From: Patescibacteria group bacterium
Lineage (GTDB): Bacteria; Patescibacteriota; Patescibacteriia; UBA1558; S5-K13
Reading direction: 5' to 3'
Assembly: GCA_028692545.1 (NCBI GenBank)
Contig: JAQUXC010000003.1
Location: 47,827 to 111,826 of the forward strand
DNA: 64,000 bases
The position numbers and the translations under genes were made by a program. Positions within the stretch are counted from its first letter, which is position 1; every line of letters begins with the position of its first letter. The notes under the pieces were generated by a model that worked only from the letters and a program-made list of their open reading frames with translations, had not been told where the DNA came from and searched no databases. Below, one piece after another: positions 1-64,000 of this stretch.

Positions 1-1
1 T

Positions 2-1825
2 AAGGAAATAAATTTTGATACAAAAATAAAATCAAAAGATGAAATTAAATTAAAGGTAGATATAGAAAATAAAGAAGTATGCTGTAGATATATGGGGGTT
101 GTTGTAAAAGATATAGAAATACTTCCTTCCCCAGAATGGATTTCTAAATCACTTGAGAGAGTTGGGATAAGATCCATAAACAATATTGTAGATATTACAA
201 ATTTTATAATGCTAGAGCTTGGTCAGCCACTTCATGCATTTGATTTAGAAAATATTGAAGATGAAAAAATTATTGTAAGAAATGCAAAAGAAGGGGAAAA
301 ATTTGTTACACTAGACAATGAGACAAGAATTCTTACAAAAGAAGATTTGTTAATTTGTGATAGCAAAAAACCAATTGCTTTGGCAGGGGTAATGGGAGGA
401 CAAAATAGTCAAATTACAAATAATACAAAATCAATACTTATAGAATCTGCAAACTTTGATGCAAGTACTATTAGAAAAACTTCTTCAAGATTGGGACTTA
501 GAACAGATTCAAGTAGTAGATTTGAAAAATCATTAGATCCAAATTTGGCAAATGATGCAATCTGTAGATCAATAGAGCTTATAAAAAAATTAAGTCCAAA
601 AAGTTATATTGCAAGTCAATTGGTAGATGAAAATTTTTCAAAAGAAAAAAATATAATAATAAATTTAGATATAGAATTTGTAAACAAAAAAATAGGAGAA
701 GAGTTACCAAGAAAGACTATTATAGAAATTCTTACAAGATTGGGATTTTTTGTAAAAGATAAAAAAGAATTTTTAGAAGTTTTGGTTCCTAGTTATCGTG
801 CTGGGGGAGATGTTAGTATTGCTGAGGATTTAATTGAAGAAATATCTAGAATTTATGGATATGATAATATCAAACCACAATTACCAAGTGTTTTATTAGA
901 AGCTCCTTTTAGAGATAAATATATTTGGATAGAAAGAACTATAAAAGATATAGTTTCAGGAAATTTGGATTACAATGAGGTATATAATTATTCTATGATT
1001 TCAGAAGACGATATTTTTAAATTAAAAGATAAAAAAGATGATTATATAGAAATAGCAAACGCGGTTTCAAAAAATTTAAAATATTTGAGAAATAATCTTC
1101 TTGTAAATTTGTGTAAAAATATATATGAAAATTTGAAGAATTTTGATAATTTTAAAATTTTTGAAATAGGAAGAATTTTTGCAAAAAGTGACGGAAGATT
1201 TAAAGTATCTAAAGATTCTAAAGAATTTTTACCAAAGCAAGATAAAAATTTGGCAATGGCTATGGTTGGAAATTTATTTGAATTTTTTGAATTAAAAAAA
1301 GATGTGGAACTTTTACTTCATAGATTAAATGTTGAGTATTGTACAACTCCTTGTGATAATATATATTTTGACAAAGAAGTATCTTTGAAATATTTTGTAG
1401 ATGACATGGAAATTGGTTGTGTAGGAAAATTGGACAAAGAAATATTGAAAAATTTTGATATAGAAAAAGATGTTTTCTATGTAGAATTCAATACAACAAT
1501 TTTGGTAAAATCTTCACATGATATGAAAAAATATCAACCAATATCAAAATATCCAAAAATGATTCAAGATATTTCTATGTTGGTTTCATATAACTATAAG
1601 TGGCAAGATATTGAAAATAGGATAAATTCTATTTCTCCACTTATAGAAGATGTAGATTTATTTGATGTATATGATGGAGATAAAATAGAAAAAGGAAACA
1701 GATCATTGGCATGCCACATTACATTTCACGATTCTACAAGAACTCTAGTTAGTGAAGAAGTGGAAAAAATTATGAAAAATGTAAGAGAAATGCTTGTAAA
1801 AGATTTTAAAGTAAAAATAAGATAA
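2..1825 (+). CDS. pheT: phenylalanine--tRNA ligase beta subunit, N-terminal part missing at window edge
   Basis: Frame is open to the window start. Motif RSINNIVDITNFIMLELGQPLHAFD (B3/B4 region), B5 and C-terminal FDX-ACB-like domain. 577 aa are visible of a normally ~800 aa protein. Confidence 0.85.
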   Translation, partial: KEINFDTKIKSKDEIKLKVDIENKEVCCRYMGVVVKDIEILPSPEWISKSLERVGIRSINNIVDITNFIMLELGQPLHAFDLENIEDEKIIVRNAKEGEKFVTLDNETRILTKEDLLICDSKKPIALAGVMGGQNSQITNNTKSILIESANFDASTIRKTSSRLGLRTDSSSRFEKSLDPNLANDAICRSIELIKKLSPKSYIASQLVDENFSKEKNIIINLDIEFVNKKIGEELPRKTIIEILTRLGFFVKDKKEFLEVLVPSYRAGGDVSIAEDLIEEISRIYGYDNIKPQLPSVLLEAPFRDKYIWIERTIKDIVSGNLDYNEVYNYSMISEDDIFKLKDKKDDYIEIANAVSKNLKYLRNNLLVNLCKNIYENLKNFDNFKIFEIGRIFAKSDGRFKVSKDSKEFLPKQDKNLAMAMVGNLFEFFELKKDVELLLHRLNVEYCTTPCDNIYFDKEVSLKYFVDDMEIGCVGKLDKEILKNFDIEKDVFYVEFNTTILVKSSHDMKKYQPISKYPKMIQDISMLVSYNYKWQDIENRINSISPLIEDVDLFDVYDGDKIEKGNRSLACHITFHDSTRTLVSEEVEKIMKNVREMLVKDFKVKIR

Positions 1826-1891
1826 ATAAGCTATCAGCTATCAGTTTTTAGGATCTGACAGCTAAAAGTTAAATAGCTAACAGTTAACTAT

Positions 1892-2275
1892 ATGTATGAA
1901 ATAAAAAAAATAGTTCCATTTTCATTTGCAAAATATGTCGCACTTATATTTTTGATGTTGGGATTTTTTTCTTATCTTTTTAGTTTTTTGTATGATTTTG
2001 TAAATTCACCAGAAGATTTTAAAACAAATTTTACAGCAGATTTTGCTAGAAATTTATCTATTTCTTTTGTAGTAGATCTATTGTCTATATATATACTTTC
2101 TTTTGTAATAACCTATTTGTTTATAGTTGTTTACAATTATATTGTAAGAAAAACGAAGATGAGAGGAATAGTCTTGGAATTTGATTTGGTGGATGATTCT
2201 ATTTTAGAAAAAAAAGATGATTTAGAAAAGGAGAATCAAGAAAATATTAAAAAAGATGATAAATTTGTAGTATAA
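1892..2275 (+). CDS. hypothetical small membrane protein (two predicted TM helices, acidic C-terminus)
   Basis: 127-aa ORF with hydrophobic stretches; no recognisable family. Confidence 0.35.
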   Translation: MYEIKKIVPFSFAKYVALIFLMLGFFSYLFSFLYDFVNSPEDFKTNFTADFARNLSISFVVDLLSIYILSFVITYLFIVVYNYIVRKTKMRGIVLEFDLVDDSILEKKDDLEKENQENIKKDDKFVV

Positions 2276-2294
2276 AATACTATAAATTCAAAAC

Positions 2295-2326
2295 AAAAAA
2301 CCACTTGTGTTTTAAGTAGTTTTTTG
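2295..2326 (+). terminator. weak rho-independent terminator (AT-rich stem plus T-run)
   Basis: aaaaaaccactt-gtgtttt-aagtagtttttt lies downstream of the 1892..2275 ORF. Confidence 0.35.
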
Positions 2327-2376
2327 TTAAAATAAGGGTAGAATCTGAAAGATTTTGTTTTTTATTTATCTCATAA

Positions 2377-4458
<2,082 letters not shown>

Positions 4459-4469
4459 TTAGCAAGATT

Positions 4470-4787
4470 ATGGGAAACCCATTTTTATTGCAAGCTTGTT
4501 TGAAATTGGACAAAAGTGAAATGCCAAATTCTTTTGAAATTGGCAAAGAATATAGTTTTGCCAAAAAAGGACATAGAATTTATCAAATAAAAGTTCCTAT
4601 GGATCTACGAGATAATTTTTGGAATGCGTATGGAAGGTGTGTAATAACAAAATACACATTAGGAAATGATGAAACAATAGGAACTTATGTAATAGTAAAA
4701 ATATTTGATAGTGAACAAGCAAAACATGTTACAAATACTTATGTATCAGATGAAGAAGTTTGTAATATTTTAAAAAATACAAAATAA
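4470..4787 (+). CDS. hypothetical protein
   Basis: 105-aa ORF tightly packed between gyrB and the next gene; no family recognised. Confidence 0.35.
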   Translation: MGNPFLLQACLKLDKSEMPNSFEIGKEYSFAKKGHRIYQIKVPMDLRDNFWNAYGRCVITKYTLGNDETIGTYVIVKIFDSEQAKHVTNTYVSDEEVCNILKNTK

Positions 4788-4788
4788 A

Positions 4789-5331
4789 ATGTCAGTAAAT
4801 ATTACTTATTTTGTTCATGGGACAACAATAGATAATGAAAAAGATTTGGCTTCTGGTTGGTGTGACACTGATTTGTCGGAGTTAGGAGTAAAACAATCTA
4901 TAGAATTAAAAGAATGCATCAAAAACAAGAAATTTGATGTTGTTTTTTGTTCGGATTTAATTAGAGCAGTTCATAGTGCAGAGTTAACATTTAAAAATAT
5001 AGAAATAATAAAAGACAAAAGACTTAGAGAATGTAATTATGGATATTTTACTAGAAAAAAATCCAGTGAATTTAAAAATAGATTAAATAATTTTATAGAA
5101 AATCCGTTTCCAAATGGAGAAAGCTATTATGATGTAGAAAATAGAGTAAGAGAACTTGTAAAATATTTGAAAGATAATTATAATAACAAAAATATTGCAA
5201 TTGTATGTCACCAAGCGCCTCAATTAGCACTTGATGTAATTTTGAAAAATATGACTTGGCTTGAGGCAATTGATAATGACTGGAGAATTACTCATTCTTG
5301 GCAACCTGGCTGGGAATATGTGATTGAGTAA
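4789..5331 (+). CDS. histidine phosphatase family protein (phosphoglycerate mutase-like)
   Basis: N-terminal catalytic motif YFVHGTT (RHG-type); 180 aa; size typical of the broad-specificity phosphatase family. Confidence 0.65.
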   Translation: MSVNITYFVHGTTIDNEKDLASGWCDTDLSELGVKQSIELKECIKNKKFDVVFCSDLIRAVHSAELTFKNIEIIKDKRLRECNYGYFTRKKSSEFKNRLNNFIENPFPNGESYYDVENRVRELVKYLKDNYNNKNIAIVCHQAPQLALDVILKNMTWLEAIDNDWRITHSWQPGWEYVIE

Positions 5332-5350
5332 TATAATAATATAAAAGATA

Positions 5351-5379
5351 AGACCGGGGGTTTATTCCCGGTCTTTTTG
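5351..5379. terminator. bidirectional rho-independent terminator between convergent genes
   Basis: agaccggg-ggtttatt-cccggtct followed by tttttg; GC-rich stem in an AT-rich context. Confidence 0.75.
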
Positions 5380-5402
5380 TATTTTTTACTTCTTTTTTGT
5401 AT

Positions 5403-6887
5403 TTACATTATTTGTTCTAAGATTGCTTCTGCCCAGTCAGCAACTTCATTAGCTTTTTCTGGGGCCAATCCTATATACATACTAGGATTAGATAATAAAG
5501 ATTTTATCTCATCTGGTATATTAGTCGTTGCTTCTGCAACTTTTTCATCTCCTTGGGAATATGTAGTTAGCGCTTCCATTAGACTTATTTTGTTTTGAGA
5601 TGCTATTTTCATTAGTATTTTATTGACGAGCCTATGAGCATCTCCTGTATAACCGGCCATTTGAAGGGCTATATATATAGGCTCACCAAGTACAGTGTCA
5701 GCACTCATTTGAAGATTCTTCAGACAATAATCTTCATTGATAAAGATTCGTTTGAGGAAGGAATCTTTTTTTGTTTCTTCATCAAGTCTGTTGAGTGTAT
5801 TGAGTTGAACTTGAAGATTGACAGGTATGGTTGGCAAGGATCTCAGAAGAGAACTACCAGTTAGATCTCTTTGGTGCTCAGATATAATGGTGTCAAATAC
5901 ATTACCGTATATATTCTTTGACATAAGATACATACCTTCCATGTTTTCAAAGCTGATGGGATTTCTTTTGTTTGCCATGGTAGAGGAGCCATCTTGGTCT
6001 TTGGAAAATGGTTCAGTTATCTCTGATATTTCCGTTCTCATAAGGTGACGGCAGTCTCTTCCAAGTTGAGCTATAGAGCCACTTGTGAGAACTATGTCAT
6101 GAAGAAATCTTGCAGACGGTTCAGGTGGGAGTATTTGTGTACTTATGAGAGATGGTTTCATTCCGAGGTATTTAAGAACACAAATTTCAAAGTTTGTGGT
6201 CTTATTAAATCCTAAGTGTTCTTGGGCGTTGTACGTCCCAACTGCACCAGATATTTTTCCGCACAATTGTCGGAAGTGTCTGTCCATTTCAACTAAATTG
6301 GATACAATTCTAAAAAGAATTGTTGCAAACCAGAAACCAACAGTAATTGGGAGTGCGTGTTGGCCATGAGTTCTTCCAATTTGTTTAATGTCAGAATACT
6401 TTCTGACCATAGATATGAGATCTCTCACTGTAGAGCGAATAGATGGGTTTAGCACATTATAATATGCCAAACGATATATATAAGCTCTTCCAGTGTCTAA
6501 TGCGTCATAACTTGTCAGTGGTACGTGAATCCATTTGCCAATTTCAGGTCCAACTATTTCCTGTATAATTTGAACCAATGCTCTGATATCATGTTTTGTT
6601 TTCTCTCTCTCCAAGGTTTCTATTTGAGTTCCAGTGATACTTAGCATTTTGTGAATTTTGTCGTTCGTTAGTAATTTAGCTTCTGATTCCGGGATAATTT
6701 TAGTTTCTATCAGTGCTAATAAATTTGCTACCTCAACCAGTATTGCACCAGTGTAGGTAACGTCATGACCAAAATATGGTTTCAGTTGAGTTGGTTGATA
6801 TCTTGGAATGCCAGGCATCATAAGATTACTCATGGATTTTAAGATATCTTCATTAGGCCAAACTATTGGTATATTTTTTGGTATCAT
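5403..6887 (-). CDS. purB: class II fumarate/aspartate lyase family enzyme, most like adenylosuccinate lyase
   Basis: Family signature GSSTMANKRNPISFENMEG (the GSSxMxxKxNP loop); 494 aa. Assignment to PurB within the family rests on the NPI.FEN variant and is not certain. Confidence 0.6.
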   Translation of the reverse strand: MIPKNIPIVWPNEDILKSMSNLMMPGIPRYQPTQLKPYFGHDVTYTGAILVEVANLLALIETKIIPESEAKLLTNDKIHKMLSITGTQIETLEREKTKHDIRALVQIIQEIVGPEIGKWIHVPLTSYDALDTGRAYIYRLAYYNVLNPSIRSTVRDLISMVRKYSDIKQIGRTHGQHALPITVGFWFATILFRIVSNLVEMDRHFRQLCGKISGAVGTYNAQEHLGFNKTTNFEICVLKYLGMKPSLISTQILPPEPSARFLHDIVLTSGSIAQLGRDCRHLMRTEISEITEPFSKDQDGSSTMANKRNPISFENMEGMYLMSKNIYGNVFDTIISEHQRDLTGSSLLRSLPTIPVNLQVQLNTLNRLDEETKKDSFLKRIFINEDYCLKNLQMSADTVLGEPIYIALQMAGYTGDAHRLVNKILMKIASQNKISLMEALTTYSQGDEKVAEATTNIPDEIKSLLSNPSMYIGLAPEKANEVADWAEAILEQIM

Positions 6888-6993
6888 GGTATTACTCCTT
6901 TATTTAATTTTTAAATATCTGCCTAAAAATTATCATATTTACAGCTCAAAGTAAAGTTGTACCCAGCGGGTGACCCACCGGGTGATTTGAATA

Positions 6994-7022
6994 TTGACAC
7001 TATGTTTTTTTCGAGATATTAT
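6994..7022 (+). promoter_or_regulatory. sigma70-like promoter (TTGACA-17-TATTAT) for groES-groEL
   Basis: ttgaca at 6994-6999 and tattat at 7017-7022, immediately upstream of CIRCE. Confidence 0.45.
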
Positions 7023-7031
7023 AATAAGTAC

Positions 7032-7058
7032 TTAGCACTCCAATATTATAAGTGCTAA
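7032..7058 (+). promoter_or_regulatory. CIRCE inverted repeat (HrcA operator) upstream of groES
   Basis: TTAGCACTC-caatattat-AAGTGCTAA matches the CIRCE consensus TTAGCACTC-N9-GAGTGCTAA with one mismatch; lies ~35 bp upstream of the groES ATG. Confidence 0.8.
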
Positions 7059-7090
7059 AAATAAATATCTAATAATTAATAAATAAAGCT

Positions 7091-7381
7091 ATGAAATTAA
7101 AGCCAATATTTGACAATATTGTTGTCAAAAAAATTGAAGAAACAGAAACAACAAAGTCTGGCATAATAATGCCTGATACAATTGATAAAGAAAAGCCACA
7201 AAAAGGTGAAGTTGTTGCAGTTGGATCTGGTAAGATTTCTTTGGAAGGAAAAACAATTCCAATGGAACTAAAAATTGGAGATAGGGTATTATTTAGAAAA
7301 TATTCTCCAGATGAAATAAAAATTGATGGAGAGGAATATCTTGTAATGACTCAAAGTGATGTAATCGCAATTTTGGAATAA
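7091..7381 (+). CDS. groES: co-chaperonin GroES
   Basis: 96 aa; MKLKPIFDNIVVKK...GEVVAVGSG...GDRVLFRKY typical Cpn10. Confidence 0.95.
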   Translation: MKLKPIFDNIVVKKIEETETTKSGIIMPDTIDKEKPQKGEVVAVGSGKISLEGKTIPMELKIGDRVLFRKYSPDEIKIDGEEYLVMTQSDVIAILE

Positions 7382-7395
7382 TTCACAACTATTAA

Positions 7396-9090
<1,695 letters not shown>

Positions 9091-9115
9091 AAAGCTAAAA
9101 ATATATTTTTACAAA

Positions 9116-9150
9116 AACTCCCAAGTTATACGACCTGGGAGTTTTGTTTT
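9116..9150 (+). terminator. rho-independent terminator after groEL
   Basis: aactccca-agttatacgacc-tgggagtt then ttgtttt. Confidence 0.6.
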
Positions 9151-9208
9151 ATTGTAAATTTATCTTATAATATATATAAGAGTTTTAAAAAACTGCAATT
9201 TTATTTTT

Positions 9209-10009
9209 ATGAATTTTATTGATGAAAATGAAAAGAGTATGAGTAATCTTTTGGATATAGAAAATTCAATTTCTAATGATAATTTTAGTGTTGGCAAAGA
9301 ATATAAAAATCAAATTAATGAAGATAAAGAATCTCTTCTTTTGAAAATGAAAGCACTCTCTAAAACCATGAAAGATTATGAAATAAAAAAGAAAAACAAA
9401 AATATAAGTTTACTTCTTAGTAATATGATAAATGTTGAAACAGGGGAGGATAATTCTATTTTATATGGTATAGAAAATCATGACGAGTTATTTAATAATG
9501 AAGATGGAATTACGAAAGAAGAATTAAAACAAAGAATTTCTCAATTTTCTCCAAGAGTAGAAAATAAAAAAGATATTATTTTAAAAAATGAAAAAACTGA
9601 TCAAAATAGCACATTGAATTGGTATATCAAAATTTCTTGGTTACCAGTTTTTTTTATTAGTTTATTTAATTTTTTATTATTACTTATAGATCATTATGTA
9701 GTTTTGGGAAACAAATTTGCTACGAATTTTGTTTCTTTGTATTTATGGAAAATGCCTTTTGAAATTTTTGTTTTTTTATTATTAAGTGTTTATATATCTA
9801 GAAAAATCAAACAGACTCCTGTGGTTTCAGGGCTTGCTTGTGCCTTTGTTGGGTTTGAATCAGGGGTAATTATTGCTCTAATGCAACTTTTTTTCTATAG
9901 AGATATGTGGAATATATTCAATTTATCTCTTGAGGGAATATTTTTGGCAGTTAATGGTGCTGTGGTGGGTTTTATATTAGGCGCAATATTTTTTGAAGTT
10001 AAAAAATAA
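9209..10009 (+). CDS. hypothetical membrane protein
   Basis: 266 aa; polar N-terminal half, multi-TM C-terminal half; no family recognised. Confidence 0.4.
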   Translation: MNFIDENEKSMSNLLDIENSISNDNFSVGKEYKNQINEDKESLLLKMKALSKTMKDYEIKKKNKNISLLLSNMINVETGEDNSILYGIENHDELFNNEDGITKEELKQRISQFSPRVENKKDIILKNEKTDQNSTLNWYIKISWLPVFFISLFNFLLLLIDHYVVLGNKFATNFVSLYLWKMPFEIFVFLLLSVYISRKIKQTPVVSGLACAFVGFESGVIIALMQLFFYRDMWNIFNLSLEGIFLAVNGAVVGFILGAIFFEVKK

Positions 10010-10021
10010 TCCAAATAATTT

Positions 10022-10318
10022 ATGTTAAAAAATTTGTCAAAAGAAAAAATTGCAGCTATGAGTTATTTGTGGATACTTTGTTTTATACCATTTATTATAA
10101 GTAAAGATGAATTTGTAAGATTTCATGCAAAACAAGGTTTTGTTTTGTTTGTTATAGAGGTTTTACTTGTTTTTGTTGGATGGATACCTATTATAGGTCA
10201 GATTTTGATAGTTCTTATAATAATAACAGCAGTACTTGGATTTAGAAGTGCGATAGAGGGAAAAAAATGGGAAATTCCTTTTGTTTATGAATTATCAAAA
10301 AAAATTAATATAAAATAA
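10022..10318 (+). CDS. small integral membrane protein, DUF4870-like
   Basis: 98 aa; SYLWILCFIPFIISKDEFVRFHAKQG resembles the DUF4870 signature (..IPxxIxKDxFVRFHAxQ). Confidence 0.5.
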   Translation: MLKNLSKEKIAAMSYLWILCFIPFIISKDEFVRFHAKQGFVLFVIEVLLVFVGWIPIIGQILIVLIIITAVLGFRSAIEGKKWEIPFVYELSKKINIK

Positions 10319-10321
10319 TTT

Positions 10322-11752
10322 ATGAAAAGAACCAAAATTGTTGCAACAATAGGGCCTTCATCAAGTGATTATAAGGTTTTGCTTAAAATGGCAAAATCTG
10401 GTATGAACGTTTGTCGATTGAATTTTTCTCATGGATCTTATAAAAATCATTTGGAACTTATAAATAATATAAAAAAAGTTCGAAAAACATTGAATGAGCC
10501 AATAACTATAATGCAAGATTTACAAGGCCCAAAAATTAGAGTCTCTGATGTCTCTCGTGATGGTGTGAGAGTTATTAAGGATGAGCAAATAATACTTATA
10601 CATGATAAAATAGTAAATTATAAATTATTAGTAGGTTCTGATTATAAAATAATTCCAGTATCATTTCCAATTCATAGTGTAGTCAAAAAAAATAATAATA
10701 TTTTGGTTCATGATGGACTTATAAAATTACGTGTTATAAAGTTAGAAAAAGATTTGGTTTATTGCAAGGTTTTCAATTCAGGAATCATTTTTCCTCACAA
10801 AGGCATAAATATTCCAGGTGTAGATATTGTAGGAAGTGCTATTACAAAAAAAGATGTTGAAGATTTGAAATTTGGTTTGAATCATGATATAGATTGGGTC
10901 GCACTTTCCTTTGTAAAAGATCATAAAGATATATTAAAAATCAAAAAATTGATAAAAAAGTATAAGCCAGGAATGGATGTAAAGGTGATGGCAAAAATAG
11001 AAAAGCCAGAAGCGGTAAAAGATATAAAAAAAATTATAAATATTTCTGATGGAATAATGGTTGCAAGAGGTGATTTGGGGGTAGAGCTTAGCGTAGAAAA
11101 GGTTCCTATTGTTCAAAAAGATATAATCAGAAAATGTATTGAGGCTGGCAAGGTTGTTGTGGTAGCAACTCAAATGCTAGAGTCGATGGTTGAAAATAGT
11201 CAACCTACACGCGCAGAGGTGTCTGATGTTGCAAATGCAGTAATAGATCACGCAGATGCTCTTATGTTATCAGGGGAAACAGCCTACGGAAAATATCCAG
11301 TAGAATCAGTTTCTATAATGAGTGAAGTTATTACAAATACAGAAAATTCTCCATATGATGATGATTTGAAATTGATAGATTCAAATAAAACCAGTAATGT
11401 ATTAGCATTATCAGAATCTGTAAAAGATTTGGTTTTAAACTCAAAAGCAAAAGTTATAGTTGTAGCTACTAATTCTGGATTTTCTGCAAAGATGATTTCA
11501 AGATATAGACCTGAAACCCCTATTATAGCCCTTGTAAATAGTGACAAAGTAAAAAGGCAATTGAATATTTCTTGGGGAATAATTTCCTTTGATATGCCAA
11601 AATGTAAAGATATAAATGTTTTGATAAATAAATCAGTAAAATTAATAAAAGATAAAAAAATTGTGAAAAAAGGTGATCTAGCTGTTATTGTTACGGGTCA
11701 GCCAGTTGGATTAAAAGAAAATATGAATATTATAAAGTTACAAAATATTTAA
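10322..11752 (+). CDS. pyk: pyruvate kinase
   Basis: 476 aa; N-terminus MKRTKIVATIGPSSSDYKVLLKMAKSGMNVCRLNFSHGSY; barrel plus C-terminal domain. Confidence 0.92.
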   Translation: MKRTKIVATIGPSSSDYKVLLKMAKSGMNVCRLNFSHGSYKNHLELINNIKKVRKTLNEPITIMQDLQGPKIRVSDVSRDGVRVIKDEQIILIHDKIVNYKLLVGSDYKIIPVSFPIHSVVKKNNNILVHDGLIKLRVIKLEKDLVYCKVFNSGIIFPHKGINIPGVDIVGSAITKKDVEDLKFGLNHDIDWVALSFVKDHKDILKIKKLIKKYKPGMDVKVMAKIEKPEAVKDIKKIINISDGIMVARGDLGVELSVEKVPIVQKDIIRKCIEAGKVVVVATQMLESMVENSQPTRAEVSDVANAVIDHADALMLSGETAYGKYPVESVSIMSEVITNTENSPYDDDLKLIDSNKTSNVLALSESVKDLVLNSKAKVIVVATNSGFSAKMISRYRPETPIIALVNSDKVKRQLNISWGIISFDMPKCKDINVLINKSVKLIKDKKIVKKGDLAVIVTGQPVGLKENMNIIKLQNI

Positions 11753-11801
11753 AAAATCATTTTTAGAATTAGTATTTTAAAAATAAAAGATAAAAAATAT
11801 A

Positions 11802-12689
11802 ATGAAACAATTTAAAACAAGATTTTTAGTCATTATACTTCTTATTTATGCTTCTGGTATGAGTTTTTTTCTTGTCCATTCTATGAGCTATGAGTATTCT
11901 TTTTTTTCAGAAGATACAAAAAAAGAATCAAATTGGAAATTGGTTCCTATATATGATGTGTTTTTAGACATAGAACAAGATTACAATAAAGAAATATCTA
12001 TAGTAATTTCTACAAGAGATTTATATAAGTGTGGGGATATTTATTACAATACAGATATAAAAGATAATATTATTAATATAAGCCTTCAAAATATTATTTT
12101 AAAAAGAAAATGTAATAAATATTTAAATAACCCTTCTGTAATAGAAAAAATTCCTGCTATTATGTATGAAAAAGGAGAAAGTATTATATTAAAAATAAGT
12201 TCAAATCAAGGAACAAATTCTTATTTATTTTCTTTTGTAGATGGTTATTTGAATATATCTGATTCAATACAAAGTCAGGACGATAATGCAGATATTAACG
12301 TAAAAACAAATAGTTTTTCAAGATTTACAAAAAATAAATATGTGCTTATTACAGATGATATTGTTAGAATAAGAGGAGATTATTTTTCTAATAAAGGTAA
12401 AAAAATGTTTGAAGATTTAATGTCAAATATAAAAGGTGAGGCAGTGGACATAAATGAATCTGATGTTGCTATAAAAGATATGTTGGATAGTTCATTTGAT
12501 ACAGACGCATATATTGATATAAAATATTTTAAAATTCCAAATAATAATGAATATTTGAAAAAATTAATGATGGATAATAAAGAAAATGACTGTTATTTAG
12601 AAAAAATAGATCAATCAAAATGTTTATCTCTTGATATAAGGACTGCAAATGGATATAGATATTGTACATGGCTTGACGTAAAATATTAA
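11802..12689 (+). CDS. hypothetical secreted/membrane-anchored protein
   Basis: 295 aa; N-terminal hydrophobic segment; no family recognised. Confidence 0.4.
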   Translation: MKQFKTRFLVIILLIYASGMSFFLVHSMSYEYSFFSEDTKKESNWKLVPIYDVFLDIEQDYNKEISIVISTRDLYKCGDIYYNTDIKDNIINISLQNIILKRKCNKYLNNPSVIEKIPAIMYEKGESIILKISSNQGTNSYLFSFVDGYLNISDSIQSQDDNADINVKTNSFSRFTKNKYVLITDDIVRIRGDYFSNKGKKMFEDLMSNIKGEAVDINESDVAIKDMLDSSFDTDAYIDIKYFKIPNNNEYLKKLMMDNKENDCYLEKIDQSKCLSLDIRTANGYRYCTWLDVKY

Positions 12690-12728
12690 TTATTAAATAT
12701 ATCCAGATTAACTGGATAATAAAAAAAT

Positions 12729-15116
12729 ATGAATAGATCATTAAAAAATGTTTTGTGGTTTGATGAAATATCTATAAAAGATGTTTCTATTGTTGGTGGA
12801 AAAAATGCATCTCTTGGAGAAATGTATAAAAATTTGAAAAAAAAGGGTGTTCCAGTTCCTTATGGATTTGCGATTACTGCAAATGCTTATAAGTATTTTT
12901 TGAAAAGTAATAATATTGATAAAAAAATAAAAGATGTTTTGAAAGGACTTGATACAGGGAATATTTCTGATTTAAAAAAAAGAGCAAAAGAAATAAGAGA
13001 AATAATTTTGAAAGCTGAATTTCCAGAAGATTTAAATGAGGAAATTTTGAAAGCATATTTAAGTTTAGCAAAATTTTACAAAAAAACGCCAATAAATTTG
13101 GATGTTGCTGTGAGATCTAGTGCTACAGCAGAGGATTTGCCAGATGCATCTTTTGCAGGTCAGCAAGAATCATATTTGAATATAACAGGTGAATATGCAT
13201 TACTTGAATCAGTAAAGCGATGTATGGCATCACTTTTTACAGATCGTGCTATTTCATATAGAGTGGACAAAAAATTTGATCACATGAAAATTGCACTTTC
13301 TGTTACAGTTCAAAAAATGGTAAGATCAGATTTGGCTTCATCAGGAGTAATGTTTTCTATTGATACAGAATCAGGTTTTCCTGATATTGTTGTAATAAAT
13401 GCCTCATATGGACTTGGAGAGTATGTTGTAAAAGGAGTTGTAAATCCAGATGAATATTATATTTACAAACCAACGCTTAAGAAAAAATTTAATTCTATAA
13501 TAGGAAAAGACGTTGGAGACAAGACAAAAAAATTAATTTATGCAACTGGTGGAACAAATAGTACTCAAAATGTAGATGTAGCTTTAAATGAAAGATTGAA
13601 ATTTGTATTAAAAGAAAATGAAATAATAAAACTTGCAAATTGGGCTGTAATTATAGAAAATCATTACAAAAAACCAATGGATATGGAATGGGCAAAAGAT
13701 GGAAAAACTGGAGAACTTTTTATAGTTCAAGCTCGTCCTGAGACAGTCGCATCACAAGAGAATAGAAGCATTTTGATAGAATATTTTATAAAGCAATGTC
13801 CAAAGCCAATTCTTGTAGGTCAATCTGTTGGAAAGAAAATAGGCCAAGGGATTTCTCATGTTATAAAAAATGTTGATGAATTATCCAATTTCAAAGAAAG
13901 AGAAGTTCTTGTTGCTGAGATGACAGACCCAGACTGGGAGCCAGTTATGAAAAAAGCTAGTGCAATTGTTACAAATTCAGGTGGCAGAACTTGTCATGCA
14001 GCTATTGTATCTCGTGAACTTGGAATTCCATGTGTAGTTGGTACAAAAAATGCAATGTCAAAATTAAAAAATGGACAAAAAATTACAGTAGATTGTTCTC
14101 TTGGAGAAGAAGGCTATGTTTATGATGGAATTATCCCATTTATAACAAAAAAGACAAACTTGAAAAATTTGAAATTACCTAAGAACGTAAAAATAATGAT
14201 GAATGTAGGAAATCCAAGGCAAGCATTTCGTGATTCTATGCTTCCAAATGATGGAGTAGGACTTGCAAGACAAGAATTTATTATTTCAAATTATATAAAA
14301 GTTCATCCTTTGGCACTTCTAAATTTTTCGCAAGTAAAAGATAAGTCTGAAAAAGAAATTATAAATAATTTGACTGTAAACTATAAATCAAAGCCAGATT
14401 TTTATGTAGAAAAATTAGCAGAAGGAGTTGCAAAAATAGCTTCTGCATTTTATCCAAAGGATGTAATAATTAGACTCTCAGATTTCAAATCAAATGAATA
14501 TGCAAATCTTATTGGTGGAAAATATTTTGAACCAGTTGAAGACAATCCTATGATAGGTTGGCGTGGAGCTTCACGCTATTATGATCCAAAATATGAACCA
14601 GCTTTTAGATTAGAGTGTAAAGCTCTCAAAAAAGTAAGAGATAATATGGGACTTACAAATGTAAAAATAATGATTCCATTCTGTCGTACTATAGAAGAAG
14701 GCAAAAAGGTTATAAAAATAATGGAAACTGAGGGACTAAAGCGAGGAGTAAATAGTTTAGAATTATATGTAATGTGTGAAATACCATCAAATGTAATTTT
14801 GGCAAATGAGTTTTGTAAAATTTTTGATGGATTTTCAATTGGTTCAAATGATCTTACCCAGCTTACATTGGGAGTAGATAGAGATTCAAGCGTTGTTTCT
14901 CATATTTATGATGAGAGGAATGAAGCTGTAAAAGAGCTTATCAGACAAGTTATAAGGATTGCAAAGAAAAACAAGAGAAAAGTAGGTATTTGTGGGCAAG
15001 CGCCATCTGATTTTCCTGATTTTGCAAAGTTTTTGGTAAAAGAGCATATTGATAGTATGTCTCTTGTACCGGACTCAGTAGTAAATACTATATTACAGCT
15101 CAAAAAGATGAGATAA
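12729..15116 (+). CDS. ppsA: phosphoenolpyruvate synthase (pyruvate, water dikinase)
   Basis: 795 aa; N-terminal PEP-utilising ATP-grasp region (VSIVGGKNASLGEM); phosphohistidine swivel domain GGRTCHAAIVSRELGIPCVVG; C-terminal TIM-barrel with ICGQAPSD. Confidence 0.9.
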   Translation: MNRSLKNVLWFDEISIKDVSIVGGKNASLGEMYKNLKKKGVPVPYGFAITANAYKYFLKSNNIDKKIKDVLKGLDTGNISDLKKRAKEIREIILKAEFPEDLNEEILKAYLSLAKFYKKTPINLDVAVRSSATAEDLPDASFAGQQESYLNITGEYALLESVKRCMASLFTDRAISYRVDKKFDHMKIALSVTVQKMVRSDLASSGVMFSIDTESGFPDIVVINASYGLGEYVVKGVVNPDEYYIYKPTLKKKFNSIIGKDVGDKTKKLIYATGGTNSTQNVDVALNERLKFVLKENEIIKLANWAVIIENHYKKPMDMEWAKDGKTGELFIVQARPETVASQENRSILIEYFIKQCPKPILVGQSVGKKIGQGISHVIKNVDELSNFKEREVLVAEMTDPDWEPVMKKASAIVTNSGGRTCHAAIVSRELGIPCVVGTKNAMSKLKNGQKITVDCSLGEEGYVYDGIIPFITKKTNLKNLKLPKNVKIMMNVGNPRQAFRDSMLPNDGVGLARQEFIISNYIKVHPLALLNFSQVKDKSEKEIINNLTVNYKSKPDFYVEKLAEGVAKIASAFYPKDVIIRLSDFKSNEYANLIGGKYFEPVEDNPMIGWRGASRYYDPKYEPAFRLECKALKKVRDNMGLTNVKIMIPFCRTIEEGKKVIKIMETEGLKRGVNSLELYVMCEIPSNVILANEFCKIFDGFSIGSNDLTQLTLGVDRDSSVVSHIYDERNEAVKELIRQVIRIAKKNKRKVGICGQAPSDFPDFAKFLVKEHIDSMSLVPDSVVNTILQLKKMR

Positions 15117-15146
15117 TTGTATAATTTTTATGCACAAAACGCGTTA

Positions 15147-15178
15147 TTGACTAATTTGACTATATTGTGTAGTATAAT
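15147..15178 (+). promoter_or_regulatory. candidate promoter for the small downstream gene
   Basis: ttgact elements followed by tgtgtagtataat (TATAAT at 15173-15178). The spacing to a -35 box is imperfect. Confidence 0.3.
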
Positions 15179-15209
15179 AATTAGAAAAAATGCTCGCACG
15201 GGAGGAAAA

Positions 15210-15392
15210 ATGTGCAAAACTAAAGATGAAAGAACTAATCGAAAAGGAACCTATCTTGGTAAACAAGGAAGAGGTGGTCGTGGTATTTATTCACGTACAG
15301 GAAAAAAGTCAGATAATGTCATCACAGAAGAAACCTCAAATGATTCCGGTGGAATCAAAGAACCGACAGAAACGGAGCCAATAAGAACCTGA
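15210..15392 (+). CDS. small basic Gly/Arg-rich protein (60 aa), hypothetical
   Basis: One of the few ORFs here with a strong SD (GGGAGGaaaaATG). Sequence MCKTKDERTNRKGTYLGKQGRGGRGIYSRTGKK..., acidic C-terminus, followed by a strong terminator. The 6-frame track shows a longer 91-aa version whose upstream part is likely non-coding. Confidence 0.4.
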   Translation: MCKTKDERTNRKGTYLGKQGRGGRGIYSRTGKKSDNVITEETSNDSGGIKEPTETEPIRT

Positions 15393-15425
15393 ATGCTCGC
15401 TTCGATTTCTATATAGATTTTTAAT

Positions 15426-15458
15426 GAGCCCCAACATTGCGTTGGGGTCTCTTTTTTT
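15426..15458. terminator. bidirectional rho-independent terminator
   Basis: gagccccaac-attgc-gttggggtctc followed by tttttttat. It sits between the small + ORF and the convergent CoA-binding gene. Confidence 0.75.
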
Positions 15459-15834
15459 ATTTATCTAGTTGAATTGGGTTGTTTTTTATTATACAAGCAT
15501 TACTTATATAATTTATATTGTTATCTTTGCAAATTTGTATCAATTTTTCATTCTCTGCTCCTGGTTGGAGCCAAACATTTTTTATATCTAAATTTATCAC
15601 GTCTTGTAATATTTTTTCTCCAATTTCTGGTGGTAGGACAAATATTACCCAATCAATTTTTTGGTTTATTTCAGTAATATTTTTATAAATTTTTTGGTTT
15701 AGAATTTCTGTAGCTTTTGGGTTTATTCCAAAAACTTTATAATTAGAGTCTAGTAAATGTTTAAATACTTTGTATCCATATTTATTTTCATCTGTAGAAA
15801 CTCCAACAACTGCAAAAATTGTGTTTTTGTTCAT
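15457..15834 (-). CDS. CoA-binding domain protein (YccU/YneT-like)
   Basis: 125 aa; MNKNTIFAVVGVSTDENKYGYKVFKHLL...VWLQPGAENE typical of the PF13380 Rossmann-like CoA-binding family. Confidence 0.8.
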   Translation of the reverse strand: MNKNTIFAVVGVSTDENKYGYKVFKHLLDSNYKVFGINPKATEILNQKIYKNITEINQKIDWVIFVLPPEIGEKILQDVINLDIKNVWLQPGAENEKLIQICKDNNINYISNACIIKNNPIQLDK

Positions 15835-15835
15835 A
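15777..15835. repeat. 59-bp direct repeat, copy 1 (true 5' end of the CoA-binding gene)
   Basis: catatttattttcatctgtagaaactccaacaactgcaaaaattgtgtttttgttcata; identical except one base to 17074..17132. Confidence 0.85.
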
Positions 15836-15864
15836 TGATTAATTTTATTTTGAATTGTTAATAT

Positions 15865-17112
15865 TTAACAACTAACAACTTCGGTATTTTTATAAATACC
15901 TGATTTGTATTTACGAACTATATATAAATACAGTGGAAAAAGTATCGCAATAAAAATAATTCCTGAATATAAAAATCCATACTGATAAGATATTCTCTCA
16001 ATCATGAAACCAATACTGAAGCTTGAAATTGCAGAGACGATCTGACTAATTTGTGGACCAGTTGATAATAATGTAGCTTTGAATTTACTAGATTTAATAA
16101 TATCAAGTTGATAGCCTTCATCAACTTTACTTAGTCCCCATTGAAATGCATTTATGGTGATAAAAACGATTACAACAACCCACCAATTTGATATTGTTCC
16201 CAAAACAAGAATGAGAAGAGTATAAATTATAAGTTGGAATCTGTAAAAAGAAGGTAGTGTAATATATTTTTTAATTTTTCCACCATAGGCAAGCATGAGA
16301 GAAGCGAAGATTCTTCCTATGCCGAAAAATACTCCATACCAAATTATAGGTATTTCAAGAAATGCTTGATATGGGGAACGGAATCCGTTAATACTAAATA
16401 ATGTTCCACTAATAATTCCTGAAAACAAGGCGATGCTAAAAAAGTTGAGACGATAGCCTTCTTGTAATATTTGTTTAAAATTTGTTGTCCCAATTTCTTC
16501 AATGTGTTCTTGCAAAACAGGGGGTACTACCAAAGAAATAGCGATCAATAATCCAATTACATCAAAAATAATGGCAATGAGAAATGGTGTTTTATAACTT
16601 ATACTTATTAAAAATGGTATTAGCACCATAAATATAATTGGAACGGCAAATCCTATAGAACTGATTTTTCCCATTACTTTTGTGTAGTCGTGTTCTCTTT
16701 TAAGTCCTTGTAAAGTTTCGTGCATAAAAGCACTGCCTGTGCCACTTTGAAAAGCAGCACTCGCACTCAAAAAAATTGCGCCAAGTATCAATAATATTAT
16801 GTTATTTGCAACAAGAAAAAATATTGTTGACATCAACATCAATATTCGAGAGACAACTAGTGTTAATTTGTGTCCGATTTTATCAGACATGTATCCACTA
16901 GGAATTTCAAAAATAAAACCAGAAAGACTTCCTGCGAGTAGAATAGTTCCTATTATTTTTGGTGTTACATCGGGTATGGTTAGGTAATATGCTCCCAAAA
17001 CCGCAACAAAAATTCTTTTGTTGACTATTAACAATAAGGTATATTTCCAAATATTATTTTGTAAATTTTTTTTCATATTTATTTTCATCTGTAGAAACTC
17101 CAACAACTGCAA
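15865..17112 (-). CDS. MFS transporter
   Basis: 415 aa, ~12 TM segments. The likely true start is the MKKNLQNN methionine at 17074-17076; the track's N-terminal extension reads through the duplicated segment in another frame. Confidence 0.75.
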   Translation of the reverse strand: MQLLEFLQMKINMKKNLQNNIWKYTLLLIVNKRIFVAVLGAYYLTIPDVTPKIIGTILLAGSLSGFIFEIPSGYMSDKIGHKLTLVVSRILMLMSTIFFLVANNIILLILGAIFLSASAAFQSGTGSAFMHETLQGLKREHDYTKVMGKISSIGFAVPIIFMVLIPFLISISYKTPFLIAIIFDVIGLLIAISLVVPPVLQEHIEEIGTTNFKQILQEGYRLNFFSIALFSGIISGTLFSINGFRSPYQAFLEIPIIWYGVFFGIGRIFASLMLAYGGKIKKYITLPSFYRFQLIIYTLLILVLGTISNWWVVVIVFITINAFQWGLSKVDEGYQLDIIKSSKFKATLLSTGPQISQIVSAISSFSIGFMIERISYQYGFLYSGIIFIAILFPLYLYIVRKYKSGIYKNTEVVSC

Positions 17113-17132
17113 AAATTGTATTTTTGTTCATA
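17074..17132. repeat. 59-bp direct repeat, copy 2 (duplicated 5' fragment of the CoA-binding gene upstream of the MFS gene)
   Basis: 58/59 identical to 15777..15835. It encodes MNKNTIFAVVGVSTDENKY on the minus strand without a continuing ORF. Confidence 0.85.
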
Positions 17133-17144
17133 ATAGTTTTTAGC

Positions 17145-17876
17145 TTATACTTTAAATGTGGTAATTATTGATATTTTTCGATGCATAACAATAAATTCAT
17201 CTACTGATTCAGTTTCATAAAAATCTTTTAACTCTTTTAACATTTCTGGCTTCTTATTTTCAGGAACTATATTCCATAAGCTTAAGGATTTAACTAGTGT
17301 TAATGCATCGTTAACTGTATATTTCTCATCAAAGTCAAAAACTTTTTCTTCAATATTAGAAAAGCCAGATTTAATTAGGAATTCTCTTTTAAAGTGATTT
17401 TTAGTACTATCAAAATAATCACCGGCATATTTTTTATAAATTGAACAGTAACCATTATTATTTTCACTACTGACTTTTAAAATAGCAAAAAAGATACCAC
17501 CAATTTTTAGGACTCTTTTTATTTCAGTTAAAGATTTATCATTATTAAACCAATGGAAAGAATTAAAAGCGGTAACAATATCAAACTGTTCTGATTTAAA
17601 AGGAAGTGCTTCTGTTGCTGCGACAAAATAGGGTATTGTGGAATTATGTTGTATAGCAATTTTAATCATAGTCTCGTCTTTGTCTGCTCCAGTTACTTCA
17701 AAGTGACGTTTTTTTAATTGACGCGTTGAGATACCAGTTCCACACCCGATATCAAGAGTTATTTGGTTATTATTTTTTATAAAAGACTTAATATATTCAA
17801 ATACCTCATCAGGATATCCTTTTCTAGAGACATCATAATCAGCACCCATTGGACCAAAGTTATTTTGATTAATCAT
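17145..17876 (-). CDS. class I SAM-dependent methyltransferase
   Basis: 243 aa; motif I LDIGCGTGISTRQL; acidic-loop motif and FNSFHWF. Confidence 0.8.
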   Translation of the reverse strand: MINQNNFGPMGADYDVSRKGYPDEVFEYIKSFIKNNNQITLDIGCGTGISTRQLKKRHFEVTGADKDETMIKIAIQHNSTIPYFVAATEALPFKSEQFDIVTAFNSFHWFNNDKSLTEIKRVLKIGGIFFAILKVSSENNNGYCSIYKKYAGDYFDSTKNHFKREFLIKSGFSNIEEKVFDFDEKYTVNDALTLVKSLSLWNIVPENKKPEMLKELKDFYETESVDEFIVMHRKISIITTFKV

Positions 17877-17948
17877 TTAATATGTAATTAATAATTATAT
17901 TACATTTTGATTAATATATATAAACAAGATTTTGCATTTAAATTATTT

Positions 17949-18037
17949 TGGCGGAAGGGGCGAGATTCGAACTCGCGAGGGTTTGCACCCTACCCGCTTT
18001 CCAAGCGAGCGCACTAGGCCAACTATGCGACCCTTCC
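17949..18037 (-). tRNA. tRNA-Ser (anticodon GGA), class II with long variable arm
   Basis: Minus-strand read GGAAGGG-TC-GCAT..; anticodon stem/loop CTCGC-TTGGAAA-GCGGG; variable arm GGGTGCAAACCC; T arm GCGAG-TTCGAAT-CTCGC; acceptor 3' CCCTTCC-G-CCA; 89 nt. Confidence 0.85.
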
Positions 18038-18292
18038 AATTATTTCGTTTGTATCTTTTAACAAAAATTTTAATCGATCTCTACCCTTACCAGACTTTAA
18101 AAATTTTTCTTCACTTCTCGCATCAACACTGGATAAAAAAACTTCATAATATATTAATTTCCAAGGAATACCTTTTGATGTAAATTTACTTAATCCAGAA
18201 TTATGTTTTTTTAGCCGACCGTTCAAATTACTAGAATAACCAATATAATGTTTTCTTAATTTATTGCTATATATTATATATACATAAAACAT
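18023..18292 (-). CDS. GIY-YIG nuclease family protein (UPF0213-like), 89 aa
   Basis: MFYVYIIYSNKLRKHYIGYSSNLNGRLKKHN is a GIY-(x10)-YIG motif. The stop codon lies inside the 5' end of tRNA-Ser. The track's N-terminal extension (MEGSHIRPRRTRLGRGG) is GC-rich tRNA-like sequence and probably not translated. Confidence 0.7.
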   Translation of the reverse strand: MFYVYIIYSNKLRKHYIGYSSNLNGRLKKHNSGLSKFTSKGIPWKLIYYEVFLSSVDARSEEKFLKSGKGRDRLKFLLKDTNEIIGRVA

Positions 18293-18310
18293 ATATTTTA
18301 TAATAATTAT

Positions 18311-18364
18311 TAGGCCACCCCGCCCGAGGCGGGTTCGCCTTGGGCGAATATGCGACCCTTCCAA
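18311..18364 (-). repeat. GC-rich segment: duplicated 5' fragment of tRNA-Ser (GGAAGGGTCGCATA) plus two GC hairpins
   Basis: tatgcgacccttccaa at 18349..18364 is an exact 16-bp repeat of 18024..18039 (the tRNA 5' end). It is followed on the minus strand by hairpins TTCGCC-caag-GGCGAA and CCCGCC-tcg-GGCGGG. Confidence 0.5.
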
Positions 18365-18472
18365 ATTACTAGTATAATCATATTTTATAAAATAAAAAAA
18401 GGCAAGTATTTGGTGTTTATTGGATTTTTTATATTTGTGATAAAATAAGGTAAATAATTAAAAATTCAAAAT

Positions 18473-19060
18473 ATGCTCGAGAATTTAAAATATTTAGTCT
18501 TTGTGGGTGTAATAGTTCAATTGATTGGAGTATCTTTTTATATAAATAATACTTTGAAAGGTACTACAAAGCCAAATAGAGTTACTTGGCTTTTGTGGTC
18601 TATAGCTCCACTTATTGCTACATTTGCAGCATTTTCTGATGGTGTAAGATTGTCAGTTGTTCCTGTCTTTATGTCAGGTTTTGCGCCACTTCTAGTCTTT
18701 TTGGCATCTTTTGTAAACAAAAATTCATATTGGAAATTGGAAAAGTTTGATTATGTATGTGGATTTTTTTCTGTTGTTGCACTTCTATTATGGTGGATAA
18801 CAAAAAATCCAGTTGTTGCTATAATTTTTGCTATAATAAGTGATTTTTTTGCAGCTATTCCAACACTCATAAAATCATGGAAATATCCAGAGACAGAAAC
18901 TGTTAATATTTTTATTTGTGCAATATTCAATGCACTTACAAGTTTTGTAGCAATTAGTATATGGAATTTTGTAGCTCTTGCTTTTCCTATATATTTGTTG
19001 ATTTTTAATATTTTTATATCAATCTTGATTTTAAGAAAGAAAATTTTTAAAAGATTTTGA
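18473..19060 (+). CDS. hypothetical polytopic membrane protein
   Basis: 195 aa, ~6 TM helices. Confidence 0.4.
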   Translation: MLENLKYLVFVGVIVQLIGVSFYINNTLKGTTKPNRVTWLLWSIAPLIATFAAFSDGVRLSVVPVFMSGFAPLLVFLASFVNKNSYWKLEKFDYVCGFFSVVALLLWWITKNPVVAIIFAIISDFFAAIPTLIKSWKYPETETVNIFICAIFNALTSFVAISIWNFVALAFPIYLLIFNIFISILILRKKIFKRF

Positions 19061-19076
19061 ATTTAAATATTAATAT

Positions 19077-19619
19077 ATGAAAAAAATAATTTTGCCAAAA
19101 AGATTAAGTAGAGATATTATTTACAAGAGTCCTTGGATTAATCTTTATACTGATAAAATTTTATTTCCATCTGGAAAAATTATAGAAAAATATCATTTTT
19201 TGGATTATATAAAAGGATCTGTAGTTATTTTATTACAAAATACTAAAAAAGAAATATTATTTATAGAATCTTTACGTTATACAGCTCAAAGAATAGAATT
19301 AGAATTGCCAGCAGGGCATATTGAAGAAGGGGAAAGTATATTAAAAACAGCGAAAAGAGAAGTTGAGGAAGAAACAGGGTATATGACAAAAGATTTAAAA
19401 ATCGTATATAGTTTTAATCCTTCAAATGCAATATCTAATCAAGTTGTACATGTTGTATTTGGGAAAATCAGTGATAAATTACAAAAAAGTTTTGACACGG
19501 ATGAGGTAAAGAATGTAAAATGGATTTCCAAAACTGAGATTAAAAAATTAATAAAACAAAAAAAGATAAAGTGTGGTGTATCTTTGATACCAATTTTATT
19601 GTATTTAGCAGAAATATAA
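19077..19619 (+). CDS. NUDIX hydrolase
   Basis: Nudix box GHIEEGESILKTAKREVEEETGY (GX5EX7REUXEEXGU). Confidence 0.8.
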   Translation: MKKIILPKRLSRDIIYKSPWINLYTDKILFPSGKIIEKYHFLDYIKGSVVILLQNTKKEILFIESLRYTAQRIELELPAGHIEEGESILKTAKREVEEETGYMTKDLKIVYSFNPSNAISNQVVHVVFGKISDKLQKSFDTDEVKNVKWISKTEIKKLIKQKKIKCGVSLIPILLYLAEI

Positions 19620-19642
19620 AATCTAATATAATTATATAATTT

Positions 19643-20323
19643 ATGAAAAAAAATCAAAAACATATTATAATATTTTCTCATGGATTTGGAGTTTTGAAAG
19701 ATGATAGGGGATTGTTTACTGAACTATCCAAAGGTTTTTTGCAAGATAAAATTGAATCAGTAATGTTTGATTATAATGAAATTGATTATGATAAAAAAGA
19801 AATTACTGTAAAACCATTTAGTGAACAAGCAAAAATATTACAAAAGGTTATCAATGAAACAGTAAAAGATAATCCAGATTCTATAATTGATATAATTACT
19901 CATTCTCAAGGAGCAGTAATGGTTGCACTTGCAAAATTAGAAGGAATAAGAAGCGTTATAATATTAGCGCCATTTTTTTATACTGATATTCACAATATAA
20001 TGGAAAGATATACAAAAAATTCTTCAAATGAAATAAATTTTAGTGGCACTTCAAAACGTTTACGAAGCGATGGTACTACAACTATAATTCCAGCAAGTTA
20101 TTGGACAGAGCGTTTTGCTACTGATATATACAAGTTGTATAATGACCTTGCATTAACTACAGATTTGACTATTATTAATGCAGGAGAAGATGAAATTATG
20201 GATAAACGTGATCTTTCTAAAATTTTCAATGCAAAAATTATAAATATTCATGGAAATCATGATTTTTCTGGAGAAAGTAGAAAAAATTTAGTAAGTTTTG
20301 TTGAAGATATTATTATTAAGTAA
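19643..20323 (+). CDS. alpha/beta hydrolase fold protein
   Basis: Nucleophile elbow ITHSQGAV (GxSxG-like) and HGNHDF near the C-terminus; 226 aa. Confidence 0.55.
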   Translation: MKKNQKHIIIFSHGFGVLKDDRGLFTELSKGFLQDKIESVMFDYNEIDYDKKEITVKPFSEQAKILQKVINETVKDNPDSIIDIITHSQGAVMVALAKLEGIRSVIILAPFFYTDIHNIMERYTKNSSNEINFSGTSKRLRSDGTTTIIPASYWTERFATDIYKLYNDLALTTDLTIINAGEDEIMDKRDLSKIFNAKIINIHGNHDFSGESRKNLVSFVEDIIIK

Positions 20324-20331
20324 ATAAACTT

Positions 20332-21117
20332 ATGCCAAATAATTTTGAAAATCCATATAGCATGGCAGATAGAGTAGAAAATTTGAGAGAAAATGATACT
20401 CCCTATGAGGATTCTGTTGTACATTTAGCAAATGAGGAAAATAAGATTAGAGATGATTTAAAAGAAAGAGGTTTAGAAGATAAAGAACTTGTTGATTATT
20501 TATCAGATAAATTTTCTACAGAAATTTTACAAAAAATGGAAGCACAAAAGGATGTGTATATAGATGTTTTGACTGGTTTTGAAAATAGAAAAGCTCTTGT
20601 AGAAAATTTACCAAAACTTCTTAGTTTTGAAAAAAGAAACAACAGAGATTGTGCTCTTTTTATGCTAGATTTAGATCATTTTAAATCTGTAAATGATACA
20701 TATGGTCATGATGCAGGAGATGTTGTTTTGAAAAAAATTACTGAAGTTATAAAAAAAACACTTAGACAATCAGATTTTACATTTAGATACGGAGGGGAAG
20801 AATTTGTTATTTTTCTTATGGATTTAGATGTTGATAAAGCACATATTGTAGCAGAAAAAATTAGAGAAGAAATAAAGAAGACAGAAATAAGATTTAAAGA
20901 TAATGAAGATAAAGATATTACCTTAAAAAAGACAGTAAGTATTGGTTGTGTGGACACAGGAGATATTTTAAATTGGCAAGAAGATCATGATAATATTGAT
21001 ATGAAAGATGTTATGAAAGATCTTATAAAAAAAGCAGATAGAGCCTTATATGAATCAAAAGAAACAGGTAGAGATAAAATTACCATTTATAAAGATTTAG
21101 AAAAAAATAGAGTTTGA
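20332..21117 (+). CDS. GGDEF-domain diguanylate cyclase
   Basis: Active-site RYGGEEFVIF with upstream DxFKxVND; 261 aa. Confidence 0.8.
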   Translation: MPNNFENPYSMADRVENLRENDTPYEDSVVHLANEENKIRDDLKERGLEDKELVDYLSDKFSTEILQKMEAQKDVYIDVLTGFENRKALVENLPKLLSFEKRNNRDCALFMLDLDHFKSVNDTYGHDAGDVVLKKITEVIKKTLRQSDFTFRYGGEEFVIFLMDLDVDKAHIVAEKIREEIKKTEIRFKDNEDKDITLKKTVSIGCVDTGDILNWQEDHDNIDMKDVMKDLIKKADRALYESKETGRDKITIYKDLEKNRV

Positions 21118-21129
21118 TATGGAGGATTT

Positions 21130-21402
21130 ATGAGTAAACATGTTGAGAGAATTGGGGAAATTGGGGAAGAAATCAGTATAGAATTTGATCCAGTAAACGT
21201 ATTTGCTATAAGGTATTTTTGCAAAACAAAAGATGGATTTGCAATTCGTGATATTGGATTTCATAATTCAACTGAAAAAGGAATGATCTATTTTAGAATA
21301 TGTCTAGTAGGTTGTTGTTTTGGAAGTTGTGGTACAAAAATTATTCGTATTTCTGAAGAAGATTATAAAGATTCCTGCAACAAAGAACGTGTGAATATAT
21401 AA
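21130..21402 (+). CDS. hypothetical protein
   Basis: 90-aa ORF following the GGDEF gene, then a terminator. Confidence 0.3.
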   Translation: MSKHVERIGEIGEEISIEFDPVNVFAIRYFCKTKDGFAIRDIGFHNSTEKGMIYFRICLVGCCFGSCGTKIIRISEEDYKDSCNKERVNI

Positions 21403-21427
21403 AAGGTTCCTAAGAGGAACCTTTTAA
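21403..21427 (+). terminator. rho-independent terminator
   Basis: aaggttcc-taaga-ggaacctt then tt..cttt. Confidence 0.5.
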
Positions 21428-21496
21428 CTTTCTGTATTTTTTGTTTTGCTTATAATTTGGTAAAATAAGTATTGTAATAAGTTAAATAATATTTTT

Positions 21497-22049
21497 ATGA
21501 AAAAAATATTAATTGTATGTTTTTTTGTATTTTTGTTTCCTTTGTTTGGTTTTGCATGGGGTGATTGTCCTTATGATCTTGTAAATGATGAATATCCAGG
21601 TCAATGTGGCAGATATATAGATACAAACAATGATAAAATATGTGATCATTCGCAAGAAAAATCCAATTTTATCATCTCAAGATAAATCGGATATTGTTTC
21701 TCAAAATGTAAATACTCAAAAAAACAATGAAAAAAATGCTTATAATTTTGTGGGAATTACTGCTATAACTTTTGTTTTGTATTTATTTACATTTTTACTT
21801 GTGAAATATAAAAAGATATCAATCGTATTACATAAAAGAATTTGGAATATATTTTTGCTCATGACATTTCTTGTAACTGCTTTTTCGGGTATTGTCTTGG
21901 TTATTAAAATAAATTATGGGATATCTATTGGTTTTCCAAATTTATTGAAAAATCATGTAGAGTTTGGAATAGCCATGGCTATTGTTTCTATTTTTCATAT
22001 TTTGTGGAATATTCCTTATTTTAAAACTATATTTAAATTTAAAAAATAA
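21497..22049 (+). pseudogene. Cys-motif secreted/membrane protein split by a +1 frameshift at an A5 run (or a sequencing error)
   Basis: ORF 21497..21685 (signal peptide + CPYDLVNDEYPGQCGRYIDTNNDKICDH) and ORF 21630..22049 (TM helices) join if one A is removed from caagaaaaatcc (~21656). Confidence 0.35.
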
Positions 22050-22060
22050 TAATATTATTT

Positions 22061-23623
22061 ATGAAAACGTTTAAAAAATATTTATTTATACTTTTTGTAT
22101 TTTTGATAATACCCTTTTCATTTGCGAGTGCAAAAGATTTTGCAGATAATTTGAGAGGTAGACTTTTGCTTCAAGTAGAAAGCTCTGGTAGTGTTTGGTA
22201 TGTAAATCCAACTGACTCAAAAAGATATGAGATTACACGCGATAATGCATTAGATGTTTTTAGAAAATTTGCCCTTGGCATTTCAAACAAGGATTTGGAA
22301 AAAATTCCTACAGAAGTAAATAATAACAAAAAAACAAGAGAAGATTTGAAGGGTAAATTTTTACTTCAAGTAGAAAATGGAGGAAACATCTGGTATGTAG
22401 ATTTTTTTGGTATAAGACACGAGGTAACAAAATTAAATTTAATAGATATTTTAAAAAAACATTCTTTGGGAATAAAAAATTCAGATTTGAATAAAATAGA
22501 AAAGTCTGAAATTATACAAAAAGAAGACGTAAATAACAACAACGATAATGTTAAAACTCCAATAAAAGCAGAACTTAGTGAAGATCAGTATTTAAAAAAA
22601 TTTTTGGATTCATGGAATTTGATAAAAGAAAAATATGTTGGAGAATTAGATTATAATTTACTTGTTGAGTCAGCTATTAGTGGAATGCTTTCAAATTTGA
22701 ATGATTCATATTCTAGTTATATGTCAAAAGATTCTGCTTCTGAGTTTTCTGATAGTTTAGATGGCCAGTTTGAAGGAGTCGGAATGCAAATAAATATACA
22801 AGATGGTGTTCTCACCGTAGTTATGCCAATTTCTGACTCTCCAGCTCTACTTGCTGGTATAAAAGCGGGTGATAAGGTAGTGGCTATAGATGGTATAAGT
22901 ACAAATGGAATGAGTTTAGATAAGGCTAGTGAACTTATAAAAGGAAAAAGTGGTAGTATGGTTGTGCTTGATGTAATTCATCAAAATGGAAATCCAGAAA
23001 GATTCAAAGTTACAAGAGGTCTTATAGAATATTCAGGATTGTCTTATTCTATAAAAAATAATGAAGTAGGTTATATAAAAATGGAAAAATTTAGTGGTAA
23101 TACAGATTTTTATTTCAAAAAAGCAATAGATAATTTATTGAATAAAAAAGTAAGTTCTTTGATTATAGATTTGAGAGACAATCCAGGTGGATATTTGGAT
23201 TCTGTTGTTGCAATATCAGATTATTGGCTGGATGATATGATTATATTAAAAGAAGTGTTTCGTGATGGAAATACAAGAAATATAAATTCTCAAGAAGGGG
23301 CTATATTAAAAAATATGAAAACTGTAGTTTTGATAAATAGTAGATCTGCATCTGCTTCTGAAATATTAGCTGGGGCACTTCAAGATTACGAGCTTGCGAC
23401 TATTATTGGACAGAAAAGTTATGGAAAAGGTAGCGTTCAGGAATTATTAAAATTAGAAGATGGATCATCTATAAAAGTCACTACTGCAAAATGGTTTACT
23501 CCAAATGGAAAATCTATAGATCAAAATGGTATAGATCCTGATATAGAAATTATACCAAGTCAAGATTCTGGCACTGATAGTCAATTAGAAAGAGCATTGA
23601 AATTTATAAAAACTGGAAAATAA
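22061..23623 (+). CDS. ctpA: carboxyl-terminal processing protease (S41 family) with duplicated N-terminal modules
   Basis: S41 core DLRDNPGGYLDSVVAISDYW and a PDZ-like region. Two ~48-aa N-terminal repeats (LLLQVESSGSVWYVNP.. / FLLQVENGGNIWYVDF..). 520 aa with signal peptide. Confidence 0.85.
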   Translation: MKTFKKYLFILFVFLIIPFSFASAKDFADNLRGRLLLQVESSGSVWYVNPTDSKRYEITRDNALDVFRKFALGISNKDLEKIPTEVNNNKKTREDLKGKFLLQVENGGNIWYVDFFGIRHEVTKLNLIDILKKHSLGIKNSDLNKIEKSEIIQKEDVNNNNDNVKTPIKAELSEDQYLKKFLDSWNLIKEKYVGELDYNLLVESAISGMLSNLNDSYSSYMSKDSASEFSDSLDGQFEGVGMQINIQDGVLTVVMPISDSPALLAGIKAGDKVVAIDGISTNGMSLDKASELIKGKSGSMVVLDVIHQNGNPERFKVTRGLIEYSGLSYSIKNNEVGYIKMEKFSGNTDFYFKKAIDNLLNKKVSSLIIDLRDNPGGYLDSVVAISDYWLDDMIILKEVFRDGNTRNINSQEGAILKNMKTVVLINSRSASASEILAGALQDYELATIIGQKSYGKGSVQELLKLEDGSSIKVTTAKWFTPNGKSIDQNGIDPDIEIIPSQDSGTDSQLERALKFIKTGK

Positions 23624-23633
23624 AGTAATATTT

Positions 23634-24344
23634 ATGAAGTATCTTCAAAAAAATATTTTGTTGGGAATTACAGGGAGAACCAATAGGCAAATTATTAGCA
23701 AAATAAAAGATATTGATGAAGAAAAAATCAAAATTGTTTCATTGTTTTTAGAATTTATAGAAAAGTCAAAAAGAAATATTATTTATGATATTCTAAAAAA
23801 ATCTAGTATAAAAGAAATTCCACTTGTACATATTAGAGATGATTTTGAAAGAGATGAAATAAAATTTTTAAAAGAAAATTATAATACAAAGTATTTTACT
23901 ATTCATGAAGATCATTTTAATTTTATAAATAATTGGAAAGGTTATTATAAGAATTTATATTTGGAAATGAATACTGATAATTTTGTTTCAAAAAAAGTAA
24001 AAATAAATAAAATTGGTGGGTTTTGTATAGATTTGTCTCATTTTAAGGTGGAGGAGCAAAAATGGTCAAAAGAGTTTTTGTATATTTTGAAAAATAAAAA
24101 TAAAAATATTTTTTTGTGTAATCATATAAATGGATATTCTTACAAAAAAAACAAAGATTTGCATACTATAAAAAATTTATCTGAATTTGATTATTTATCA
24201 ACTTTACCAAAATTTATTTTTGGAAAAATAATAGCAATTGAGACATTCAATAAAATAGAAAATCAATTAAAATTTAAAAAATATTTATTAAAAATTTTAA
24301 ATAATCAAGCTAAGTCTGGTAATACTGTTAGACGGAACAAATAG
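23634..24344 (+). CDS. hypothetical protein
   Basis: 236-aa ORF, Lys/Asn-rich, no family recognised. Confidence 0.35.
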   Translation: MKYLQKNILLGITGRTNRQIISKIKDIDEEKIKIVSLFLEFIEKSKRNIIYDILKKSSIKEIPLVHIRDDFERDEIKFLKENYNTKYFTIHEDHFNFINNWKGYYKNLYLEMNTDNFVSKKVKINKIGGFCIDLSHFKVEEQKWSKEFLYILKNKNKNIFLCNHINGYSYKKNKDLHTIKNLSEFDYLSTLPKFIFGKIIAIETFNKIENQLKFKKYLLKILNNQAKSGNTVRRNK

Positions 24345-24394
24345 TGATTAAAATTATGAAACTAAAAAATTATATTTTAAATAAATAATTATTT

Positions 24395-25093
24395 ATGAAT
24401 GATATAAAAAAAGAATTGCAATCTTTGAAAAATCCTATTCAAGCAAAAATATTACAGAGATTTTTCAAAACAGGAATTGGCGAATATGGAGAGGGAGATA
24501 TTTTTTTTGGAATAAAAGTTCCAATACTTCGTCAGACAGCAAAAAAATATTTTGATATAAATTTGAGAGAAGTTGAAGAATTGCTAAAAAGTGAAATACA
24601 TGAGTATAGACTTATAGCTCTTTTTATTTTGGTAAAAAAATATGAATTATCAAAAAATGAAACAAGTCGTGAAAAAATATTTAAAATTTATATCAAAAAT
24701 AAAAGGTATATAAATAATTGGGATCTGGTTGATTTGTCAGCTCCAAACATAGTTGGAAATTATTTATTAAATAAAGATAGGAATATTTTGTATAATTTTG
24801 CAAAATCAGATCATTTGTGGACAAAAAGAATAGCAATGTTATCTTGCTATACTTTTATAAAAAATGGAGAAACAAAAGATACACTAAAAATTGCAGAAAT
24901 TTTGCTTAATGACAAACATGATTTAATTCAAAAAGCTGTTGGTTGGATGCTTAGAGAGCTTGGTAAACGTGTGAGTCAGAATATAGAAGAAGAGTTTTTG
25001 AAAAAATATTATCAAAAAATGCCACGCACAACACTTCGTTATTCTATAGAAAGATTTAGTGACAAGAAAAAGAAGTTTTATATGAGTAAATAG
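24395..25093 (+). CDS. DNA alkylation repair protein (AlkC/AlkD-like HEAT-repeat glycosylase family)
   Basis: FFKTGIGEYGEGDIFFGIKVPILRQTAKKY and NNWDLVDLSAPNIVG match the PF08713 family; 232 aa. Confidence 0.7.
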   Translation: MNDIKKELQSLKNPIQAKILQRFFKTGIGEYGEGDIFFGIKVPILRQTAKKYFDINLREVEELLKSEIHEYRLIALFILVKKYELSKNETSREKIFKIYIKNKRYINNWDLVDLSAPNIVGNYLLNKDRNILYNFAKSDHLWTKRIAMLSCYTFIKNGETKDTLKIAEILLNDKHDLIQKAVGWMLRELGKRVSQNIEEEFLKKYYQKMPRTTLRYSIERFSDKKKKFYMSK

Positions 25094-25107
25094 GTTTATA
25101 AAAAGTT

Positions 25108-25142
25108 AAGGCCGTGTGCGATTTTTCGCACACGGCCTTTTA
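25108..25142. terminator. bidirectional rho-independent terminator
   Basis: aaggccgtgtgcg-atttttc-gcacacggcctt + tt; strong GC stem between convergent genes. Confidence 0.8.
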
Positions 25143-25146
25143 TAAT

Positions 25147-25837
25147 TTACTCCTTTGTTATTTCAACAATCTTTTGGAAAACTCTATCTCTATCATATGT
25201 AGACAAGAAACAGTGTCCTCCTATAAATTCTTGGACATTGGTTTTTCCATATGCAACAGATAAGTCGATGACATTATCTGTTTTACATATGAAGATATAA
25301 TCTGAAGAACTTATTTCTGGTATTTCATATTGAGCCAAAATTATCTCATACATTGTGTGTGGAGATATTTTTTTTGGTACAAAACTGGGAATATCCATTT
25401 CGCCAATTTCTTCTTCAGAAAAACCTCTTGGAAGTATTGGAATCCTTATAAACTTAATTAGCTTTAGAAAAGATATAGACAAATCATATGATCCATTGAT
25501 GAGTCTATGTATGGGGATTTTCCAATAAGGCGATATGAATACTCTCTTTTTCGCTTTTAAGTGAACTGCAAAGAGGGCACCTATGCTAAATCCAATAACA
25601 AGATCTATATCAGAATCTGTACTGACTTGAATCTTTTTTTTGGATTTGAGAAAGAAGGTCTGAGAAAGATTCTATACAATTAGGAATTTCAAATATTATG
25701 AGATCCCAGTTGTTTTTTGAAGATTCTTTTATGAACCATAGTACACAAGCATCTTCAAGTTTCATTCCCCAGCCTAAAACGAAGACTACTTTTATCCCTC
25801 TTCCTGGGATAATCTTATAAACTATGGAATCTTTCAT
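25147..25837 (-). pseudogene. esterase (YqiA/UPF0227-like alpha/beta hydrolase) interrupted by a frameshift in an A8/T8 homopolymer
   Basis: Track ORFs 25610..25837 and 25147..25482 plus the intervening frame encode MKDSIVYK..VVFVLGWG....DIDLVIGFSIGALFAVHL.. (GFSIGA nucleophile elbow). Deleting one A of the 8-A run (plus-strand T8 at 25634-25641) restores a ~230-aa ORF. Confidence 0.55.
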
Positions 25838-25952
25838 GATTCCCTCCTATATTTTTTTGTTAATGTAGATTTATATCATTTTTGTGCTTTTAAGTCAATG
25901 ATATTATTTACTTATTTTAATACTTAATATAAACTAAATTTATAGAAATATT

Positions 25953-27746
25953 ATGTCAAATATAACAGACGAGATCAAATCAAGGCTAGATATTGCTGAT
26001 ACTATTTCAGAATATATACACTTAAATCAAGCTGGAGTAAATTGGAAGGCAATATGTCCTTTTCATAGAGAAAAAACTCCTTCTCTTTTTGTATCTACAG
26101 AAAAACAAATTTGGCATTGTTTTGGATGTGGGGCAGGTGGTGATATTTTTGAATTTGTGAAAAAAATAGAAGGAGTAGAATTTCCAGAAGCACTTAGGAT
26201 TTTGGCACAAAAAGCAAATGTAACAATTGATTACAATTACAATCCAGAGTTGAGCAACAAGAAAACAAAGATTTTAGATATTTTAGAAGAATCTGCTAAT
26301 TATTACCACAAAAATTTAATAGAAAGTAATAATGCAAAAATAGCTAGAGATTATTTGGAAAATAGAGGAATGACTCAAGAATCAATAAGGACATTTTTAT
26401 TGGGTTATAGTGAAGATTCTTGGACTGGATTATTGGATTATCTAAAAAGCAAAGGATTTATAGAAAAGGATATAGAAGCATCTGGTATGATACTCAAATC
26501 AAAACAAGGTAGTTATAGTTTTTATGATAGATTTAGGGGAAGACTTATGTTTCCAATAAATAATATTTTTGGTCAGACAGTGGGATTTACGGCAAGAGCT
26601 TTGAAAGAAGATGACAATAAACAAGGGAAATATATAAATACTCCACAAACAGATGCTTATGATAAAAGTAGTGTGCTTTACAACTTAGATCTAGCAAAAG
26701 TAGAAATAAAAAATAAAAATTATACTGTTTTGGTAGAAGGAAATATTGATGCAATATCTTCGTATATGTCAGGAGTAAAAAATGTAGTAGCATCGTCAGG
26801 CACTGCACTTACAAAAGAACAAGTAAAAATTCTTAAAAGATATTCAGAAAATTTGATAATTGCTTATGATGGAGATTTGGCAGGTGTAAAAGCTACATTT
26901 AGAATAATAGATAATGCACTTTCTCAAAATATGAACGTAAAAATAGTTTCTCTTCCAAAGGGAATTGATCCAGATGATCTTATAAAACGAGGAACTGACA
27001 AATGGATTGATGCAATAAAAAAAGCAAAGCCTATTATGGATTTTGTTTTTGATAGAGTAATTTCTTCTGCTGATTTAAACAATGTTTTCCACAAAAAACA
27101 AGTTGCAAAAACAATCCTTGTATTTATTTCTAAATTTAGTGATGAAATAGAAAAAGAAACTTATTTGAAAAAATTAAGTGATATTATTGATATAGATTAT
27201 GACATGTTGAAGAAAAAATTAGGTGAAATAATATCTAATAAAAAAAATAAAGAAATAGAACAAAAAGATTCAAGTCTAGAATATAGTCCAATAGATAAAA
27301 ACAAAATAGATGAGTTTTTGAAGGAAATAATAGCTCTTAGTATGAATTTTCCAGAAAATCTAGAATACTTGTCCTCAAACCTTGAATTGGAATATATTCA
27401 AGATAATTTAGTAGGAAATCTTTACAAGGACATAATAATACACTATACTAAGAATAATTCATTCAGTTTTGATTTATTTAAAAAATCATTAGATGTAGAG
27501 CGTTCAGATCTGTTGGATTTGGTTGCTTTTGTTTTTGAAAATGGTTATTCAGATTATGATAAAAATCAGGCTTTTGTTGAAATACAAAAATTAGTTTTGA
27601 GTTATAAAGAAGAATTTTTGAATAAAAAATTGAAACAAACTAACTTGCTTATGAATAAAGCGAGAATTGAAAAGAATTCAGAATTAGAAGATAAATATTT
27701 TAGAGATTTAAATGATATTAATATAAAAAAAAGAAATTTAAAATAA
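25953..27746 (+). CDS. dnaG: DNA primase
   Basis: CHC2 zinc finger CPFHREKTPSLFVS..WHCFGCGAGGD; TOPRIM LVEGNIDAIS...YDGDLAG; 597 aa; directly upstream of rpoD (macromolecular synthesis operon order). Confidence 0.92.
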   Translation: MSNITDEIKSRLDIADTISEYIHLNQAGVNWKAICPFHREKTPSLFVSTEKQIWHCFGCGAGGDIFEFVKKIEGVEFPEALRILAQKANVTIDYNYNPELSNKKTKILDILEESANYYHKNLIESNNAKIARDYLENRGMTQESIRTFLLGYSEDSWTGLLDYLKSKGFIEKDIEASGMILKSKQGSYSFYDRFRGRLMFPINNIFGQTVGFTARALKEDDNKQGKYINTPQTDAYDKSSVLYNLDLAKVEIKNKNYTVLVEGNIDAISSYMSGVKNVVASSGTALTKEQVKILKRYSENLIIAYDGDLAGVKATFRIIDNALSQNMNVKIVSLPKGIDPDDLIKRGTDKWIDAIKKAKPIMDFVFDRVISSADLNNVFHKKQVAKTILVFISKFSDEIEKETYLKKLSDIIDIDYDMLKKKLGEIISNKKNKEIEQKDSSLEYSPIDKNKIDEFLKEIIALSMNFPENLEYLSSNLELEYIQDNLVGNLYKDIIIHYTKNNSFSFDLFKKSLDVERSDLLDLVAFVFENGYSDYDKNQAFVEIQKLVLSYKEEFLNKKLKQTNLLMNKARIEKNSELEDKYFRDLNDINIKKRNLK

Positions 27747-27789
27747 TTTTATCTAAATTAGCTAAACATGGTTTAGTTAAATAAATATT

Positions 27790-29181
27790 ATGCTAAAAAA
27801 AGCATCTAAAAAAAATATAACAAAAATGAAAAAAATTGCTATCAAAAAGATTGTAAAAATTAAGACAAAAAAGAATATTCCAAAAAAAATAAATAAATTA
27901 AAAGTTTCTCCAAAGAAGGTTACAAAAGTTGTAAAGAAAATTTTGGATAAGTCTAAAAAGAAAATTGTTTTAAGTAAAAAAGTTGTAAAGAAAAAAGTTA
28001 TTTCTAAAAAAACCAAAAAAGTAGCAAATAAAACTTTGAAATCAAATTCTAAGAAAAAGAAAGATATAAAAAAAGAGGATGAAATAGCAAAAGGTGTTAT
28101 TATTCCAAAAGAAGAAGTTTTAAATGATCTTTTGAAAGAAGGTAGAAATAGGGGATTTATAACAGAAACAGAGATTTTGTATGCATTTCCAGAAATGGAA
28201 GAATATTTGAATATGTATGATGCTTATTTGGATTTATTGGAAAAAAATAGTGTAGAAATAGTTTCTGCAGATGTTGGAATATTAAATTATAACGTTGGTA
28301 ACGAGTCAACTGGTATAAAAGTAGATATAGCTGGACTTACTTTTGATCTTGGAAAAATATCTTCTGATTCTATACAAATGTATCTTAGAGAAATAGGCAA
28401 AGTTCCTCTTCTTACATCAGCAGAGGAGGTGTCTCTTGCAAAAAGAAAAGAGTGCGGAGATGTAAGTGCAAAAATGCAACTTATAAAAGCGAATCTTCGT
28501 CTTGTTGTAAGTATTGCAAAAAAATATACAGGACATTCTTTGTCTTTACTTGATTTGATACAAGAGGGGAATATTGGACTTTTTCGTGCTGTAGAAAAAT
28601 TTGAATACAGAAAGGGTTATAAATTTTCTACTTATGCTACTTGGTGGATAAGACAGGCTATTACTCGTGCACTTGCAGATCAGTCGAGAACTATTAGAAT
28701 TCCAGTCCATATGGTTGAAACTATAAACAAATTTCAACAAGTACAAAGAAGATTAATTCAGGATTTGGGAAGAGAGCCATTGCCAGAGGAAATTGCCTAT
28801 GAAATGGGAGAAGATGTTGACAAAATTCATCATATTATAAAAATAGCCCAAGAAACAGTTTCACTTGAAACTAGTATTGGGGATGATGATGAAGATTCAA
28901 CACTTAGTGACTTTATTGAAGATAGAAATACTCTTTCTCCAGACAAGGTAGCATCACTTAGATTACTCAGTGATCATGTAAAAGAAATAATTTCAGATCT
29001 TACTCCACGTGAGCAAAAAATATTAGAAATGCGTTTTGGTCTTACTGATGGTATAGCTCATACTTTGGAAGAAGTTGGTCAAGAATTTGGAGTAACTCGC
29101 GAAAGAATTAGGCAAATAGAGGCAAAAGCACTTGAGAAAATTGCTTCGAAGTCCGGTATTGCGAAATTGAGAGACTACTAA
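27790..29181 (+). CDS. rpoD: RNA polymerase sigma factor RpoD (sigma-70) with a ~100-aa lysine-rich N-terminal extension
   Basis: Region 2 [40 protein letters not shown]; region 4 [24 protein letters not shown]. The N-terminal 100 aa are ~45% Lys (KKxVKK repeats). Confidence 0.92.
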
Positions 29182-29306
29182 TAATTGTGTAATAGTATAA
29201 TTGTCTAATTGATTAATAGACTAATTGAATAATAGTATAATTGGGTTAAGGGTTGATTTTTTGGAATAGTTATTCTATAATCTTATTACTTAGAATTTTA
29301 AATTAT

Positions 29307-29383
29307 TTCGCGGTAGCTCAGTTGGTTAGAGCGACTGGCTGTTAACCAGTAGGTCGTCGGTTCGAACCCGACCCGCGAAGCCA
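29307..29383 (+). tRNA. tRNA-Asn (anticodon GTT)
   Basis: TTCGCGG-TA-GCTC-AGTTGGTTA-GAGC-G-ACTGG-CTGTTAA-CCAGT-AGGTC-GTCGG-TTCGAAC-CCGAC-CCGCGAA-G-CCA; 77 nt cloverleaf with a terminator downstream. Confidence 0.9.
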
Positions 29384-30982
29384 ACCTGTATGAACAGAGG
29401 TTAAAGCCTCTGTTTTTGCTTTATTTAAAGGGTGTTTATCCAGTTCTAACCTTAAGTATTTTTGCTCTAATTCTTTATAGTCATTTTCTATTGGAATAAA
29501 CCAATCATTGAACCCTATAGACAGCTTTTTATCAGTAATTGTTATCATTTTTCCTATTCCAGATAGAATTTCTCTCTTTAGTTCTAACCTATTTTCTACC
29601 CTTGCCTTTAAGAACGCTTTATGGGCATAAGTAGCAAAATTAAAAGTTTTCTCTGCTAACTCTAACCAGTTTTCAGCCCTTGCTTCTGTGCTACGCAAAC
29701 ATTCTTTCATTTTTGATATTTTGCTTGTAAGTTCATTTTTCTCTTTTAAGAAGGCATCATCATCAATAAGTTGGCGATATCTCATTTTAGTAAGTTCATC
29801 TAATTCATTTTGTGCTTTTACTAGATTTGTATGTTGCATTTCATAAATTTTAGACCTATCTTCTATTTCAGTATCATTTTTTTTATTTAAATCTTCTAAT
29901 GCCCAATGTAGAAATTCTGGGAGAATTGTTAATCTCCCCATTTCTCTTTCAATCTCTAATTCTAAACTATCTTCTTTAACGCAACTTTTTTGAGTGCAAT
30001 TGACTTTTCTTGTCTTTCTTGTGCAATGATAGTAAGTGTATTGTTTTATTTCTTTAGTTGTTTGTAGTAGTTTATTTTTTGTTTCCGCAGTATATAGACA
30101 TCCACACTCTTTACATCTAATTAAACCAGTAAATGCAAATTCTTTACTTTTTGGTTTTATAATGCCTTTTCTCCCAAGAAGTCTTTGAACTCTATCATAT
30201 TCTTCAAGCGTAATCATTGCTTCGTGTTTACCTTCATATTCAATTCCTTTGTTTTTAATAATCCCAGCATAAAATGGATTTTTAAAGACATCATAAATAC
30301 CACTATATGAAAGAGGATTACTACCCATTCTTTTAAATTTACGAGTTCTAAAACCCCATTCATTGTTTGCAATATTTAAAATTTTTCTGGGAGTATAATT
30401 GCCAGTTAACATTAAATCCCACATATTACGAACAAGGCTAAAACGTTCAGGGTCCTTTATAATAGTTTTATTTTCTCTTTCATTAAGGTAGCCAAGTGGT
30501 GGAACTCCATTTTGCCATCCAGAATTTACTCTTTTTAGTATTCCACGTTTAGTATCTCTACTTAAATCTAAAATATATTGATTGGCTTGACCAGTTTCTA
30601 CGCTAAATAATAATACGTTATCGCTTGGGAGATATTCTTTTTCAATTGTTCTAATTGATTTTATTATTCCTTGTTGTAGGAGCCATCCAAGTTTGCCACT
30701 GTCAATTGGATTACGTGTTAATCTGTTTAAAGCCCAACATAGTATTCCATTAGCTTCCCCATTTTCAATTTTTTTTATCATCTCGTCAAATACAGGACGA
30801 TTATTTGGTTTTTTAGCTGATTTCGCTTCTGTAAATACTGTTTTAGTATTTATGTCTAGATTTGTAGCTAATTTTTGTAAAGTTTCTGTCTGGTCTTCAA
30901 TAGACTGAACTTGTTTATCTTCGCTTTCAGAAGATTTTCTTGCATACACAAAGTATGTAATTTTGTTTTGTTCTAATTTCAT
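29342..30982 (-). CDS. large serine recombinase (resolvase/invertase catalytic domain + recombinase domain + zinc ribbon)
   Basis: N-terminal YARKSSESEDKQVQSIEDQ (catalytic Ser); resolvase fold; recombinase domain; Cys4 ribbon CKECGC...YYHC; coiled-coil C-terminus; 546 aa. The last 14 codons are read from tRNA-Asn sequence. Confidence 0.85.
   Translation of the reverse strand: MKLEQNKITYFVYARKSSESEDKQVQSIEDQTETLQKLATNLDINTKTVFTEAKSAKKPNNRPVFDEMIKKIENGEANGILCWALNRLTRNPIDSGKLGWLLQQGIIKSIRTIEKEYLPSDNVLLFSVETGQANQYILDLSRDTKRGILKRVNSGWQNGVPPLGYLNERENKTIIKDPERFSLVRNMWDLMLTGNYTPRKILNIANNEWGFRTRKFKRMGSNPLSYSGIYDVFKNPFYAGIIKNKGIEYEGKHEAMITLEEYDRVQRLLGRKGIIKPKSKEFAFTGLIRCKECGCLYTAETKNKLLQTTKEIKQYTYYHCTRKTRKVNCTQKSCVKEDSLELEIEREMGRLTILPEFLHWALEDLNKKNDTEIEDRSKIYEMQHTNLVKAQNELDELTKMRYRQLIDDDAFLKEKNELTSKISKMKECLRSTEARAENWLELAEKTFNFATYAHKAFLKARVENRLELKREILSGIGKMITITDKKLSIGFNDWFIPIENDYKELEQKYLRLELDKHPLNKAKTEALTSVHTGWLRGSGSNRRPTG
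29395..29418 (+). terminator. rho-independent terminator after tRNA-Asn (lies inside the recombinase ORF on the opposite strand)
   Basis: cagagg-ttaaag-cctctg + tttttg. Confidence 0.6.
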
Positions 30983-31006
30983 ATTTTTATAATTTATAAA
31001 TTAAAA

Positions 31007-31123
31007 GGACGACTATGGTTGACCCAATTCCGCTTTTCCGAAGAATTGCTTTATTGGCATAGTCGCCCTTTTAAGACAACAAAGCAGTAAAAAACTTCGG
31101 AATTTTTTTCGGATTGGGTCAAC
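31007..31123. repeat. nested imperfect inverted repeats immediately upstream of the recombinase gene (candidate recombination/regulatory site)
   Basis: ggacgactatg(31007-17)/catagtcgccc(31058-68); gttgacccaattccg(31018-32)/cggattgggtcaac(31110-23); ccgaag(31038-43)/cttcgg(31095-100). Confidence 0.5.
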
Positions 31124-31138
31124 GTATATATTATAACA

Positions 31139-31747
31139 TTATTTTCTAATGTTGATAAACTTGCCAAAAGATTTATCTAGGCGAGATACCATCATTATAA
31201 AACTTTGTTCAAAGTCTTCTCTCATTTTAATTAAACGTTTAAATTTTCTTGTCGGCTTACCGTTATAATAAAATCTTCTAACTTCTTTTTCTGCCCTTTC
31301 AATACTTGCAGAAGATAGAGAACTTCCTCTAAATTTGCCACCCCTCATTTGAGAGGAATAAGCTATATTTCCGCAATGTCTACACCCAAACCATTTTCCT
31401 ATACTGAAAAGCACACCGACTCGTCTCCCACAAACTTTTCCATTTTTTATCAAAGGACATATAAACCAATATCTTTTACCGCCATAATTACATTGAGTAG
31501 TAGTTAATTTAATTTTATAATCCATATTTTCTTTTTCTTTTGTATCCCTGTTTGTTTGTGTATATCGCAATACAATATTATTGTCTTTATTATTTATAGT
31601 AATAATAAATCCAATACTATTCTCATTCTGATTTATCCCAGAGACCCATCTAATGCCTCCATATTGAAGACCCCCATTAAGATACCCGTGTTTTTTTAAC
31701 CAAGATATTTTTAAACTATTACTCCATTCTGCTTCTTGTTTCGCCAT
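31139..31747 (-). CDS. hypothetical protein with Cys-rich zinc-finger-like segment
   Basis: 202 aa; CNYGGKRYWFICPLIKNGKVCGRRVG...CRHCGN. Confidence 0.4.
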   Translation of the reverse strand: MAKQEAEWSNSLKISWLKKHGYLNGGLQYGGIRWVSGINQNENSIGFIITINNKDNNIVLRYTQTNRDTKEKENMDYKIKLTTTQCNYGGKRYWFICPLIKNGKVCGRRVGVLFSIGKWFGCRHCGNIAYSSQMRGGKFRGSSLSSASIERAEKEVRRFYYNGKPTRKFKRLIKMREDFEQSFIMMVSRLDKSFGKFINIRK

Positions 31748-31900
31748 ATATTTTTTATAAATCCGCCGAAATCATTAGAGATTATATTTATACATTATTT
31801 AGATAAAAGATTATTTGATGTCTAATAAAGGGATTTTTGGATTTAATTTTAATTTTTTTAATTAAGTATTTTATTATCATTTTACGAAACGAACCCATTT

Positions 31901-32431
31901 TTATTCTTTTTCTGTATTTATATCGACAGCCATAGGTAGAGGAACTTTCTCTCCCATACGAGTAGCTTGAATACGTTGTAATTCGTGAAGAGCTTTGTAT
32001 ATGCCACGTTCAATACTTGCCTCATAACGAATAAGTTTTCCGTATGTATCACGATTAGCAAAATCATAACTCAATGCACCCCCAAGTGTTTTATCAGCTT
32101 TACCCATTGAAAAACTTATACTATTACTCATATCGTTATCCATCATCTCTTTTTCTATTTGCATTACTCGTTTTAATCTCCATACATTGGCTGTTATTCT
32201 ATCAACTAAGACTAATTCAAGCTCTGTTTTTGGCTCTAATTCAGCTCTTAATTTTTTGCCTATATCAATAAGAGCTCCCTCATCTTCTCCGTCTAATAAA
32301 ATCTCTTTACTTAACAAACCGTGTTTTAAGGCATTGTATTTGCTTATTGCCTTACCTTCTTCAGTTTTTACTCCCCCAAGTTTTGCATTTTCTCGGTTTG
32401 CATCTAACTGTTTTTGTGATATTTCGTTCAT
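31901..32431 (-). CDS. hypothetical protein
   Basis: 176-aa ORF, charged and helical; no family recognised. Confidence 0.35.
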   Translation of the reverse strand: MNEISQKQLDANRENAKLGGVKTEEGKAISKYNALKHGLLSKEILLDGEDEGALIDIGKKLRAELEPKTELELVLVDRITANVWRLKRVMQIEKEMMDNDMSNSISFSMGKADKTLGGALSYDFANRDTYGKLIRYEASIERGIYKALHELQRIQATRMGEKVPLPMAVDINTEKE

Positions 32432-32467
32432 ATTTTTATTGATTATTTTGTAAAAAAATGTCTAATT

Positions 32468-33745
32468 TTAATTGTTAGTTTTTACCCCACTATCTAACTC
32501 ACTATTGTTTTGGTTATTTAATGAAGCGAATGGAGTGGTGGGGCAGATGAGTATTTTTCTTTTATCATTTACGTCTTGTTCTTGGACTATAAGTCCAGCA
32601 TTTTCTAACATCGGAATAATCTGTTGTCTGACAAGCCAATCTGCTAAAATTCTGCCAAAGATTTTTAGATGTCCCTGTGTTATTTCTCGTCTTGTTAGTC
32701 CGACTCTATCTTTAGCCTCCCATATTGGAAGTATCACCTCTTTATAAATTTGATAGATAAAAGGCGGTAGATTAAATTCTTGACTGTCAGAAATAGCATT
32801 CCAAACTTCAAAAGCATTATCTACATCTTCTTCGTTGGCTATTATTGTAGAGCCATCTTTTTGTCTATACCATAAATTTAACAATGCAAAGGCTTTTATT
32901 AGAGAGATAATTCTCCCAATATCTCTTTGGTTTCTAGGCTTTAATATTTTGTTTTCATTAAAAAACAGATTTTCTATTTTTTGAGGACAGCCAATTTTAA
33001 TATTGTCAATTTCTGCTAATCTAATAGCTTCAATTCTTTCTATAAGTAATTTACGTTTAGAATTATTTTCTAACGAAAAATTATAGAAACCACTGTCAGT
33101 CTCTTTTCTTATTTTTTGATGTATTGCTTCTTTGATTTTTTCTTTGTTAGTTTCTGGACTTAATAAAAGAAATCTTGTTGTTTCTTGTTCGTCTATTCTT
33201 AGCCCAGCTGTGCAAAAGATTACCGAAGGAAATCCTTTAAGAAATATATTTTTAGTTCTTAGTCCCGCTCTTTGAGATTTGTCAGTAATTTTTATACAGA
33301 TTTCTTTTTTATCGTGAGATAGTAGAGGTCTTAGATGTTGGAGTAGTAATGTGTGTGGTTGGTCAAGAAAAATTAAAATCTTTCTTGATAAATCCACTAT
33401 ATAGCCATTTTTCTCTTTGCTAAATTCGCCCACATCGTGAAAAAAAGCAGTTGGACTGCAATAGCCAACTTCAATAATATCTTCTTTTGGGAATAATTGA
33501 GCGATTTCAGTGGGTATATATGATTTACCAGTAGAGGACGGGGCATTGAAACTTATATTCAACTGGGAGCTTTCTGTATATGCCGATAATTCGCACAGAA
33601 AGGTTATTAGTTTGTTATTTTCATCTTTTTTGATAGTTATACCTAAAATATCAATTAACTCCTTAGGAGTAAGTATATTAAATTTAGGGGCATCTTTTTT
33701 TGACTCGATATTGTTTGGGTCATTTGTAATTGTAATATTTTCCAT
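32468..33745 (-). CDS. P-loop NTPase, possibly a replication/primase-associated (D5/P4-C-like) protein of the element
   Basis: Walker A-like FNAPSSTGKSY and downstream IFLDQPH (Walker B-like). 425 aa, located in the mobile-element backbone. Confidence 0.4.
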   Translation of the reverse strand: MENITITNDPNNIESKKDAPKFNILTPKELIDILGITIKKDENNKLITFLCELSAYTESSQLNISFNAPSSTGKSYIPTEIAQLFPKEDIIEVGYCSPTAFFHDVGEFSKEKNGYIVDLSRKILIFLDQPHTLLLQHLRPLLSHDKKEICIKITDKSQRAGLRTKNIFLKGFPSVIFCTAGLRIDEQETTRFLLLSPETNKEKIKEAIHQKIRKETDSGFYNFSLENNSKRKLLIERIEAIRLAEIDNIKIGCPQKIENLFFNENKILKPRNQRDIGRIISLIKAFALLNLWYRQKDGSTIIANEEDVDNAFEVWNAISDSQEFNLPPFIYQIYKEVILPIWEAKDRVGLTRREITQGHLKIFGRILADWLVRQQIIPMLENAGLIVQEQDVNDKRKILICPTTPFASLNNQNNSELDSGVKTNN

Positions 33746-33755
33746 ATTTTTAATG

Positions 33756-33965
33756 TTAACTTTTATTAGGGTTGTTTGGGGCGTAAATCTCTTTACGGCG
33801 TTCTTGAACTTGATTATATTCTTCTTGCGTCATTGGTTTATAAACAAGCTTAATAAGTCGGATGAGTTTTATTCCCTGTTCGTATGCTTCTTCTCGGCTA
33901 ATATCCTTACCGAAACGATTTTTATAAAGCATTTGATATTTTGTTATTTGCTCATCTGACAACAT
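33756..33965 (-). CDS. hypothetical small protein
   Basis: 69-aa ORF co-directional with neighbours. Confidence 0.3.
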   Translation of the reverse strand: MLSDEQITKYQMLYKNRFGKDISREEAYEQGIKLIRLIKLVYKPMTQEEYNQVQERRKEIYAPNNPNKS

Positions 33966-33969
33966 AGTT

Positions 33970-34269
33970 TTATTCCGAATAAATTCTATTTTTTAACATT
34001 TTTGTGTTGTCAAAAAATGTCCTTGCTTTGACCTCTAATTTATTTGCCCAATATTTGTCTGCCATCAATTCAATACCCTTTTCTAAAATAAATATAAATT
34101 GAACCTTTTTGATATTAGATTTATTTAAAGACACAAGCTTAAAACCAACACTTATAAGTGCGGAACTACACCCCAAATCCGTAGTAAAAAAATATCTATT
34201 TTTACTATCTAGAGGCATATATTCAAATTCTCTAATCTGTTTTTTTTGTAATATTTTTTTCATAATCAT
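33970..34269 (-). CDS. hypothetical small protein
   Basis: 99-aa ORF, 4 bp after the preceding gene. Confidence 0.3.
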   Translation of the reverse strand: MIMKKILQKKQIREFEYMPLDSKNRYFFTTDLGCSSALISVGFKLVSLNKSNIKKVQFIFILEKGIELMADKYWANKLEVKARTFFDNTKMLKNRIYSE

Positions 34270-34304
34270 TTTTAGTTAATTAAATAGTTCTAAAATATTT
34301 AATC

Positions 34305-34333
34305 AATAAAAAAACCGATAGTCGTCCTATCGG
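34305..34333 (-). terminator. rho-independent terminator on the minus strand (hairpin ccgatag-tcgtcc-tatcgg followed by a T7 run on the minus strand)
   Basis: It would end a minus-strand transcript coming from 34579..35424 or a 3' sRNA. The loop contains the ATAGTCGTCC motif also present at 31007-31068. Confidence 0.45.
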
Positions 34334-34578
34334 TGAAAGTTGATTATGAATAATAAAAAAAGCCAAAACAACAAACACCAGTTCGGGACGAACTGTTATC
34401 TATTGTCTTGGCTCATTTAGCTACCCATTAAGGGGTAGATTACCTAAATAGTCTCAACAAGGCTTGCATTATATCAAACCCTTTTAAATGGGTGAGCTAT
34501 ATAATTTAAGCTATCTTATCGATTTTTTAATGAACTTATATTTAAAATATAATCTATCTAATATTTTATGTCAAGTCT

Positions 34579-35424
34579 TTATTTTTTGTTTATTAAAAAT
34601 TTAATCACACCTTGTTTATTTATAGAGAAGTAATTCTCTTTTCTGCATTTGTAGCATACTTTGAATTTATTGATACGAAAGTTATTTAAGTAATCTGATA
34701 TTTGTTTTTCATTATTAAGTTTTTCTTTAAGAAAGTGTTTGCATTCGGCACATCTCCAATCTACTTCAGGATTGTTTTTTAATAATAGTTTAATTTTCCC
34801 AACCTGTGGTGTAATAATTTCCTTGCGGATATTATTATTTAAATTTTCTAGAACTGACACATTTAAAATTATAAATTTTGTAGGAACTTCTGATATGCCT
34901 AAAATCTGTGGTCTTTTTGTTTCCCCAAATTCAACATCTGGTTCGTTTTTATATAATATTTTTATAGCTCCAGAGTAATCGGCTAACCATAAACAAATTT
35001 CTTTATACTTATTTCCTATATTAGCAAAGTCTATTGCCCCTTTGGACGTTTTAAATTTTAAAATCAAAGTCAATGTTTCAAGAATATAATTACGTCCATT
35101 TTGTCCACTATATTTTTTAAGTAATCCGTAATATTTATTTTTTGATATTTTTATAAATTTATCTAATTCTTTTTTATTATAAGAAAGATGAATGTATTTA
35201 AGATTATAGGTGTCGTATTTATCGTCTTCATCTTCAAATTTTATCAGTTTTCTTTCTTCAAGTCTTTTTAGTATATCTACAATTTCATCAATTGTCAGTT
35301 TCGGAAAGTCTTTTGGTTCTATGGTTATGGTATTCAAAAACTTTTTTTCATCCCTGTTTATTATTAGAAGTAATTTTTCTGCAATTAGTAGGTTTTTATT
35401 TTTTGTATCTATTCCTTTTGGCAT
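34579..35424 (-). CDS. hypothetical protein with C-terminal zinc ribbon
   Basis: 281 aa; WRCAECKHF...CYKCRKENYF. Confidence 0.4.
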   Translation of the reverse strand: MPKGIDTKNKNLLIAEKLLLIINRDEKKFLNTITIEPKDFPKLTIDEIVDILKRLEERKLIKFEDEDDKYDTYNLKYIHLSYNKKELDKFIKISKNKYYGLLKKYSGQNGRNYILETLTLILKFKTSKGAIDFANIGNKYKEICLWLADYSGAIKILYKNEPDVEFGETKRPQILGISEVPTKFIILNVSVLENLNNNIRKEIITPQVGKIKLLLKNNPEVDWRCAECKHFLKEKLNNEKQISDYLNNFRINKFKVCYKCRKENYFSINKQGVIKFLINKK

Positions 35425-35612
35425 AATTTTGTAATTATAATTTTAATATTGCAGGTAGATTTTATCTCCTGTATAATAAATACTATCAAATGTTAAGTAT
35501 TAAATCAAAACAGAGAAAATGAGAAATAGGCATAAAACACTAGGTTTTAATGCCGATTATTTTACAATTTAATCGCCTAACCCTTATGAAGTAAAATTCT
35601 AAGGTATGGTAT

Positions 35613-35751
35613 AAAACCCAACCACGATAGTAAGCTCCTCATCGAGCAACTCGTGGTTGGGTTATGCAGGGAAACTTGCATAGGTAGTCAGCAGTGATTA
35701 TCTGTTCGTGGGGAGCTTTTTGTTTCCTACGAAACTCAAAACCCAACCACA
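35613..35751 (+). promoter_or_regulatory. structured 5' leader of the Type III R-M operon with alternative pairings
   Basis: aaaacccaaccacg (35613-26) pairs with cgtggttgggtt (35652-63). A second aaaacccaaccac (35738-50) abuts the mod ATG. gctcctc/ggggagc + ttttt forms a terminator-like element at ~35709-35720. Confidence 0.4.
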
Positions 35752-37533
35752 ATGAAAAAATTACAATTACAATCTGCGGATAAACTTTCTGCAAAGAATG
35801 TTCATATTGAAGATTTCGAAAGCAAACAACAGAAATTGTTTCTCAAAGAAATTGAAAATCTTAAAAATGAAATTAAAAAACTTAAATCAAGAAAAAAATA
35901 CGGACTTGTATGGGAGGACAAACCAGAACAAGTTGTTGATATGTGTAAGGATAAATTACCTGTTCTAGTAGAGGAAAAAAATAAAGAAATTAAGGCCGAT
36001 AAAAACAAACCAATTGATATTTTAATTGAGGGCGATAACTATCACTCCCTTTCTGTTTTAAATTACACTCATAAGGGGAAAATAGATGTTATTTATATTG
36101 ACCCACCATACAATACTGGCAATAAAGATTTTATTTATAATGACCGTTATGTAGACAAAGAAGATAATTATCGTCATTCTAAGTGGCTCTCCTTTATGAA
36201 TAATAGGCTAAGGCTTGTAAAAAATTTATTAAAAGAAGATGGGTTAATTTTCATTAGTATTGATGACAACGAAGCTTCTCAACTTAAATTGTTATGCGAC
36301 GATATTTTTGGTGAACAGAACTTGCTGGATATTTTTTATTTACAAGTTAGATATGCAGGAAAATCACTTAATGAGAAAGACGATTTTCAAAAATTGATTG
36401 AACAAGTTTTAATTTATGCAAAAAATAAACATAAATTTAAACCAAATAAACCCAGTGATATTTATTCACTTGCTAAGTTTAAGTTTAGGGTGGTTGAAAA
36501 AACTAGGGGTAAAAAAATAAAACTTGGAAATAAAGAAGTGGAGATATTTAAGAAAGGAGAATATGAGATTATTGAAGAAAAAGAAGAAAATATAAACCTA
36601 TTAAAAGCAACTTGGGCTAGCGGTAGTGTTCTTAAGGGAAATACTTCTGGAAAATTTTTTCATACTTATTTAGAGAATAGGAGAGACATAGATGGACTTG
36701 GAACTTTATATAAAGTATATGGAATTGGTGAAGATGGTATTGGCTATAGATATTTTACTGGTCCAAAGAAAAGCACAGCTACAAAGGGGATATTTTATAC
36801 AGGCATTCCAAATTTTAGAAGGACTGATATTGAAGGGGGAATAGATAGTCATAAAGAACGTCCAATAGTTAACTTTTATGATTATAGTGGGGATTTTGGC
36901 AATATAAGACACGAGGGAGCCGTTGATTTTAGGAGTGGTAAGAAACCAACTAAAATGCTTAAGGAACTTATTAACTTGAATGGGAACAAAAAATCTGTGG
37001 TTCTAGATTTTTTTGCAGGTTCTGGTTCTACTGGACACGCTGTTGAGATATTAAATAAAGAAGATGGAGGAGAACGCCAATTTATTCTCTGCACAAGTAA
37101 TGAAGGTGATGTTTGCACAAAAGTTTGTTATCCAAGAATTAAAAACGTATCTAAGGATTTCAATAATAATGTTAAGTATTTTAAAACTGATTTTGTAGAC
37201 GCAAAACAAACTGACCGTAATAAGAAAAAACTTATTGATAAATCTACAGAAATGCTTTGTTTAAAAGAGTCTTGTTTTAAATTAGTTAAGAAGGGTGAAA
37301 GTTTTAAGATTTTTACGAATAATAAAAATAAATATTTAGGTATAGTTTATGATGATACAGGAATTGAGTCATTTAAAAAAGAAGTTAATAAATTAAATAA
37401 GTCAATTATCACTTATATTTTTTCTCTCGACGATAGTGCTAGAGAGGAAGAATTTGAAAATATAAAAAGATTGGTTGAGTTAAAGCCCATACCAGTCGTT
37501 ATCCTTAATGTTTATAAAAGAATATTCAAATGA
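35752..37533 (+). CDS. mod: Type III restriction-modification system methyltransferase (Mod), N6-adenine beta-class
   Basis: Motif IV IYIDPPYNTGNKDFIYNDRY precedes motif I FFAGSGSTGHA (beta-class order); 593 aa; overlaps the downstream res gene by 4 nt. Confidence 0.85.
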   Translation: MKKLQLQSADKLSAKNVHIEDFESKQQKLFLKEIENLKNEIKKLKSRKKYGLVWEDKPEQVVDMCKDKLPVLVEEKNKEIKADKNKPIDILIEGDNYHSLSVLNYTHKGKIDVIYIDPPYNTGNKDFIYNDRYVDKEDNYRHSKWLSFMNNRLRLVKNLLKEDGLIFISIDDNEASQLKLLCDDIFGEQNLLDIFYLQVRYAGKSLNEKDDFQKLIEQVLIYAKNKHKFKPNKPSDIYSLAKFKFRVVEKTRGKKIKLGNKEVEIFKKGEYEIIEEKEENINLLKATWASGSVLKGNTSGKFFHTYLENRRDIDGLGTLYKVYGIGEDGIGYRYFTGPKKSTATKGIFYTGIPNFRRTDIEGGIDSHKERPIVNFYDYSGDFGNIRHEGAVDFRSGKKPTKMLKELINLNGNKKSVVLDFFAGSGSTGHAVEILNKEDGGERQFILCTSNEGDVCTKVCYPRIKNVSKDFNNNVKYFKTDFVDAKQTDRNKKKLIDKSTEMLCLKESCFKLVKKGESFKIFTNNKNKYLGIVYDDTGIESFKKEVNKLNKSIITYIFSLDDSAREEEFENIKRLVELKPIPVVILNVYKRIFK

Positions 37534-39713
37534 TTAAATTAAAAGATTATCAAAAAGAGGCAGTAGAAAATTTACATCAAAAAATAGAAAAATCTTTAAA
37601 GTCTCCAGAAAGTGAAGTTGTAGTATTTCAAGCCCCAACTGGTTCTGGTAAAACAGTTATGGTTTCTGCTTTATTAAAAGAATTTGTAAGAAATAGGCAA
37701 GATAATAATAAATTTTCTTTTGTTTGGGTTTCTGTAAGAATGTTGCACGAACAAAGCAAAGAAAAACTAGAAAGCTATTATGAAGATGATGGGAATTTAA
37801 GATGTTCTTATTTTGAAGATTTAGAAGACCGTAAAATTGATGAAAATGAAATATTATTTATCAATTGGCACAGTATAAACAAAAAGGATATAAATATTTT
37901 TATAAAAGACAATGAAAAGGATAATAATTTAAGTAATATCATAAAGAATACTAAAGAAGACGGCAGATTTATTATTTTGATTATAGATGAAAGTCATCAT
38001 ACCGCAGGTGCAGAAAAATCAAAAGAGCTTATTGAGATTATTGGTCCCAAAATAACGCTAGAAGTTTCAGCGACACCACACTTAACAGAAAAAGTTTCGG
38101 AGATAGAAAAGGTTCGTTTGTCTGATGTTAAGGCAGAAGAAATGATTAAATCTGAAATATCAGTTAATCCAGAGTTCCTTAATATTAAAATTGGTTTAAA
38201 AAGTAGTGATGAGATAGTTATAGAGCAAGCTTTAAAGAAGAGAGAAGAGTTATTAAAGATGTATAAAAGGGAGGGTTCAAAAATAAATCCCTTAATGCTT
38301 ATTCAACTCCCAGATAATAAAAGTAATTTAGTGAGTAAAAAAGAGGGGGTGATAAAACTTTTAAATAAAAAAGGAATAACTGAAAAAAATGGAAAACTTG
38401 CCATCTGGTTATCTGAGGATAAATCTGATACTTTGCCAAACATTGAAAAAAATGATAATGAAGTTGAGGTCTTGATATTTAAACAAGCAATTGCTTTAGG
38501 TTGGGATTGTCCAAGAGCTTCGATTTTAGTGATTTTCAGAGAGTCAAAAAGTTTTACTTTTACAATCCAAACGATAGGTAGAATAATGAGAATGCCAGAG
38601 TTAAAATATTATTCAAAAGAACCAGAATTAAATGTTGGATATGTTTTTACAAATTTACCCAACATAGAAATTACGGAAGATTACGCAAAAGACTATATAA
38701 CTATTTATGAGTCAAAAAGAGATAGCAAGCTTTATAATAATATTTCTTTGCCATCAATTTATCTAAGAAGACAAAGAGAAAGAACTCGTTTATCTGGAGA
38801 ATTTGTGAAGATTTTTACAAAAATTACCGAAGCAAATAATTTTAAGAAACAAATAAATCTTAAGCCTTCAAAAATTATAAATCCTATAATAGCAGAGGGT
38901 AAAATTATCGATATTGATAAATCAGGTGAAATTGAACATAAAGGAATGCTTAAAGTATCTTTAGATGAAAAAGAATTACAAGACAAGTTTGATAGATTTA
39001 TAGTGCAAAATTGCACTCCTTATTCACCAGCGGACTCAAGCGATAGAATGAAAACGGCGATTTATCAATTTTTTAATAAGGAATTTAAATTTGATAAATA
39101 TGACTCTAAGGTTCAAAGAATGGTTTTAGGTAAAGAAAATATACAACTTTTTGTTAATATTCTTAATTTAGCTAAAGAAAAATATAAGAAAGAGGTTGTG
39201 GAGAAATTAAGTGAAAAAAGAGAACTACAAGCAATTTCTAATTGGGAGGTGCCAATATTTATAACTTATAATAGTAGATATAAAAAGGAAGAACAACCTA
39301 TTTCTGTTATGAAACCATTTTATGTTGCAACTCAAAGTGAGCCAGAAAGATTATTCATAGAGTTGCTTAATAATTCAAAAAAAATTAAGTGGTGGTATAA
39401 GAATGGTGAGGCAGAAATAAAATATTTTGCAATTTTAAGGTCTGATGATAGAGCATTTTATCCAGATTTTATAATTCAATTTAAAAACGGAACTATTGGA
39501 ATATTTGAGACTAAAAGTGGATTTACAGCGGGTGAAGACGCAAAAGAAAGAGCTGAAAGTTTGCAAAGATATATTAAGAAACAAAATAAGTCTGGTAAAA
39601 AAATTATTGGTGGTATAGCTATCTATGTCAATGGAACGTGGCGATACAATGATAATGATAAATATAAATACGACCCAAATAATTTAAGTGAGTGGAAAAT
39701 TTTGAGTTTGTAA
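37530..39713 (+). CDS. res: Type III restriction enzyme Res subunit (helicase + PD-ExK endonuclease)
   Basis: Walker A VFQAPTGSGKT, DEAH-like IIDESHH, helicase C motifs, C-terminal nuclease motif YPDFIIQF...IFETK; 727 aa. Confidence 0.85.
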   Translation: MIKLKDYQKEAVENLHQKIEKSLKSPESEVVVFQAPTGSGKTVMVSALLKEFVRNRQDNNKFSFVWVSVRMLHEQSKEKLESYYEDDGNLRCSYFEDLEDRKIDENEILFINWHSINKKDINIFIKDNEKDNNLSNIIKNTKEDGRFIILIIDESHHTAGAEKSKELIEIIGPKITLEVSATPHLTEKVSEIEKVRLSDVKAEEMIKSEISVNPEFLNIKIGLKSSDEIVIEQALKKREELLKMYKREGSKINPLMLIQLPDNKSNLVSKKEGVIKLLNKKGITEKNGKLAIWLSEDKSDTLPNIEKNDNEVEVLIFKQAIALGWDCPRASILVIFRESKSFTFTIQTIGRIMRMPELKYYSKEPELNVGYVFTNLPNIEITEDYAKDYITIYESKRDSKLYNNISLPSIYLRRQRERTRLSGEFVKIFTKITEANNFKKQINLKPSKIINPIIAEGKIIDIDKSGEIEHKGMLKVSLDEKELQDKFDRFIVQNCTPYSPADSSDRMKTAIYQFFNKEFKFDKYDSKVQRMVLGKENIQLFVNILNLAKEKYKKEVVEKLSEKRELQAISNWEVPIFITYNSRYKKEEQPISVMKPFYVATQSEPERLFIELLNNSKKIKWWYKNGEAEIKYFAILRSDDRAFYPDFIIQFKNGTIGIFETKSGFTAGEDAKERAESLQRYIKKQNKSGKKIIGGIAIYVNGTWRYNDNDKYKYDPNNLSEWKILSL

Positions 39714-39717
39714 ATAT

Positions 39718-40188
39718 ATGAAAAAGCCACGAGAAATAATAACCGAAGATTTCGTTCAAAAGACCATAATAAAATATTTAGAATTAAAAGGGTGGGGTAA
39801 ATCGTTAAAGAGTTCTGAATTGTGGGAGCAGGGTGTTGATATAAAAGTTTGTAATAATCAATTTTCTAGATATTGGCTTATAGAAGCTAAGGGAGACCCA
39901 TCAATCAATGTAAAAAATCCAAGTGGAAGTCAAAGTAGTAGTTTTAATTCAGCTTTAGGGCAGATTATTACAAGAATGCACAGAAATGGTAAAAGAGGTT
40001 ATAAATATGGTTATAAATATGGTGTAGCTCTCCCAGTGTCATTTAGAAGTATGGTCATAAGAAAAATGTCTTTTGATGTAATGGATAAATTAAACCTTTA
40101 TCTATTTTTTGTTGATAGTCTTGGGAGAGTTGAAGAAATAAACTATAAGGATTTAAAAAATCTAAGAACAAAGAAAAATGGAAAATAA
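39718..40188 (+). CDS. small PD-(D/E)xK-fold nuclease-like protein
   Basis: GVDIKVCNN...WLIEAKGD fits the D...E-x-K restriction-endonuclease-like core; 156 aa; 4 bp after res. Confidence 0.5.
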   Translation: MKKPREIITEDFVQKTIIKYLELKGWGKSLKSSELWEQGVDIKVCNNQFSRYWLIEAKGDPSINVKNPSGSQSSSFNSALGQIITRMHRNGKRGYKYGYKYGVALPVSFRSMVIRKMSFDVMDKLNLYLFFVDSLGRVEEINYKDLKNLRTKKNGK

Positions 40189-40372
40189 AAAATCATCAGA
40201 GTGGACTCAAGAAGAACGGGATAGGATAGTTGGTTGTTTTAGGATACTTATTGAAATGGATAAAAAACAAAATCCAGATTTATATAAACCAAGTATTTTA
40301 GAAGTAGAGGATAATTGATTGTATACAAGAATAAGTATATTATAAATAATATCAATTGAAGCCATAGAAAAT

Positions 40373-41479
40373 ATGCAAAAATCAAATAAAATCATAGGAA
40401 TAGTTTTAGTATCAGTATTATTGGTAGCTCTTATTTTCATTATAATTTTCAAAGAAAAGGATATAAAAAAGAATTATAATAATTTCCAAATAGAGTTAAA
40501 TAATAAAGATGAGAAGCAGGATATCTCTAAGAGTGAAATTGGTATTTTATACAATCAATATATTGCTGATACAGAAAATAAAGAAAATGAGTTAAAGTCA
40601 TTATTAAAGCAAGATAAAGATTTAAAATTTATTCCTATTGAAACACTGTATCAAAGTGAGCTAACGAATAATAATCCAAAGTATCCAACATTGAATTGCG
40701 GCAAAGAAAAAGTTGAATTTACATTTATTCCAGACCCATATAGAAAAGAGGCAACTGAAAATGTTATTTTTGAAGATGGGACAGGTATTCAAGTTATAAA
40801 CAAAGAAACCAATAAAATACTTCAACAAGAAAAAGTGTATGGCATTTTGGACATAGAGAAATTGAATTTCAACAATTTAGATTATTATATAACAAGTGAA
40901 TATACGGGTGGTGCCCATTGTTGTTTTGAAGAAAGAGTGATTGTTTGTAAAAATGGTAAATTTAATATTGGTGATGTTGTTAATTATGGCAGTAATGGTG
41001 AATTGGGAGATTTTTTTATAAAAAACAATCAGATTTATTTTACGAAATCAAATGGTAGATTTGATTATTTTAATCTTAGCTATACGTCATCTAGGGGAAT
41101 GGAGTATCTAGCCTTTTATAAGTTAGATACTAATTCTAATAAATTCATAGATGTTTCTAAAGAATTTCCAGATTATTATTCTAAATTAGCAAAACAACAA
41201 AATGATTGGCTAATTAAATTAAAAAAATATCAACCAAGTTTTTTTAGTGGAGCAGAAGAATTGTGGTATTACCCACTGATTAAAAGATTAACAGCTAATT
41301 ATTTATCTGGAGAAAGTAAAGAGATTTATGAAAAACAATTCTTAGATGATTTTAATTATTTTATAGATGGTTCTTCTGTTGATAAACAACATTTCTTATT
41401 TCCTATAGAAAAAAAAGATATTAAGAAGATATTTGATGATGCAATGAAAATTTTAATAGGAGAATATACAACAACATAG
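40373..41479 (+). CDS. hypothetical membrane-anchored protein
   Basis: 368 aa, single N-terminal TM helix, no family recognised. Confidence 0.4.
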   Translation: MQKSNKIIGIVLVSVLLVALIFIIIFKEKDIKKNYNNFQIELNNKDEKQDISKSEIGILYNQYIADTENKENELKSLLKQDKDLKFIPIETLYQSELTNNNPKYPTLNCGKEKVEFTFIPDPYRKEATENVIFEDGTGIQVINKETNKILQQEKVYGILDIEKLNFNNLDYYITSEYTGGAHCCFEERVIVCKNGKFNIGDVVNYGSNGELGDFFIKNNQIYFTKSNGRFDYFNLSYTSSRGMEYLAFYKLDTNSNKFIDVSKEFPDYYSKLAKQQNDWLIKLKKYQPSFFSGAEELWYYPLIKRLTANYLSGESKEIYEKQFLDDFNYFIDGSSVDKQHFLFPIEKKDIKKIFDDAMKILIGEYTTT

Positions 41480-41679
41480 GTGTTATTATGGGGTTATTGC
41501 TAGTGAGTATGCGGGTTGTGGATAACTTATTGACATTATTATTTATATGGTGTATATTGTAAGTAATAAATCCTTATCATTTGCTTCGGCTATGATAAGC
41601 AACAAGAACCTTACGGCTCTTGTTTTTTATTTAATGGGCTAGTATTATATATTCATACTATAATTTATCATTAAGCTGT

Positions 41680-42237
41680 ATGAACAATAAAAGAGTAGCT
41701 GTTTTTATAGACAATAGTAATGTTTTTGGAAATATGCGAGATTTGAAAAAATCAGGAATAAATTGGGTTTGTTTGTATGACCCAGAATTTTTAGCAAAAA
41801 AATTAGCTGGAAATAGAGAATTAGTGTATACAGGATTTTATTGCACTAGACCACCAGCATATCTTTTAAAGGGAAATAATGATGAAAAATATAAATTTAA
41901 TACTGCTAATAAATATTACAGCGAAATAGAAAAAAATCCTTCTGTATCCGTGAAATATGGAGACTTAAAGGGAACTAGAGGCAATCTAATAGAAAAAAAT
42001 TTAGATACTCAAATAAGCTCTGATATGGTAGAAATGGCGGCGTTTGATAAATATGACATCGCAATTATAGTTTCTAATGATGGGGATTATAAAAGTGCTA
42101 TTGAAAGCACTAAGAAATTTAATAAAAAAATAGAGGTTTTATTTTTTCAGGGTAGCTTATCTATGTCTTTAAGAAGTGTAAGTGATATAACAAGACGAGC
42201 TAGATGTTCTTATTTTGTGAAATTAGATGGTATGTAG
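41680..42237 (+). CDS. NYN-domain (LabA/DUF88-like) putative ribonuclease
   Basis: RVAVFIDNSNV...D..IIVSNDGDY pattern of NYN/PIN-like nucleases; 185 aa. Confidence 0.7.
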   Translation: MNNKRVAVFIDNSNVFGNMRDLKKSGINWVCLYDPEFLAKKLAGNRELVYTGFYCTRPPAYLLKGNNDEKYKFNTANKYYSEIEKNPSVSVKYGDLKGTRGNLIEKNLDTQISSDMVEMAAFDKYDIAIIVSNDGDYKSAIESTKKFNKKIEVLFFQGSLSMSLRSVSDITRRARCSYFVKLDGM

Positions 42238-42349
42238 AAATAGTGAGTAGAGTGGTGGGGTAAATTACAAATCACCATACATTCTCAAGTCAGGAATATA
42301 AATATACTCAGTTTGTCTTTGAATAATAGTTCTGATATTCCGAACTACA

Positions 42350-42361
42350 CGAAGCCAACCT
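42350..42361. repeat. 12-bp exact repeat of the tRNA-Asn 3' end/flank (candidate attR core)
   Basis: cgaagccaacct is identical to 29376..29387. The following bases are also similar (acct-gta vs acctagta). A GC-rich 12-mer is unlikely by chance in this AT-rich DNA. Confidence 0.4.
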
Positions 42362-42444
42362 AGTACATGTTTCGAGCAACCGGCCTGCCTCGGCGTAGCC
42401 GTAGGCGAAGACGGGGTTGCGTCGAAAATCACATATTAGAGCAT

Positions 42445-42479
42445 AAAGACGTTTTTTATCAAGGCGTCTTTTTGTTTTT
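42445..42479 (+). terminator. rho-independent terminator
   Basis: aaagacg-ttttttatcaagg-cgtcttt + ttgttttt. Confidence 0.55.
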
Positions 42480-42546
42480 CAGCTAGATTGATTTTTAGGT
42501 TGAAATGTGCGAAAATATGAATATTCTTATATAAAAATGAATAATT

Positions 42547-45489
42547 ATGAATATCACAGATCATCAAGCTAAATATTTTGCTTATGAGCTCACTAAACGT
42601 TGTGCTTCAGATAGTCTAGAAAAATTATCATCAACTCTCTCAAATTCTCAAGTAGATTTGAACCCACATCAAATAGAGGCAGCTTTATTTGCTTTTAGAT
42701 CTCCACTTTCTAAAGGAGCTATTTTAGCTGATGAGGTTGGTTTAGGAAAAACAATTGAAGCTGGTCTTGTAATTTCTCAAAAGTGGGCAGAGAGAAAAAG
42801 AAAAATACTTTTAATAGTTCCTGCTAGTTTAAGAAAACAATGGAATTCAGAGCTCCAAGAAAAATTTTTTATTCCATCAATTATTTTAGAAGCAAAATCT
42901 TTTAATCAGTATATAAAAGAAGGAAATCTTAATCCATTTAATCAAAAAGACCTTATAGTAATCTGTTCATATCATTTTGCAAAAGGAAAATCTGTTTATA
43001 TAAAACAAACGAATTTTGATTTAGTTATTATTGATGAGGCGCATAGATTGAGAAATGTTTATAAAAATAATAATGTAATCGCCCGTGAGATAAAGGACGC
43101 AGTTCAGGCATATCCAAAAATACTTCTTACAGCCACACCATTACAAAATTCTTTACTTGAATTATATGGATTAACAAGTATTATTGATGAACATATCTTT
43201 GGAGATTTAAACAGCTATAAGGCTAATTATGCAAAAGTATCTAGAGAACAAGATATATATGAGAGTGAACTTGGAATGGTAGAACCAAGACAAGAGATGT
43301 TTGTTGATTTACGAAATAGACTTAAACCAATTTGTATTCGTACTTTACGTAGACAAGTTTTAGAATATATAAATTATCGTGATAGAAAACCAATTACTCA
43401 AGATTATATTCCAACAGAACAGGAAATTGAGTTGTATGATGGAATGACAGAATATTTACAAAGACCCAAATTGTATGCGCTACCATCAAGTCAACGCCAA
43501 CTTATGACGCTTATTTTAAGAAAACTTTTGGCCTCTTCTTCTTTTGCTATTGCAAGTACTCTAGATGGTCTTATTTATAAATTAGATAAACTTATAGAAC
43601 ACATCAGACAAAATTCAGTTGTTAAAATTGATGATTTACCAAAAGAAATAGAAGAGGACTATGAAACATATTCTGAAACTGTTGATGAGTGGATTGATAA
43701 TGAAAAAGATGAGAACGAAAATAAGATCAATGAAAAGAAAAATAAATTAAATATTGAAGATATACAACAAATTAAAGAAGAAAAAAAAGATTTAGAAGTA
43801 TTTAGAGATTTAGCTAAATCTATATTCAAGAATTCAAAAGGAGAGTCACTTTTAATAGCTTTAAAGAAGGGCTTCGAAATGACACAGGATCTTGGAGCTC
43901 AAAAAAAAGCTGTTATTTTTACAGAATCTAGAATTACGCAAAAATATTTATTAGATTTATTATCTGAAAATGGATATCAAGACAAGATTATTTTATTCAA
44001 TGGCACAAATAATGATCAAAAATCAAAAGAAATATATTTAGAATGGTTGAAAAAGAATAAAGATACTGACAAAATTACTGGCTCTAAAACAGCTGATTTA
44101 CGTGCGGCAATCGTAGAATATTTTAAATCAGATGCTGAAATTATGATCGCTACTGAAGCAGCAGCAGAGGGTATAAATTTACAATTTTGTTCTTTGGTTA
44201 TAAATTATGATCTTCCGTGGAATCCCCAAAGAATTGAACAGAGAATTGGTCGTTGTCATCGTTATGGACAAAAACACGATGTTGTCGTGGTAAATTTTGT
44301 AAATAGAAAAAATGCTGCCGATCAAAGGGTCTATGAACTTTTAGATCAGAAATTTATGTTATTTAAGGGTGTATTTGGTGCAAGTGATGAAGTTCTTGGA
44401 AATATTGAATCTGGGGTAGATTTTGAAAAAAGGATAGCTTCAATTTATCAATCTTGTCGTACCGAAGAAGAAATTAATAAAGCATTCGATTCTCTTCAAG
44501 CAGAAATGGATGAATCTATTCAAGAAGGAATTAAAAATGCAAAAGAGAAACTACTTGAAAATTTTGATGCAGATGTACACGAAAAATTAAAGATAAATTT
44601 AAAAGAAAGTAGGGCTTATTTAGAAACATATGAAAAATGGTTATGGGAAATCTCACAATACTTTTTGAAAGACAAAGCCAATTATTCAACTGATGATTAT
44701 TCTTTTACATTAAAAGAAAATCCATTTCCAGGTGAAGATATTGATGAAGGTCCTTATAGAATTGGAAAAAATATTGAAGATGCACATATTTATCGTCCGG
44801 GACATCCATTAGCAATTCGCATTTTAGATAAAATAAAATCAAATCAGTTATATCCGTGTGAAATCGTTTTTAACTATTCTAACTATGGACAAATTATTTC
44901 CCCAATCAAGGAATTAATCGGCATTTCTGGTATAATGAAAGTATCCCAATTAACAATTGATTCATTTGAGACGGAAGATGTTGTGTTGGTTACCGCAATA
45001 AATGATAGGGGCAATGTTATAGAAGAAGATATCGCAAAGAAGCTTTTTGCCTTAGATACTGAAATATTGCAAAATAAAATTGAGATAGAATCAGAAAATA
45101 TAGATAAAAAAGAAAAAGAAAAAGTTAAAATTATTACTACTAATATTTCCGAGAGAAATAGCGAATTTTTTGATGAAGAAGTTGACAAACTTGATAAATG
45201 GGCTGAAGATGTAAAAAAGAGTTTAGAAATAGAGCTTAGAAGAATGGATATAGATATAAAAACAATGAAAACAAATGCAAAGAAAATTTTAAACTTAGAA
45301 GAAAAAGTAAAATTACAAAGAGAGATAAAAAACTTAGAAAAGAAAAGAAATGAGATGCGTCAAAAGCTTTATAAAGCCCAAGATGAAGTAGATGTAAAAA
45401 AAGAAAATTTACTTGATAAAGTAGAAGCGCAACTTAATCAAAAAATATCTCTAACTACACTATTTGTTATTAAATTTAAAATAATATAA
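42547..45489 (+). CDS. SNF2-family helicase/ATPase with ~340-aa coiled-coil C-terminal extension
   Basis: Motif I LADEVGLGKTIEAG, II IIDEAHRLRN, III LTATPLQNSLLELY, VI NPQRIEQRIGRCHRYGQ; 980 aa. Confidence 0.85.
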   Translation: MNITDHQAKYFAYELTKRCASDSLEKLSSTLSNSQVDLNPHQIEAALFAFRSPLSKGAILADEVGLGKTIEAGLVISQKWAERKRKILLIVPASLRKQWNSELQEKFFIPSIILEAKSFNQYIKEGNLNPFNQKDLIVICSYHFAKGKSVYIKQTNFDLVIIDEAHRLRNVYKNNNVIAREIKDAVQAYPKILLTATPLQNSLLELYGLTSIIDEHIFGDLNSYKANYAKVSREQDIYESELGMVEPRQEMFVDLRNRLKPICIRTLRRQVLEYINYRDRKPITQDYIPTEQEIELYDGMTEYLQRPKLYALPSSQRQLMTLILRKLLASSSFAIASTLDGLIYKLDKLIEHIRQNSVVKIDDLPKEIEEDYETYSETVDEWIDNEKDENENKINEKKNKLNIEDIQQIKEEKKDLEVFRDLAKSIFKNSKGESLLIALKKGFEMTQDLGAQKKAVIFTESRITQKYLLDLLSENGYQDKIILFNGTNNDQKSKEIYLEWLKKNKDTDKITGSKTADLRAAIVEYFKSDAEIMIATEAAAEGINLQFCSLVINYDLPWNPQRIEQRIGRCHRYGQKHDVVVVNFVNRKNAADQRVYELLDQKFMLFKGVFGASDEVLGNIESGVDFEKRIASIYQSCRTEEEINKAFDSLQAEMDESIQEGIKNAKEKLLENFDADVHEKLKINLKESRAYLETYEKWLWEISQYFLKDKANYSTDDYSFTLKENPFPGEDIDEGPYRIGKNIEDAHIYRPGHPLAIRILDKIKSNQLYPCEIVFNYSNYGQIISPIKELIGISGIMKVSQLTIDSFETEDVVLVTAINDRGNVIEEDIAKKLFALDTEILQNKIEIESENIDKKEKEKVKIITTNISERNSEFFDEEVDKLDKWAEDVKKSLEIELRRMDIDIKTMKTNAKKILNLEEKVKLQREIKNLEKKRNEMRQKLYKAQDEVDVKKENLLDKVEAQLNQKISLTTLFVIKFKII

Positions 45490-45493
45490 AGAT

Positions 45494-47164
45494 ATGGATA
45501 ATAAACAAAGATTAGAGCTTACTTGGATTGGTAAAAATAATCTTGATTATGATATTTCTAATATTGAGCCGAGAATCTTAGAAGAGAATTTGAAACTTTC
45601 AAATTGTGAAAATGATCCAAATACGGAGAATATGATTATACACGGAGATAATTTACTTGCCCTTAAGGCTCTTCTTCCGGAATATGAGGGGAAAATAAAA
45701 TGTATTTATATTGATCCGCCCTATAATACTGGTAATGCTTTTGAACATTATGATGATTGTGTCGAACACAGTACTTGGCTTTCATTAATGAAACCAAGAT
45801 TAGAGTTATTAAAAAAATTGTTAAGTAGAGACGGAGTAATATTAGTTCAAATTGATGATAAAGAAGGTCATTATTTGAAAGTTTTAATGGACGAAGTATT
45901 TGATAGGAATAATTTTTTAGTATCAATTGCTGTAAGATCGTCTACACCAAGTGGGTTAAAAACAGCCCACAAAGCAAAAACAATTATTAAACAAAAAGAT
46001 TTTATTTTAGTCTATAAGAATGGCCCAGATATTAAAATTAGTCCTGCATACATCCCCAAAGAAAGTTGGGATGATCATTATAATTATTTTTTTGATAAAG
46101 AAAATAATAAAGTATTGAACTTAAAAGATGTTTTATTAGAGCATGGTATAGTTGATAAAAAACAAAAAATATCAGATATAAATATTTTCGATAAGGACTT
46201 TAGAGATTTTTATTTAAAAAACAAGGATAGAATATTCCGTACAGCCCCAGAAATGCCCATAGACATAAAAAACCAATCTAAACAAAATTTAAGTACAATA
46301 ATCGAATATGGTGACGAAGATGGTAAACAGTATGCATGGAATGGCAATAGAATGACTTTTTTAAATAAAACTATAAAAATCATAGATGGAGAAGAATACA
46401 TGTCAAATCTTTTATGCGATTTTTGGGGGGATATAGATTTTCAAAATACTCAAAATGAAGGAGGCGTGAAATTTCCAGCAAGTAAAAAACCAGAAAAATT
46501 GATTTTAAGAATTTTAAATATGTTTACAGAAGAAAATGACTTTGTTTTAGACTCATTTCTTGGTTCTGGCACAACTGCTGCAGTAGCGCATAAAATGAAG
46601 CGAAGGTATATAGGTGTTGAAATGGGGGATCATGCCTATTCACATTGTAAGGTACGGCTTGATAATGTGATAGATGGCTCTGACCAAGGTGGAATAAGCA
46701 GATCTGTGGAATGGAAAGGTGGGGGTGCATATAGATTTTATGAACTTGCACCTAGTTTTATTATAAAAGATGAATTTAGCAATCCTATTATTGATGAATA
46801 TTATGATGATGTTAAGCTTATAAAAGCAATGTGTAAATTTATGAATTTTACTTATCAACCAAGTAAAACAGAATATTGGAAACACGGCATTGGACAAGGT
46901 AAGAATTATATCTACATTACAACACAACTTTTAACATCTGGAATAGTACAACAAATTATTGGACATTTAAAAGAAGGGGAAACTCTAACAATTTGTCCTA
47001 AGAAATTTGAACCAGGAGCTGATAAAATTGATAATCGAATAATTATTAAAAAAATTCCTCAATCGGTTTTAAAATCTTGTCAATTTGGTAAAAAAGATTA
47101 TCTTCTCCCAATTAAAGAATTATCCATGGAAGAAATTGATACCGATGAAGAGAACGACGAATAA
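45494..47164 (+). CDS. Type III-like N6-adenine DNA methyltransferase (Mod), beta-class
   Basis: IYIDPPYNTGNAFEHYDD (motif IV) precedes FLGSGTTAAVA (motif I); 556 aa; 4 bp after the SNF2 gene. Confidence 0.85.
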   Translation: MDNKQRLELTWIGKNNLDYDISNIEPRILEENLKLSNCENDPNTENMIIHGDNLLALKALLPEYEGKIKCIYIDPPYNTGNAFEHYDDCVEHSTWLSLMKPRLELLKKLLSRDGVILVQIDDKEGHYLKVLMDEVFDRNNFLVSIAVRSSTPSGLKTAHKAKTIIKQKDFILVYKNGPDIKISPAYIPKESWDDHYNYFFDKENNKVLNLKDVLLEHGIVDKKQKISDINIFDKDFRDFYLKNKDRIFRTAPEMPIDIKNQSKQNLSTIIEYGDEDGKQYAWNGNRMTFLNKTIKIIDGEEYMSNLLCDFWGDIDFQNTQNEGGVKFPASKKPEKLILRILNMFTEENDFVLDSFLGSGTTAAVAHKMKRRYIGVEMGDHAYSHCKVRLDNVIDGSDQGGISRSVEWKGGGAYRFYELAPSFIIKDEFSNPIIDEYYDDVKLIKAMCKFMNFTYQPSKTEYWKHGIGQGKNYIYITTQLLTSGIVQQIIGHLKEGETLTICPKKFEPGADKIDNRIIIKKIPQSVLKSCQFGKKDYLLPIKELSMEEIDTDEENDE

Positions 47165-47168
47165 TATT

Positions 47169-49991
47169 ATGCAACCAGAACAAGCATTACAATATTTAAA
47201 TAGTACGATGAATTTAAGAGAGCCACAGGCAAAGAGTCTGCAAATTTTTTCTGATTATTTAAAATCTTCAGCTGGACAAATACTGTTAAAAAGAATGAAT
47301 AATAAAAATAATACAGAAAAAATTTTAGAATCATCAAAAAATTATTTTAAAGACATACCTGAAGCTCAAGAATTCGAAGTATTTGAAAGAGCTTTCCCAG
47401 CTTTTACTTTTGCACTTGCAACTGGAGTTGGTAAAACTCGTCTTATGGGAGCTTTTGTAGCATATCTTTATCTTGTATATAACATTCAACATTTTTTAAT
47501 CGTAGCTCCAAATCTTACTATTTATCGCAAATTACATGAAGATTTTAGTAGAGCAAATAATCCAAAATATGTTTTTAAAGGTATTCAAGAAATAAATATA
47601 AATACCACAAAGATTATTACTACTGATAATTATGCCAGCCATAAAGAAAATCCACTTTTTGGTAATCAAATTGAAATAAATATTTTTAATATCCAACAAT
47701 TTGCACAAAAGGATATGGCCAATGAACGTGGAATAACAAAAGCATGGGAAACTGCCAGTCAATCATATTTTGATTATTTAAAAAATCAAGAAGATTTAGT
47801 TGTTATGCTTGATGAGGCACATCATTATCATGCTGATGCAGCACTTGGTTCTCTTGATTTAATGAATCCTTTATTTGGTTTAGAATTTACTGCTACTCCA
47901 TATTTAGGTACTCAAGGCACTGGAAGAAATTTGCAACAAATAAGAATGAAAAATGTGCTATATTCTTATAATCTTGGTGATGCTATTCGTGGTAAATTTG
48001 TAAAAGATCCATGGGTAGGAACAGAGGCAGACGTGGATTTTCAACAATTCAATACAGAATCAATAGAAACTGATGTACGCAAATTACAATTAGCTGCTTA
48101 TTTTCATGAGCGTGCTAAAAATGCACTTAAAGAATACGCTCTCGAAAATAATAAACCGATTATTAAACCAGTTTTATTAGTAGTTGCAAAAGATACAAAA
48201 CATTCTGCTGAACTGAAGTCTCTTATAGATAGTGATGATTTTAGAGGAGGTGAGTTCAAGGGGAAAGTGATTGAAATAAATACAAAAATTCGTGGAGAAG
48301 AAGCAGATGAAAATATTGAAAAGTTGATTTCTTTAGAACATCCGGATAATACCATTGAGGTGGTTATTCATGTTAATATGTTAAAAGAGGGTTGGGATGT
48401 AACAAATGTTTACACAATAGCACCAATTAGAGCTGCAGCTACAGCAATTCTAACAGAGCAAACAATAGGTAGGGGGTTGCGTCTTCCTTATGGCGAGCGT
48501 ACAGGAGTGCCTTTAGTAGACAGATTAATGATTGTAGCACACGAACAATTTAAGAAAATTATAGAACTTGCTAAAGATTCTCCACTTATTCAAGGACGCG
48601 TAGAAGAAATATCGGAAAAAGAAACAAAAGAAATAAAAACTCTCACAGAAGTTCAACCAATAATACTTCAAAACATTACTACTGAAATAAAGAAGAATGA
48701 ACTTATAATGCGTGCTGTAAGTGAAAAAGCAGAAGATGCAATTTCTAAGCTACCTGAAATTCAATCTATTGATACTGATGTTAAAGAGAAAATGGTTGAA
48801 AAGAAGATAGAAGAATTAGTAAAAGAAACCGCCAAACAAACAGTTAGCGGATTATCATTTTCAGATTATCATAATCAGAAACAAAAAATACAAGTAAAAA
48901 CATCTTATGATCCAGATTCTTTCTTGGGACTATTGAATCCAGATGTACAGAAGGAACTTACAAAAATAGCCAAAGAATCGAGTATTGAATTAGAAAAAAG
49001 AAACATTCCTATACCAAGACTTATTCTTACACCAAATTATAGTGAGCTTATAATACACGATTTTGACTTGAATACTGGCATTCTTCAAAAATATACAAAT
49101 GAAAGAGCTATTTTAGAAGAACAACTTCAAAACGAAAAGGAAAAAAACCTATTTGGCGAAGATGTTCCCGGAAGACGTGTAACAGAAATAACTAGAGTAA
49201 CCAGTTTCGGAGCACAAAACAGGCAATCTCCTCAAAATACAATTATTGCAGCATTATTGGATTTTCCTCTAGTTGATTATGATGACCAAGGACAAAGACC
49301 ATTATTGTTAAAATTAGCAGATCAAGCAGTTAATTATTATAAAAAAACTGCAATTGACGATGATAATCTTTCATTAATTATAGAAAGTAATGCAAAATCA
49401 ATTGCTGGAGATATCTATAAACAAATTTTGGAACATAAAGAATACAAAGAAGAATATTTGGATTCTGGTGTAGCTGAACCAAAACCGTATTTAGAACAAT
49501 ATAATATTTCTATTTCATTTGGAGAAAAACCAGTTTCACTCAAATCTCAGGTAGATAGTTTTTCATATAAATTATTATATAATAATTTTCAAAAAGCGTG
49601 TCATTCTATGTATCGCTTCGATTCTTCTGATGAAATTAGATTAGCATATCTTTTAGATAATGATGGTTCTGTAGAAGATTGGCTTAGACCAGCACCAAAT
49701 CAATTTGAAGGATTGTATTGGAGAGACACAGAAGGAGAAGCGCATCATCGTTATGAACCGGATTTTGTAGTTGAGTTGAAAAAAGAAATTGTTATGATTG
49801 AAGTTAAACCAAGGGAAGAAATAGACACTCCAAACGTACAATCGAAAAAAACTACTGCTGATAAATATTGTGAAGAAATAAATAAAAATATAGGAAAATT
49901 TGGAATAACAAAACCATGGAGATATACTATAATCCCAACAGATAAAATAACCATTAATTCAACAATTGAGGGTTTATTTAGCAATAAATAA
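47169..49991 (+). CDS. Type III-like restriction subunit (Res: DEAH helicase + C-terminal PD-ExK nuclease)
   Basis: Walker A ATGVGKT; DEAH box LDEAHHYH; C-terminal YEPDFVVE...IEVKP. Start set at the ATG at 47169 just after the mod stop (the track ORF begins earlier within mod). Confidence 0.8.
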   Translation: MQPEQALQYLNSTMNLREPQAKSLQIFSDYLKSSAGQILLKRMNNKNNTEKILESSKNYFKDIPEAQEFEVFERAFPAFTFALATGVGKTRLMGAFVAYLYLVYNIQHFLIVAPNLTIYRKLHEDFSRANNPKYVFKGIQEININTTKIITTDNYASHKENPLFGNQIEINIFNIQQFAQKDMANERGITKAWETASQSYFDYLKNQEDLVVMLDEAHHYHADAALGSLDLMNPLFGLEFTATPYLGTQGTGRNLQQIRMKNVLYSYNLGDAIRGKFVKDPWVGTEADVDFQQFNTESIETDVRKLQLAAYFHERAKNALKEYALENNKPIIKPVLLVVAKDTKHSAELKSLIDSDDFRGGEFKGKVIEINTKIRGEEADENIEKLISLEHPDNTIEVVIHVNMLKEGWDVTNVYTIAPIRAAATAILTEQTIGRGLRLPYGERTGVPLVDRLMIVAHEQFKKIIELAKDSPLIQGRVEEISEKETKEIKTLTEVQPIILQNITTEIKKNELIMRAVSEKAEDAISKLPEIQSIDTDVKEKMVEKKIEELVKETAKQTVSGLSFSDYHNQKQKIQVKTSYDPDSFLGLLNPDVQKELTKIAKESSIELEKRNIPIPRLILTPNYSELIIHDFDLNTGILQKYTNERAILEEQLQNEKEKNLFGEDVPGRRVTEITRVTSFGAQNRQSPQNTIIAALLDFPLVDYDDQGQRPLLLKLADQAVNYYKKTAIDDDNLSLIIESNAKSIAGDIYKQILEHKEYKEEYLDSGVAEPKPYLEQYNISISFGEKPVSLKSQVDSFSYKLLYNNFQKACHSMYRFDSSDEIRLAYLLDNDGSVEDWLRPAPNQFEGLYWRDTEGEAHHRYEPDFVVELKKEIVMIEVKPREEIDTPNVQSKKTTADKYCEEINKNIGKFGITKPWRYTIIPTDKITINSTIEGLFSNK

Positions 49992-49994
49992 TTT

Positions 49995-51341
49995 ATGTCT
50001 AAATTTTTAATTTATAAAAATAAGGAAAAGATATTTAATTTAAATACTAAACTATATTTTGAAGAAGTTTATAAATCTTACTGTTCAAAAAATTACAGAT
50101 CAGCGGTTGTTATGTTATATTCAGTTGTTATATGTGATTTAATTTATAAATTACAAGAACTCAGAGATATATATAAGGATGATTGTGCGGTTGAAATTTT
50201 AAAAAAGATATCCACTTTAAGAAGTAGGGATGAAAAATCTCCAAAATGGGAGTCAGAACTTATTGAACTTATAAACAATAAAACATCCTTTTTTGAGAAT
50301 GCTGACTATGCTAATCTAATTAGTCTTCAGCAACACAGACACTTATCTGCTCATCCAGTTTTAGATCAGATAGATTTATTATTTTCACCAAATAAAGAAA
50401 CTACCAGGGCACATATTAGAAATATGCTTGAGGGAATACTTATTAAACCGCCTATATTTTCAAGAAAAATAATTGATCAATTGATTACAGATATATCATT
50501 AAAACAAGACATTTTTTTAAATAGAGGCTCTGATTTAAAAAAATATTTAGAAGCTAAATATTTAAAAAATTTATCAAAAGAAGTTGAGATTGCTATATTT
50601 AAAGCTTTGTGGAAATTTATATTTATAATTGAGAATGAAGATTGTGATAAAAATAGAAGTATTAATTTAGAGGCTCTAAAAATAATTTTTTATAGAAATA
50701 AGGAAAATTACTTACAATTAATAAAATCAGAAAGTGATTTTTTTAGTAATATTTCAAGAGGTAATTCTCTTATTTATTTAATAGTTTTTTTATCAAAAAA
50801 TAGAGAGATATATAAATTTTTAAATGATGGGGCTAAAGAAATTATAAAAGGTGGCTGCAAAGATGATGATAATTGTTATTTATTAAGTTGGTTTATAGAA
50901 GACGACATTTTAGAACACATAAAAAATGTTAAAAAGTATATTGTAGAAGAAAAGAGACATTTCGATATTAAAGTCGGTGCTTTTAATAGTTTGTTAGTTA
51001 TGGGATCTGAATTAAAATGTGAAAATGATATATTAGAATTTGGAATTTTTCTTTTTGGAAAAAGTACTAATTTCAACACGGCTGATAAAAGATTTGACGA
51101 TCTGATTGCCCCTTTTATGAATAAATATAATAAACAGCTCTTTAATATTTTATTTGAATCAATTGAATCTAATGACCAGGTTTATAATCGAGGAAGAATG
51201 TCTAGTGATAGTGAAAAAATTAAAAGTATTGCAGATAATGTTTTGGGGACAGATTTTGATTATAGTATCTATCCTGAATTTATGAAAAAATTGAATCCTT
51301 TAGAGTATTATAAGCAATTATCACAGACTAATTCAAATTAA
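49995..51341 (+). CDS. hypothetical 448-aa protein, last gene of the SNF2-Mod-Res operon (possible accessory/abortive-infection-like component)
   Basis: Starts 3 bp after res. Helical, no motif recognised; operon position suggests a functional link. Confidence 0.4.
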   Translation: MSKFLIYKNKEKIFNLNTKLYFEEVYKSYCSKNYRSAVVMLYSVVICDLIYKLQELRDIYKDDCAVEILKKISTLRSRDEKSPKWESELIELINNKTSFFENADYANLISLQQHRHLSAHPVLDQIDLLFSPNKETTRAHIRNMLEGILIKPPIFSRKIIDQLITDISLKQDIFLNRGSDLKKYLEAKYLKNLSKEVEIAIFKALWKFIFIIENEDCDKNRSINLEALKIIFYRNKENYLQLIKSESDFFSNISRGNSLIYLIVFLSKNREIYKFLNDGAKEIIKGGCKDDDNCYLLSWFIEDDILEHIKNVKKYIVEEKRHFDIKVGAFNSLLVMGSELKCENDILEFGIFLFGKSTNFNTADKRFDDLIAPFMNKYNKQLFNILFESIESNDQVYNRGRMSSDSEKIKSIADNVLGTDFDYSIYPEFMKKLNPLEYYKQLSQTNSN

Positions 51342-51371
51342 GAATATTTATTAATCGTATATTTAGATAAC

Positions 51372-52670
51372 TTATTTTTTTAATGTAATTTTTTTATCCT
51401 TCAATATCAAATCACTCTTAAAACAACTCATCAGCTCTCTTTTTTCAATCATAGTCCCAGACCTTAAAATGTATTTAGCATAATCATTGATGCTAAATTT
51501 TTTTTGTTTTATTTCTTTGTTGTCTATTTCTACGAATCCTTTGTTGAATCTTGTATATCTTTGTAATTCTTCTTCAAATTGTTTTTGTATTCCTATATCA
51601 TCTATTTCTATTTTATCTACAATTTCTATAAGTTGTTTAATTAATTCTTCTTCTCGTATATATCCACCCTTACAAAATCTATTACTACTTCTAGTGCATC
51701 CATAGTATATATATTTAACAACTGATCCATCGCTTAGTTTTTTGAATTTTTCTTCTGCTGTAATTCCTGATCCACATAATCCGCATTTCATAAGTTTGGT
51801 AAATGCGAACTCTCTACAAACTTTATTTTCAATACTAAATGTATTGTATCTATCTCTTACTTTTATAAACAACTCTTTTGATATTATTGGATCATGTAAT
51901 CCTTTGTACCATTTATTACTTCCTATTGGATATTCAAATTCTCCATAATAAAATGTTTCATGAAGTATTTGAAAAATTGTACTAAGTGTTGGATTTTTTC
52001 CTTTTCTAGTTTTAAACCCAATTTCCATCAACCATTTTAATATTTTTTTACCACTAAAATTTTCATAAGCAACTCGCTCAAACATTTGTTTTATTATATG
52101 AGCTCTTTTAGGATCTAAAAATATTCTTTTGCTCCCTTTATCTCCATATTTATCATGAATATATCCAAGAGGTGGAGGAGATGGTCGCCATCCTTTTTCA
52201 CACTTTGCCCTCAAACCTCTTTGTACGTTTATGCTTTTATTATCGTTTTCTAATTTTGCTTGAGAACCTAGAATCATAAGAAGAAACTTTTCATTCGGAT
52301 TGTTGGTAAATTTTTGCCCATGTGTTTTTATTCCAACTAGTTTACCTTGATCCATTAAATCTACTATTCTTCCAAGGTCTCCTGCGTTTCTACTTAATCT
52401 ATCAGGAGCCCAGCATAGTATTCCTTGAAACATTCCGTTTTTTACATCTTCTAGTAATTGATTAAATACTGGTCTTTGTCCTGAGTCTTTTGCAGAATGA
52501 CTTTCCTTTCTAATCTCTGTAATTGTCATATTTTCCTTTATAGCCATTTCCATCATCTCCTTTATCTGAGAGTCTATTGAAAGGGCTTGTAATTCGTCCT
52601 GTTCTGTCGATTTACGAGCGTATAAACAGTATTTAACTGTTGAGTCGTCAAGCGTCGTTTTTGTGTCCAT
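51372..52670 (-). CDS. large serine recombinase (second copy, different sequence)
   Basis: LYARKSTEQDELQALSIDSQ catalytic region, recombinase domain, Cys ribbon CGLCG...YYGC; 432 aa. Confidence 0.85.
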   Translation of the reverse strand: MDTKTTLDDSTVKYCLYARKSTEQDELQALSIDSQIKEMMEMAIKENMTITEIRKESHSAKDSGQRPVFNQLLEDVKNGMFQGILCWAPDRLSRNAGDLGRIVDLMDQGKLVGIKTHGQKFTNNPNEKFLLMILGSQAKLENDNKSINVQRGLRAKCEKGWRPSPPPLGYIHDKYGDKGSKRIFLDPKRAHIIKQMFERVAYENFSGKKILKWLMEIGFKTRKGKNPTLSTIFQILHETFYYGEFEYPIGSNKWYKGLHDPIISKELFIKVRDRYNTFSIENKVCREFAFTKLMKCGLCGSGITAEEKFKKLSDGSVVKYIYYGCTRSSNRFCKGGYIREEELIKQLIEIVDKIEIDDIGIQKQFEEELQRYTRFNKGFVEIDNKEIKQKKFSINDYAKYILRSGTMIEKRELMSCFKSDLILKDKKITLKK

Positions 52671-52852
52671 ATCGTCATTTGTTACTTATTACATGGACAT
52701 TGATGACGCAGAACGGGTAGTAAGTCCAGTAGGTAAACTGTTGGTAACTCGACTTCATTAATGTTTATTTTTGAGCTATAATAAAAATGCGAAACCATAG
52801 AAGAAATTACGTGAAGATTTGTAAAAATCCTATTTTTACCTATTTGAGACAA

Positions 52853-52936
52853 GGCTCGGGCACACCGACCAAAACTCAAGTAGGGTCTTCACGGATACCT
52901 TTTGTGGTTTCGCAGGTCGGGTGTCCGTTTTTGTTT
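52853..52936. repeat. GC-rich long stem-loop followed by a T-run (structured element near the recombinase)
   Basis: ctcgggcacaccgacc ... ggtcgggtgtccg then tttttgtttt; ~45-nt loop; GC-rich in AT-rich intergenic DNA. Confidence 0.4.
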
Positions 52937-52974
52937 TATCGGACATTGATCATTTATAATTAATAAAAAAGAAA

Positions 52975-53484
52975 ATGGACAATCAAGAAAAAACAAAGAA
53001 GAAGTTTTATAAAAAATGGTGGTTCTGGGTAATTGTAGTAATTGTTATTATGACCATTACAAATTCTGATGATAATAAAGTGAAAAAGGTAGTAGAACCT
53101 ATAATACAAGAGAAACAAGAGGATTTAAAATTTACATTTGACGTCCCTTCTTTAATTGGTAAAAATATTGATGAAATAAAAATTATATTAGGTGAACCAT
53201 ATAATGATTCAGAACCTACAGAGTTACAATTAGAAACGGGAATTGATGAGTGGAGCAAAACTTTTAGAAAGAACAATTTTGATCTTTTAGTTACCTATAA
53301 TCCAAAGACTAAAACAGTAATTGATTTTTTTATTCCAACAAATGACTCATCTGGAGCTACAAATAATACAGATTCACTATTAATAGTTGGAAACTTAAAA
53401 AAGAATAGTCTAGACTATAAAGTAGAAAATGTAAAAGCAATCAAAGATCCAAATATTTTTACTGGCATTATAGTTACCTATTAG
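52975..53484 (+). CDS. hypothetical membrane-anchored protein
   Basis: 169 aa, N-terminal TM (WWFWVIVVIVIMTI). Confidence 0.4.
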   Translation: MDNQEKTKKKFYKKWWFWVIVVIVIMTITNSDDNKVKKVVEPIIQEKQEDLKFTFDVPSLIGKNIDEIKIILGEPYNDSEPTELQLETGIDEWSKTFRKNNFDLLVTYNPKTKTVIDFFIPTNDSSGATNNTDSLLIVGNLKKNSLDYKVENVKAIKDPNIFTGIIVTY

Positions 53485-53547
53485 TATATAAAAACTGGTA
53501 TCTTAAAAAGAGCATTAGATTTTTGACCAACGCTCTTTTAAGGTTTT

Positions 53548-54018
53548 TTAATTACTGATATCATTCATATCATTTTTTTCATTAGTATTATTTATAGCTG
53601 TTGAAGATTTTCTTGCGCGATCAAAGAGATCTCTTAACATTTGAGTTTGTCTATCTATTTCTGCATGTCTTTCCATTTTTAATTTTTCTATTTCATCTTT
53701 CAATTTGTTTATCTTGAAACTAGAATTCAAATTGTTTTTTCTGTATTTAGGATGATTATTTATAAGCCAGAATATAGAGGATTTTAAATCACCGTCTTTA
53801 ATTTTGTTCATTATAGTAGACTCAGCTAGTTCATTTATTATAGGTATGCTTATTTTTCTAGCCTCATTACATTTTTTACTAAATTTTTTATCAGACTGTT
53901 TCCATCTATAATAAGTACCTCTCTGTATAGCGAGTTTTGTACATGCTACTTGAATAATTGGATTTGATTCCAATTCTTCTATAATCTTCTTTTTAAGTTG
54001 AACTTGATTCGGGATCAT
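53548..54018 (-). CDS. small helix-turn-helix protein (phage terminase small subunit-like or regulator)
   Basis: VACTKLAIQRGTYYRWKQ HTH; 156 aa; overlaps the upstream methylase gene by 26 nt. Confidence 0.4.
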   Translation of the reverse strand: MIPNQVQLKKKIIEELESNPIIQVACTKLAIQRGTYYRWKQSDKKFSKKCNEARKISIPIINELAESTIMNKIKDGDLKSSIFWLINNHPKYRKNNLNSSFKINKLKDEIEKLKMERHAEIDRQTQMLRDLFDRARKSSTAINNTNEKNDMNDISN

Positions 54019-55360
54019 ATAATTTTACCCTTCTCCCACCGAATGCCCTTTCCCATCTGTTAATTATTACTTCTGCATAGATAGGAGATTTTTCCATCAA
54101 GAAACATCTCCTACTTAATTTATTTGCTGCGATTAAAGTACTACCGCTTCCTCCAAATGGCTCTAAAACTAGTTGATCTCTTTTTGTAAGAACTTTAATA
54201 TACGGAATTAATATTTCTACAGGTTTTGTTCCAAATATTATTCCTTGTCCTGACGACTTTTCATCCGATGCACGATACTCGATAAAGTCTGTAGGACAGT
54301 ACTTCTTTCCTTTTTCGTAGCTTTCCCACTGTGGTTTCCCCGCAATTGCAAAAAGTGCTGTTTCGTATTCATTTTGAAGTCCCTCGCCCTCATCTTCTAA
54401 ATTGTATTCAATATCAGTATCAGAAGAACCAACGACCGCTATGTCATATTTGTTAAAGAATTTGTACTTAGCTGAGAATCCCTGCATCCTATTGTTTAAG
54501 TGCCACACTAACATGTTTTTTATCTTCCAGTATTTTGCCATTTCATTCCATATGGTCATAATATTCTTCCAATTTTCATAAACTATGATACTAAAATTTT
54601 CATTAGCAACTTTACTAACATTTCCCATCCAAAGCTCTGTAAAATTATCAGGAAGTGATTCTGTTTCTAAATATCTTCTATTTTTCTTTGCTCCGAACCC
54701 GACTGTCGCTTCTCCATGTCTAGTTTTACCTTGTAAATAATTTAGAATATATGGCGGATCTGTTAGACAAAAGTCCGCCTTTTCATTTCCCATTAGTTTC
54801 ATCATATCTTCCTCTATAGTGGAGTCTCCACACATTATTTTTGAATCACCCAAGGCATACACATCTCCTTTTTGAACAGTGATTTCTGTTATGTTTAATT
54901 TTTTCAATTCGTTTTCTATATTAAATATTTCTTCCTTTCCTGTTTCTATGTCAAATATTTTATCTAGATCCAAGCTGTCAAAACCTATATCCGTGAGAAA
55001 GTTAGGATCAAATTTTGATAATAAGTCATAATCAAATTCACCTTGATTTTTGTTTAATCTAATATTTAGCTCTTTTTCTTTTTCAATGTCTGGAATGTTG
55101 ATATATACCACTGGTAGAGTATCAATTCCTAGTTCCATTGCTACAGCGTACCTAAAATGTCCGCCGATCAGAACATTGTGTCTTTCTGGAAAGGAATTGC
55201 ATATAAACGGATCTACTAGTCCGAATCTCGTAATACTTTCTTTTAGTTGATTAAATTGTTCTTTACTCCACTTACGTGGATTTTCTGTATTGAGTTTTAG
55301 TTCTTCAATAGGAACTTGTGTTATTTGGATTTTCTCCAAAATTTCTTTGTCTTGCGACAT
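53993..55360 (-). CDS. ParB-like nuclease domain fused to DNA methyltransferase (orphan, phage-type)
   Basis: N-terminal ParB/Srx-like VLIGGHFRYAVAMELG; MTase motif IV CLTDPPYILNY and motif I LEPFGGSGSTLIAA; 455 aa. Confidence 0.8.
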   Translation of the reverse strand: MSQDKEILEKIQITQVPIEELKLNTENPRKWSKEQFNQLKESITRFGLVDPFICNSFPERHNVLIGGHFRYAVAMELGIDTLPVVYINIPDIEKEKELNIRLNKNQGEFDYDLLSKFDPNFLTDIGFDSLDLDKIFDIETGKEEIFNIENELKKLNITEITVQKGDVYALGDSKIMCGDSTIEEDMMKLMGNEKADFCLTDPPYILNYLQGKTRHGEATVGFGAKKNRRYLETESLPDNFTELWMGNVSKVANENFSIIVYENWKNIMTIWNEMAKYWKIKNMLVWHLNNRMQGFSAKYKFFNKYDIAVVGSSDTDIEYNLEDEGEGLQNEYETALFAIAGKPQWESYEKGKKYCPTDFIEYRASDEKSSGQGIIFGTKPVEILIPYIKVLTKRDQLVLEPFGGSGSTLIAANKLSRRCFLMEKSPIYAEVIINRWERAFGGRRVKLYDPESSST

Positions 55361-55412
55361 ATTTTTTTCTTTCCCTGTTTAATATTTCTATTAAACTTAA
55401 TTCTTAAATAAA

Positions 55413-55482
55413 AAACACCTGTTTAAACAAACCAAAAAAAGATTGCTTGTTTCCTTTCATTGTTTTGTTTAAACAGGTGTTT
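55413..55482. repeat. perfect 18-bp inverted repeat (each arm contains the palindrome TGTTTAAACA); terminator/operator candidate
   Basis: aaacacctgtttaaacaa (55413-30) and ttgtttaaacaggtgttt (55465-82), 34-bp spacer. On the minus strand it is followed by ttttt, so it can terminate the DUF2188 transcript. Confidence 0.5.
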
Positions 55483-55554
55483 CAAATATATTTTATTTAA
55501 ATACCTATTCTTATTAGTTTTATTTTTTTAAAGAACAAGAGGCATTTTGAACTT

Positions 55555-55788
55555 TTATTTTTTTCTATCTTTTGGTGGACATGGATCATTTCCATAACTA
55601 TCCTTGTCTATAATTTTATTATCCTTACCATGGATAACTAATTCAGACTTATTATTTTGGGCTAGTTCTCTTGCTATTGATAATGCATCTTTTTGAGTAG
55701 AGTGTAGTGATGATGCTTTTTTATCTCCCTCTCCAATGACAGCCCAATCTCCGTTTATTCTATGAGTTACATGGATGTTTTTGCTCAC
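55555..55788 (-). CDS. DUF2188-family small protein
   Basis: HVTHRINGDWAVIGEGDKKASSLHSTQKDALSIARELAQNNKSELVIHGKDNKIIDKDSYGNDPCPPKD closely follows the DUF2188 consensus. Confidence 0.7.
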   Translation of the reverse strand: MSKNIHVTHRINGDWAVIGEGDKKASSLHSTQKDALSIARELAQNNKSELVIHGKDNKIIDKDSYGNDPCPPKDRKK

Positions 55789-55917
55789 TGCTTTATATTA
55801 ATGATTAACTATAGTCAGTATAGCAAATCTATATTCTCTGTCAAGTATTAAGGAAAAGCTTGACAAATTATTATATAATACTGTATAATTATTTTATAAA
55901 TAATAATTTTTAAAAAT

Positions 55918-56550
55918 ATGCATAAAATTCAAAAAGATATTTTAAATTTAGCTAATGATAAAAATCTAGCAAAGATGTCGCTTAGAGAAATTAGCAATGC
56001 AGTAGGAGAAGGGGATGCACCACAAAAAATAAAACACCATTTAGAACAGCTAGAGAAAAAAGGACTTTTAAGAATTTTAAAAGAAAAAGGAGAGACGGTC
56101 AAATTACAAGGTGGCAAATCACTAAATAGTAATTTAATAGCTATTCCTATTCTTGGATCAGCTAACTGTGGAGATGCAACAATTATTGCAGAAGATAAAA
56201 TAGAGGGTTACTTAAGAGTATCTCCTAAGATTTTTAATAAATCAAAAAATGTTTTTGCAATAAAGGCTATTGGAGATTCTATGAACATGGCAAAAATAGG
56301 AAAAGATCAAGATTCTATAAATGATGGAGATTATGTTATTGTTGACCATTCAATACAAGAACCAAAAGATGGAGATTATATAGTTTCAGTAATTGATGGT
56401 TTGGCAAATATAAAGAAATATAATTTTAGAGATAATACAATAATTTTAAAATCAGAATCAAAAAGAGACTATCCACCTATTTATATTCATGAAGATGATA
56501 TTGGTAATTATACAGTTGCAGGTAGAGTTGTTAAGGTTATAAAGAGTTAA
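55918..56550 (+). CDS. lexA: LexA-like repressor (winged-helix + S24 peptidase)
   Basis: C-terminal AIKAIGDSMNMAKI (Ser nucleophile) and a downstream Lys; N-terminal DNA-binding wing; 210 aa. Confidence 0.8.
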   Translation: MHKIQKDILNLANDKNLAKMSLREISNAVGEGDAPQKIKHHLEQLEKKGLLRILKEKGETVKLQGGKSLNSNLIAIPILGSANCGDATIIAEDKIEGYLRVSPKIFNKSKNVFAIKAIGDSMNMAKIGKDQDSINDGDYVIVDHSIQEPKDGDYIVSVIDGLANIKKYNFRDNTIILKSESKRDYPPIYIHEDDIGNYTVAGRVVKVIKS

Positions 56551-56616
56551 TTAATTTTACATAATTTGTATTATTTTTAAAAATAAGTTATTATAAAAAT
56601 AACAATTGAATAGTTT

Positions 56617-56755
56617 TAGTTTATCAAGAGTGACGGTTAGGGTTCTGGCCCAATGATCCGTCCGACAGCCCTTAAGGTTGATATCTTAAGAAGGTGCCAA
56701 TTCCAGCCCAGTTTGGGAAAAGATAAAGATCGATTTTTTGTTTGATAAAACAAAA
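56617..56755 (+). promoter_or_regulatory. SAM-I (S-box) riboswitch upstream of metK
   Basis: tttatcaagag-tgacggttagggttctggcccaatgatccgtccgacagccc-ttaaggttgatatcttaagaaggtgccaattccagccc matches the S-box core (TTATCAAGAG..GGA..TGGCCC.ATGA..C..GCAACC/GGTGC.AATTCC). Confidence 0.8.
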
Positions 56756-56758
56756 TAG

Positions 56759-56789
56759 CTCTTTCCAAAACTGGTAAGAGATTTTTTTA
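56759..56789 (+). terminator. riboswitch expression-platform terminator
   Basis: ctctt-tccaaaactggt-aagag + atttttttat. Confidence 0.6.
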
Positions 56790-56806
56790 TTATTAACAAC
56801 AAAATT

Positions 56807-57745
56807 ATGATTAAAACAGCAGAGTTTGTAAGTCCAAAACATCCAGATAAAATCTGTGACTTTATTGCTGACAGTATTCTAGATGCTTACTTAGAAAATG
56901 ATAAAGATAGCAGAGTGGCAATAGAAGTAATGGGTGGACATAAATTAATAACAATAAATGGAGAAGTGACTTCAAAATCAAAACCAAATATTGAAAGTAT
57001 TGTAAAAAATATAGTAGGAAATGATTATAAGATAATTTCAAACATAGTTTTACAAAGTTTATCAATTTCTCAAGGTGTAGATATTGGTGGTGCAGGAGAT
57101 CAGGGGATTATGAAAGGTTATGCAACAAATGAAACAGAAATATATTTGCCACTTGAATATGTTCTTGCTAGAAATTTGTGTCAAAAGGTATTTGAAATTT
57201 ATCCATATGATGGCAAAACACAAGTTACAATAAAAGACAACGAAGTTCTCACTGTTGTTGTGAGTTTTCAAAATACAAAAAATGATAAACTTTTAGAATT
57301 AGTAAAAGAAATAATTAAAGCAGATGAATATCTAATAAATCCATCAGGTGAGTGGACTCAAGGCGGATTTGATGCAGACACAGGACTTTCTGGAAGAAAG
57401 CTTGTTGTAGATAATTATGGCCCAGAGATAGCTATTGGTGGTGGATCTTTTTCTGGTAAAGATTATACAAAAGTTGATAGAAGTGGTGCATATATGGCAA
57501 GAAAAATTGCTGTTGATTTATTAAAGAAAAATAATGCAAAAGAAGTTTACACAAAACTTGCTTATGCAATAGGAAAAAGTAATCCAGTAATGGCTGTAGC
57601 TATTATAGATGGAGTAGAGCAAGAAATTACAGGTTATGATCTCAGTCCAATGGGAATACGTAAATGTCTAAAATTAGATGAAATAAAATTCGTAGATACT
57701 TGCACTTGGGGACATTTTGGAGGAGATTTTGAGTGGGATAAATAA
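56807..57745 (+). CDS. metK: S-adenosylmethionine synthetase (compact, 312 aa)
   Basis: EFVSPKHPDKICDFIADSILDAYL; GGGSFSGKDYTKVDRSGAYMAR; C-terminal TCTWGHFGG; shorter than typical MetK. Confidence 0.9.
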   Translation: MIKTAEFVSPKHPDKICDFIADSILDAYLENDKDSRVAIEVMGGHKLITINGEVTSKSKPNIESIVKNIVGNDYKIISNIVLQSLSISQGVDIGGAGDQGIMKGYATNETEIYLPLEYVLARNLCQKVFEIYPYDGKTQVTIKDNEVLTVVVSFQNTKNDKLLELVKEIIKADEYLINPSGEWTQGGFDADTGLSGRKLVVDNYGPEIAIGGGSFSGKDYTKVDRSGAYMARKIAVDLLKKNNAKEVYTKLAYAIGKSNPVMAVAIIDGVEQEITGYDLSPMGIRKCLKLDEIKFVDTCTWGHFGGDFEWDK

Positions 57746-57768
57746 AATAGTAATTAATAATAAATTTT

Positions 57769-58515
57769 ATGTATGATACAAGAATTAATTTAGCAGAAGA
57801 AAGTAATGGAGAAGATATAAATAAAGAACATCCTAAAGTTTTTCCATATATTGTCACAAAGCTAATGCTTGGTGCTTATCATATTATAGTATTGCCTAGA
57901 GCAAGAGAAGAGGATTTGTTGCGTATGACACATGTTCAATATTTATTGAATGATTTAGAAACTTGTCTAGTTTTAGCTGAAAAAGATTCAATATTTTTTG
58001 ATAAGAATGGTAAAAGAAGAGCTGACTTTAGACCGTCAGGAGGAGCTTTATTTATAAATAGATTAGAACCATTTATGTCAAATGAGGATTCAAAAGAAAT
58101 TGATCCAACTTTTTGGATAAGATGTGAAATAGTAAGGCAGCGCTATGTGGCTCAAGGCGACATGAATAAATGGCTTTTTATAAATCCAACAAAAGGAGGA
58201 AGATATGCCACAAAAGAAGAGTTAATAGAGTTTAGAAAGCCAAATATTAAATATAAAGGTGTTCCGAATGGTCTTATTAGATGTGATAAGTGTTTCCAAT
58301 TTAAGGGACAATGTTTGGATCCAAGTGAGAAATATTATAAAGGATTAATACAGACAGTGCATTGTAAATGTGATAATGAAAATAGGTGTGCACATTGCTT
58401 GAAACTTCTTTATGAATATAAACTGTATGCCAATTATTATAATGAGAAAGATAATAGCGTTTGGTATGTTTCAGGACTACAGGGATTTACTCATAAATGT
58501 CCAATTGTTTTATAG
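57769..58515 (+). CDS. hypothetical protein with Cys-rich C-terminal zinc-binding-like region
   Basis: 248 aa; CDKCFQFKGQC...HCKCDNENRCAHC. Confidence 0.4.
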   Translation: MYDTRINLAEESNGEDINKEHPKVFPYIVTKLMLGAYHIIVLPRAREEDLLRMTHVQYLLNDLETCLVLAEKDSIFFDKNGKRRADFRPSGGALFINRLEPFMSNEDSKEIDPTFWIRCEIVRQRYVAQGDMNKWLFINPTKGGRYATKEELIEFRKPNIKYKGVPNGLIRCDKCFQFKGQCLDPSEKYYKGLIQTVHCKCDNENRCAHCLKLLYEYKLYANYYNEKDNSVWYVSGLQGFTHKCPIVL

Positions 58516-58578
58516 CTTGATTTGGGTATTTTAGAGGTGTAAGATTAGAGTATAATTATTTACTAATAATTAAAATTT

Positions 58579-59049
58579 ATGAAAAAAGAAATAAAAGAAA
58601 AATTACCTGCGGTTATTATTTTTTTAATTTTATTAGCTTCGTTTATAGCTTATTGGTGGTTTTTGTTTAATAATACTAACAAAACAAAATCATTAGACGA
58701 AACAAATCAAAGTCAAGTTGAATACAATATTGCGTTTGATGAAATGATAAAAGAAACGCAAATAAAGAGAGAATATCATTCCACAATATCTGATGAGCAA
58801 AAACTAAAAGGGATTTGTGATCAAGAAATGATTCCTGCTATGTATGCAAGCGATTGTTATTTTCTTGAATTTAAAGATTGTAATAAATTTGGTGGTGGAA
58901 TAATTCCTAAATCTGAATTAGAAAAATGTTTACCAATTTACCTAAAAGAAGCAATAAATCCTATTGATGCTTTTTTCAATTTATCACCAAATGAACCTAA
59001 AGTTACTGATCCTAACGCAGAACCTATTAAAATTGAAAGAAAACAATAA
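58579..59049 (+). CDS. hypothetical membrane-anchored protein
   Basis: 156 aa, N-terminal TM. Confidence 0.35.
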   Translation: MKKEIKEKLPAVIIFLILLASFIAYWWFLFNNTNKTKSLDETNQSQVEYNIAFDEMIKETQIKREYHSTISDEQKLKGICDQEMIPAMYASDCYFLEFKDCNKFGGGIIPKSELEKCLPIYLKEAINPIDAFFNLSPNEPKVTDPNAEPIKIERKQ

Positions 59050-59182
59050 TAATAACTTAATATTATAGTAAATCTAAATTTGTTGTTTACAAAAGAAGGT
59101 AATGACAAAAGAATCATAAATGAATTATTTCAATACGAAAATTGGTCTATTATAAATAAATATAAAAATTAATTTTAAAAAT

Positions 59183-59623
59183 ATGAAAAAATTAAACAGA
59201 AAAAAAATCATATTATTTATTGTTTCAATATTTATTATAATATTTTTGATTTATATATGTTTTAGAGTTTTTGATTTAAAAATAGATGATACATATTTTG
59301 TAGAGAAAAAAATAAGAAAAGATTTTGAAGTTGCTTCTAAATATTTAGTAACAGGTGATTGTGAATCGTTTAATGATTATTTATACAATAAATCTATTGA
59401 TTTTTGTTATAGATTTAAATCAACAGAGGGATCTTCTGCCTCAGAGGTAATTAATTTAAAAAGTTTTAAATTAAAAGATTTGACATATAAATCAGAAAAT
59501 AAAATAGCTTTTTTAAATATAGATGTTGTACTTTCTGGATTACAAGAAAGTCATTCTATTACAATGAATGGACAAATGATAAAAGATGGTTCTATATGGA
59601 AAATTAGTAAATTAGAATATTAA
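59183..59623 (+). CDS. hypothetical membrane-anchored protein
   Basis: 146 aa, N-terminal TM. Confidence 0.35.
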   Translation: MKKLNRKKIILFIVSIFIIIFLIYICFRVFDLKIDDTYFVEKKIRKDFEVASKYLVTGDCESFNDYLYNKSIDFCYRFKSTEGSSASEVINLKSFKLKDLTYKSENKIAFLNIDVVLSGLQESHSITMNGQMIKDGSIWKISKLEY

Positions 59624-59639
59624 TATTTAATAAAAATAT

Positions 59640-60299
59640 ATGAAAGAATTTTTTACTTTAAAAAAGAGCAAAACATCTGTAGGAAGGTTTTTAATTTTAG
59701 GTATTTCGTGGTTAGTATTATTAATAAGTTGTATGTTTCTAATATACACATTCAAAGATTATAAATATTCAGAATTTTTATTAGCACTTTCTTTGCTTAT
59801 AGTATTCTATTGCTTGTATATAATATTTTACAAAAAAAATTGGATAAACACTGTAGCAAAATTCATATTTATTATTTTGTTGTCTTTATATATTTTTATT
59901 GTAATATCATTTCCATTGTATATATTTAGAGAAGCTTCTATTACTCCATTAGAATTTATAATATTACTACTTTTAATTGTTTCAATGATTATATATTTGT
60001 ATTGGAAACAACTCGTGTTATTTTTTAAAGAAATTTCAACGCTAAAAAAAGAAAACAAAAAGTTATATTTTGTAATTATGATGATTTCGATTGTTGTTAT
60101 TTATGCTCTTTATAATTGGTTTAGAATATATAGAAATTTATATATGCTTGATACGATTGCTCTCGATTGGAATATTGATCCAGCTGAATTAGACCATGTT
60201 ACTGCGTATAGTTTTGTATTTAAAAAAATAGCATTATTTGCTGGTATTATATTTTCAAGCACATTTCTTATACTTAAATCATTAGAAGAAAGGAAATAA
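59640..60299 (+). CDS. hypothetical polytopic membrane protein
   Basis: 219 aa, multiple TM helices. Confidence 0.4.
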   Translation: MKEFFTLKKSKTSVGRFLILGISWLVLLISCMFLIYTFKDYKYSEFLLALSLLIVFYCLYIIFYKKNWINTVAKFIFIILLSLYIFIVISFPLYIFREASITPLEFIILLLLIVSMIIYLYWKQLVLFFKEISTLKKENKKLYFVIMMISIVVIYALYNWFRIYRNLYMLDTIALDWNIDPAELDHVTAYSFVFKKIALFAGIIFSSTFLILKSLEERK

Positions 60300-60303
60300 A
60301 TAT

Positions 60304-60480
60304 ATGGATATAAAAGAATTTGCAAAGATGGGTGGAGAAGCATCTTGGAAAGCAAGATTTGGTGGAAAAACAAAAGAAGAAGTATCTGAAATGATGAGAA
60401 AACTAAGATATAGTAAGAAAGGTGAAGAATCTCATAAAAAATTTAAAGAAGCTATGTTAGAAGAAACAAAAAATGCTTAA
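60304..60480 (+). CDS. small KGG-repeat-like stress protein (58 aa), not in the ORF track (<60 aa)
   Basis: MDIKEFAKMGGEASWKARFGGKTKEEVSEMMRKLRYSKKGEESHKKFKEAM resembles the stress-induced KGG motif family (GGEAS...KGGE.SH). Confidence 0.4.
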   Translation: MDIKEFAKMGGEASWKARFGGKTKEEVSEMMRKLRYSKKGEESHKKFKEAMLEETKNA

Positions 60481-60790
60481 TAAATAATTAAATAAATAAA
60501 CTGGCATTAAATAATTACAAATGGACGCTGAAAAAAAGAGTATATAGTTAAAAGAAAAAAAGATTGTTATGAACTTGAAACTTCGGAAAGAAAAAATGGA
60601 ATAATGTAGAAGATAGTTATTATGATGAGGAAAATGATGCCTGTAGTGTTAGATACACAGACTAGAAATGGAGAGATGGAGACCCTAATTCTTGCCCTGA
60701 TGGGTATATTAGTATATTTAGCACCAGTACTAAAACCTGCACAATTGATAAATATTTTACAAAAGAATTTTAAAAAAATATAAATAAAAT

Positions 60791-61837
60791 ATGTATATTA
60801 ATTTACAAAAAGCATTTGAATCAGAACAATTTTTGAATCGAACAACAGAGACTTTAATTCCAATTGGTGTTGGTTTTAATTTTGAATACGTATTTGAAGA
60901 TTTAAAACATCTCAGATCAATAATAATGGCAGGTGCAACAGGTTCTGGAAAGTCTACTTTTAATAATTCGCTTATATTAAGTTTACTAAAACAAGATAAT
61001 AATATGTCTTTAGTTTTAGCAGATTGTAAAAAAGTAGAATTGACCCCTTACAATGGAACAGAATGTCTAATTGGGGATGTTGCCACTAAACCAGATAATA
61101 CAAAAGAACAATTTGAATTTTTAGATAAAGAATTTTTTGTTAGAGCCACTAGAAAAAAAGAAGACACAAATATATATAAAAATTATCATCCTATAATTTG
61201 TGTTATTGATGAATACTCAGATATTATGTGTAGTGATAATCACGATTATTTTAATGAAAAAATTTCTAAAATAGCTAAGTATGGAGCAGATTTAAATATT
61301 TTTATAATCATATGCACATCTAGACCATCAACTAATATTTTTACCAAAGAAATAAAAGATTCTTTTTTTACAAAAATAGCATTTTCTACACCAGGCTCCG
61401 CCGATTCAATAACTATAATAGAGGAAGTCGGTGCTGAAAAACTTTTAGGCAAAGGGGATATGTTATTTAAAAAAGGAAATGAGCCAATAAAAAGATTGCA
61501 AGGATTCTATGTTAGTGATAAAGAAAAAGAAAAAATGATTAAGTCTGGAAATTGTATAAAAAAAGAAAAATCAAACATTAGCCTTGATATTGAAAACAGT
61601 AGAAATAAGATTAAAACAACCTTATCTGAATATAATATTGAAATTGAAATACAGGAAATTAATATTGGCCCTATAATTACTCAATTTGTTTTAAAACTAA
61701 AAAATGAAAAAGACTTTTCCAAGGTATTTGCTTTAGCGGATATATTATCTATGAATTTAAAAGTTCATCCACTTAGAATTACATCAATTTCACAATTTTT
61801 GATTAGTCTTGAAATTCCTAATGAAATAACTAAATAA
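60791..61837 (+). CDS. ftsK: FtsK/SpoIIIE-family DNA translocase ATPase domain (soluble, no membrane anchor)
   Basis: Walker A IIMAGATGSGKST, Walker B ICVIDEYSD, LLGKGDMLF...RLQGFYVSDKE signature; 348 aa. Confidence 0.8.
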   Translation: MYINLQKAFESEQFLNRTTETLIPIGVGFNFEYVFEDLKHLRSIIMAGATGSGKSTFNNSLILSLLKQDNNMSLVLADCKKVELTPYNGTECLIGDVATKPDNTKEQFEFLDKEFFVRATRKKEDTNIYKNYHPIICVIDEYSDIMCSDNHDYFNEKISKIAKYGADLNIFIIICTSRPSTNIFTKEIKDSFFTKIAFSTPGSADSITIIEEVGAEKLLGKGDMLFKKGNEPIKRLQGFYVSDKEKEKMIKSGNCIKKEKSNISLDIENSRNKIKTTLSEYNIEIEIQEINIGPIITQFVLKLKNEKDFSKVFALADILSMNLKVHPLRITSISQFLISLEIPNEITK

Positions 61838-61838
61838 A

Positions 61839-62672
61839 ATGCCTAACATAGATATAAATATAAAAAGAAATGACCCAAATGCAAGGGTTCCTTTAGAACC
61901 ATTTTTAGATGAATTAATAAAAAGTCCTAGTGATAAATTTATTATTCCACTTGGTAGAGATAAAGATAACAAATTACATTCTATAGATTTAAAGGAATGT
62001 CATCATATTTTAAGCGCTGGTATGGCTCTTTCTGGAGTTGGAATGTTTAACAGAGTTGCATTATTATCTTTAATAAAACAAAAAGATCCAAAAGACTTGA
62101 GAATTATTTTAATTGATCCTATTCGTAAATTTCAAAATTTTTATGATATTCCCCATCTATTATATCCACCTATTTATTATAAAGATCGGCAGGATACAGT
62201 TTTAAATACTTTGAAGTGGTCTATTGCTGAAATGGAAAGAAGGTATGAAATTTTAGCAGAGAATAATGTCCATGATATGTATTCTTATAATGAAAAATGT
62301 AACCAAACAGTACTTCCTAACATTATAATATTTATTAGTGAATTAGGTGAGATTATACCAAATGAAGAGATAGAGATGGTTTTAGTTAAAATTTTACAAA
62401 TGGCTAAATTAATAGGAATTCATTTAATTATAAGTACTCAATGGATAACAAATAAAGTTATTACAAATTTAATTAAAAATAATATTAGTTCTAAATTAAT
62501 ATTTCAAGTTCCCTCTCAAAATGAAGCTGATCTTTTAGAAGCTCCAGGAGCTGAAAAACTTATTGGTCAAGGAGATATGATTTTCTATGGATCAAGTGAT
62601 CAAGTATTAAAATTACAAGGATTTCATATTAGTGATGAAAAAATAGAGGAATTATTAAAAATATATAAATAA
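61839..62672 (+). CDS. second FtsK-like ATPase domain with a degenerate Walker A (probably inactive)
   Basis: Same architecture (IIFISELGE, IHLIISTQ, LIGQGDMIF..LQGFHISDE) but the P-loop is LSAGMALSGVGMF. It starts 1 nt after the previous stop. Confidence 0.65.
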   Translation: MPNIDINIKRNDPNARVPLEPFLDELIKSPSDKFIIPLGRDKDNKLHSIDLKECHHILSAGMALSGVGMFNRVALLSLIKQKDPKDLRIILIDPIRKFQNFYDIPHLLYPPIYYKDRQDTVLNTLKWSIAEMERRYEILAENNVHDMYSYNEKCNQTVLPNIIIFISELGEIIPNEEIEMVLVKILQMAKLIGIHLIISTQWITNKVITNLIKNNISSKLIFQVPSQNEADLLEAPGAEKLIGQGDMIFYGSSDQVLKLQGFHISDEKIEELLKIYK

Positions 62673-62690
62673 TTTTTAATTTAAAAAAAT

Positions 62691-62996
62691 ATGCAAAATG
62701 AATTTTCAAAAATAGAAAAATTACTAGAAGAAATTTTAGTAGAAATAAAAAAAGTATCAGGTAATTTAAAAAACAATACCCTATCATCTGTGATTATTCC
62801 TGAAGCGGAGGAAAAACTTTATAAACAAGCAATAAAGCTAATTACTGAACATGAATCTGTAAGCGCTACCTTATTACAAAGAAAATTTCGTATTGGCTAT
62901 GCAAGCAGCGCTAGATTACTAGATAAATTAGAGAAAGGAAAATTTATTGGTCCGGCCAATGGTGCAAAACCAAGGAAGGTATTAAAAAAGAAATAA
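62691..62996 (+). CDS. FtsK gamma (winged-helix, KOPS-binding) domain protein
   Basis: ATLLQRKFRIGYASSARLLDKLEKGKFIGPANGAKPRKVL matches the FtsK gamma consensus (LQRR.RIGY.RAAR...ME..GIVGP..G.K.REVL). Confidence 0.7.
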   Translation: MQNEFSKIEKLLEEILVEIKKVSGNLKNNTLSSVIIPEAEEKLYKQAIKLITEHESVSATLLQRKFRIGYASSARLLDKLEKGKFIGPANGAKPRKVLKKK

Positions 62997-63002
62997 AAAA
63001 AT

Positions 63003-63404
63003 ATGAATATCTATTTAGACATAGACGGAGTATTACTAAAAAAGCATGGTGGTCCAGCTGATAATGTTTTAGATTTCATAAAATATATTACAAATAACTT
63101 TGATTGTTATTGGCTTACAACTCATTGTAGAAATGGTGAAGATGATTGTATGGAGTATTTATCTGATAAATTACCTATAGAAAGTTTACAATATTTAGAA
63201 AAAATAAAACCATCTTATTGGGATATGTTAAAAACAGAAGGAATTGATTTCTCAAAATATTTTATATGGATAGATGATTATATAATGGACGCTGAAAAAA
63301 AGGTTTTAGAAGAAAAAAATTGTTTAGGTAATTTTATTGAAATAGGATTAGAAAAAAATCAGGATCAATTATTAGATGTAATAAATAATTTAAAAAATAA
63401 ATAA
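63003..63404 (+). CDS. small HAD-like hydrolase family protein
   Basis: Motif I YLDIDGVLL (DxDG[TV]) and WIDDY near the C-terminus; 133 aa. Confidence 0.45.
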   Translation: MNIYLDIDGVLLKKHGGPADNVLDFIKYITNNFDCYWLTTHCRNGEDDCMEYLSDKLPIESLQYLEKIKPSYWDMLKTEGIDFSKYFIWIDDYIMDAEKKVLEEKNCLGNFIEIGLEKNQDQLLDVINNLKNK

Positions 63405-63409
63405 AAAAT

Positions 63410-63595
63410 ATGGCAGCAGATCCACAAGCAAGTGAAGCAATTGGAAAACTTATTAAGACCATGGCTCCATATTTAATTATTGGTGCTTTGGTTTATGGAA
63501 TATTAACAATAATTATTGATCGTTTTAAAAAAAGAGTAGATAAACTTGGAGATGAATTAATAAAAAAGATAAAATCTAAAAAACCCAAACAATAA
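63410..63595 (+). CDS. hypothetical small membrane protein
   Basis: 61 aa with a single TM. Confidence 0.3.
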   Translation: MAADPQASEAIGKLIKTMAPYLIIGALVYGILTIIIDRFKKRVDKLGDELIKKIKSKKPKQ

Positions 63596-63759
63596 TATAT
63601 AGGTTATTTTATTTAAAAAATTCTAGATTATCTTGCCCAATATTGTTATATTTGTGTCCAACAAGATAATATAGAATAATTTATCTTCTACTTTTTTATA
63701 TTTGCAGTTTATTGGGGAAAGTGCTAATAATATAGATAGAAAATAAAACTCATAAATAT

Positions 63760-64000
63760 ATGAAACTAGGCATTATTGCCGAAGATGTGGATAATATATT
63801 ACATCAGACTATAGGTCTGATACGGAGAACTGGAATTAATATAGAGGTTCTAAATCCTGAATTATCAAATCAAGAGATGCTTGATTGTGGTTTTGATTGT
63901 TGTTTTATAAAATCATCTTCTTATAAAGCTATTGATTGTGCTCGAACCTTACAAAATAGAGGGGTATATATTTTAAATGATTTAAATATTATAGATAGTT
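63760..64000 (+). CDS. ATP-grasp-like protein (RimK/LysX-like N-terminus), C-terminal part missing at window edge
   Basis: MKLGIIAEDVD...GINIEVLNPE pattern resembles the pre-ATP-grasp N-domain; the ORF is open to the window end. Confidence 0.3.
   Translation, partial: MKLGIIAEDVDNILHQTIGLIRRTGINIEVLNPELSNQEMLDCGFDCCFIKSSSYKAIDCARTLQNRGVYILNDLNIIDS

Follow-up and report, generated by a model that had tools for sequence, protein, structure and literature searches.

Anatomy of the locus

The DNA analysed here, a stretch of 64 kb from a Patescibacteria genome, is referred to as the window. All coordinates follow the window numbering, details of the locus are read on the minus strand, and L-numbers denote loci of relatives. 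At the locus, the gene of a small GIY-YIG nuclease runs into an intact serine tRNA gene and is preceded by a partial copy of the same tRNA that is interrupted by a hairpin-forming palindrome. The following features were assigned:

17949–18037, minus strand: intact class II tRNA-Ser(GGA) with long variable arm and encoded CCA end (ARAGORN and Rfam)
18023–18037, minus strand: 15-nt overlap of ORF and tRNA; tRNA nt 1–15 form the last four sense codons (GRVA) plus TAG
18023–18292, minus strand: GIY-YIG nuclease gene, 89 aa, start codon ATG at 18292–18290, stop codon counted in
18311–18318, minus strand: stub GTGGCCTA, where the orphan tRNA copy resumes after the hairpins
18319–18348: 30-nt twin-hairpin palindrome between the tRNA-derived nt 14 and 15 of the orphan fragment (folding and covariation)
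18348–18334: first hairpin of the palindrome, TTCGCC-caa-GGCGAA, 15 nt
18333–18319: second hairpin of the palindrome, CCCGCC-tcg-GGCGGG, 15 nt
18349–18362, minus strand: orphan tRNA 5′ fragment GGAAGGGTCGCATA, identical to tRNA nt 1–14 (exact repeat)
18377–18405, minus strand: promoter-like site TTGCCT-17 nt-TATGAT (consensus scan)

The tRNA-Ser(GGA) matched the Rfam tRNA model with 50.5 bits (cutoff 29). The stop codon of the ORF, TAG (18025–18023), coincides with nt 13–15 of this tRNA, in agreement with an earlier sequence-only reading of this DNA, which had placed the end of an 89-aa GIY-YIG frame within the first 15 nt of the tRNA. Overlaps of –15 or –14 nt were also present in L001, L002, L005, L010, L012, L023, L038 and L052.

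The orphan fragment GGAAGGGTCGCATA occurs exactly twice in the 64 kb, at 18024–18037 and at 18349–18362, with no copy expected from 100 shuffles. Together with the preceding TT (18363–18364) the exact repeat amounts to 16 nt, and similarity extends to 26 nt at 85%. The sequence-only reading had noticed the 14-nt repeat correctly but had given its spacing as 270 bp, which is the length of the ORF; the starts of the tRNA copy and of the orphan fragment are 325 nt apart. It had also described two GC-rich hairpins behind the repeat, in DNA of less than 30% GC. Both hairpins were found, starting straight after the 14-nt repeat, and the GC content of the window is 28.7%, with three GC-rich islands only. 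The island at 42371–42421 is unrelated to the twin hairpin.

Beyond the hairpins, the stub GTGGCCTA resembles tRNA nt 15–23, GTTGGCCTA, thus indicating that the upstream copy is a tRNA piece of about nt 1–23 that is split by a 30-nt insert. An AT-rich leader of 18 nt separates the stub from the nuclease ATG. The consensus scan returned TTGCCT-17-TATGAT as the sole promoter-like site upstream of fragment, ORF and tRNA. Judged from its sequence and position, this candidate site is presumably the original promoter of the tRNA, now about 14 nt from the orphan fragment. A comparable AT-rich element, TTGCAA...TATTAT, is located in L001/L204 directly upstream of that locus' own fragment.

The nuclease

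The encoded protein is identical to P0001, which bears the NCBI name 'GIY-YIG nuclease family protein [Patescibacteria group bacterium]', and it matched the Pfam GIY-YIG model PF01541 with E = 2.7e-14 (53.7 bits, cutoff 22.6). Pfam indicated a single domain, consisting of GIY-YIG and an overlapping GIY-YIG-type model, T5orf172, below its cutoff; no separate second domain was detected. In the protein search, no NCBIfam model was at or above its cutoff, and TIGR01453 reached 19.5 bits (cutoff 56.05) over profile positions 4–36 only. A DNA-binding domain of the kind found in classical GIY-YIG homing endonucleases is absent from the 89-aa protein.

Relatives of the nuclease measure 78–117 aa. Residues Y5, Y16, R26, W44, E61 and E62 were invariant across 59 relatives, H30 and N31 were conserved in at least 90% of these, and the active-site residues were retained down to 53% identity. 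The AlphaFold2 model (pLDDT 93.2) showed the GIY-YIG alpha/beta fold, and Foldseek matched it to the UPF0213 protein BH0048, Slx1 and the catalytic domain of I-TevI. The nearest solved structures in a family-profile search were BH0048 (1zg2, E = 3.9e-9), EF2693 (1ywl, 6.2e-6) and Slx1 (5.9e-4); the match of the single sequence to UPF0213 was weak (E = 0.0015). These similarities suggest that the protein, a single-domain GIY-YIG nuclease, belongs to the UPF0213/Slx1-like branch. With invariant catalytic residues and a confidently predicted fold, it looks active and of the right type for the hairpin-directed model proposed below. No second GIY-YIG gene was found within the 64-kb window, and no relatives of the protein were found in the viral contigs or plasmids searched.

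Conservation of the cassette among relatives

Family counts refer to 38 gene copies with at least 52% protein identity. A tRNA gene starts no more than 40 nt from the stop codon, or overlaps it, in 25 of the 38 copies, and all of these tRNAs are specific for Ser (GGA 7, TGA 6, CGA 5, GCT 5) or Tyr (2). The twin hairpin lies at most 130 nt upstream of the gene in 30 of the 38 copies. When 426 kb were searched for twin hairpins with a relaxed pattern, 32 out of 40 were located upstream of nuclease genes. Most relatives retain an orphan tRNA 5′ piece interrupted by hairpins; upstream of the gene the fragment is exact over at least 12 nt in 14 of 25 relatives and present in a diverged form in others. 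The stubs of the relatives (5–14 nt) match their own tRNA (e.g., 14/14 in L005 and L022, 10/10 in L011), and their hairpins are positioned 5–29 nt ahead of the start codon, in the 5′ untranslated leader. A second group of relatives, at 50–57% identity, lacked both the hairpins and a neighbouring tRNA, a point against the model proposed below.

The syntenic relative L001/L204 carries the same cassette at its tRNA-Ser(GGA), with a protein that is 75% identical. The arrangement is a conserved trait of a whole Patescibacteria protein clade, and therefore not a recent event private to the source genome. The sequence-only reading had offered the trace of a homing or insertion event as one interpretation. 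Taken as a one-time event, this does not agree with the clade-wide occurrence of the arrangement and its presence in a syntenic relative with a 75%-identical protein; the alternative offered there, a tRNA-linked mini-element, holds. That reading had further named, as a finding that would speak against it, an arrangement shared by the relatives that lacks the tRNA-fragment repeat: the relatives do share the arrangement, but they carry the tRNA fragment as well.

The clade of the window looks vertically inherited, which counts against the reading as a mobile cassette. Exact-protein look-ups of the flanking genes revealed no empty tRNA-Ser(GGA) site for this clade; they returned the same genome and short contigs of the same population only, identical in sequence to the window. 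These contigs break inside the tRNA, at window positions 18024, 18020 and 18003.

Structure of the twin-hairpin palindrome

Pairing was assessed in a set of 26 protein-anchored twin-hairpin copies with 12 pairs each (312 cells). Paired cells made up 99.7%, and compensatory changes were observed in 6 of the 12 pairs (50 cells). The covariation score of 0.438, compared with 0.137 for shuffled sets, was not attained in any of 500 shuffles. A G·U pair was present in one of the 312 cells only, thus favouring pairing of the hairpins as DNA. The region is predicted to fold stably as RNA (–32 kcal/mol, z = –3.55) and as DNA (z = –2.48). Among 77 distinct metagenome copies, the outer triplets were complementary in 49 and 46, respectively, against approximately 8–10 after shuffling.

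We rejected a single long hairpin, as the outer arms across both units pair in 9 of 77 copies, which is at chance level (8.4 when shuffled). A function as terminator was discarded likewise, since no T-run follows the hairpins and no terminator-like site was found. Rfam searches of the hairpin region up to E 10 yielded chance-level matches only and no second tRNA-like or known RNA. Within the 64-kb window there is no second twin hairpin. Reading outward from the 30-mer, the flank consensus is R-A; on either side, about 80% of the sites have A at +2.

Dispersal of the palindrome

A scan of metagenomes with a core-only pattern matched at least 120 stretches. Among the matches listed, only about 7 of 129 30-mer sites lie directly upstream of a nuclease gene, and 13 of 120 stretches, L082 and L085 included, carry a GIY-YIG gene at any position. 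Viral stretches matching the pattern served as a control for chance matches; 22 of these 24 were not twin palindromes. Open frames of at least 150 aa hold 45 of 85 clean 30-mer copies, and 32 of these 45 are in phase 0. In frame, the 30-mer encodes the decapeptide SAxGG(S/P)AxG(G/W), and inserts of exactly 10 aa were found in RecG, a ClpB-like ATPase and ArgRS. Close homologues of ArgRS and of RecG differ in having or lacking the insert: SALGGPASGW was seen in 4 of 120 (ArgRS), and SAQGGSAWGG in 1 of 120. Further copies reside inside a tmRNA gene (one copy), in dead tRNA halves and downstream of tRNAs, and coding regions contain the 30-mer in both orientations. The 30-mer is an independent palindromic element at many unrelated sites, autonomous and recently mobile; the sequence-only reading had treated the hairpins as belonging to the footprint.

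Signs of mobility

Nuclease proteins that are 80–85% identical sit at different tRNA-Ser isoacceptors. Within single genomes (L017, L018, L019, L022, L028), some Ser isoacceptors are accompanied by the gene and others are not, and several gene copies share a contig in L002, L020, L041, L054, L056, L063, L064 and L069. At L017, L024 and L010 the orphan piece is of the local type and the functional tRNA of another; some loci pair the gene with a tRNA that looks foreign to the genome it resides in. The cassettes of L076 and L019 lie between complementary dead tRNA halves, one 5′ and one 3′. In L076 the gene sits within a cleanly split tRNA-Ala; the split falls in the anticodon loop, and its junction is free of hairpins. 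Dead 3′ tRNA halves bearing hairpins follow the functional tRNA in L022, L082, L085, L087 and L104; those marked by the hairpin in L082 and L085 lie on the downstream side of the cassette. The two dead halves of L019 and of L085 contain hairpins at different positions. L002 shows a perfect 323-nt tandem duplication of the unit, and a 52-nt direct repeat in L022 includes the hairpin. Across loci, protein and tRNA distances were weakly correlated (Spearman 0.09, p = 0.09); support for gene and tRNA travelling together thus comes from individual loci only. Integrase-type integration into tRNA genes was dismissed, because an integrase is missing from the 325-nt unit and it is the 5′ end of the tRNA that is duplicated, not the 3′ end.

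Proposed mechanism and alternatives

We propose, with about an even chance of being right, that the locus combines a hairpin-directed nuclease with its cognate mini-palindrome, and that gene and tRNA travel together as one cassette by which resident tRNA genes are split. The locus would represent one copy of a family of small selfish cassettes in Patescibacteria, in which a single-domain GIY-YIG gene, joined to an intact tRNA gene of class II (Ser/Tyr) at the 5′ edge of the latter, would be read from the tRNA's own promoter. The orphan 5′ piece upstream would be the remnant of the tRNA copy displaced by the cassette, and the 30-nt twin palindrome is likely the DNA element recognised by the nuclease. 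The analogy to the Ssn enzymes and to the Slx1-like fold suggests that the protein would bind extruded hairpins, in single-stranded or cruciform DNA, and cut beside them. Since the twin unit is two-fold symmetric and presents the same hairpin on each strand, such cuts would flank the 30-mer on both sides. Recombinational repair of the breaks could spread the 30-mer to new sites, among them loops within redundant tRNA pieces as well as coding regions, in which 30 nt would add a harmless Ser/Ala/Gly-rich decapeptide. The same breaks could move the gene-plus-tRNA cassette between tRNA genes, and an essential tRNA dependent on transcription through the cassette would make the latter hard to lose. 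This model starts from the observed anatomy and its conservation, the covariation of the hairpins, the dispersal and recent insertion of the 30-mer and the intact active site. From these we infer its mechanistic part: that this nuclease acts on this hairpin, where it cuts, by which route the breaks are repaired, and that the tRNA depends on read-through. GIY-YIG enzymes act on DNA by hydrolysis, and we know of none that joins it; the hairpin-nuclease model thus does not account for the chemistry of 30-mer insertion.

Alternatively, the gene could encode a classical free-standing homing endonuclease similar to SegB of phage T4. Its target would be the duplex DNA of tRNA-Ser genes that lack the cassette, cut around the D-loop or the anticodon. 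Repair templated by an allele with the cassette would then copy the gene and co-convert the tRNA, and the hairpins would be unrelated passengers that settled in the dead fragment. SegB, too, is a GIY-YIG enzyme, and its gene belongs to a tRNA gene cluster (PMC2330249); nuclease clades partly track the isoacceptor, the nearest protein neighbour sitting at the same isoacceptor in 11 of 27 loci. Co-conversion would also give functional tRNAs that differ from a local-type orphan piece, as in L017 and L024, and the hairpin-free junction in the anticodon loop of the L076 tRNA-Ala as well as the tandem copy in L002 would fit. Nevertheless, we regard homing as unlikely: the protein is a bare catalytic core of about 80 aa that lacks a DNA-binding domain (TIGR01453 at 19.5 bits vs. 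56.05), the supposed target, an intact tRNA, adjoins the gene in 25 of 38 copies, and the twin hairpin, kept at most 130 nt upstream by 30 of 38 copies, is more constant than a passenger would be. Moreover, neither an empty orthologous site for the clade of the window nor relatives among viral contigs or plasmids were found.

It is similarly conceivable, and in our view improbable, that the protein is a domesticated host nuclease of the Ssn kind, which might, for example, restrict or shape incoming single-stranded DNA with palindromes. The tRNA leader would then serve for constitutive expression only, and gene conversion would have kept the orphan fragment, an old scar, similar to the tRNA. 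Active-site residues conserved down to 53% identity and the syntenic position at tRNA-Ser(GGA) in the window and L001/L204 agree with such a role. So does the orphan fragment, which follows its own tRNA (GGAAGGG in the window, GGAGAGG in L001); its identity to the neighbouring tRNA in both loci suggests concerted evolution. In Neisseria, SsnA modulates natural transformation (PMC11893778). A host function is, however, difficult to reconcile with a gene that occurs at four Ser isoacceptors and Tyr and switches between them at 80–85% protein identity, with several copies on some contigs (the eight listed above), and with tRNAs of foreign type and split halves, which suggest that insertion has happened repeatedly and not as a single capture long ago. 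Very improbable, finally, is a role of the hairpins in RNA, as a 5′ stabiliser, processing site or attenuator of a combined mRNA and pre-tRNA, unrelated to the substrate of the nuclease. Their place in the 5′ untranslated leader, 5–29 nt before the start codon, and the stable RNA fold (z = –3.55) would suit it. Yet coding regions harbour the 30-mer in both orientations, and a tmRNA gene and sites downstream of tRNAs contain it as well; a T-run is missing, no terminator-like site was found, and variation consists nearly entirely of double Watson–Crick changes (one G·U in 312 cells). Moreover, if there is no promoter other than the upstream one, transcription of the essential tRNA has to run through the hairpins.

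The model of a hairpin-directed nuclease can be extended, rather tentatively, to a two-part parasite of Patescibacteria, comprising a tRNA-replacing nuclease cassette, with the tRNA as addiction module, and a non-autonomous 30-nt rider. The cassette, which would bring along an essential class II tRNA gene of its own, would split the resident tRNA gene and take its place, leaving the host reliant on a tRNA whose transcription passes through the parasite, and the 30-mer would ride into protein genes, tmRNA and dead tRNA pieces. As the 30-mer is built of the codon-palindromes TCC/GGA and GCC/GGC, it would yield SAxGG in either orientation. In the clade of the window, where the stop codon lies within the tRNA, processing by RNase P would leave a stop-less mRNA and might in this way throttle the output of nuclease.

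Implications

If our proposal is true, the principle recently described for Ssn (2025), in which a small GIY-YIG nuclease is paired with a hairpin repeat of its own, extends to the Candidate Phyla Radiation (CPR) with a different repeat, and the locus supplies a candidate pair of enzyme and substrate for hairpin-directed cutting of single-stranded DNA. The element may be a mobile one that secures itself by carrying an essential tRNA. In the full-text literature searched, we found no description of a systematic fusion to Ser/Tyr tRNA genes with split or orphan tRNA pieces, nor of a 30-nt palindrome tolerated in frame inside essential proteins. The SAxGG(S/P)AxG(G/W) decapeptide could serve as a marker of recent insertions in uncultured genomes, and the proposal would explain length variation of CPR proteins as well as contig breaks at tRNA-Ser genes.

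Comparison with known systems

By profile and by fold, the nearest solved relatives are UPF0213 proteins and Slx1. Slx1 cuts branched and stem-loop DNA; unlike the protein described here, it possesses an additional RING domain and a partner protein, Slx4. To our knowledge, neither a hairpin repeat nor a linkage to tRNA has been described for UPF0213 proteins.

The 30-mer recalls the Rickettsia palindromic elements (RPE), reportedly described by Ogata and colleagues in 2000 as selfish DNA that lies in frame in protein genes and also in RNA genes. RPE are 100–150 bp long. Similarly, the 30-mer is palindromic, occurs in frame in protein genes, is absent from close homologues and is also found in RNA genes. 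The unit described here, however, measures 30 nt and adds exactly 10 residues, and thus falls outside the RPE length range; a link between RPE and a GIY-YIG gene was not found in the literature searched. REP/BIME elements are pairs of short, GC-rich inverted palindromes dispersed in genomes. The associated RAYT protein is a Y1 transposase resembling those of IS200/IS605, for which recognition of hairpins in single-stranded DNA has been proposed. Both systems combine dispersed paired palindromes with a dedicated nuclease gene that has its repeat next to it, but the GIY-YIG enzyme is hydrolytic, in contrast to an HUH/Y1 transposase that acts through a covalent intermediate. Furthermore, REP/BIME are strictly extragenic, whereas copies of the 30-mer lie inside genes and tRNA pieces.

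The Seg enzymes of phage T4 (SegB, PMC2330249) share with the cassette a GIY-YIG gene beside tRNA genes and signs of spread together with flanking tRNA sequence. Seg enzymes and I-TevI differ in having a C-terminal DNA-binding domain and in cutting duplex DNA, whereas the protein described here is a bare catalytic core. In addition, SegB belongs to a phage, while the cassette resides in a cellular genome with a cognate palindrome and a duplicated tRNA 5′ piece.

The Ssn family is represented by SsnA, a GIY-YIG protein of 94 aa that binds the hairpin repeat flanking its gene only as single-stranded DNA and cuts a few nucleotides upstream of it (Chenal et al. 2025, PMC11893778). Its authors assign proteins to Ssn by cd10448 as best CDD match, or by blastp to SsnA CAX49033.1 with E < 1e-10 and 75% coverage, liken the arrangement of gene and repeat to an insertion sequence, and make no mention of tRNA (PMC11893778). 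Our search with the regular expression of the SRM motif, HGTCWYN(0-2)YYVSBRHN(0-5)WNVSBRGN(0-2)RNCYNB, which recovers the published NTS, gave one match in 33.7 kb around 27 nuclease genes (shuffled mean 0.08) and left the hairpins of the window unmatched. This single match is at chance level, and the published Ssn motif does not fit the hairpins described here. Two further differences are the fixed 30-nt pair of 15-nt hairpins, which is two-fold symmetric and often in frame within genes, and the fusion of the gene to tRNA genes of class II, accompanied by orphan pieces of tRNA. The likenesses, on the other hand, concern protein as well as repeat. Both proteins are single-domain GIY-YIG enzymes of about 90 aa (SsnA 94 aa, here 89 aa, under 150 aa) with equivalent catalytic residues (Y6/Y17/E64 in SsnA, Y5/Y16/E61–62 here). 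In both systems, a GC-rich, hairpin-forming inverted repeat of 20–50 nt adjoins the gene, and the same repeat is dispersed elsewhere. Among known systems, the Ssn family comes closest.

Organization of the tRNA-Ser locus

The 89-aa ORF product matched the Pfam GIY-YIG family (E = 2.7e-14), and the final 15 nt of the ORF are nt 1-15 of tRNA-Ser(GGA), so that its stop codon indeed falls inside the tRNA gene, as the sequence-only reading had proposed. The window was assigned to contig JAQVYI010000001.1 of the Patescibacteria MAG GCA_028708725.1; its features are listed below.

Features of the window
17949-18037, minus strand: tRNA-Ser(GGA) (ARAGORN; Rfam, 50.5 bits)
18292 (ATG) to 18025-18023 (TAG), minus strand: 89-aa ORF
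Just upstream of the orphan tRNA fragment, minus strand: promoter-like TTGCCT-17-TATGAT
35574-35702, plus strand: LOOT RNA (75.5 bits, above the Rfam gathering threshold)
56618-56729, plus strand: SAM riboswitch (52.2 bits, above the Rfam gathering threshold)

The window contains just two copies of the tRNA 5' end GGAAGGGTCGCATA (18024-18037 and 18349-18362; none expected by chance), and the repeat grows to 16 nt when the preceding TT is counted. As also anticipated, the upstream copy is directly followed by two 15-nt hairpins, TTCGCCcaaGGCGAA and then CCCGCCtcgGGCGGG. The proposed distance of 270 bp, however, is the length of the ORF; the actual repeat spacing is 325 nt. Since GTGGCCTA, which comes next after the hairpins, is similar to the tRNA's own GTTGGCCTA, the upstream copy can be described as a tRNA piece of ~23 nt that is interrupted after nt 14 by a 30-nt insert. 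No second promoter-like site was found on the minus strand between TTGCCT-17-TATGAT and tRNA-Ser(GGA).

Three runs on the same population yielded short-read contigs that break inside the tRNA-Ser gene (L202 begins at 18024, L203 at 18020, and L207 stops at 18003), leaving a 22-nt overlap (18003-18024). Their sequences equal that of the window, and the breaks could reflect an assembly-graph branch or low coverage. Window GC is 28.7%, and the only other non-tRNA GC-rich island (42371-42421) lies in an intergenic stretch on the plus strand (42255-42480) that ends with a terminator-like hairpin and a T-run. An Rfam search of this stretch at E ≤ 1 gave no match; possibly it encodes an unclassified small RNA, one that is vaguely reminiscent of SRP RNA.

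Conservation of the arrangement among relatives

We collected 629 protein relatives and 348 genomic stretches coding for relatives, 80 of which were fetched; the main comparison set comprised the 38 copies, including the window, with at least 52% identity. A tRNA started within 40 nt of the stop codon, or overlapped the ORF by 14-15 nt, in 25 of these 38. All of these tRNAs were class II, namely tRNA-Ser (GGA 7, TGA 6, CGA 5, GCT 5) and tRNA-Tyr (2). Among the other copies, four contigs (L006, L007, L009, L014) end at or within a tRNA. The twin hairpin was present within 130 nt upstream in 30 of the 38, and of the 40 twin hairpins across the 426 kb that were fetched, 32 occupied this position upstream of the nuclease genes. 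At 14 of the 25 loci, an exact upstream copy of the adjacent tRNA's first 12 nt or more was present. The notion of a homing footprint or tRNA-linked mini-element was thus partly right: it was sustained as regards a tRNA-linked mini-element, but not as the trace of a single homing or insertion event, because the arrangement is common to relatives.

The hairpins invariably split a tRNA-derived piece, with tRNA sequence continuing 5-14 nt beyond. The interruption mostly falls at nt 12-16, as in the window; it lies at nt 6-8 in L012 and L025, at nt 20-21 in L004, L014 and L019, and within the anticodon in L003, L007, L010, L017, L024 and L038. The more distant protein relatives mostly lacked both hairpins and tRNA, and a few adjoin other tRNAs (Pro in L066, Ala in L076, Cys in the metagenome locus L167). 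A sister GIY-YIG group (45-57% identity; L029-L037, most of L039-L080) lacks twin hairpins as well as an adjacent tRNA, and some contigs carry two GIY-YIG copies (L020, L056, L064, L069).

Several loci were more elaborate. The loop of hairpin 2 contains a second twin hairpin in L005 (2905-2992), and three consecutive hairpins occur in L008 (2920-2988); both suggest repeated insertion at one spot. In L195 (479-914), the orphan fragment is the most window-like (GGAAGGGTCGCATA, hairpins, GTGGCC), another twin hairpin lies exactly at the functional tRNA 5' end, and the stop codon of the nuclease ORF has been lost, so that its frame runs through the tRNA.

Signs of movement of gene and tRNA

The nuclease clades follow the isoacceptor in part, with switches at high protein identity: L004 (TGA) and L008 (GGA) encode proteins 80% identical, L016 (TGA) and L022 (GCT) 85%, and L015 (CGA) and L018 (GCT) 84%, whereas the tRNAs of these pairs are only 62-73% identical. 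In L017, the first 15 nt of the orphan piece are those of the two other tRNA-Ser genes in the genome, and the piece retains the remnant of a CGA anticodon; 3' of the ORF, the functional tRNA-Ser(CGA) is of a different type (GGAGGGTTGGCC...), but has the local trailer. L024 and L010 likewise combine an orphan piece with a functional tRNA of another type. The three tRNA-Ser trailers of L017 (3330-3370, 3905-3945, 4784-4800) start with a related motif, AGTC(A/T)(A/G)ACTTGGCT, and the first two have a longer conserved trailer, AGTCAAACTTGGCTGG(T/C)ACGTT(T/C)GACGTGCCGCAT; this could represent a common element for processing or termination.

Split tRNAs were found as well. In L076, a unit of ORF plus complete tRNA separates the two parts of a tRNA-Ala broken at the anticodon, the 5' part lying upstream and the 3' part downstream. 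L019 also has two halves that complement each other, one upstream (nt 1-27) and the other downstream (from nt 29 to the end). In L022, both sides carry a direct repeat of 52 nt that includes the hairpin; in L082, L085, L087 and L104 a dead 3' half with one or two hairpins directly follows the functional tRNA, and L018 has a remnant without ORF ahead of a second tRNA-Ser.

Unlike these loci, the window's own lineage looks stable in the sequences compared: L001/L204, whose protein is 75% identical to the window's, has the cassette at tRNA-Ser(GGA) and the same GGDEF, NUDIX and PPDK neighbours. In both, the orphan fragment agrees with the tRNA beside it (GGAAGGG in the window, GGAGAGG in L001), which points to concerted evolution. 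This may plausibly have come about by unequal exchange between the short repeats, as suggested by L002 (507-1152), where two perfectly identical tandem 323-nt units, each comprising tRNA fragment, twin hairpin and nuclease ORF, precede a single tRNA-Ser(GGA).

Structure and dispersal of the twin hairpin

For covariation, 26 copies were aligned with only the protein and the GCC...GGC cores as anchors. Paired cells amounted to 99.7%, with compensatory changes in 6 of 12 pairs (50 cells); the covariation score was 0.438 versus 0.137 for shuffled sequences (0 of 500 shuffles as high), and pairing fell to ~50% when the partner was slid by one column. Only one cell was G.U and the remaining variation consisted entirely of Watson-Crick double changes, which favours pairing in DNA, a reading to be taken cautiously as the sequences are related. 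The hairpins are a real structure, probably formed in DNA. Moreover, the two loops are complementary (C-R-A in hairpin 1, T-N-G in hairpin 2), so the 30-mer is two-fold symmetric and presents the same hairpin pair on each strand.

When metagenome contigs were scanned for nothing but the two cores, at least 120 stretches matched. Of the 77 distinct 30-mers listed, 49 had full complementarity of the outer triplets, which the pattern leaves free, in hairpin 1 and 46 in hairpin 2, compared with ~8-10 after shuffling; those without complementary outer triplets are probably chance matches. As a control, 22 of 24 viral-contig stretches with the same pattern were not twin palindromes. Among the matches listed, a GIY-YIG gene follows directly at only ~7 of 129 sites, and stop-free frames of at least 150 aa hold 45 of 85 clean copies, 32 of these 45 in phase 0, coding SAxGG(S/P)AxG(G/W). 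Since TCC/GGA and GCC/GGC are codon-palindromes, the reading is the same in either orientation.

The frames that host the element belong to genuine genes. The RecG genes of L093 and L199 each carry an insert where the other has none, a ClpB-like ATPase carries one within its AAA_2 domain, and ArgRS has inserts in the N-terminal and DALR domains. Among 120 ArgRS homologues (66-99% identity), several named Candidatus Staskawiczbacteria, SALGGPASGW was present in four and SAQGGSAWGG in one; the remainder aligned with clean 10-residue gaps, which marks the inserts as recent. Further 30-mers sit in dead tRNA pieces, in their T-loops and anticodon loops. The flanking consensus was ...T-Y, 30-mer, R-A..., and on either side ~80% of sites have A at +2. 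To judge from this distribution, the 30-mer lives independently of the nuclease gene. Its in-frame behaviour recalls the Rickettsia palindromic elements, which are about five times its size.

Single loci added further contexts. A twin hairpin (L052, 2948-2977) lies within a tmRNA gene (2658-3043), ~70-95 nt before its 3' end. In L189, the same 30-mer occurs twice (347-376 and 4325-4354) within an internally duplicated segment of an 1856-aa ORF that is rich in beta-propeller-like repeats and cut at the contig start. Perfect twin hairpins were also seen on contigs of 64-69% GC (L230, 3343-3372; L232, 8291-8320; metagenome loci such as L099 and L176), two of them labelled viral; the element may thus extend beyond AT-rich Patescibacteria.

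Nature of the nuclease and relation to known systems

The AlphaFold2 model of the nuclease was confident (pLDDT 93.2, pTM 0.82). Its nearest solved proteins were UPF0213 BH0048, UPF0213 EF2693 and the nuclease domain of Slx1, an enzyme that cleaves branched DNA; I-TevI was further away. Y5, Y16, R26, W44, Y48, Y49, E61, E62 and F64 were invariant in 59 relatives, in which the last ~9 residues showed no conservation. No NCBIfam model matched the 89-aa protein at cutoff, and no second domain was found in it.

The locus is a standard member of an apparently undescribed family of tRNA-linked nucleases and palindromes; full-text searches, incomplete in coverage, retrieved no description of the 30-mer and no report of a link between GIY-YIG genes and tRNA-Ser in these bacteria. 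Our candidate model, a hairpin-directed nuclease with its cognate mini-palindrome, has in our judgement an even chance of being right. We consider a homing enzyme resembling T4 SegB unlikely. SegB shares the tRNA neighbourhood, but has two domains and cleaves duplex DNA (PMC2330249). Equally unlikely is a domesticated host nuclease, with which the conserved active-site residues and the stable lineage of the window would agree, and the isoacceptor switches and split tRNA halves would not. Action of the hairpins at the RNA level is very improbable given their Watson-Crick double changes.

For the hairpin-directed model, the closest described system is Ssn, 94-aa GIY-YIG proteins (CDD cd10448) that bind a hairpin repeat beside their own gene, a repeat also dispersed in the genome (PMC11893778). 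These enzymes act on single-stranded DNA only and cleave a few nt upstream of the hairpin (PMC11893778). The window family appears to follow the same logic, but the published Ssn repeat motif does not fit its hairpins, and the Ssn paper does not mention tRNA (PMC11893778), whereas the window family is tRNA-linked.

Follow-up and report, generated by a model that had tools for sequence, protein, structure and literature searches.

Serine integrases are the main tools for site-specific genome engineering. The large members of this class (phiC31, Bxb1, A118, TP901-1, SprA, and CcrAB) carry resolvase and recombinase domains and, after these, a zinc ribbon into which a long coiled coil is inserted. 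To our knowledge, serine integrases are generally believed to avoid tRNA genes. Insertion into tRNA 3′ ends is known from the tyrosine integrases of P4-like, lambda-like, and Islander-type islands, in which int lies beside the tRNA gene and the identity between the att sites is at least 25 bp. In the SSV1-type "suicidal" tyrosine integrases, which belong to archaeal viruses and plasmids, attP lies within the int ORF, so that int is partitioned upon insertion into a tRNA gene. The mycobacteriophages BPs, Brujita, and Charlie were also reported to integrate at a tRNA 3′ end through an attP that lies in the 3′ end of a gene, whereby the encoded protein receives a new C-terminus and with it altered properties (PMC9262239). 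The gene remodelled in these phages is the repressor, which loses an ssrA-like degradation tag, and the integrase is of the tyrosine type.

A 64,000-nt stretch of a Patescibacteria (CPR) genome, hereafter the window, very probably contains an integrative element whose own large serine recombinase inserted it in the 3′ end of tRNA-Asn. The features at its two ends are as follows:

29307–29383, + strand: intact tRNA-Asn(GTT) gene with encoded CCA (ARAGORN; Rfam RF00005, 72.6 bits)
29342–30982, − strand: large serine recombinase, integrated form, 546 aa (Pfam Resolvase, Recombinase, and Zn_ribbon_recom; PHROG integrase, 2e-68)
29376–29387: attL identity block CGAAGCCAACCT, exact repeat, predicted 2-bp crossover at 29378–29379 (tRNA nt 71–72)
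29392–29415, + strand: intrinsic terminator hairpin and T-run of the rebuilt tRNA (terminator scan), antisense within integrase codons KTEALTSV
42265–42348, − strand: displaced integrase 3′ tail, 27 codons VVRNIRTIIQRQTEYIYIPDLRMYGDL and stop (tblastn of family tails)
42350–42361: attR identity block CGAAGCCAACCT, exact repeat, predicted crossover at 42352–42353
42370–42427, + strand: imperfect GC-rich hairpin beyond attR, in host DNA (folding)
42445–42471, + strand: intrinsic terminator native to the tRNA-Asn unit, displaced and separated from the tRNA by 13 kb (terminator scan)

As the preliminary description had stated, the recombinase ORF runs through the terminator and 42 nt into tRNA-Asn. 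This overlap amounts to 13 codons and the stop; the stop and the final 10 residues of the integrated enzyme, GSGSNRRPTG, are encoded by tRNA antisense sequence of host origin. The recurrence of a 12-mer from the tRNA 3′ end, seen in the same description, was also borne out: the repeat is exact, has exactly two copies in the window, and found no match in 100 shuffles. The two mark attL and attR, the ends of an element of 12,974 bp (window 29378–42352) that is probably plasmid-like. An integrative element at tRNA-Asn had been proposed on these grounds, and the strongest evidence for it is the C-terminal coding tail of the integrase that lies displaced beside the second 12-mer. When joined to the integrase at the repeat, the 27 tail codons beside attR give the tail ...WLRVVRNIRTIIQRQTEYIYIPDL; further displaced-tail remnants were absent from the rest of the window. 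Comparison with relatives, suggested earlier as a means of defining attL and attR, showed the same separation of int and tail in related loci: the tail is displaced to the far end in the integrated relatives L087, L156, L146, and L135, as in the window, and contiguous with int in the tRNA-less contigs L094, L151, L160, and L099. In addition, the sequence beyond the tail of the free form L151 is collinear with that beyond the displaced tail of the integrated L146 (81% aa identity). The dN/dS of the tail is 0.12–0.15, and its third positions are variable at 20 of 25 sites compared with 9–11 at first and second positions, which points to purifying selection. Because the free-form relatives carry the tail uninterrupted and under selection, attP lies within the integrase gene, and integration swaps the tail for tRNA-antisense codons. 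The C-termini of the tails vary, several ending in -YANA, -YASA, or -YAHA and others in -YGDL, -FANL, or -YNKL.

A survey of the family yielded 76 distinct related loci, of which about 45 are in tRNA-Asn, 7 in tRNA-Gln, and 4 in tRNA-Trp, while 13 are unintegrated attP forms; terminal overlaps proving circularity were found in none of the attP-form contigs. The integrase reads into the tRNA gene (Asn, Gln, or Trp) in about 56 of the 76. Loci whose tails (...PIGYTYPLIS) were left unresolved by ARAGORN do not represent a new target; the gene concerned is again tRNA-Asn, in copies that carry group I introns. The identity blocks of most relatives are too short for direct-repeat searches with k ≥ 10, which fail there; a tblastn search for the displaced tail worked in their place. 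The terminator hairpin is preserved across the family: its 9-bp helix is 95% paired in 60 distinct sequences, with compensatory changes at three pairs (11 cells), a level reached by 0 of 500 shuffles. This pattern in the family alignment indicates selection on the hairpin.

In five elements for which both ends were compared, the attL/attR identity blocks are 12, 5, 7, 4, and 7 bp long. Such short blocks (4–12 bp) are in line with what is expected for serine integrases, and the 12 bp of the window are unusually long against the 4–7 bp of other members. The part shared by the five blocks confines the crossover to tRNA nt 71–74, and nt 71–72 is most likely the exact dinucleotide. The best-scoring centre of attP dyad symmetry is likewise nt 71–72, where the symmetry is weak (mean 9/22); the reconstructed attP of the window itself lacks it (4/22). 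A centre at G73-C74, chosen by eye for its palindromic GC, was superseded by the scored estimate. By junction analysis, tRNA-Asn is host-derived to about nt 71–72, with the element providing approximately nt 72/73 to A76, including CCA.

With regard to the integrase itself, a resolvase-type catalytic domain is located at the N-terminus (PF00239, 7.5e-16), followed by the Recombinase domain (PF07508) and the zinc ribbon (PF13408). R15, K16, S17, and S18 are invariant across 50 homologues (the catalytic R-x-S motif), and the zinc-ribbon cysteines C290, C293, C295, C320, and C329 are invariant in the family. More than 3600 homologues were detected, the top 120 at 65–89% identity. Similarity to solved structures is very low, with one PDB match (E = 1.4e-5). 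The AlphaFold model of the homologue P0015 contains long helices (354–462, pLDDT 70–89) between the zinc-ribbon strands. Most of the last 48 residues of this full-length attP-form integrase (517–538, 549–564) are modelled with a pLDDT under 50, and the model is therefore silent on the structure of the tail, whose role is a putative one. No candidate recombination directionality factor was identified.

The interior of the element is divided into a backbone, an RNA gene, and cargo:

31139–31747, − strand: backbone p202, beside int in 48 loci of the family, unmatched in Pfam and PHROGs
31901–32431, − strand: backbone p176, in 19 family loci
32468–33745, − strand: backbone p425, P-loop protein, in 36 family loci
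33756–33965, − strand: backbone p69, in 44 family loci
33970–34269, − strand: backbone DUF5659 protein (Pfam DUF5659), in 33 family loci
34579–35424, − strand: p281, hypothetical protein with a C-terminal zinc-ribbon-like motif (weak Pfam match below the curated threshold), shared only with L083
35574–35702, + strand: LOOT RNA (Rfam RF03000), 75.5 bits (gathering score, 46.4), model positions 1–121 of 121
35752–37533, + strand: cargo mod, type III restriction-modification (Pfam N6_N4_Mtase; PADLOC MTase_III, 2.6e-89)
37530–39713, + strand: cargo res, type III restriction-modification (Pfam ResIII; PADLOC REase_III, 1e-17)
39718–42237, + strand: cargo p156, p368, and NYN-domain protein
41680–42237, + strand: the NYN-domain protein (Pfam NYN; PADLOC HEC-09, 1.3e-11)

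The backbone common to the family consists of int, p202, p176, p425, p69, the DUF5659 protein, and LOOT RNA, and p281 is lineage-specific. Many homologues of p425 are about 720 aa long and bear an N-terminal Toprim (primase-type) domain; p425 is thus probably a replication ATPase. LOOT RNA sits between backbone and cargo and is transcribed in the direction of the cargo. It was detected above threshold also in L083, L085, L087, and L146, and, among the 20 family loci that include 9 kb or more of the element's interior, in 15, each time in the orientation opposite to int; it was absent from 80 rpoD control loci. Across the element, PHROGs gave matches for the integrase and the NYN protein only. 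Neither the single integrase protein nor a 50-sequence profile found relatives in IMG/VR, and the element is therefore not catalogued as viral. A full-text literature search returned no description of the integrase or the element family, which does not prove that none exists. It appears that a large family of elements with the recombination site in the last codons of a serine integrase has so far gone undescribed.

Beyond attR, the GC-rich structured segment that had been said to follow the 12-mer immediately does fold, as an imperfect hairpin (−28 kcal/mol, z = −2.5), but starts 8 nt past the repeat. It is among the few intervals reaching at least 56% GC over 50 nt in a window of 29% GC. The segment had been regarded as a possible att remnant; being located beyond attR, in the chromosome, it represents the native tRNA trailer of the empty site rather than element DNA. 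The proposed covariance search came out negative, with no Rfam model overlapping 42370–42427 even at E ≤ 10. We would give even odds to the hairpin being either a small host RNA of the 3′ external-transcribed-spacer type, derived from the tRNA-Asn precursor, or a REP/MITE-like repeat found near tRNA genes. Its stability and its position between the tRNA and the native terminator are consistent with such an origin, as are homologous copies in the related genome L001, which flank tRNA-Asn and each follow a partial copy of the tRNA 5′ end, and a comparable GC-rich double hairpin that, together with a 15-nt tRNA-Ser 5′ duplicate, flanks a GIY-YIG gene at 18023–18363. However, the known copies number just three, with modest z-scores of −1.4 to −2.5, and no Rfam family corresponds to them; exact, degenerate, and fuzzy searches (up to 5 errors) of 2 Mb of related loci found no copies of the motif beyond L001.

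It is improbable that the hairpin is a part of the recombination machinery, either as the outer arm of attB/attR or as the att site of a second serine recombinase bounding a tandem island at 42.4–52.7 kb. In favour of such a part, the hairpin starts about 17 nt away from the predicted crossover, where a typical 40-bp attB would end, and is followed by the second large serine recombinase (51372–52670) and a defence island; one Logan assembly also breaks within the hairpin. On the other hand, the native trailers at attR of five relatives are mutually unrelated and carry ordinary terminators, so the outer attB arm is not conserved. Moreover, no repeat connects the hairpin with the surroundings of the second recombinase, and the window holds no other displaced-tail remnant.

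Whether the element still moves bears on a further alternative, in which it is a fixed, immobile relic, its integrase ORF and repeat being fossils of an old insertion that was vertically inherited. Unoccupied tRNA-Asn genes with ordinary trailers occur in related CPR genomes (L004, L007, L021). Neither an empty site nor an excised circle of the window's own element was found, and all available assemblies of it, including the three others that carry it (L001, L083, L164), show the integrated state only, as a relic would. An rpoD-based search of GTDB genomes found no empty site of the source lineage, the relatives there being distant (at most 68% identity), and exact look-ups of the window's integrase and rpoD returned no record. 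The identical NYN protein pointed only to the source genome and to one more copy in the integrated state. Between the window and L001, element (79%) and host flanks (72–82%) are about equally diverged, which would fit vertical co-inheritance. In L083, however, identity to the window reaches 92% in the element DNA, compared with 79% in the flanking rpoD and 72% in dnaG, which indicates horizontal movement. The backbone ORFs and the displaced tail are all intact, the tail is under purifying selection, and close family members exist as free attP forms, all of which makes a relic unlikely; the element is presumably active today and presumably replicates as a free circle. Finally, a coincidental ORF–tRNA overlap and 12-mer, or insertion by a since-lost tyrosine integrase, can be dismissed as scarcely credible, for although tyrosine integrases classically insert at tRNA 3′ ends and have common cores to which a 12-bp direct repeat is similar, no Phage_integrase domain was found by Pfam in element ORFs of at least 99 aa (the 69-aa ORF being scanned against PHROGs only), the overlap is family-wide, the identity in other members is just 4–7 bp, and the shuffles never produced the 12-mer.

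The probable mechanism of insertion by the serine integrase is as follows. attP is located within the final integrase codons (...V-H-T-G-W-L-R | V-V-R-N...), whose W codon, TGG, is the antisense of the tRNA CCA, and crosses over with attB within tRNA nt 71–74. The tRNA body is kept, and its last 3′ nucleotides including CCA, a new trailer, and an intrinsic terminator are supplied by the element, the terminator being dual-coded, in antisense, in the conserved integrase peptide KTEAL(T/A)SV. The native trailer, comprising the GC-rich hairpin and the native terminator, is moved 13 kb away to attR. Concomitantly, the integrase drops its conserved 27-residue C-terminal tail at attR and acquires 10 arbitrary tRNA-antisense residues, and the 3′ end of integrated int faces convergent transcription from the tRNA promoter. 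Excision would rejoin tail and body, restoring a 563-aa integrase.

A more far-reaching interpretation is possible but doubtful, namely that these elements follow a distinct strategy in which attP within int makes integration into a tRNA a built-in switch, with LOOT RNA as a functional part of a major CPR element family. The full-length, tailed integrase of the free element would then be competent for integration, while the integrated, tail-less enzyme, its mRNA opposed by tRNA transcription, might be altered in stability, level, or directionality. LOOT RNA could be a regulatory or replication RNA of the family, which may itself be one of the main integrative mobile elements in CPR bacteria. 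With a conserved tRNA 3′ end as the recognised half-site, the enzyme could further act as a broad-host landing-pad integrase.

The rewriting of the integrase C-terminus gives a directly testable idea, namely that control of directionality or expression could do without an additional factor. With a few bp of identity, the family targets 3′ ends of tRNA-Asn, tRNA-Gln, and tRNA-Trp that are almost universal, and natural attB sites should therefore be present in many organisms, including CPR bacteria. We know of no genetic tools for CPR bacteria. In addition, the orphan LOOT RNA gains a genomic home, a coding sequence doubling as a terminator on the opposite strand is documented, and the elements are defined as a widespread mobile family by which defence systems are carried from one CPR genome to another.

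In comparison with known systems, the integrase has the domain organization of the large serine integrases and shares with phiC31-type enzymes the invariant R-x-S motif and short att sites with a few bp of attP/attB identity. Unlike them, it targets the 3′ end of a tRNA gene, its attP is inside its own coding sequence, so that integration alters the protein, and the tRNA terminator is dual-coded in int. Insertion at a tRNA 3′ end with int beside the tRNA, restoration of that end by the element, and cargo including defence genes are shared with the tyrosine-integrase tRNA islands, but here the recombinase is of the serine type, the identity is 4–12 bp, and strand exchange takes place right at the tip of the acceptor stem (nt 71–74). 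The SSV1-type integrases resemble it in the location of attP within int, the tRNA target, and the partitioned gene; in contrast to their genes, which are split into two large inactive parts, int of this tRNA-Asn element loses 27 C-terminal codons and keeps its catalytic and DNA-binding domains intact. Unlike in BPs, Brujita, and Charlie, it is the serine integrase itself that is remodelled, and the detached tail (…EYIYIPDL…) has a putative role. With its C-terminus rewritten by integration, the integrase is the counterpart, in bacteria and among serine recombinases, of the archaeal "suicidal" integrases and the mycobacteriophage switches.

The element begins at a tRNA-Asn gene overlapped by a large serine recombinase on the opposite strand, in a window that is 100% identical to contig JAQVYI010000001.1 of GCA_028708725.1 (a Patescibacteria-group MAG). 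The left flank carries dnaG and rpoD, and the nearest rpoD sequences in GTDB representatives (59-68% identity) come from Falkowbacteria- and Moranbacteria-like CPR MAGs. The features of the two ends are as follows.

Features at the two ends of the element (window coordinates)
29307-29383, + strand (opposite the integrase): tRNA-Asn(GTT), CCA encoded (ARAGORN and Rfam)
29342-30982, - strand: large serine recombinase ORF, 546 aa, with Resolvase, Recombinase and Zn_ribbon_recom domains
42370-42427: GC-rich imperfect hairpin, downstream of the second 12-mer
42445-42471: ordinary terminator, downstream of the GC-rich hairpin

The final 42 nt of the integrase gene, stop codon included, are the antisense of the 3′ part of the tRNA, and the ORF also traverses the predicted terminator at 29392-29415; this overlap, reported in the preliminary description, was confirmed by ARAGORN, Rfam, the ORF domains and the terminator call. 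The 12-mer CGAAGCCAACCT, which spans the final four bases of the acceptor stem, the discriminator G, the CCA end and 4 trailer nt, does recur at 42350-42361 as described; its only other copy in the window is at 29376-29387, and 100 shuffles gave 0 matches. A GC-rich segment is likewise present after the second copy, although it does not follow immediately, as had been stated, but after an 8-nt gap.

More than 3600 homologues of the integrase were found, the best 120 of them 65-89% identical, and the few with a source name are from Paceibacterota and Curtissbacteria; a search against PDB sequences gave a single match (E = 1.4e-5). Nearly all homologues share the C-terminal sequence ...TEAL(T/A)SVRAxW(L/Q), followed by divergent tails in which 'DSN' appears, the peptide obtained by translating the antisense of the tRNA T-loop GGTTCGAATC. 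A minority finish with a conserved tail, xVNNVRTIIQQQNEYIYIPDL.... A tail of this conserved type is encoded at window 42265-42348 on the integrase strand, abutting the second 12-mer, and joining it to the integrase via the repeat yields ...HTGWLR-VVRNIRTIIQRQTEYIYIPDLRMYGDL*. Since the displaced tail lies beside the second 12-mer, in register via the repeat, the two 12-mers are attL and attR, which bears out the earlier proposal of a serine-recombinase element at tRNA-Asn bounded by them. attP lies within the integrase gene, and integration has swapped the last 27 integrase codons for 10 codons of tRNA antisense; the integrase has 546 aa in this integrated form and would have 563 aa in the free form.

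Predicted junctions
attP, window element: ...TTCCGAACTACA-CGAAGCCAACCT-GTATGAACAGAGG...
attB, window locus: ...CCCGACCCG-CGAAGCCAACCT-AGTACATGTTTCGAGC...

The tail has a dN/dS of 0.12-0.15, a range that holds as well for codons 10-25, too far out to belong to any plausible integrase-binding arm, and third positions vary in 20 of 25 tail codons. Such purifying selection argues that the tail is translated and functional in the free form. The AlphaFold model of P0015, a full-length homologue in the attP form, shows, with moderate confidence, a catalytic domain, a recombinase domain and a zinc ribbon bearing a long coiled coil; pLDDT is below 50 over most of the last 48 residues (517-538, 549-564), and the model is uninformative on the tail.

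The same split was detected in related loci. In integrated relatives, the tail has moved to the opposite end of the element (L087, 9.7 kb; L156, 10.7 kb; L146; and L135, ~7 kb, at tRNA-Trp), and in contigs L094, L151, L160, L099 and L118 integrase and tail are contiguous and the tRNA is absent. The DNA past the tail of L151 is collinear with that past the displaced tail of integrated L146 (81% amino acid identity), and the L151 arrangement is the predicted attP configuration; none of the attP contigs checked for circularity was demonstrably circular. In addition, tRNA-Asn is unoccupied and has ordinary trailers in other CPR genomes (L004, L007 and L021). Among the assemblies that carry the window's element, neither an empty site nor a circle of it was found. 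As evidence of mobility, in L083 (contig Ga0208460_10000019), the integrase is 97% and the element DNA 92% identical to that of the window, with 79% for the adjacent rpoD and 72% for dnaG. With high confidence, the locus is an integrated serine-integrase element in tRNA-Asn, probably still mobile, whose boundaries are the two 12-mers.

Tandem copies of the displaced integrase tail with junctions were also observed, three in L139 (671-2346) and two in L145 (2505-3656), which suggests that one tRNA was integrated into more than once while older elements decayed. In L153 (~11600), the 3′ end of the integrase gene abuts a tRNA-like acceptor end of which just the terminal 10 nt (GGGGGAGCCA) are present, the tRNA body being absent; this junction may be a pseudo-site integration or a rearrangement.

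With regard to targets, 76 distinct loci from metagenomes and genomes were sorted by the arrangement of integrase and tRNA. The integrase reads into tRNA-Asn in ~45 of the 76, tRNA-Gln in seven and tRNA-Trp in four; 13 are attP forms, and the remaining loci are cut at contig ends or unassignable. About ten of the targeted tRNA-Asn genes contain a group I intron in the anticodon loop, and ARAGORN at first missed these genes or called them tRNA-Thr. The introns are 190-250 nt long (L146, 11621-11824; L124, L145, L147, L152, L159, L093, L104, L105 and L149), and that of L146 matches Rfam RF00028. In L105 and L149, an HNH-type ORF immediately precedes the conserved intron core; its position inside the intron is putative, since the 5′ exon of the tRNA was not found at these loci.

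The conserved W codon of the integrase, TGG, reads as CCA on the other strand; 'WL' stands for G73-A72 (Asn, Gln) and 'WQ' to G73-U72 (Trp). Identity blocks between attL and attR measure 12 bp in the window, 5 bp in L087 (GCTCC), 7 bp in L156, 4 bp in L135 (GCAG) and 7 bp in L139, and the part common to the five confines the crossover to tRNA nt 71-74. The 12-bp identity in the window is partly fortuitous because the L-R codons of the element, CTT-CGT, chance to match the host acceptor stem. Scored over nine attP sites, native or reconstructed, dyad symmetry reaches its maximum at nt 71-72, a modest signal (9/22 versus ~5.5 expected) that is absent in the window's own reconstructed attP; from this peak, the crossover is probably at nt 71-72. 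This dinucleotide is TC, with TT in the window and AG in the Trp elements; all three are non-palindromic.

After integration, the host retains tRNA nt 1 to ~71, and the element supplies the final 3′ nucleotides including CCA, plus a trailer and the hairpin with its T-run (29392-29415). CCA is not natively encoded in several hosts, such as L087, L135 and L145. On the integrase strand, the hairpin codes for KTEAL(T/A)SV, the C-terminal peptide with the highest conservation. Its 9-bp helix is 95% paired over 60 distinct sequences, with two-sided changes at three pairs (11 cells), a result reached by 0 of 500 shuffles; in L117, the stem is TGGACGC/GCGTCCA instead of CAGAGGC/GCCTCTG, a change that comes at the expense of the peptide, which becomes QMDAL. 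The best reading of these sequences is a predicted terminator that serves the rebuilt tRNA gene and is dual-coded within the integrase codons.

The GC-rich hairpin at the other end lies on the chromosomal side of attR, and an empty site would have the order tRNA-Asn, hairpin, native terminator; it is a host feature separate from the element. Its 29-nt core, GCCTCGGC-N-T-N-GCCGT(T)AGGCGA(A)GACGGG, recurs only in the related genome L001, as one exact and one degenerate copy upstream of tRNA-Asn, each with part of the tRNA 5′ end before it, within a 125-bp tandem duplication. Each unit of this duplication, which spans L001 6137-6330 (- strand), combines the partial tRNA 5′ end with a promoter-like spacer and a GC-rich hairpin related by homology to window 42387-42415. 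The favoured explanation, at roughly even odds, is a trailer RNA specific to this lineage or else a repeat hairpin, and the Rfam covariance search proposed earlier for the segment gave no match at E <= 10. A part in recombination is improbable: the native trailers at attR of other relatives are unrelated and contain plain terminators, and the hairpin is therefore not needed by the integrase. The earlier idea of an att remnant fails, since the segment is host DNA outside attR and hence not element DNA.

Pfam and PHROG scans of the element found no tyrosine recombinase, phage structural genes or conjugation genes, and an IMG/VR search revealed no relatives of the integrase. The backbone beside the integrase gene is conserved, with p202 in 48 loci, p176 in 19, p425 in 36, p69 in 44 and DUF5659 in 33. 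p425 (32468-33745, 425 aa) is a P-loop protein, many homologues of which have an N-terminal Toprim (primase-type) domain, and these Toprim-type homologues point to a plasmid-like free form that may replicate autonomously. p425 itself matches the C-terminal two-thirds of Toprim-fused proteins of ~720 aa (P0243-P0258), which occur in CPR and also in Margulisbacteria, Saganbacteria and Planctomycetota MAGs. The cargo is variable, here a type III R-M system, two unknown proteins and an NYN (HEC-09-like) protein. Between backbone and cargo lies an RNA of an orphan sRNA family.

LOOT RNA (Rfam RF03000)
Window 35574-35702, + strand, opposite the integrase
Relatives: L083 5281-5410; L085 3632-3754; L087 3194-3319; L146 6005-6127

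Of 20 loci whose interior sequence amounts to at least 9 kb, 15 contain LOOT RNA, opposite the integrase in all, whereas none of 80 rpoD control loci does; within this element family, the RNA is one of the conserved parts.

Several other features were observed in the window. A defence island (42547-52670) directly past attR may be a second island, whose att sites were looked for and not found.

Defence island and adjacent genes
42547-45489: DrmD-like SNF2 helicase
45494-47164: type III methyltransferase
47085-49991: type III restriction enzyme
49995-51341: PD-T7-3
51372-52670, - strand: second, different large serine recombinase, 432 aa, at the end of the island
53548-55360: HTH protein and ParB-methylase, beyond the second recombinase

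A GC-rich inverted repeat, CGGGCACACCGACC ... GGTCGGGTGTCCG with a T-run (52845-52930), upstream of an ORF at 52975-53484, had no gathering-level Rfam match and may be a structured leader or terminator. An ordinary SAM riboswitch (RF00162, 52.2 bits, 56618-56729) precedes metK (56807-57745). A 90-aa GIY-YIG ORF (18023-18363, - strand; Pfam E = 1.5e-14) has its stop codon within the 5′ end of tRNA-Ser(GGA) (17949-18037); a GC-rich double hairpin (18305-18349) lies upstream of it, and 18349-18363 is an exact 15-nt duplicate of the tRNA-Ser 5′ end (18024-18038). This locus looks like a ~325-bp mini-element inserted at nt 15 of tRNA-Ser.

The elements form a large CPR-wide family with an unusual architecture, attP within the integrase gene, and a literature search found no description of it. 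In functional terms, the closest parallel is phage BPs with its integration-dependent immunity, in which attP lies in the 3′ end of the repressor gene and integration removes a degradation tag (PMC9262239); the remodelled gene there is the repressor. A degron role of the integrase tail is only a conjecture, as some tails finish with -YA(N/S/H)A and many do not. The window enzyme shares the testable defining features of large serine integrases, but departs from them in what it targets, in where attP lies and in having a dual-coded terminator.

Follow-up and report, generated by a model that had tools for sequence, protein, structure and literature searches.

Type III restriction-modification (R-M) systems cleave DNA in an ATP-dependent manner at two inversely oriented unmethylated sites, and their methylation is a one-strand hemimethylation. 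In EcoP15I and EcoP1I (Mod2Res) the mod and res genes adjoin; Mod is a beta-class N6-adenine methylase with a central variable target-recognition domain, and Res joins an N-terminal SF2 helicase-like ATPase to a C-terminal PD-(D/E)xK nuclease. No third motor accompanies Mod and Res in canonical Type III systems. Pairs of an SNF2 protein and an N6-adenine methylase are required components of two other modification-based systems, class 1 DISARM (DrmD-DrmMI-DrmA-DrmB-DrmC) and ARMADA (ArmA-ArmB-ArmC-ArmD), and in both the SNF2 (RapA/BrxHII-like) gene is located directly 5' of the methylase gene.

[quoted passage not shown] In PrrC-EcoprrI, a HEPN anticodon nuclease is encoded with a Type Ic restriction system, EcoprrI, which keeps PrrC latent (PMC3710099). 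The DARNA protein of E. coli is a dodecamer which is activated by SSB-presented ssDNA and cleaves tRNA anticodon loops; it defends and cuts tRNA alone (bioRxiv 10.64898/2026.02.22.705581). Here we compare with these systems a four-gene operon that an initial annotation had read as a possible undescribed methylation-dependent defence variant with an extra effector or sensor.

Organization of the operon and its surroundings

The operon belongs to a defence island of 27 kb in the genome of a member of the Patescibacteria, within a stretch of 64,000 nucleotides that was analysed as a whole and is referred to as the window. ORF analysis identified four intact genes (42547-51341), all on the + strand and separated by gaps of 4, 4 and 3 bp, which agrees with the co-directional, closely spaced arrangement reported initially. 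The locations of the features are shown in Table 1. The mechanical ORF of Res begins upstream of the ATG, at a TTG at 47085.

Table 1. Features of the operon and of the adjoining mobile-element backbone
Feature	Position	Strand	Remarks
Intrinsic terminator	42445..42471	+	11-pair stem then T-run; fold z = -2.8
Candidate sigma-70-like promoter, TTGAAA-16-TATTCT	42500..42527	+	20 bp 5' of SNF2 ATG; weak
SNF2-family ATPase	42547..45489	+	980 aa; first gene of SNF2-Mod-Res trio
Type III Mod, beta-class N6-adenine DNA methyltransferase	45494..47164	+	556 aa
Type III Res	47169..49991	+	940 aa counted from ATG
DARNA / PD-T7-3 / 'Dandelion' homologue	49995..51341	+	448 aa; starts 3 bp past Res
Large serine recombinase	51372..52670	-	convergent with DARNA
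HTH gene	53548-54018		mobile-element backbone
ParB-methylase	53993-55360		mobile-element backbone
LexA/S24 repressor	55918-56550		mobile-element backbone

The terminator, which is strong and had no Rfam match, ends the NYN transcription unit upstream and delimits the operon on its 5' side; immediately before it lies a GC-rich hairpin (42370-42428). Matches to sigma-70-like promoters were near chance in this AT-rich DNA (77 found against 65.8 expected). The terminator scan returned 8 sites, where shuffled sequence gave an expectation of 3.4. None of the junctions between the four genes has a terminator-like site, and three + strand stem-loops with short stems of 5-6 bp were flagged within the SNF2 and Res coding sequences, at 44275, 47226 and 47831. 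Because the Res-DARNA junction measures 3 bp and has no terminator, a single transcript almost certainly covers DARNA and the three preceding genes; regulatory, and even physical, coupling between them may therefore exist.

Downstream, the serine recombinase, HTH gene, ParB-methylase and LexA/S24 repressor constitute a mobile-element backbone, the cargo slot of which carries the defence genes. The same backbone was also found in four other loci (L001, L003, L008 and L111). Upstream there is another Type III Mod and Res pair (35752-39713), as the initial annotation had recognized, which is only distantly related to that of the operon (the Res proteins are 23% identical, and the Mod proteins 42% within the N-terminal block). 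The large ORFs outside the island are all housekeeping genes.

The products of the four genes

Domain searches identified SNF2-rel_dom and Helicase_C in the first protein, and the SNF2 motifs are intact (GLGKT65, DEAH163, QRIGRCHRYGQ565), as are the catalytic motifs of the other three proteins. The protein is DrmD/RapA/BrxHII-like with a helicase core at ~aa 30-620, and its closest profile was DrmD (PADLOC PDLC02619, 1.5e-204), which bears out the likeness to DISARM that had been suspected; BrxH was a secondary match only. Against NCBIfam DISARM_DrmD_b it scored 686 bits, below the curated cut-off of 950, with positions 21-673 of 868 matched, and its clade-specific C-terminal module departs from the profile past ~position 673. 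The SNF2 assignment and the length of 980 aa given initially stood, but the C-terminal extension of ~340 aa, described as coiled coil, is so only in part. In the AlphaFold model (pLDDT 75.5) the region at ~aa 620-980 is predicted to comprise, in order, a long helix, an alpha+beta domain (~711-842), a ~110-residue coiled-coil hairpin (850-963) and a final strand; structural comparison of this C-terminal domain gave no informative match. The family defined by this module is sizeable, with 187 representatives (50% identity, E <= 1e-30). The full-length listed members are ~850-1050 aa, with one of 1493 aa, and carry the module at the C-terminus. PGAP labels the SNF2 protein only 'SNF2-related protein'.

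Mod and Res have the gene arrangement and the domains of a Type III R-M system, organized as in EcoP15I and EcoP1I. Mod matched N6_N4_Mtase (PF01555, 4e-41) and, over its full length (1-551), PADLOC MTase_III PDLC03636 (6e-143). The beta-class assignment made earlier is upheld by the motif order, DPPY74 preceding FLGSG355, and the part that diverges between homologues is the central target-recognition region (~aa 184-315). Res carries the motifs GVGKT86, DEAH215 and QTIGRGLR431 of a helicase-like SF2 ATPase of the DEAH type. It matched ResIII (6e-20) and, likewise over its full length, PADLOC REase_III PDLC03648 (4e-125), and its C-terminal nuclease is of the PD-(D/E)xK type (TnsA-like N domain, 845-905; PD864...E878-V-K880), again as annotated.

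The 448-aa protein had been listed as uncharacterized. Profile and PDB searches instead assigned it as a full-length homologue of PD-T7-3, also called DARNA or 'Dandelion', a characterized single-gene system. It matched PADLOC PD-T7-3 PDLC04108 with E 1.8e-156 over profile positions 1-430 of 432, and PDB 9wxf ('Dandelion', a solved 12-chain structure) with E 2.7e-90 (residues 4-428 against 11-443). The predicted layout is an N-terminal HEPN RNase followed by an alpha-helical, putatively ssDNA-sensing C-terminal domain; length, two-domain layout and R-x4-H motif (R115-HLSA-H120) are as in E. coli DARNA and 9wxf, and R115 and H120 are invariant in 28 aligned homologues. The tryptophan of the 9wxf 'YWR' has no aligned residue here (a 2-residue alignment gap). 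If the numbering of 9wxf and that of E. coli DARNA are 5 residues apart, as our own counting assumes, this is the ssDNA-reading W406, and since its counterpart is not aligned the sequence preference for the activator may differ.

Distribution of the SNF2-Mod-Res trio and of DARNA

SNF2-Mod-Res was syntenic, with SNF2 first, in 22/22 loci with enough sequence, these loci having been found by sequence similarity to one query and not by an unbiased census. Mod followed by Res was present in all 18 genome or metagenome loci having at least 3.8 kb downstream, and the trio also in four supplementary loci, L114 and L115 and the plasmid loci L112 and L113. The hosts span at least seven phyla together with Salmonella and Cupriavidus plasmids (Patescibacteria, Deltaproteobacteria, Planctomycetota, Bacteroidota, Actinomycetota, Melainabacteria-like and proteobacterial plasmids). 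A single SNF2 clade is combined with three PADLOC Mod/Res subfamilies, namely 03636/03648 (here), 03646/03654 (Bacteroidales) and 03634/03647 (Arthrobacter); identity to the window proteins is 69-80% for SNF2 and from 72% down to 36% for Res. Variable Abi-type genes often occur after Res (AbiP2 3 bp after it in L011) or between SNF2 and Mod, where RhuM, Bro-N, Shedu, Schlafen, DUF2130, PDC-S46 or Abi_2 were found. At least three loci (L109, L112 and L113) have a small HTH gene 5' of SNF2, placed as if it controlled the whole trio. SNF2-Mod-Res forms a robust conserved unit. No name for it was found in the searchable literature.

DARNA was absent from all 22 loci of the SNF2 clade, and the trio was absent from all ~83 DARNA loci, 80 of them metagenomic (trio in 0/80; for 28 of these, 3 kb or more is available upstream). 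The closest DARNA homologues (57-63% identity) adjoin unrelated genes, and the neighbours across the ~83 loci are unrelated, as befits an autonomous, independently mobile single-gene system. The two parts also occur apart within the same kind of element. L111 has SNF2-Shedu-Mod-Res followed directly by a recombinase/HTH/ParB-methylase flank as in the window and lacks DARNA, and L003 has DARNA with that same recombinase and lacks the trio. In 4/80 DARNA loci (L057, L069, L080 and L082) DARNA immediately follows a gene for another SNF2-type helicase, and its start codon overlaps the end of that gene; these helicase genes belong to DUF499/DUF3780/DUF1156 and HEC-01A loci, a placement that hints at a recurrent affinity of DARNA for helicase-containing modification systems.

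The earlier proposal of four genes forming one conserved system was thus not sustained. It had been tied beforehand to synteny of the quartet in other genomes and to the lack of a match with an already-named system; the fourth gene belongs to a named system and adjoins the trio in none of the 22 trio and ~83 DARNA loci, whereas SNF2-Mod-Res was syntenic in all 22 loci, so that SNF2 is linked to the R-M pair and is no bystander. The initial interpretation is upheld in part: the apparently unnamed trio is retained, and the proposed extra effector or sensor is PD-T7-3/DARNA.

Discussion

The operon probably represents two defence modules that can be separated, placed one behind the other in the cargo slot of an integrative element of the serine-recombinase type; as such it is an ordinary stacked R-M and Abi arrangement. 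Integration of all four proteins into one methylation-dependent system, with the 448-aa protein as a dedicated effector or sensor, appears improbable. The RNase might be switched on by ssDNA from the SNF2 and Res motors or from restriction products, or might be held latent by the R-M complex as in EcoprrI-PrrC. The terminator-free 3-bp junction, the activation of DARNA by ssDNA, the overlap of DARNA homologues with the 3' end of SNF2-type helicase genes and the PrrC-EcoprrI precedent are all consistent with this, but the quartet does not recur in any trio or DARNA locus, E. coli DARNA works alone, L111 and L003 hold the two parts separately within the same element backbone, and other trios hold unrelated Abi genes at the same positions. 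It is similarly doubtful that the locus is a functionally integrated two-layer system in which ssDNA or DNA ends from SNF2/Res engagement license DARNA, and DARNA-family HEPN nucleases are 'backup effectors' recurrently and specifically recruited to helicase-containing methylation-based systems. As in PrrC-EcoprrI, an HEPN RNase gene shares an operon with a restriction system, such that DNA restriction would come first and suicidal RNA cleavage second. The 448-aa protein, however, has no ATPase domain in domain and profile searches, unlike PrrC with its ABC-ATPase N-domain; the trigger of E. coli DARNA is SSB-bound ssDNA and that of PrrC is release from the R-M complex; and coupling of DARNA to R-M is not supported by synteny. 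The E. coli gene is stand-alone, whereas the gene of this CPR bacterium almost certainly shares a transcript with the R-M genes in front of it.

Two further readings concern the SNF2 gene. The gene is unlikely to be independent of an otherwise ordinary Type III R-M pair beside it, as a separate single-gene defence or a hitch-hiking RapA-like transcription factor would be. In favour of independence, Mod and Res suffice in canonical Type III systems, the interval between SNF2 and Mod often contains other genes, the PGAP name is generic, and no tight co-evolution is visible, since the identity of SNF2 stays within a narrow range while that of Res varies widely and one SNF2 clade has three subfamily partners. 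Against this, synteny and order are fixed in every locus, a small HTH gene precedes SNF2 in at least three of them, and homologous SNF2 and N6-adenine methylase pairs are required in ARMADA and class 1 DISARM. Degeneration from, or reduction to, a minimal class 1 DISARM or ARMADA system through loss of DrmA/B/C would account for the DrmD profile match and the adjoining adenine methylase, yet is very improbable. The match is partial and below the cut-off, the methylase is a PF01555 Type III Mod rather than PF13659/PglX-like as DrmMI and ArmB are, and the three genes are found together and intact in 22 loci and are therefore not a remnant. Neither DrmA (YprA-like helicase), DrmB (DUF1998) and DrmC (PLD) nor the ARMADA YprA-family helicase-nuclease ArmC and UvrD-like ArmD were found among the 44 ORFs scanned in the 64-kb window (among them all ORFs of at least 200 aa except three of 226-243 aa), confirming the absence of other DISARM genes noted earlier; these membership tests effectively refute the reading. 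BrxC/DUF499, PglZ and PglX/DUF1156 of BREX and DUF499-centred BR (Hma-like) systems were the best PADLOC match for none of the four operon proteins (considering the best 25 of 47 matches for SNF2 and the best 25 of 59 for Mod), and the scanned flanking ORFs contained no BREX/BR profiles.

From their homologues we infer the following biochemistry for the two modules. The first (42547-49991) would be a three-gene SNF2-associated Type III R-M system, in which the variable central domain of Mod reads a short asymmetric site and the enzyme marks self DNA by N6-methylation of adenine. On unmethylated invader DNA, Mod-Res complexes would draw on the Res ATPase and cleave through the PD-ExK nuclease, as do EcoP15I-type enzymes. 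SNF2 is most likely an accessory dsDNA motor on which efficient restriction depends, because its synteny is invariant and by analogy with ArmA and DrmD; it may serve in site search, removal of bound proteins or passing DNA to Res, among other roles. The second module (49995-51341), DARNA, would be an autonomous second line of defence, its HEPN RNase, activated by ssDNA/SSB as in E. coli, cutting tRNA anticodon loops and so aborting infection by phages that escape restriction.

The trio has the SNF2-methylase 'front end' of modification-based defence in common with class 1 DISARM and ARMADA, but its effector is a Type III Res and its methylase is beta-class PF01555, where theirs are a YprA/DUF1998 helicase with a PLD or Vsr nuclease and a PglX-like/PF13659 enzyme. 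It differs from EcoP15I and EcoP1I in the SNF2 ATPase gene before mod in 22/22 loci of the clade and in the Abi-type genes often embedded between the two. The trio is widespread and apparently unnamed, a moderately novel core that appears to be an SNF2-associated variant of Type III R-M, and on balance we lean towards regarding it as a subclass of Type III R-M that has yet to be described, with three components and an SNF2 motor that would be essential.

SNF2, Mod and Res genes form a conserved unit

The four plus-strand ORFs of the operon are separated by gaps of 4, 4 and 3 bp (taking the Res ATG at 47169), and the domain assignments and catalytic motifs proposed in the initial annotation were confirmed, all being intact. 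Upstream transcription is closed by an intrinsic terminator with an 11-pair stem, and a terminator scan located no terminator-like sites at the three gene junctions; the same scan flagged only short stem-loops of 5-6 bp within the SNF2 and Res coding sequences. The terminator, which is strong, follows a GC-rich hairpin (~65% GC vs 29% for the genome) between the NYN gene and SNF2. Hairpin and terminator had no Rfam match, and no conserved counterpart precedes SNF2 in other loci; the element may represent a small RNA or belong to a 3' UTR.

SNF2 was followed by Mod and then Res in all 18 genome and metagenome loci whose downstream sequence extends to 3.8 kb or more, which bears out the earlier view that the SNF2 gene belongs with the restriction-modification (R-M) pair. 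The trio was also present in the closest relative (L114/L115), within a conjugative element, and on plasmids of Salmonella (L112, IncFIB, NZ_CP100694.1) and Cupriavidus (L113, NZ_CP016951.1), where it is directly preceded by a 66-aa HTH_17 gene. The SNF2 gene was found in 50 plasmid records, mostly from Salmonella (15), Klebsiella (11) and Providencia (5), and the plasmid trios of cultured bacteria are ready experimental models. In Bacteroidales (L021) and Arthrobacter (L023) loci the same SNF2 clade, with DrmD (PDLC02619) again the best profile, accompanies other Type III Mod/Res subfamilies. Identity to the window proteins was steady for SNF2 (69-80%), whereas for Res it ranged from 72% down to 36%; these sequence comparisons suggest that the SNF2 motor is generic and that the specificity module is exchangeable. 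A literature search of open-access papers, where absence does not amount to proof, found no named system combining SNF2 with Type III Mod/Res. The trio is a widespread, apparently nameless variant of Type III R-M.

The SNF2 protein and systems sharing its front end

The C-terminal extension of the SNF2 protein, initially described as a coiled coil, is not a plain one. The predicted structure begins with a long helix, continues with an alpha+beta domain and a coiled-coil hairpin (~110 residues), and ends in a strand. The alpha+beta domain in isolation gave a poor model (pLDDT 65.6), with which Foldseek returned no match in the PDB with E < 0.6; for RapA/BrxHII, an "inactive REase" architecture has been proposed. 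With the C-terminal region as sole query, 187 representatives at 50% identity were recovered (E <= 1e-30); the full-length representatives listed were about 850-1050 aa (one of 1493 aa) and carried the module C-terminally. In Patescibacteria, full-length homologues of 70-82% identity abound; others occur in Ignavibacteria and Omnitrophota MAGs, and those in deltaproteobacterial and planctomycete MAGs share 69-73% identity. Annotation pipelines label the clade only as "SNF2-related protein".

DrmD was the best profile for the window SNF2 protein, which scored 686 against a cut-off of 950 for the NCBIfam DrmD equivalog, leaving the C-terminal third unmatched. Membership of DISARM, ARMADA, BREX and BR was tested and rejected in each case. 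As stated initially, the other DISARM genes are absent, the DrmA/DrmB(DUF1998)/DrmC core not being found in the whole window; neither YprA-like ArmC and PglX-like methylases nor any BREX or DUF499 component was found there. Class 1 DISARM, ARMADA, BREX type 3 and BR/Hma share with the trio a "SNF2 motor + adenine methylase" front end.

Variable genes accompany the trio

Between SNF2 and Mod, one to three extra genes were present in 9 of 22 loci. These included Bro-N / PDC-S13, RhuM / PDC-S05, Shedu, Schlafen-AlbA2 with DUF2130 and PDC-S46, an Abi_2 (HEPN) gene with IS256 on a Salmonella plasmid, and unknown genes. Three different kinds of gene were seen 3' of Res: an AbiP2 reverse transcriptase after a 3-bp gap (L011), a PHP-SMC/AAA_21 protein (L114) and, in the window, DARNA. 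Such genes represent the familiar embedding of abortive-infection genes within R-M, BREX and related operons, which is documented for HEPN and RhuM proteins (PMC3710099; PMC12839542).

The fourth gene encodes DARNA

The 448-aa protein, previously considered uncharacterised, matched PD-T7-3 of PADLOC over the full length of the profile (E 1.8e-156). PD-T7-3 is a single-gene system from an E. coli pangenome screen (PMC9519451), later characterised as DARNA, a dodecamer with an N-terminal HEPN RNase carrying an R-x4-H motif and a helical C-terminal domain; it is triggered by ssDNA presented by phage SSB and cleaves tRNA anticodon loops, resulting in abortive infection (bioRxiv 10.64898/2026.02.22.705581). 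The motif is present in the window protein as R115-x4-H120 and was invariant across 28 homologues. The protein also matched PDB 9wxf "Dandelion", a solved 12-chain entry (E 2.7e-90), for which a search of mainly open-access literature found no paper. On alignment, a 2-residue gap in the window protein (~aa 395-401) lies opposite the tryptophan of 'YWR' in 9wxf. If 9wxf and E. coli DARNA differ in numbering by 5 residues, as assumed here, our own counting makes this tryptophan W406, the residue of E. coli DARNA that reads 'CT' in its ssDNA activator; the aligned phenylalanine, counted likewise as F368, is conserved. The activator preference of the window DARNA may therefore differ from that of E. 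coli DARNA.

DARNA and the trio are separate cargo

The composite four-gene system proposed initially is not real as a unit, as synteny of the quartet was not found in the other loci compared. The three DARNA homologues nearest in sequence (57-63% identity) had unrelated neighbours, the trio was found in none of 80 further metagenome DARNA loci, 28 of which extend 3 kb or more upstream, and no DARNA lay downstream of the trio among the SNF2-clade comparison loci. Functional coupling of DARNA to the trio is possible, DARNA being almost certainly co-transcribed with it here and overlapping other SNF2-type helicase genes at their 3' ends in 4 of the 80 DARNA loci (L057, L069, L080 and L082), where its start lies inside the last helicase codons; but coupling receives no support from synteny. 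Two of the overlapped helicases belong to other defence loci (see table).

The flanking genes point to separate cargo. In locus L111, SNF2-Shedu-Mod-Res is followed directly by a serine recombinase in convergent orientation and then by an HTH gene and a ParB-methylase, which is the right flank of the window minus DARNA. In L003/L004, a recombinase of this kind is convergent with DARNA and the trio is absent. L001 carries a recombinase, then ParB-methylase, S24 repressor, a SMODS (CBASS-like) cluster and DARNA, and L008 a recombinase, a ParB-methylase and SNF2-Mod-Res. A recombinase / HTH / ParB-methylase / S24 backbone bears differing defence cargo in these loci: a SMODS (CBASS-like) cluster, DARNA, or the trio with or without Shedu. 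Therefore, a single family of integrative elements in Patescibacteria carries DARNA and the trio as cargo, either as alternatives or in addition to each other, and DARNA is independently mobile.

The operon lies in a defence island

The window has a GC content of 28.7%. Housekeeping genes (pheT, gyrB, groEL, pyk, ppdK, dnaG, rpoD) extend to 29.2 kb and begin again at 56.6 kb with metK and its SAM riboswitch; the intervening features are listed in the table. The additional Type III Mod+Res pair reported upstream of the operon is present. Two large serine recombinases in the island suggest two tandem or nested integrative elements. In a search for attachment-site repeats the sole match was a 12-nt identity, CGAAGCCAACCT, which could be what remains of an att site bounding the first element but is statistically at chance level (E 0.93). 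GC3 of the island genes (0.15-0.21; ParB-methylase 0.27) was close to that of host genes, and therefore did not indicate that DARNA was acquired recently or separately.

Features of the defence island and of comparison loci
Feature	Coordinates	Strand	Remarks
Defence/mobile island	29307-56600		~27 kb, between tRNA-Asn/rpoD and SAM-riboswitch-metK
tRNA-Asn	29307-29383		Left edge of island
Large serine recombinase	29342-30982	-	
CGAAGCCAACCT, first copy	29376-29387		3' end of tRNA-Asn
LOOT RNA	35574-35702	+	Rfam RF03000, 75.5 bits vs gathering score 46.4
First Type III Mod+Res pair	35752-39713		
156-aa ORF	39718-40188	+	After first Type III Res; nuclease-like motif D41...E56-A-K58
NYN-domain gene	41680-42237	+	Predicted RNase; between the two Type III systems
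CGAAGCCAACCT, second copy	42350-42361		Spacer upstream of SNF2
GC-rich hairpin and terminator	42370-42471	+	Terminator at 42445-42471
Four-gene operon	42547-51341	+	SNF2, Mod, Res, DARNA
Second large serine recombinase	51372-52670	-	
HTH gene, ParB-methylase fusion, LexA/S24 repressor			Beyond second recombinase, in this order
Homologue of 156-aa ORF, locus L030	3921-4370		
Helicase-DARNA overlap arrangement, locus L080	7257-11299		Helicase in DUF499-DUF3780-DUF1156 methylase-PLD_helicase system (Type-2 BR-like)
Helicase-DARNA overlap arrangement, locus L082	2203-6326		Helicase in HEC-01A ATPase + BrxH-like helicase locus

A gap of 50 bp separates the LOOT RNA from the first Type III mod, which lies downstream of it; a structured RNA is thus placed directly 5' of R-M genes in this CPR bacterium. 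The 156-aa ORF had no family match; its homologue in L030 (39% identity) is located 2 bp upstream of a DARNA homologue. The ORF was considered as a split nuclease of the first Res, a reading rejected as unnecessary because this Res has its own PDF...FETK motif. The NYN protein gave a weak match to PADLOC candidate HEC-09 (1.3e-11), and its gene may be a further defence gene.

Proposed mechanism and significance

The four genes follow a known logic, in which R-M is the first line and a HEPN abortive-infection protein the backstop; such stacking of R-M and HEPN is ordinary. Judged from their families, Mod would methylate one strand of an asymmetric site and Mod-Res complexes would cut unmethylated invader DNA in an ATP-dependent manner, with the SNF2 ATPase as a putative accessory dsDNA motor. 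In ARMADA, Walker mutants of ArmA abolish defence, and in class 1 DISARM joint deletion of drmD and drmMI reduces protection. DARNA would act as a second, abortive layer once phage replication intermediates appear.

One SNF2 ATPase clade is invariably tied to Type III R-M, across several subfamilies, many phyla and plasmids of Salmonella, Klebsiella and Providencia, and the "SNF2 motor + adenine methylase" front end is thereby extended to classical Type III restriction. With only three genes, the trio is a tractable system in which to study what such SNF2 motors do, a question that also concerns DISARM and ARMADA, and the operon clearly illustrates how defence genes are stacked in reduced Patescibacteria genomes.

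Follow-up and report, generated by a model that had tools for sequence, protein, structure and literature searches.

The last gene of a restriction-modification (R-M) operon in a 64,000-nucleotide stretch of Patescibacteria group DNA (GCA_028692545.1 JAQUXC010000003.1:47827-111826; hereafter "the window") encodes a 448-aa protein that, by sequence comparison, is clearly a member of the PD-T7-3/DARNA/Dandelion family. It is of an already-characterized kind and not a new system. The explanation that we favor, and hold with good confidence, is that the protein is an orthodox DARNA-family ssDNA-sensing HEPN tRNase acting by abortive infection, probably co-transcribed with the SNF2, Mod and Res genes that precede it and functionally independent of them. 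Judged from its gene neighborhood and those of its relatives, the gene is best described as autonomous, interchangeable cargo in a Patescibacteria integrative element, not as a restriction-enzyme subunit.

What is the evidence for the identity of the protein? First, the PADLOC PD-T7-3 model (PDLC04108) matches residues 1-430 across profile positions 1-429 of 432 (E=1.8e-156). Second, a PDB sequence search returns the 12 chains of 9wxf, named "Dandelion" (E=2.7e-90). Third, the protein is 42% identical (E=4e-101) to ORF1 of the E. coli P2-EC30 Z-region. These matches, and the names attached to them, refer to one protein: Dandelion, DARNA and PD-T7-3 are the same, because the 9wxf chain (recovered from the alignment) is 100% identical to the P2-EC30 proviral Z-region ORF1 (AJ512676.1), and because each of the 16 residues that the DARNA preprint (10.64898/2026.02.22.705581) singles out is present in that chain at a constant offset of +5. 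The family is of moderately large size: clustering at 50% identity gives 1,463 clusters for E≤1e-3 and 394 for E≤1e-30. PADLOC and the PDB sequence search were the sole sources of a name for the protein. A Foldseek comparison of the full-length model with PDB structures gave helical-repeat noise only (best E=0.06; 9wxf is apparently absent from that copy of the library), and a literature search on the name "Dandelion" returned nothing relevant. An identical sequence, from a Patescibacteria-group MAG, is recorded as a "hypothetical protein". Among the plasmid matches listed, the feature, where annotated, is always a "hypothetical protein", and the single phage record says likewise. A sequence-only reading of the same DNA had also called the protein unknown; it can now be confidently named as a defense gene, from a family already covered by a PADLOC model, by a mechanistic preprint and by solved structures. 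Pfam, NCBIfam and PHROGs, none of which has a match to the 448-aa protein, still miss the family.

Table 1. Features of the 448-aa gene and its surroundings, in window coordinates.
Feature	Position	Strand	Basis
Terminator-like hairpin (42445-42471), then promoter-like hexamers (42500-42527)	42445..42527	+	Consensus scan only
DrmD-like SNF2 helicase, first gene of the operon	42547..45489	+	Pfam SNF2-rel_dom and Helicase_C; PADLOC DrmD 1.5e-204
Type III Mod, N6/N4 DNA methyltransferase	45494..47164	+	Pfam N6_N4_Mtase 4e-41; PADLOC MTase_III 6e-143
Type III Res, SF2 helicase with C-terminal PD-(D/E)xK/TnsA-like nuclease	47169..49991	+	Pfam, PADLOC, homolog alignments
DARNA/PD-T7-3/Dandelion-family gene, 448 aa	49995..51341	+	ORF; PADLOC, PDB and P2-EC30 ORF1 matches
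N-terminal HEPN RNase domain, ~aa 1-156	49995..50462	+	9wx2 "Dandelion-hepn" match, query 4-156, E=2.3e-44
HEPN motif R115-H-L-S-A-H120 (Rx4H) = DARNA R117/H122	50337..50354	+	Sequence read
C-terminal all-helical domain, ssDNA sensor by homology	50463..51338	+	9wwz match, query 155-428, E=2.1e-39
F360...D364 = DARNA ssDNA "CT" contacts F368, D372	51072..51086	+	Alignment mapping
Q395-V-Y397-N398-R-G400 = DARNA Q403/Y405/W406/N408	51177..51194	+	Alignment mapping
Large serine recombinase, convergent with the DARNA-like gene, 30-nt gap	51372..52670	-	Pfam Resolvase, Recombinase and Zn_ribbon_recom

The predicted structure agrees with this assignment (Table 1). An AlphaFold2 model built from a 43-sequence alignment is all-helical and two-domain, with a pLDDT of 89.8 overall and mostly above 90 in the C-terminal domain. 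Confidence drops in two places, in the loop that follows the catalytic histidine (residues 121-130) and in the inter-domain linker (residues 151-160), and these drops delimit an N-terminal domain of ~155 aa. The sequence-only reading had likewise pictured a helical protein with a distinct N-terminal domain. It had also seen no recognizable catalytic motif, which is incorrect: RHLSAH is a canonical HEPN Rx4-6H motif, and its R115 and H120 are invariant in 43/43 aligned relatives and present in all 80 copies from genome loci.

The E. coli prototype provides the functional framework. PD-T7-3 was discovered in an E. coli functional selection (Vassallo et al. 2022; PMC9519451) and was renamed DARNA, for ssDNA-Activated RNase, in a 2026 preprint (10.64898/2026.02.22.705581). 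According to the preprint, DARNA is a homododecamer with an HEPN RNase domain at aa 1-159 (R117-x4-H122) and a C-terminal helical domain at aa 160-456. The C-terminal domain is assigned ssDNA binding, and the enzyme is activated by ssDNA. DARNA cuts the anticodon loops of most tRNAs, leading to abortive infection. A single gene suffices in vivo, and the purified protein works in vitro when supplied with ssDNA and phage SSB, with no R-M component. The prototype gene, P2-EC30 ORF1, is a lone ORF in a P2 prophage hotspot and has its own annotated −35/−10 elements (AJ512676.1). By homology with the E. coli protein, the 448-aa protein would form HEPN dimers that assemble into a higher-order oligomer, inactive in uninfected cells. 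Phage replication would then expose ssDNA, which the C-terminal domains would bind, switching on the RNase. Once activated, the RNase would use R115 and H120 to cut host tRNA anticodon loops, and translation would halt. The tRNA target, the ssDNA activation and the oligomeric state proposed here for the 448-aa protein are those of the prototype.

How much of the prototype's machinery does the window copy retain? The readers of the C and T bases are kept: DARNA F368 (C/T base contact) maps to F360 (F/Y in 41/43 aligned relatives), D372 (C base contact) to D364 (D/N in 42/43) and Q403 (T base contact) to Q395 (Q in 41/43). So are two of the four basic residues that contact RNA, R98 as K96 (R/K in 41/43) and K204 as K203 (R/K in 42/43). 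The other two RNA-binding residues, K69 and K201, are replaced by E67 and A200, at positions that are both variable in the family. W406, which stacks on the third base and is essential in E. coli, is N398 in the window copy and is variable among relatives (D/N/G/Y), as is N408 (backbone contact), which is G400 here. The third-base contact Y405 is retained as Y397, with Y/H common in the family; among relatives an aromatic residue (Y/H/W) is usually present at position 405, beside the variable W406. Of the residues at the inter-hexamer interface, F6 and E347 correspond to F4 and E339, which are partly conserved, and N33 corresponds to S31, a position occupied by N in 26/43 relatives. Given its family-wide variability, W406 may not be family-defining. 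With W406, K69, K201 and N33 all replaced, the activator preference, the substrate range or the assembly of the window copy could differ from those of the prototype.

These replacements raise the possibility of a diverged mechanism, in which the protein is an HEPN RNase with another trigger or another RNA target, such as a different ssDNA preference, or mRNA or rRNA in place of tRNA. The modest identity to the prototype is consistent with such divergence, as are the changes W406→N, N408→G, K69→E and K201→A, the poor conservation of W406 across the family, and the "CT" specificity itself, the significance of which is described as unclear by the DARNA authors (10.64898/2026.02.22.705581). Nevertheless, we consider a diverged mechanism unlikely, because F368, D372 and Q403 and two of the four RNA-contacting basic residues have their counterparts, and because the aromatic Y397 adjoins the position of the missing tryptophan.

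The orthodox reading has also to account for the position of the gene in the operon. The sequence-only reading identified the upstream gene as a Type III res, and this is borne out: the product matches Pfam ResIII (6e-20) and PADLOC REase_III (4e-125) and has a TnsA-like nuclease domain. Homolog alignments of Res begin at the Met encoded by ATG 47169, which is taken as the conserved start; the mechanical ORF extends further upstream, to TTG 47085. SNF2 and Mod are separated by 4 nt, Mod and Res by 4 nt, and Res and the 448-aa gene by 3 nt, making a four-gene unit. The last of these gaps is as originally described: the sequence reads TAA (49989-49991, the res stop), then ttt, then the ATG of the 448-aa gene. 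The start is backed by homologs, in which the N-terminus is conserved from residue 1-4.

Expression signals are sparse. A consensus scan finds no terminator-like site between res and the 448-aa gene and none after the gene. The hairpin and hexamers ahead of the SNF2 ATG are likely to mark the operon start, although a consensus scan is no evidence of function. Promoter-like hexamers with 10/12 matches also lie within the 3′ end of res (49905-49933). They are at most a candidate internal promoter for the 448-aa gene, since promoter-like sites in this AT-rich region are not above chance level (77 found versus 65.3 ± 8.0 expected). The earlier statement that there is no intergenic promoter is trivially true because the gap is only 3 nt. 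Translational coupling to res had also been proposed. Shine-Dalgarno-like motifs are found at 2/54 genes in the window, so the lack of one at the 448-aa gene is the norm in a genome that barely uses such motifs, and it speaks neither for nor against coupling. Together, the 3-nt gap, the lack of a flanking terminator-like site and the lack of a demonstrable promoter of its own tie the expression of the gene to the R-M operon. Judging from spacing only, the gene is probably co-transcribed with SNF2-Mod-Res.

The GC content of the 448-aa gene is 24%, versus 29-31% in its neighbors. Recent foreign origin is rejected as the cause; GC3 is 0.16, versus 0.15-0.20 in the neighbors, and the GC deficit is therefore attributed to amino-acid composition. 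On its 3′ side, the gene faces a large serine recombinase that is part of the mobile-element backbone. The convergent pairing of a DARNA-like gene with a recombinase recurs at two other loci (L003 and L004), and homologous recombinases are found at three more (L001, L095 and L113). A neighboring NYN protein in the window has a weak match to HEC-09.

Is the linkage between the DARNA-like gene and res conserved? Co-occurrence with Type III res genes had been set beforehand as the test of the sequence-only reading, and for the Res family of the window the expectation essentially failed: linkage to this family is not conserved, from whichever gene it is viewed. From the Res side, the survey covered 80 metagenome loci with full-length Res relatives (34-79% identity). 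Mod lies upstream of Res in 68/68 relatives and SNF2 in 42/47, making SNF2-Mod-Res a conserved triad. A DARNA-like gene follows Res in none of the 55 relatives with at least 1.4 kb of downstream sequence. Tightly spaced, same-strand genes do follow Res in 22 of the 57 loci with downstream room, and they fall into 20 unrelated clusters. The occupants, mostly recognizable defense genes, include GajA/OLD, Abi_2, RhuM, KAP NTPase, GHKL ATPase, Mrr, PLD, reverse transcriptase, MotA/ExbB-like and PDC-M36A proteins, among others. Hence, the position after Res is a hypervariable defense-cargo site, and the DARNA-like gene is one of its many occupants. At another locus (L095), the triad abuts a homologous recombinase and has no cargo. 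The arrangement in the window looks like a triad module and a DARNA module stacked beside the recombinase.

The view from the DARNA side is similar. Among 80 species-level genome loci from many phyla, none carries a detectable homolog of either Res of the window. The closest homolog (P0002, 63% identity) is on three contigs, each of which breaks off 116-180 nt before the gene starts. The next two homologs, for which upstream sequence is available, differ in their neighbors: one (P0003, 59% identity; locus L001) follows a SMODS-containing cluster with no Res adjoining, and the other (P0004, 57% identity; locus L003) stands alone, 627 nt after the gene for ribosomal protein S16 and convergent with a serine recombinase. 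Both loci share the backbone of the window, namely the large serine recombinase and a ParB-methylase, and L001 has the S24 repressor as well. In a neighbor-joining (NJ) tree the window copy clusters with these two, so that one cluster spans three different upstream contexts. Most of the 80 loci have unrelated neighbors, often across gaps of at least 100 nt; examples are an integrase, an IS transposase, Mfd and an outer-membrane protein, as well as housekeeping genes in six Microcoleus genomes. A copy on an Agrobacterium plasmid lies between conjugation genes. The family is found alone in prophages, plasmids and chromosomes. Neighbors vary from one close relative to the next and over the 80 loci as a whole, and the prototype is a lone ORF; this points to single-gene operation at the level of the family, and from it we infer the autonomy of the window copy.

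Association of the DARNA family with R-M systems in general is non-random. An R-M- or SNF2-type gene lies within 6 kb at 17/80 loci (~21%, in other phyla), on the same strand in 16. Several arrangements are seen. In Type I R-M systems, the gene order is hsdM-hsdS-(Abi_C)-DARNA-hsdR at four loci (L044, L046, L077 and, from Thiobacillus, L063); at L076 it is hsdM-hsdS-(217-aa ORF)-DARNA, followed by the contig end; and at L068 and L078 Type I genes lie a few kb upstream of the DARNA gene on the same strand. Two Type III-like loci (L081 and L084) have the order res-DARNA-mod. At seven Hma-like loci, L033 among them, an HmaB-like methylase and then an HmaA/BrxH-like SNF2 helicase precede the DARNA gene. 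R-M-linked copies branch off in at least 5-6 separate parts of the NJ tree. None of them is shortened or has lost the catalytic pair or the F/Y-D-Q pocket, an argument for their continued autonomy as sensor-effectors. Embedding at 17/80 loci hints at selection for linkage. However, the association matches a pattern already described both for HEPN proteins, where linkage to R-M is long established, being seen in 16 or more HEPN clades and exemplified by PrrC/EcoprrI (PMC3710099), and for independent defense genes, whose embedding has been documented for Hma, BREX, DISARM and Type I R-M (Payne et al. 2024, bioRxiv 10.1101/2024.01.29.577857).

Could the RNase be wired to the operon as a backstop, regulated or fed by SNF2-Mod-Res? 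There are two ways in which this might work. First, the R-M complex could restrain the RNase, and phage inhibition of restriction would free it, as for PrrC with EcoprrI and Stp. Second, translocation along phage DNA by Res or SNF2, together with cutting, could yield the activating ssDNA. Such wiring would fit the 4-, 4- and 3-nt gaps of the operon, the recurrence of same-strand embedding in at least 5-6 separate lineages, and the presence of SF2/SNF2 DNA translocases in all partner systems. It would also fit the fact that the prototype is an ssDNA-activated anticodon nuclease and PrrC likewise an anticodon nuclease, and there is general precedent for multi-pronged defense by HEPN proteins and R-M systems (PMC3710099). 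Even so, we regard wiring of the window operon as quite improbable. The prototype works without any R-M component in vivo and in vitro; the R-M-linked copies, with their complete length, active site and ssDNA pocket, look autonomous; the two closest relatives with visible context (L001 and L003) have no R-M partner; none of the 55 Res relatives carries a DARNA-like gene; and embedding of unrelated defense genes is common, with co-transfer being enough to explain it (10.1101/2024.01.29.577857). The broader proposal, that DARNA-type RNases, both in the window operon and in five or more further lineages, are functionally coupled to DNA-translocating modification systems as a PrrC-like backstop with a different sensor, seems to us equally doubtful.

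The remaining explanation is that the protein is an accessory or specificity subunit of a Type III-like restriction enzyme; the location of the gene directly after res, across a 3-nt gap, would suit this, but it is effectively refuted by the co-occurrence data, with 55/55 Res relatives with enough downstream sequence lacking the gene, by the solitary family members in prophages, plasmids and chromosomes, by the predicted RNase active site, and by the fact that Type III R-M specificity resides in Mod. The sequence-only reading had suggested a specificity, abortive-infection or anti-phage effector module. The abortive-infection or anti-phage part of that suggestion stands, in the form of the PD-T7-3/DARNA family, and the specificity or Res-associated part falls.

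What are the implications of the orthodox reading, in which the gene is an autonomous DARNA-family member? First, Patescibacteria (CPR) have tiny genomes, and a suicide system there is notable for that reason; by homology, a DARNA-type abortive-infection tRNase can now be placed in this group. Second, a hypervariable slot for defense cargo exists at the 3′ end of a conserved SNF2-Mod-Res triad. Third, roughly one in five DARNA-family genes is embedded in a modification/translocase operon, a pattern that is absent from the DARNA preprint, which has no discussion of genomic context (10.64898/2026.02.22.705581). Functional coupling, were it real, would connect the sensing of ssDNA with restriction activity.

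The window operon invites comparison with several known systems. Its first three genes resemble class 1 DISARM (DrmD/DrmMI) in having a DrmD-like SNF2 helicase, an N6/N4 adenine-type methylase and a helicase-nuclease. Unlike DISARM, the operon has no DrmA, DrmB or DrmC, the match of its SNF2 helicase to NCBIfam DISARM_DrmD_b is 686 bits, under the cut-off of 950, and its nuclease is a Type III Res. The 448-aa gene resembles the embedded defense genes (HEC/PDC; 10.1101/2024.01.29.577857) in being an independent gene nested in or appended to a modification/helicase system, and in one DARNA clade the gene lies downstream of those for an HmaB-like methylase and an HmaA/BrxH-like SNF2 helicase. In contrast to those genes, the window gene is appended at the 3′ end and not placed between core genes; PD-T7-3 is not mentioned in the full text of that study.

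A second comparison is with PrrC and RloC. PrrC (EcoprrI, a Type I R-M system), RloC and the window protein are HEPN-type tRNA anticodon nucleases in or beside an R-M operon, the tRNA target of the window protein being assigned by homology, and they would share a layered logic of restriction first and suicide second. Other DARNA-family members even sit between hsdS and hsdR, the same place as prrC. There are differences in architecture and trigger. PrrC and RloC are fusions, with an ABC-ATPase domain at the N-terminus and the HEPN anticodon nuclease (ACNase) at the C-terminus, whereas the 448-aa protein has no ABC-ATPase (no Pfam or NCBIfam match) and its HEPN domain is N-terminal. There is no sequence relationship beyond the HEPN motif. 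The trigger of the DARNA prototype is ssDNA plus phage SSB; that of PrrC is loss of its R-M partner.

The closest counterpart is E. coli DARNA itself. The window copy differs from it in host, coming from a Patescibacteria (CPR) MAG and being known from sequence alone; in context, as the fourth gene of a SNF2-Mod-Res operon rather than a lone gene with its own promoter; and in detail, with W406, K69, K201 and N33 not kept. The likenesses are homology over the full length (448 versus 456 aa), the same two-domain, all-helical architecture, and conservation of the residues of the Rx4H motif, of the F/D/Q contacts to ssDNA bases and of two of the four basic contacts to RNA. Both genes are defense cargo of mobile elements.

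The SNF2 operon that leads into the DARNA-like gene is a conserved three-gene unit, SNF2(DrmD-like)-Mod-Res, and is not the canonical two-gene Type III system. Among 80 metagenome loci with full-length Res relatives (L088-L167), Mod is conserved in 68 of 68 cases and SNF2 in 42 of 47. The SNF2 protein in the window scores 686 bits against NCBIfam DISARM_DrmD_b, below the cut-off of 950. The 3' end of the triad is a hypervariable slot for defence cargo: across the same metagenome loci, 22 tightly spaced genes fall into 20 unrelated clusters.

What else does the island encode? First, a small ORF follows the second Type III R-M system, in a slot-after-Res arrangement that matches that of the DARNA-like gene. 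Its product has no match in Pfam, PADLOC, NCBIfam or PHROGs. Read by eye, it contains a D...E-x-K-like pattern, GVDIKV...LIEAKG, which suggests a putative small PD-(D/E)xK nuclease fold. Second, the NYN-domain protein has a weak PADLOC match to HEC-09 (E=1.3e-11), an RNase-type defence candidate originally identified as a gene nested within Hma systems (Payne et al. 2024). The NYN gene may be an additional defence gene of the same island.

The entire defence cluster, meaning both Type III R-M systems, NYN, SNF2 and the DARNA-like gene, sits between two large serine recombinases, which suggests that the region consists of tandem or nested integrative elements. A short S-adenosylmethionine synthetase gene, which may be either element cargo or chromosomal, lies in a region with at least three DNA methyltransferase genes.

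Coordinates of the features discussed, in the window unless other loci are named
Feature	Position	Strand	Remarks
tRNA-Asn	29307-29383	+	
Large serine recombinase 1	29342-30982	-	~40 nt overlap with 3' part of tRNA-Asn
Second Type III Mod+Res	35752-39713		
156-aa ORF	39718-40188	+	begins 4 nt past stop of second Type III Res
NYN-domain protein	41680-42237	+	Pfam 3.5e-16; directly 5' of SNF2 operon
SNF2-Mod-Res triad	42547-49991		
Large serine recombinase 2	51372-52670	-	
S-adenosylmethionine synthetase, short (312 aa)	56807-57745	+	directly after the element's S24/LexA-like repressor
Hma-like methylase-SNF2-DARNA array	about 3.5-11.3 kb of each of seven loci (L012, L018, L026, L030, L033, L053, L055)		
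ResIII-type gene / DARNA / Mod-type methylase	L084 7047-13176		gaps 2 and 20 nt
ResIII-type gene / DARNA / Mod-type methylase	L081 about 8.8-13.4 kb		
P2-EC30 ORF1	L168 (AJ512676.1) 364-1779		

The closest homolog of the DARNA-like protein (P0002, 63% identity) is found on three independent contigs (L085-L087), each of which stops 116-180 nt short of the gene on its upstream side. Their shared end point suggests that assembly broke at a repeat or a variable junction immediately 5' of the gene, which is consistent with a mobile-element boundary. Elsewhere, some family members are decaying, with in-frame stops within the gene-homologous region at three genome loci (one in L027, one in L053 and five in L069). 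For the prototype, ORF1 of E. coli prophage P2-EC30, GenBank annotates 471 aa versus 456 aa by DARNA numbering, with a start about 15-16 codons further upstream; the annotation around this lone ORF includes flanking repeats and a -35/-10 promoter. Of the 54 ORFs in the window that reach 100 aa, only 2 have a Shine-Dalgarno-like motif at -18 to -4, and upstream regions are A/T-rich instead. Hence, start-site and coupling arguments based on such motifs are inapplicable to this genome.

DARNA homologs are also embedded in other operons. One clade, represented by seven loci, has a fixed upstream gene pair: an HmaB-like methylase (~1,000-1,100 aa) is followed by an HmaA/BrxH-like SNF2 helicase, with DARNA in the terminal position. 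At the junction of helicase and DARNA, stop and start either share 4 nt or are no more than 5 nt apart. In two Clostridia/Oscillospiraceae MAGs (L081 and L084), the homolog is flanked by a ResIII-type gene on one side and a Mod-type methylase on the other. Here it is not added at the end of a Type III-like operon but nested within it.
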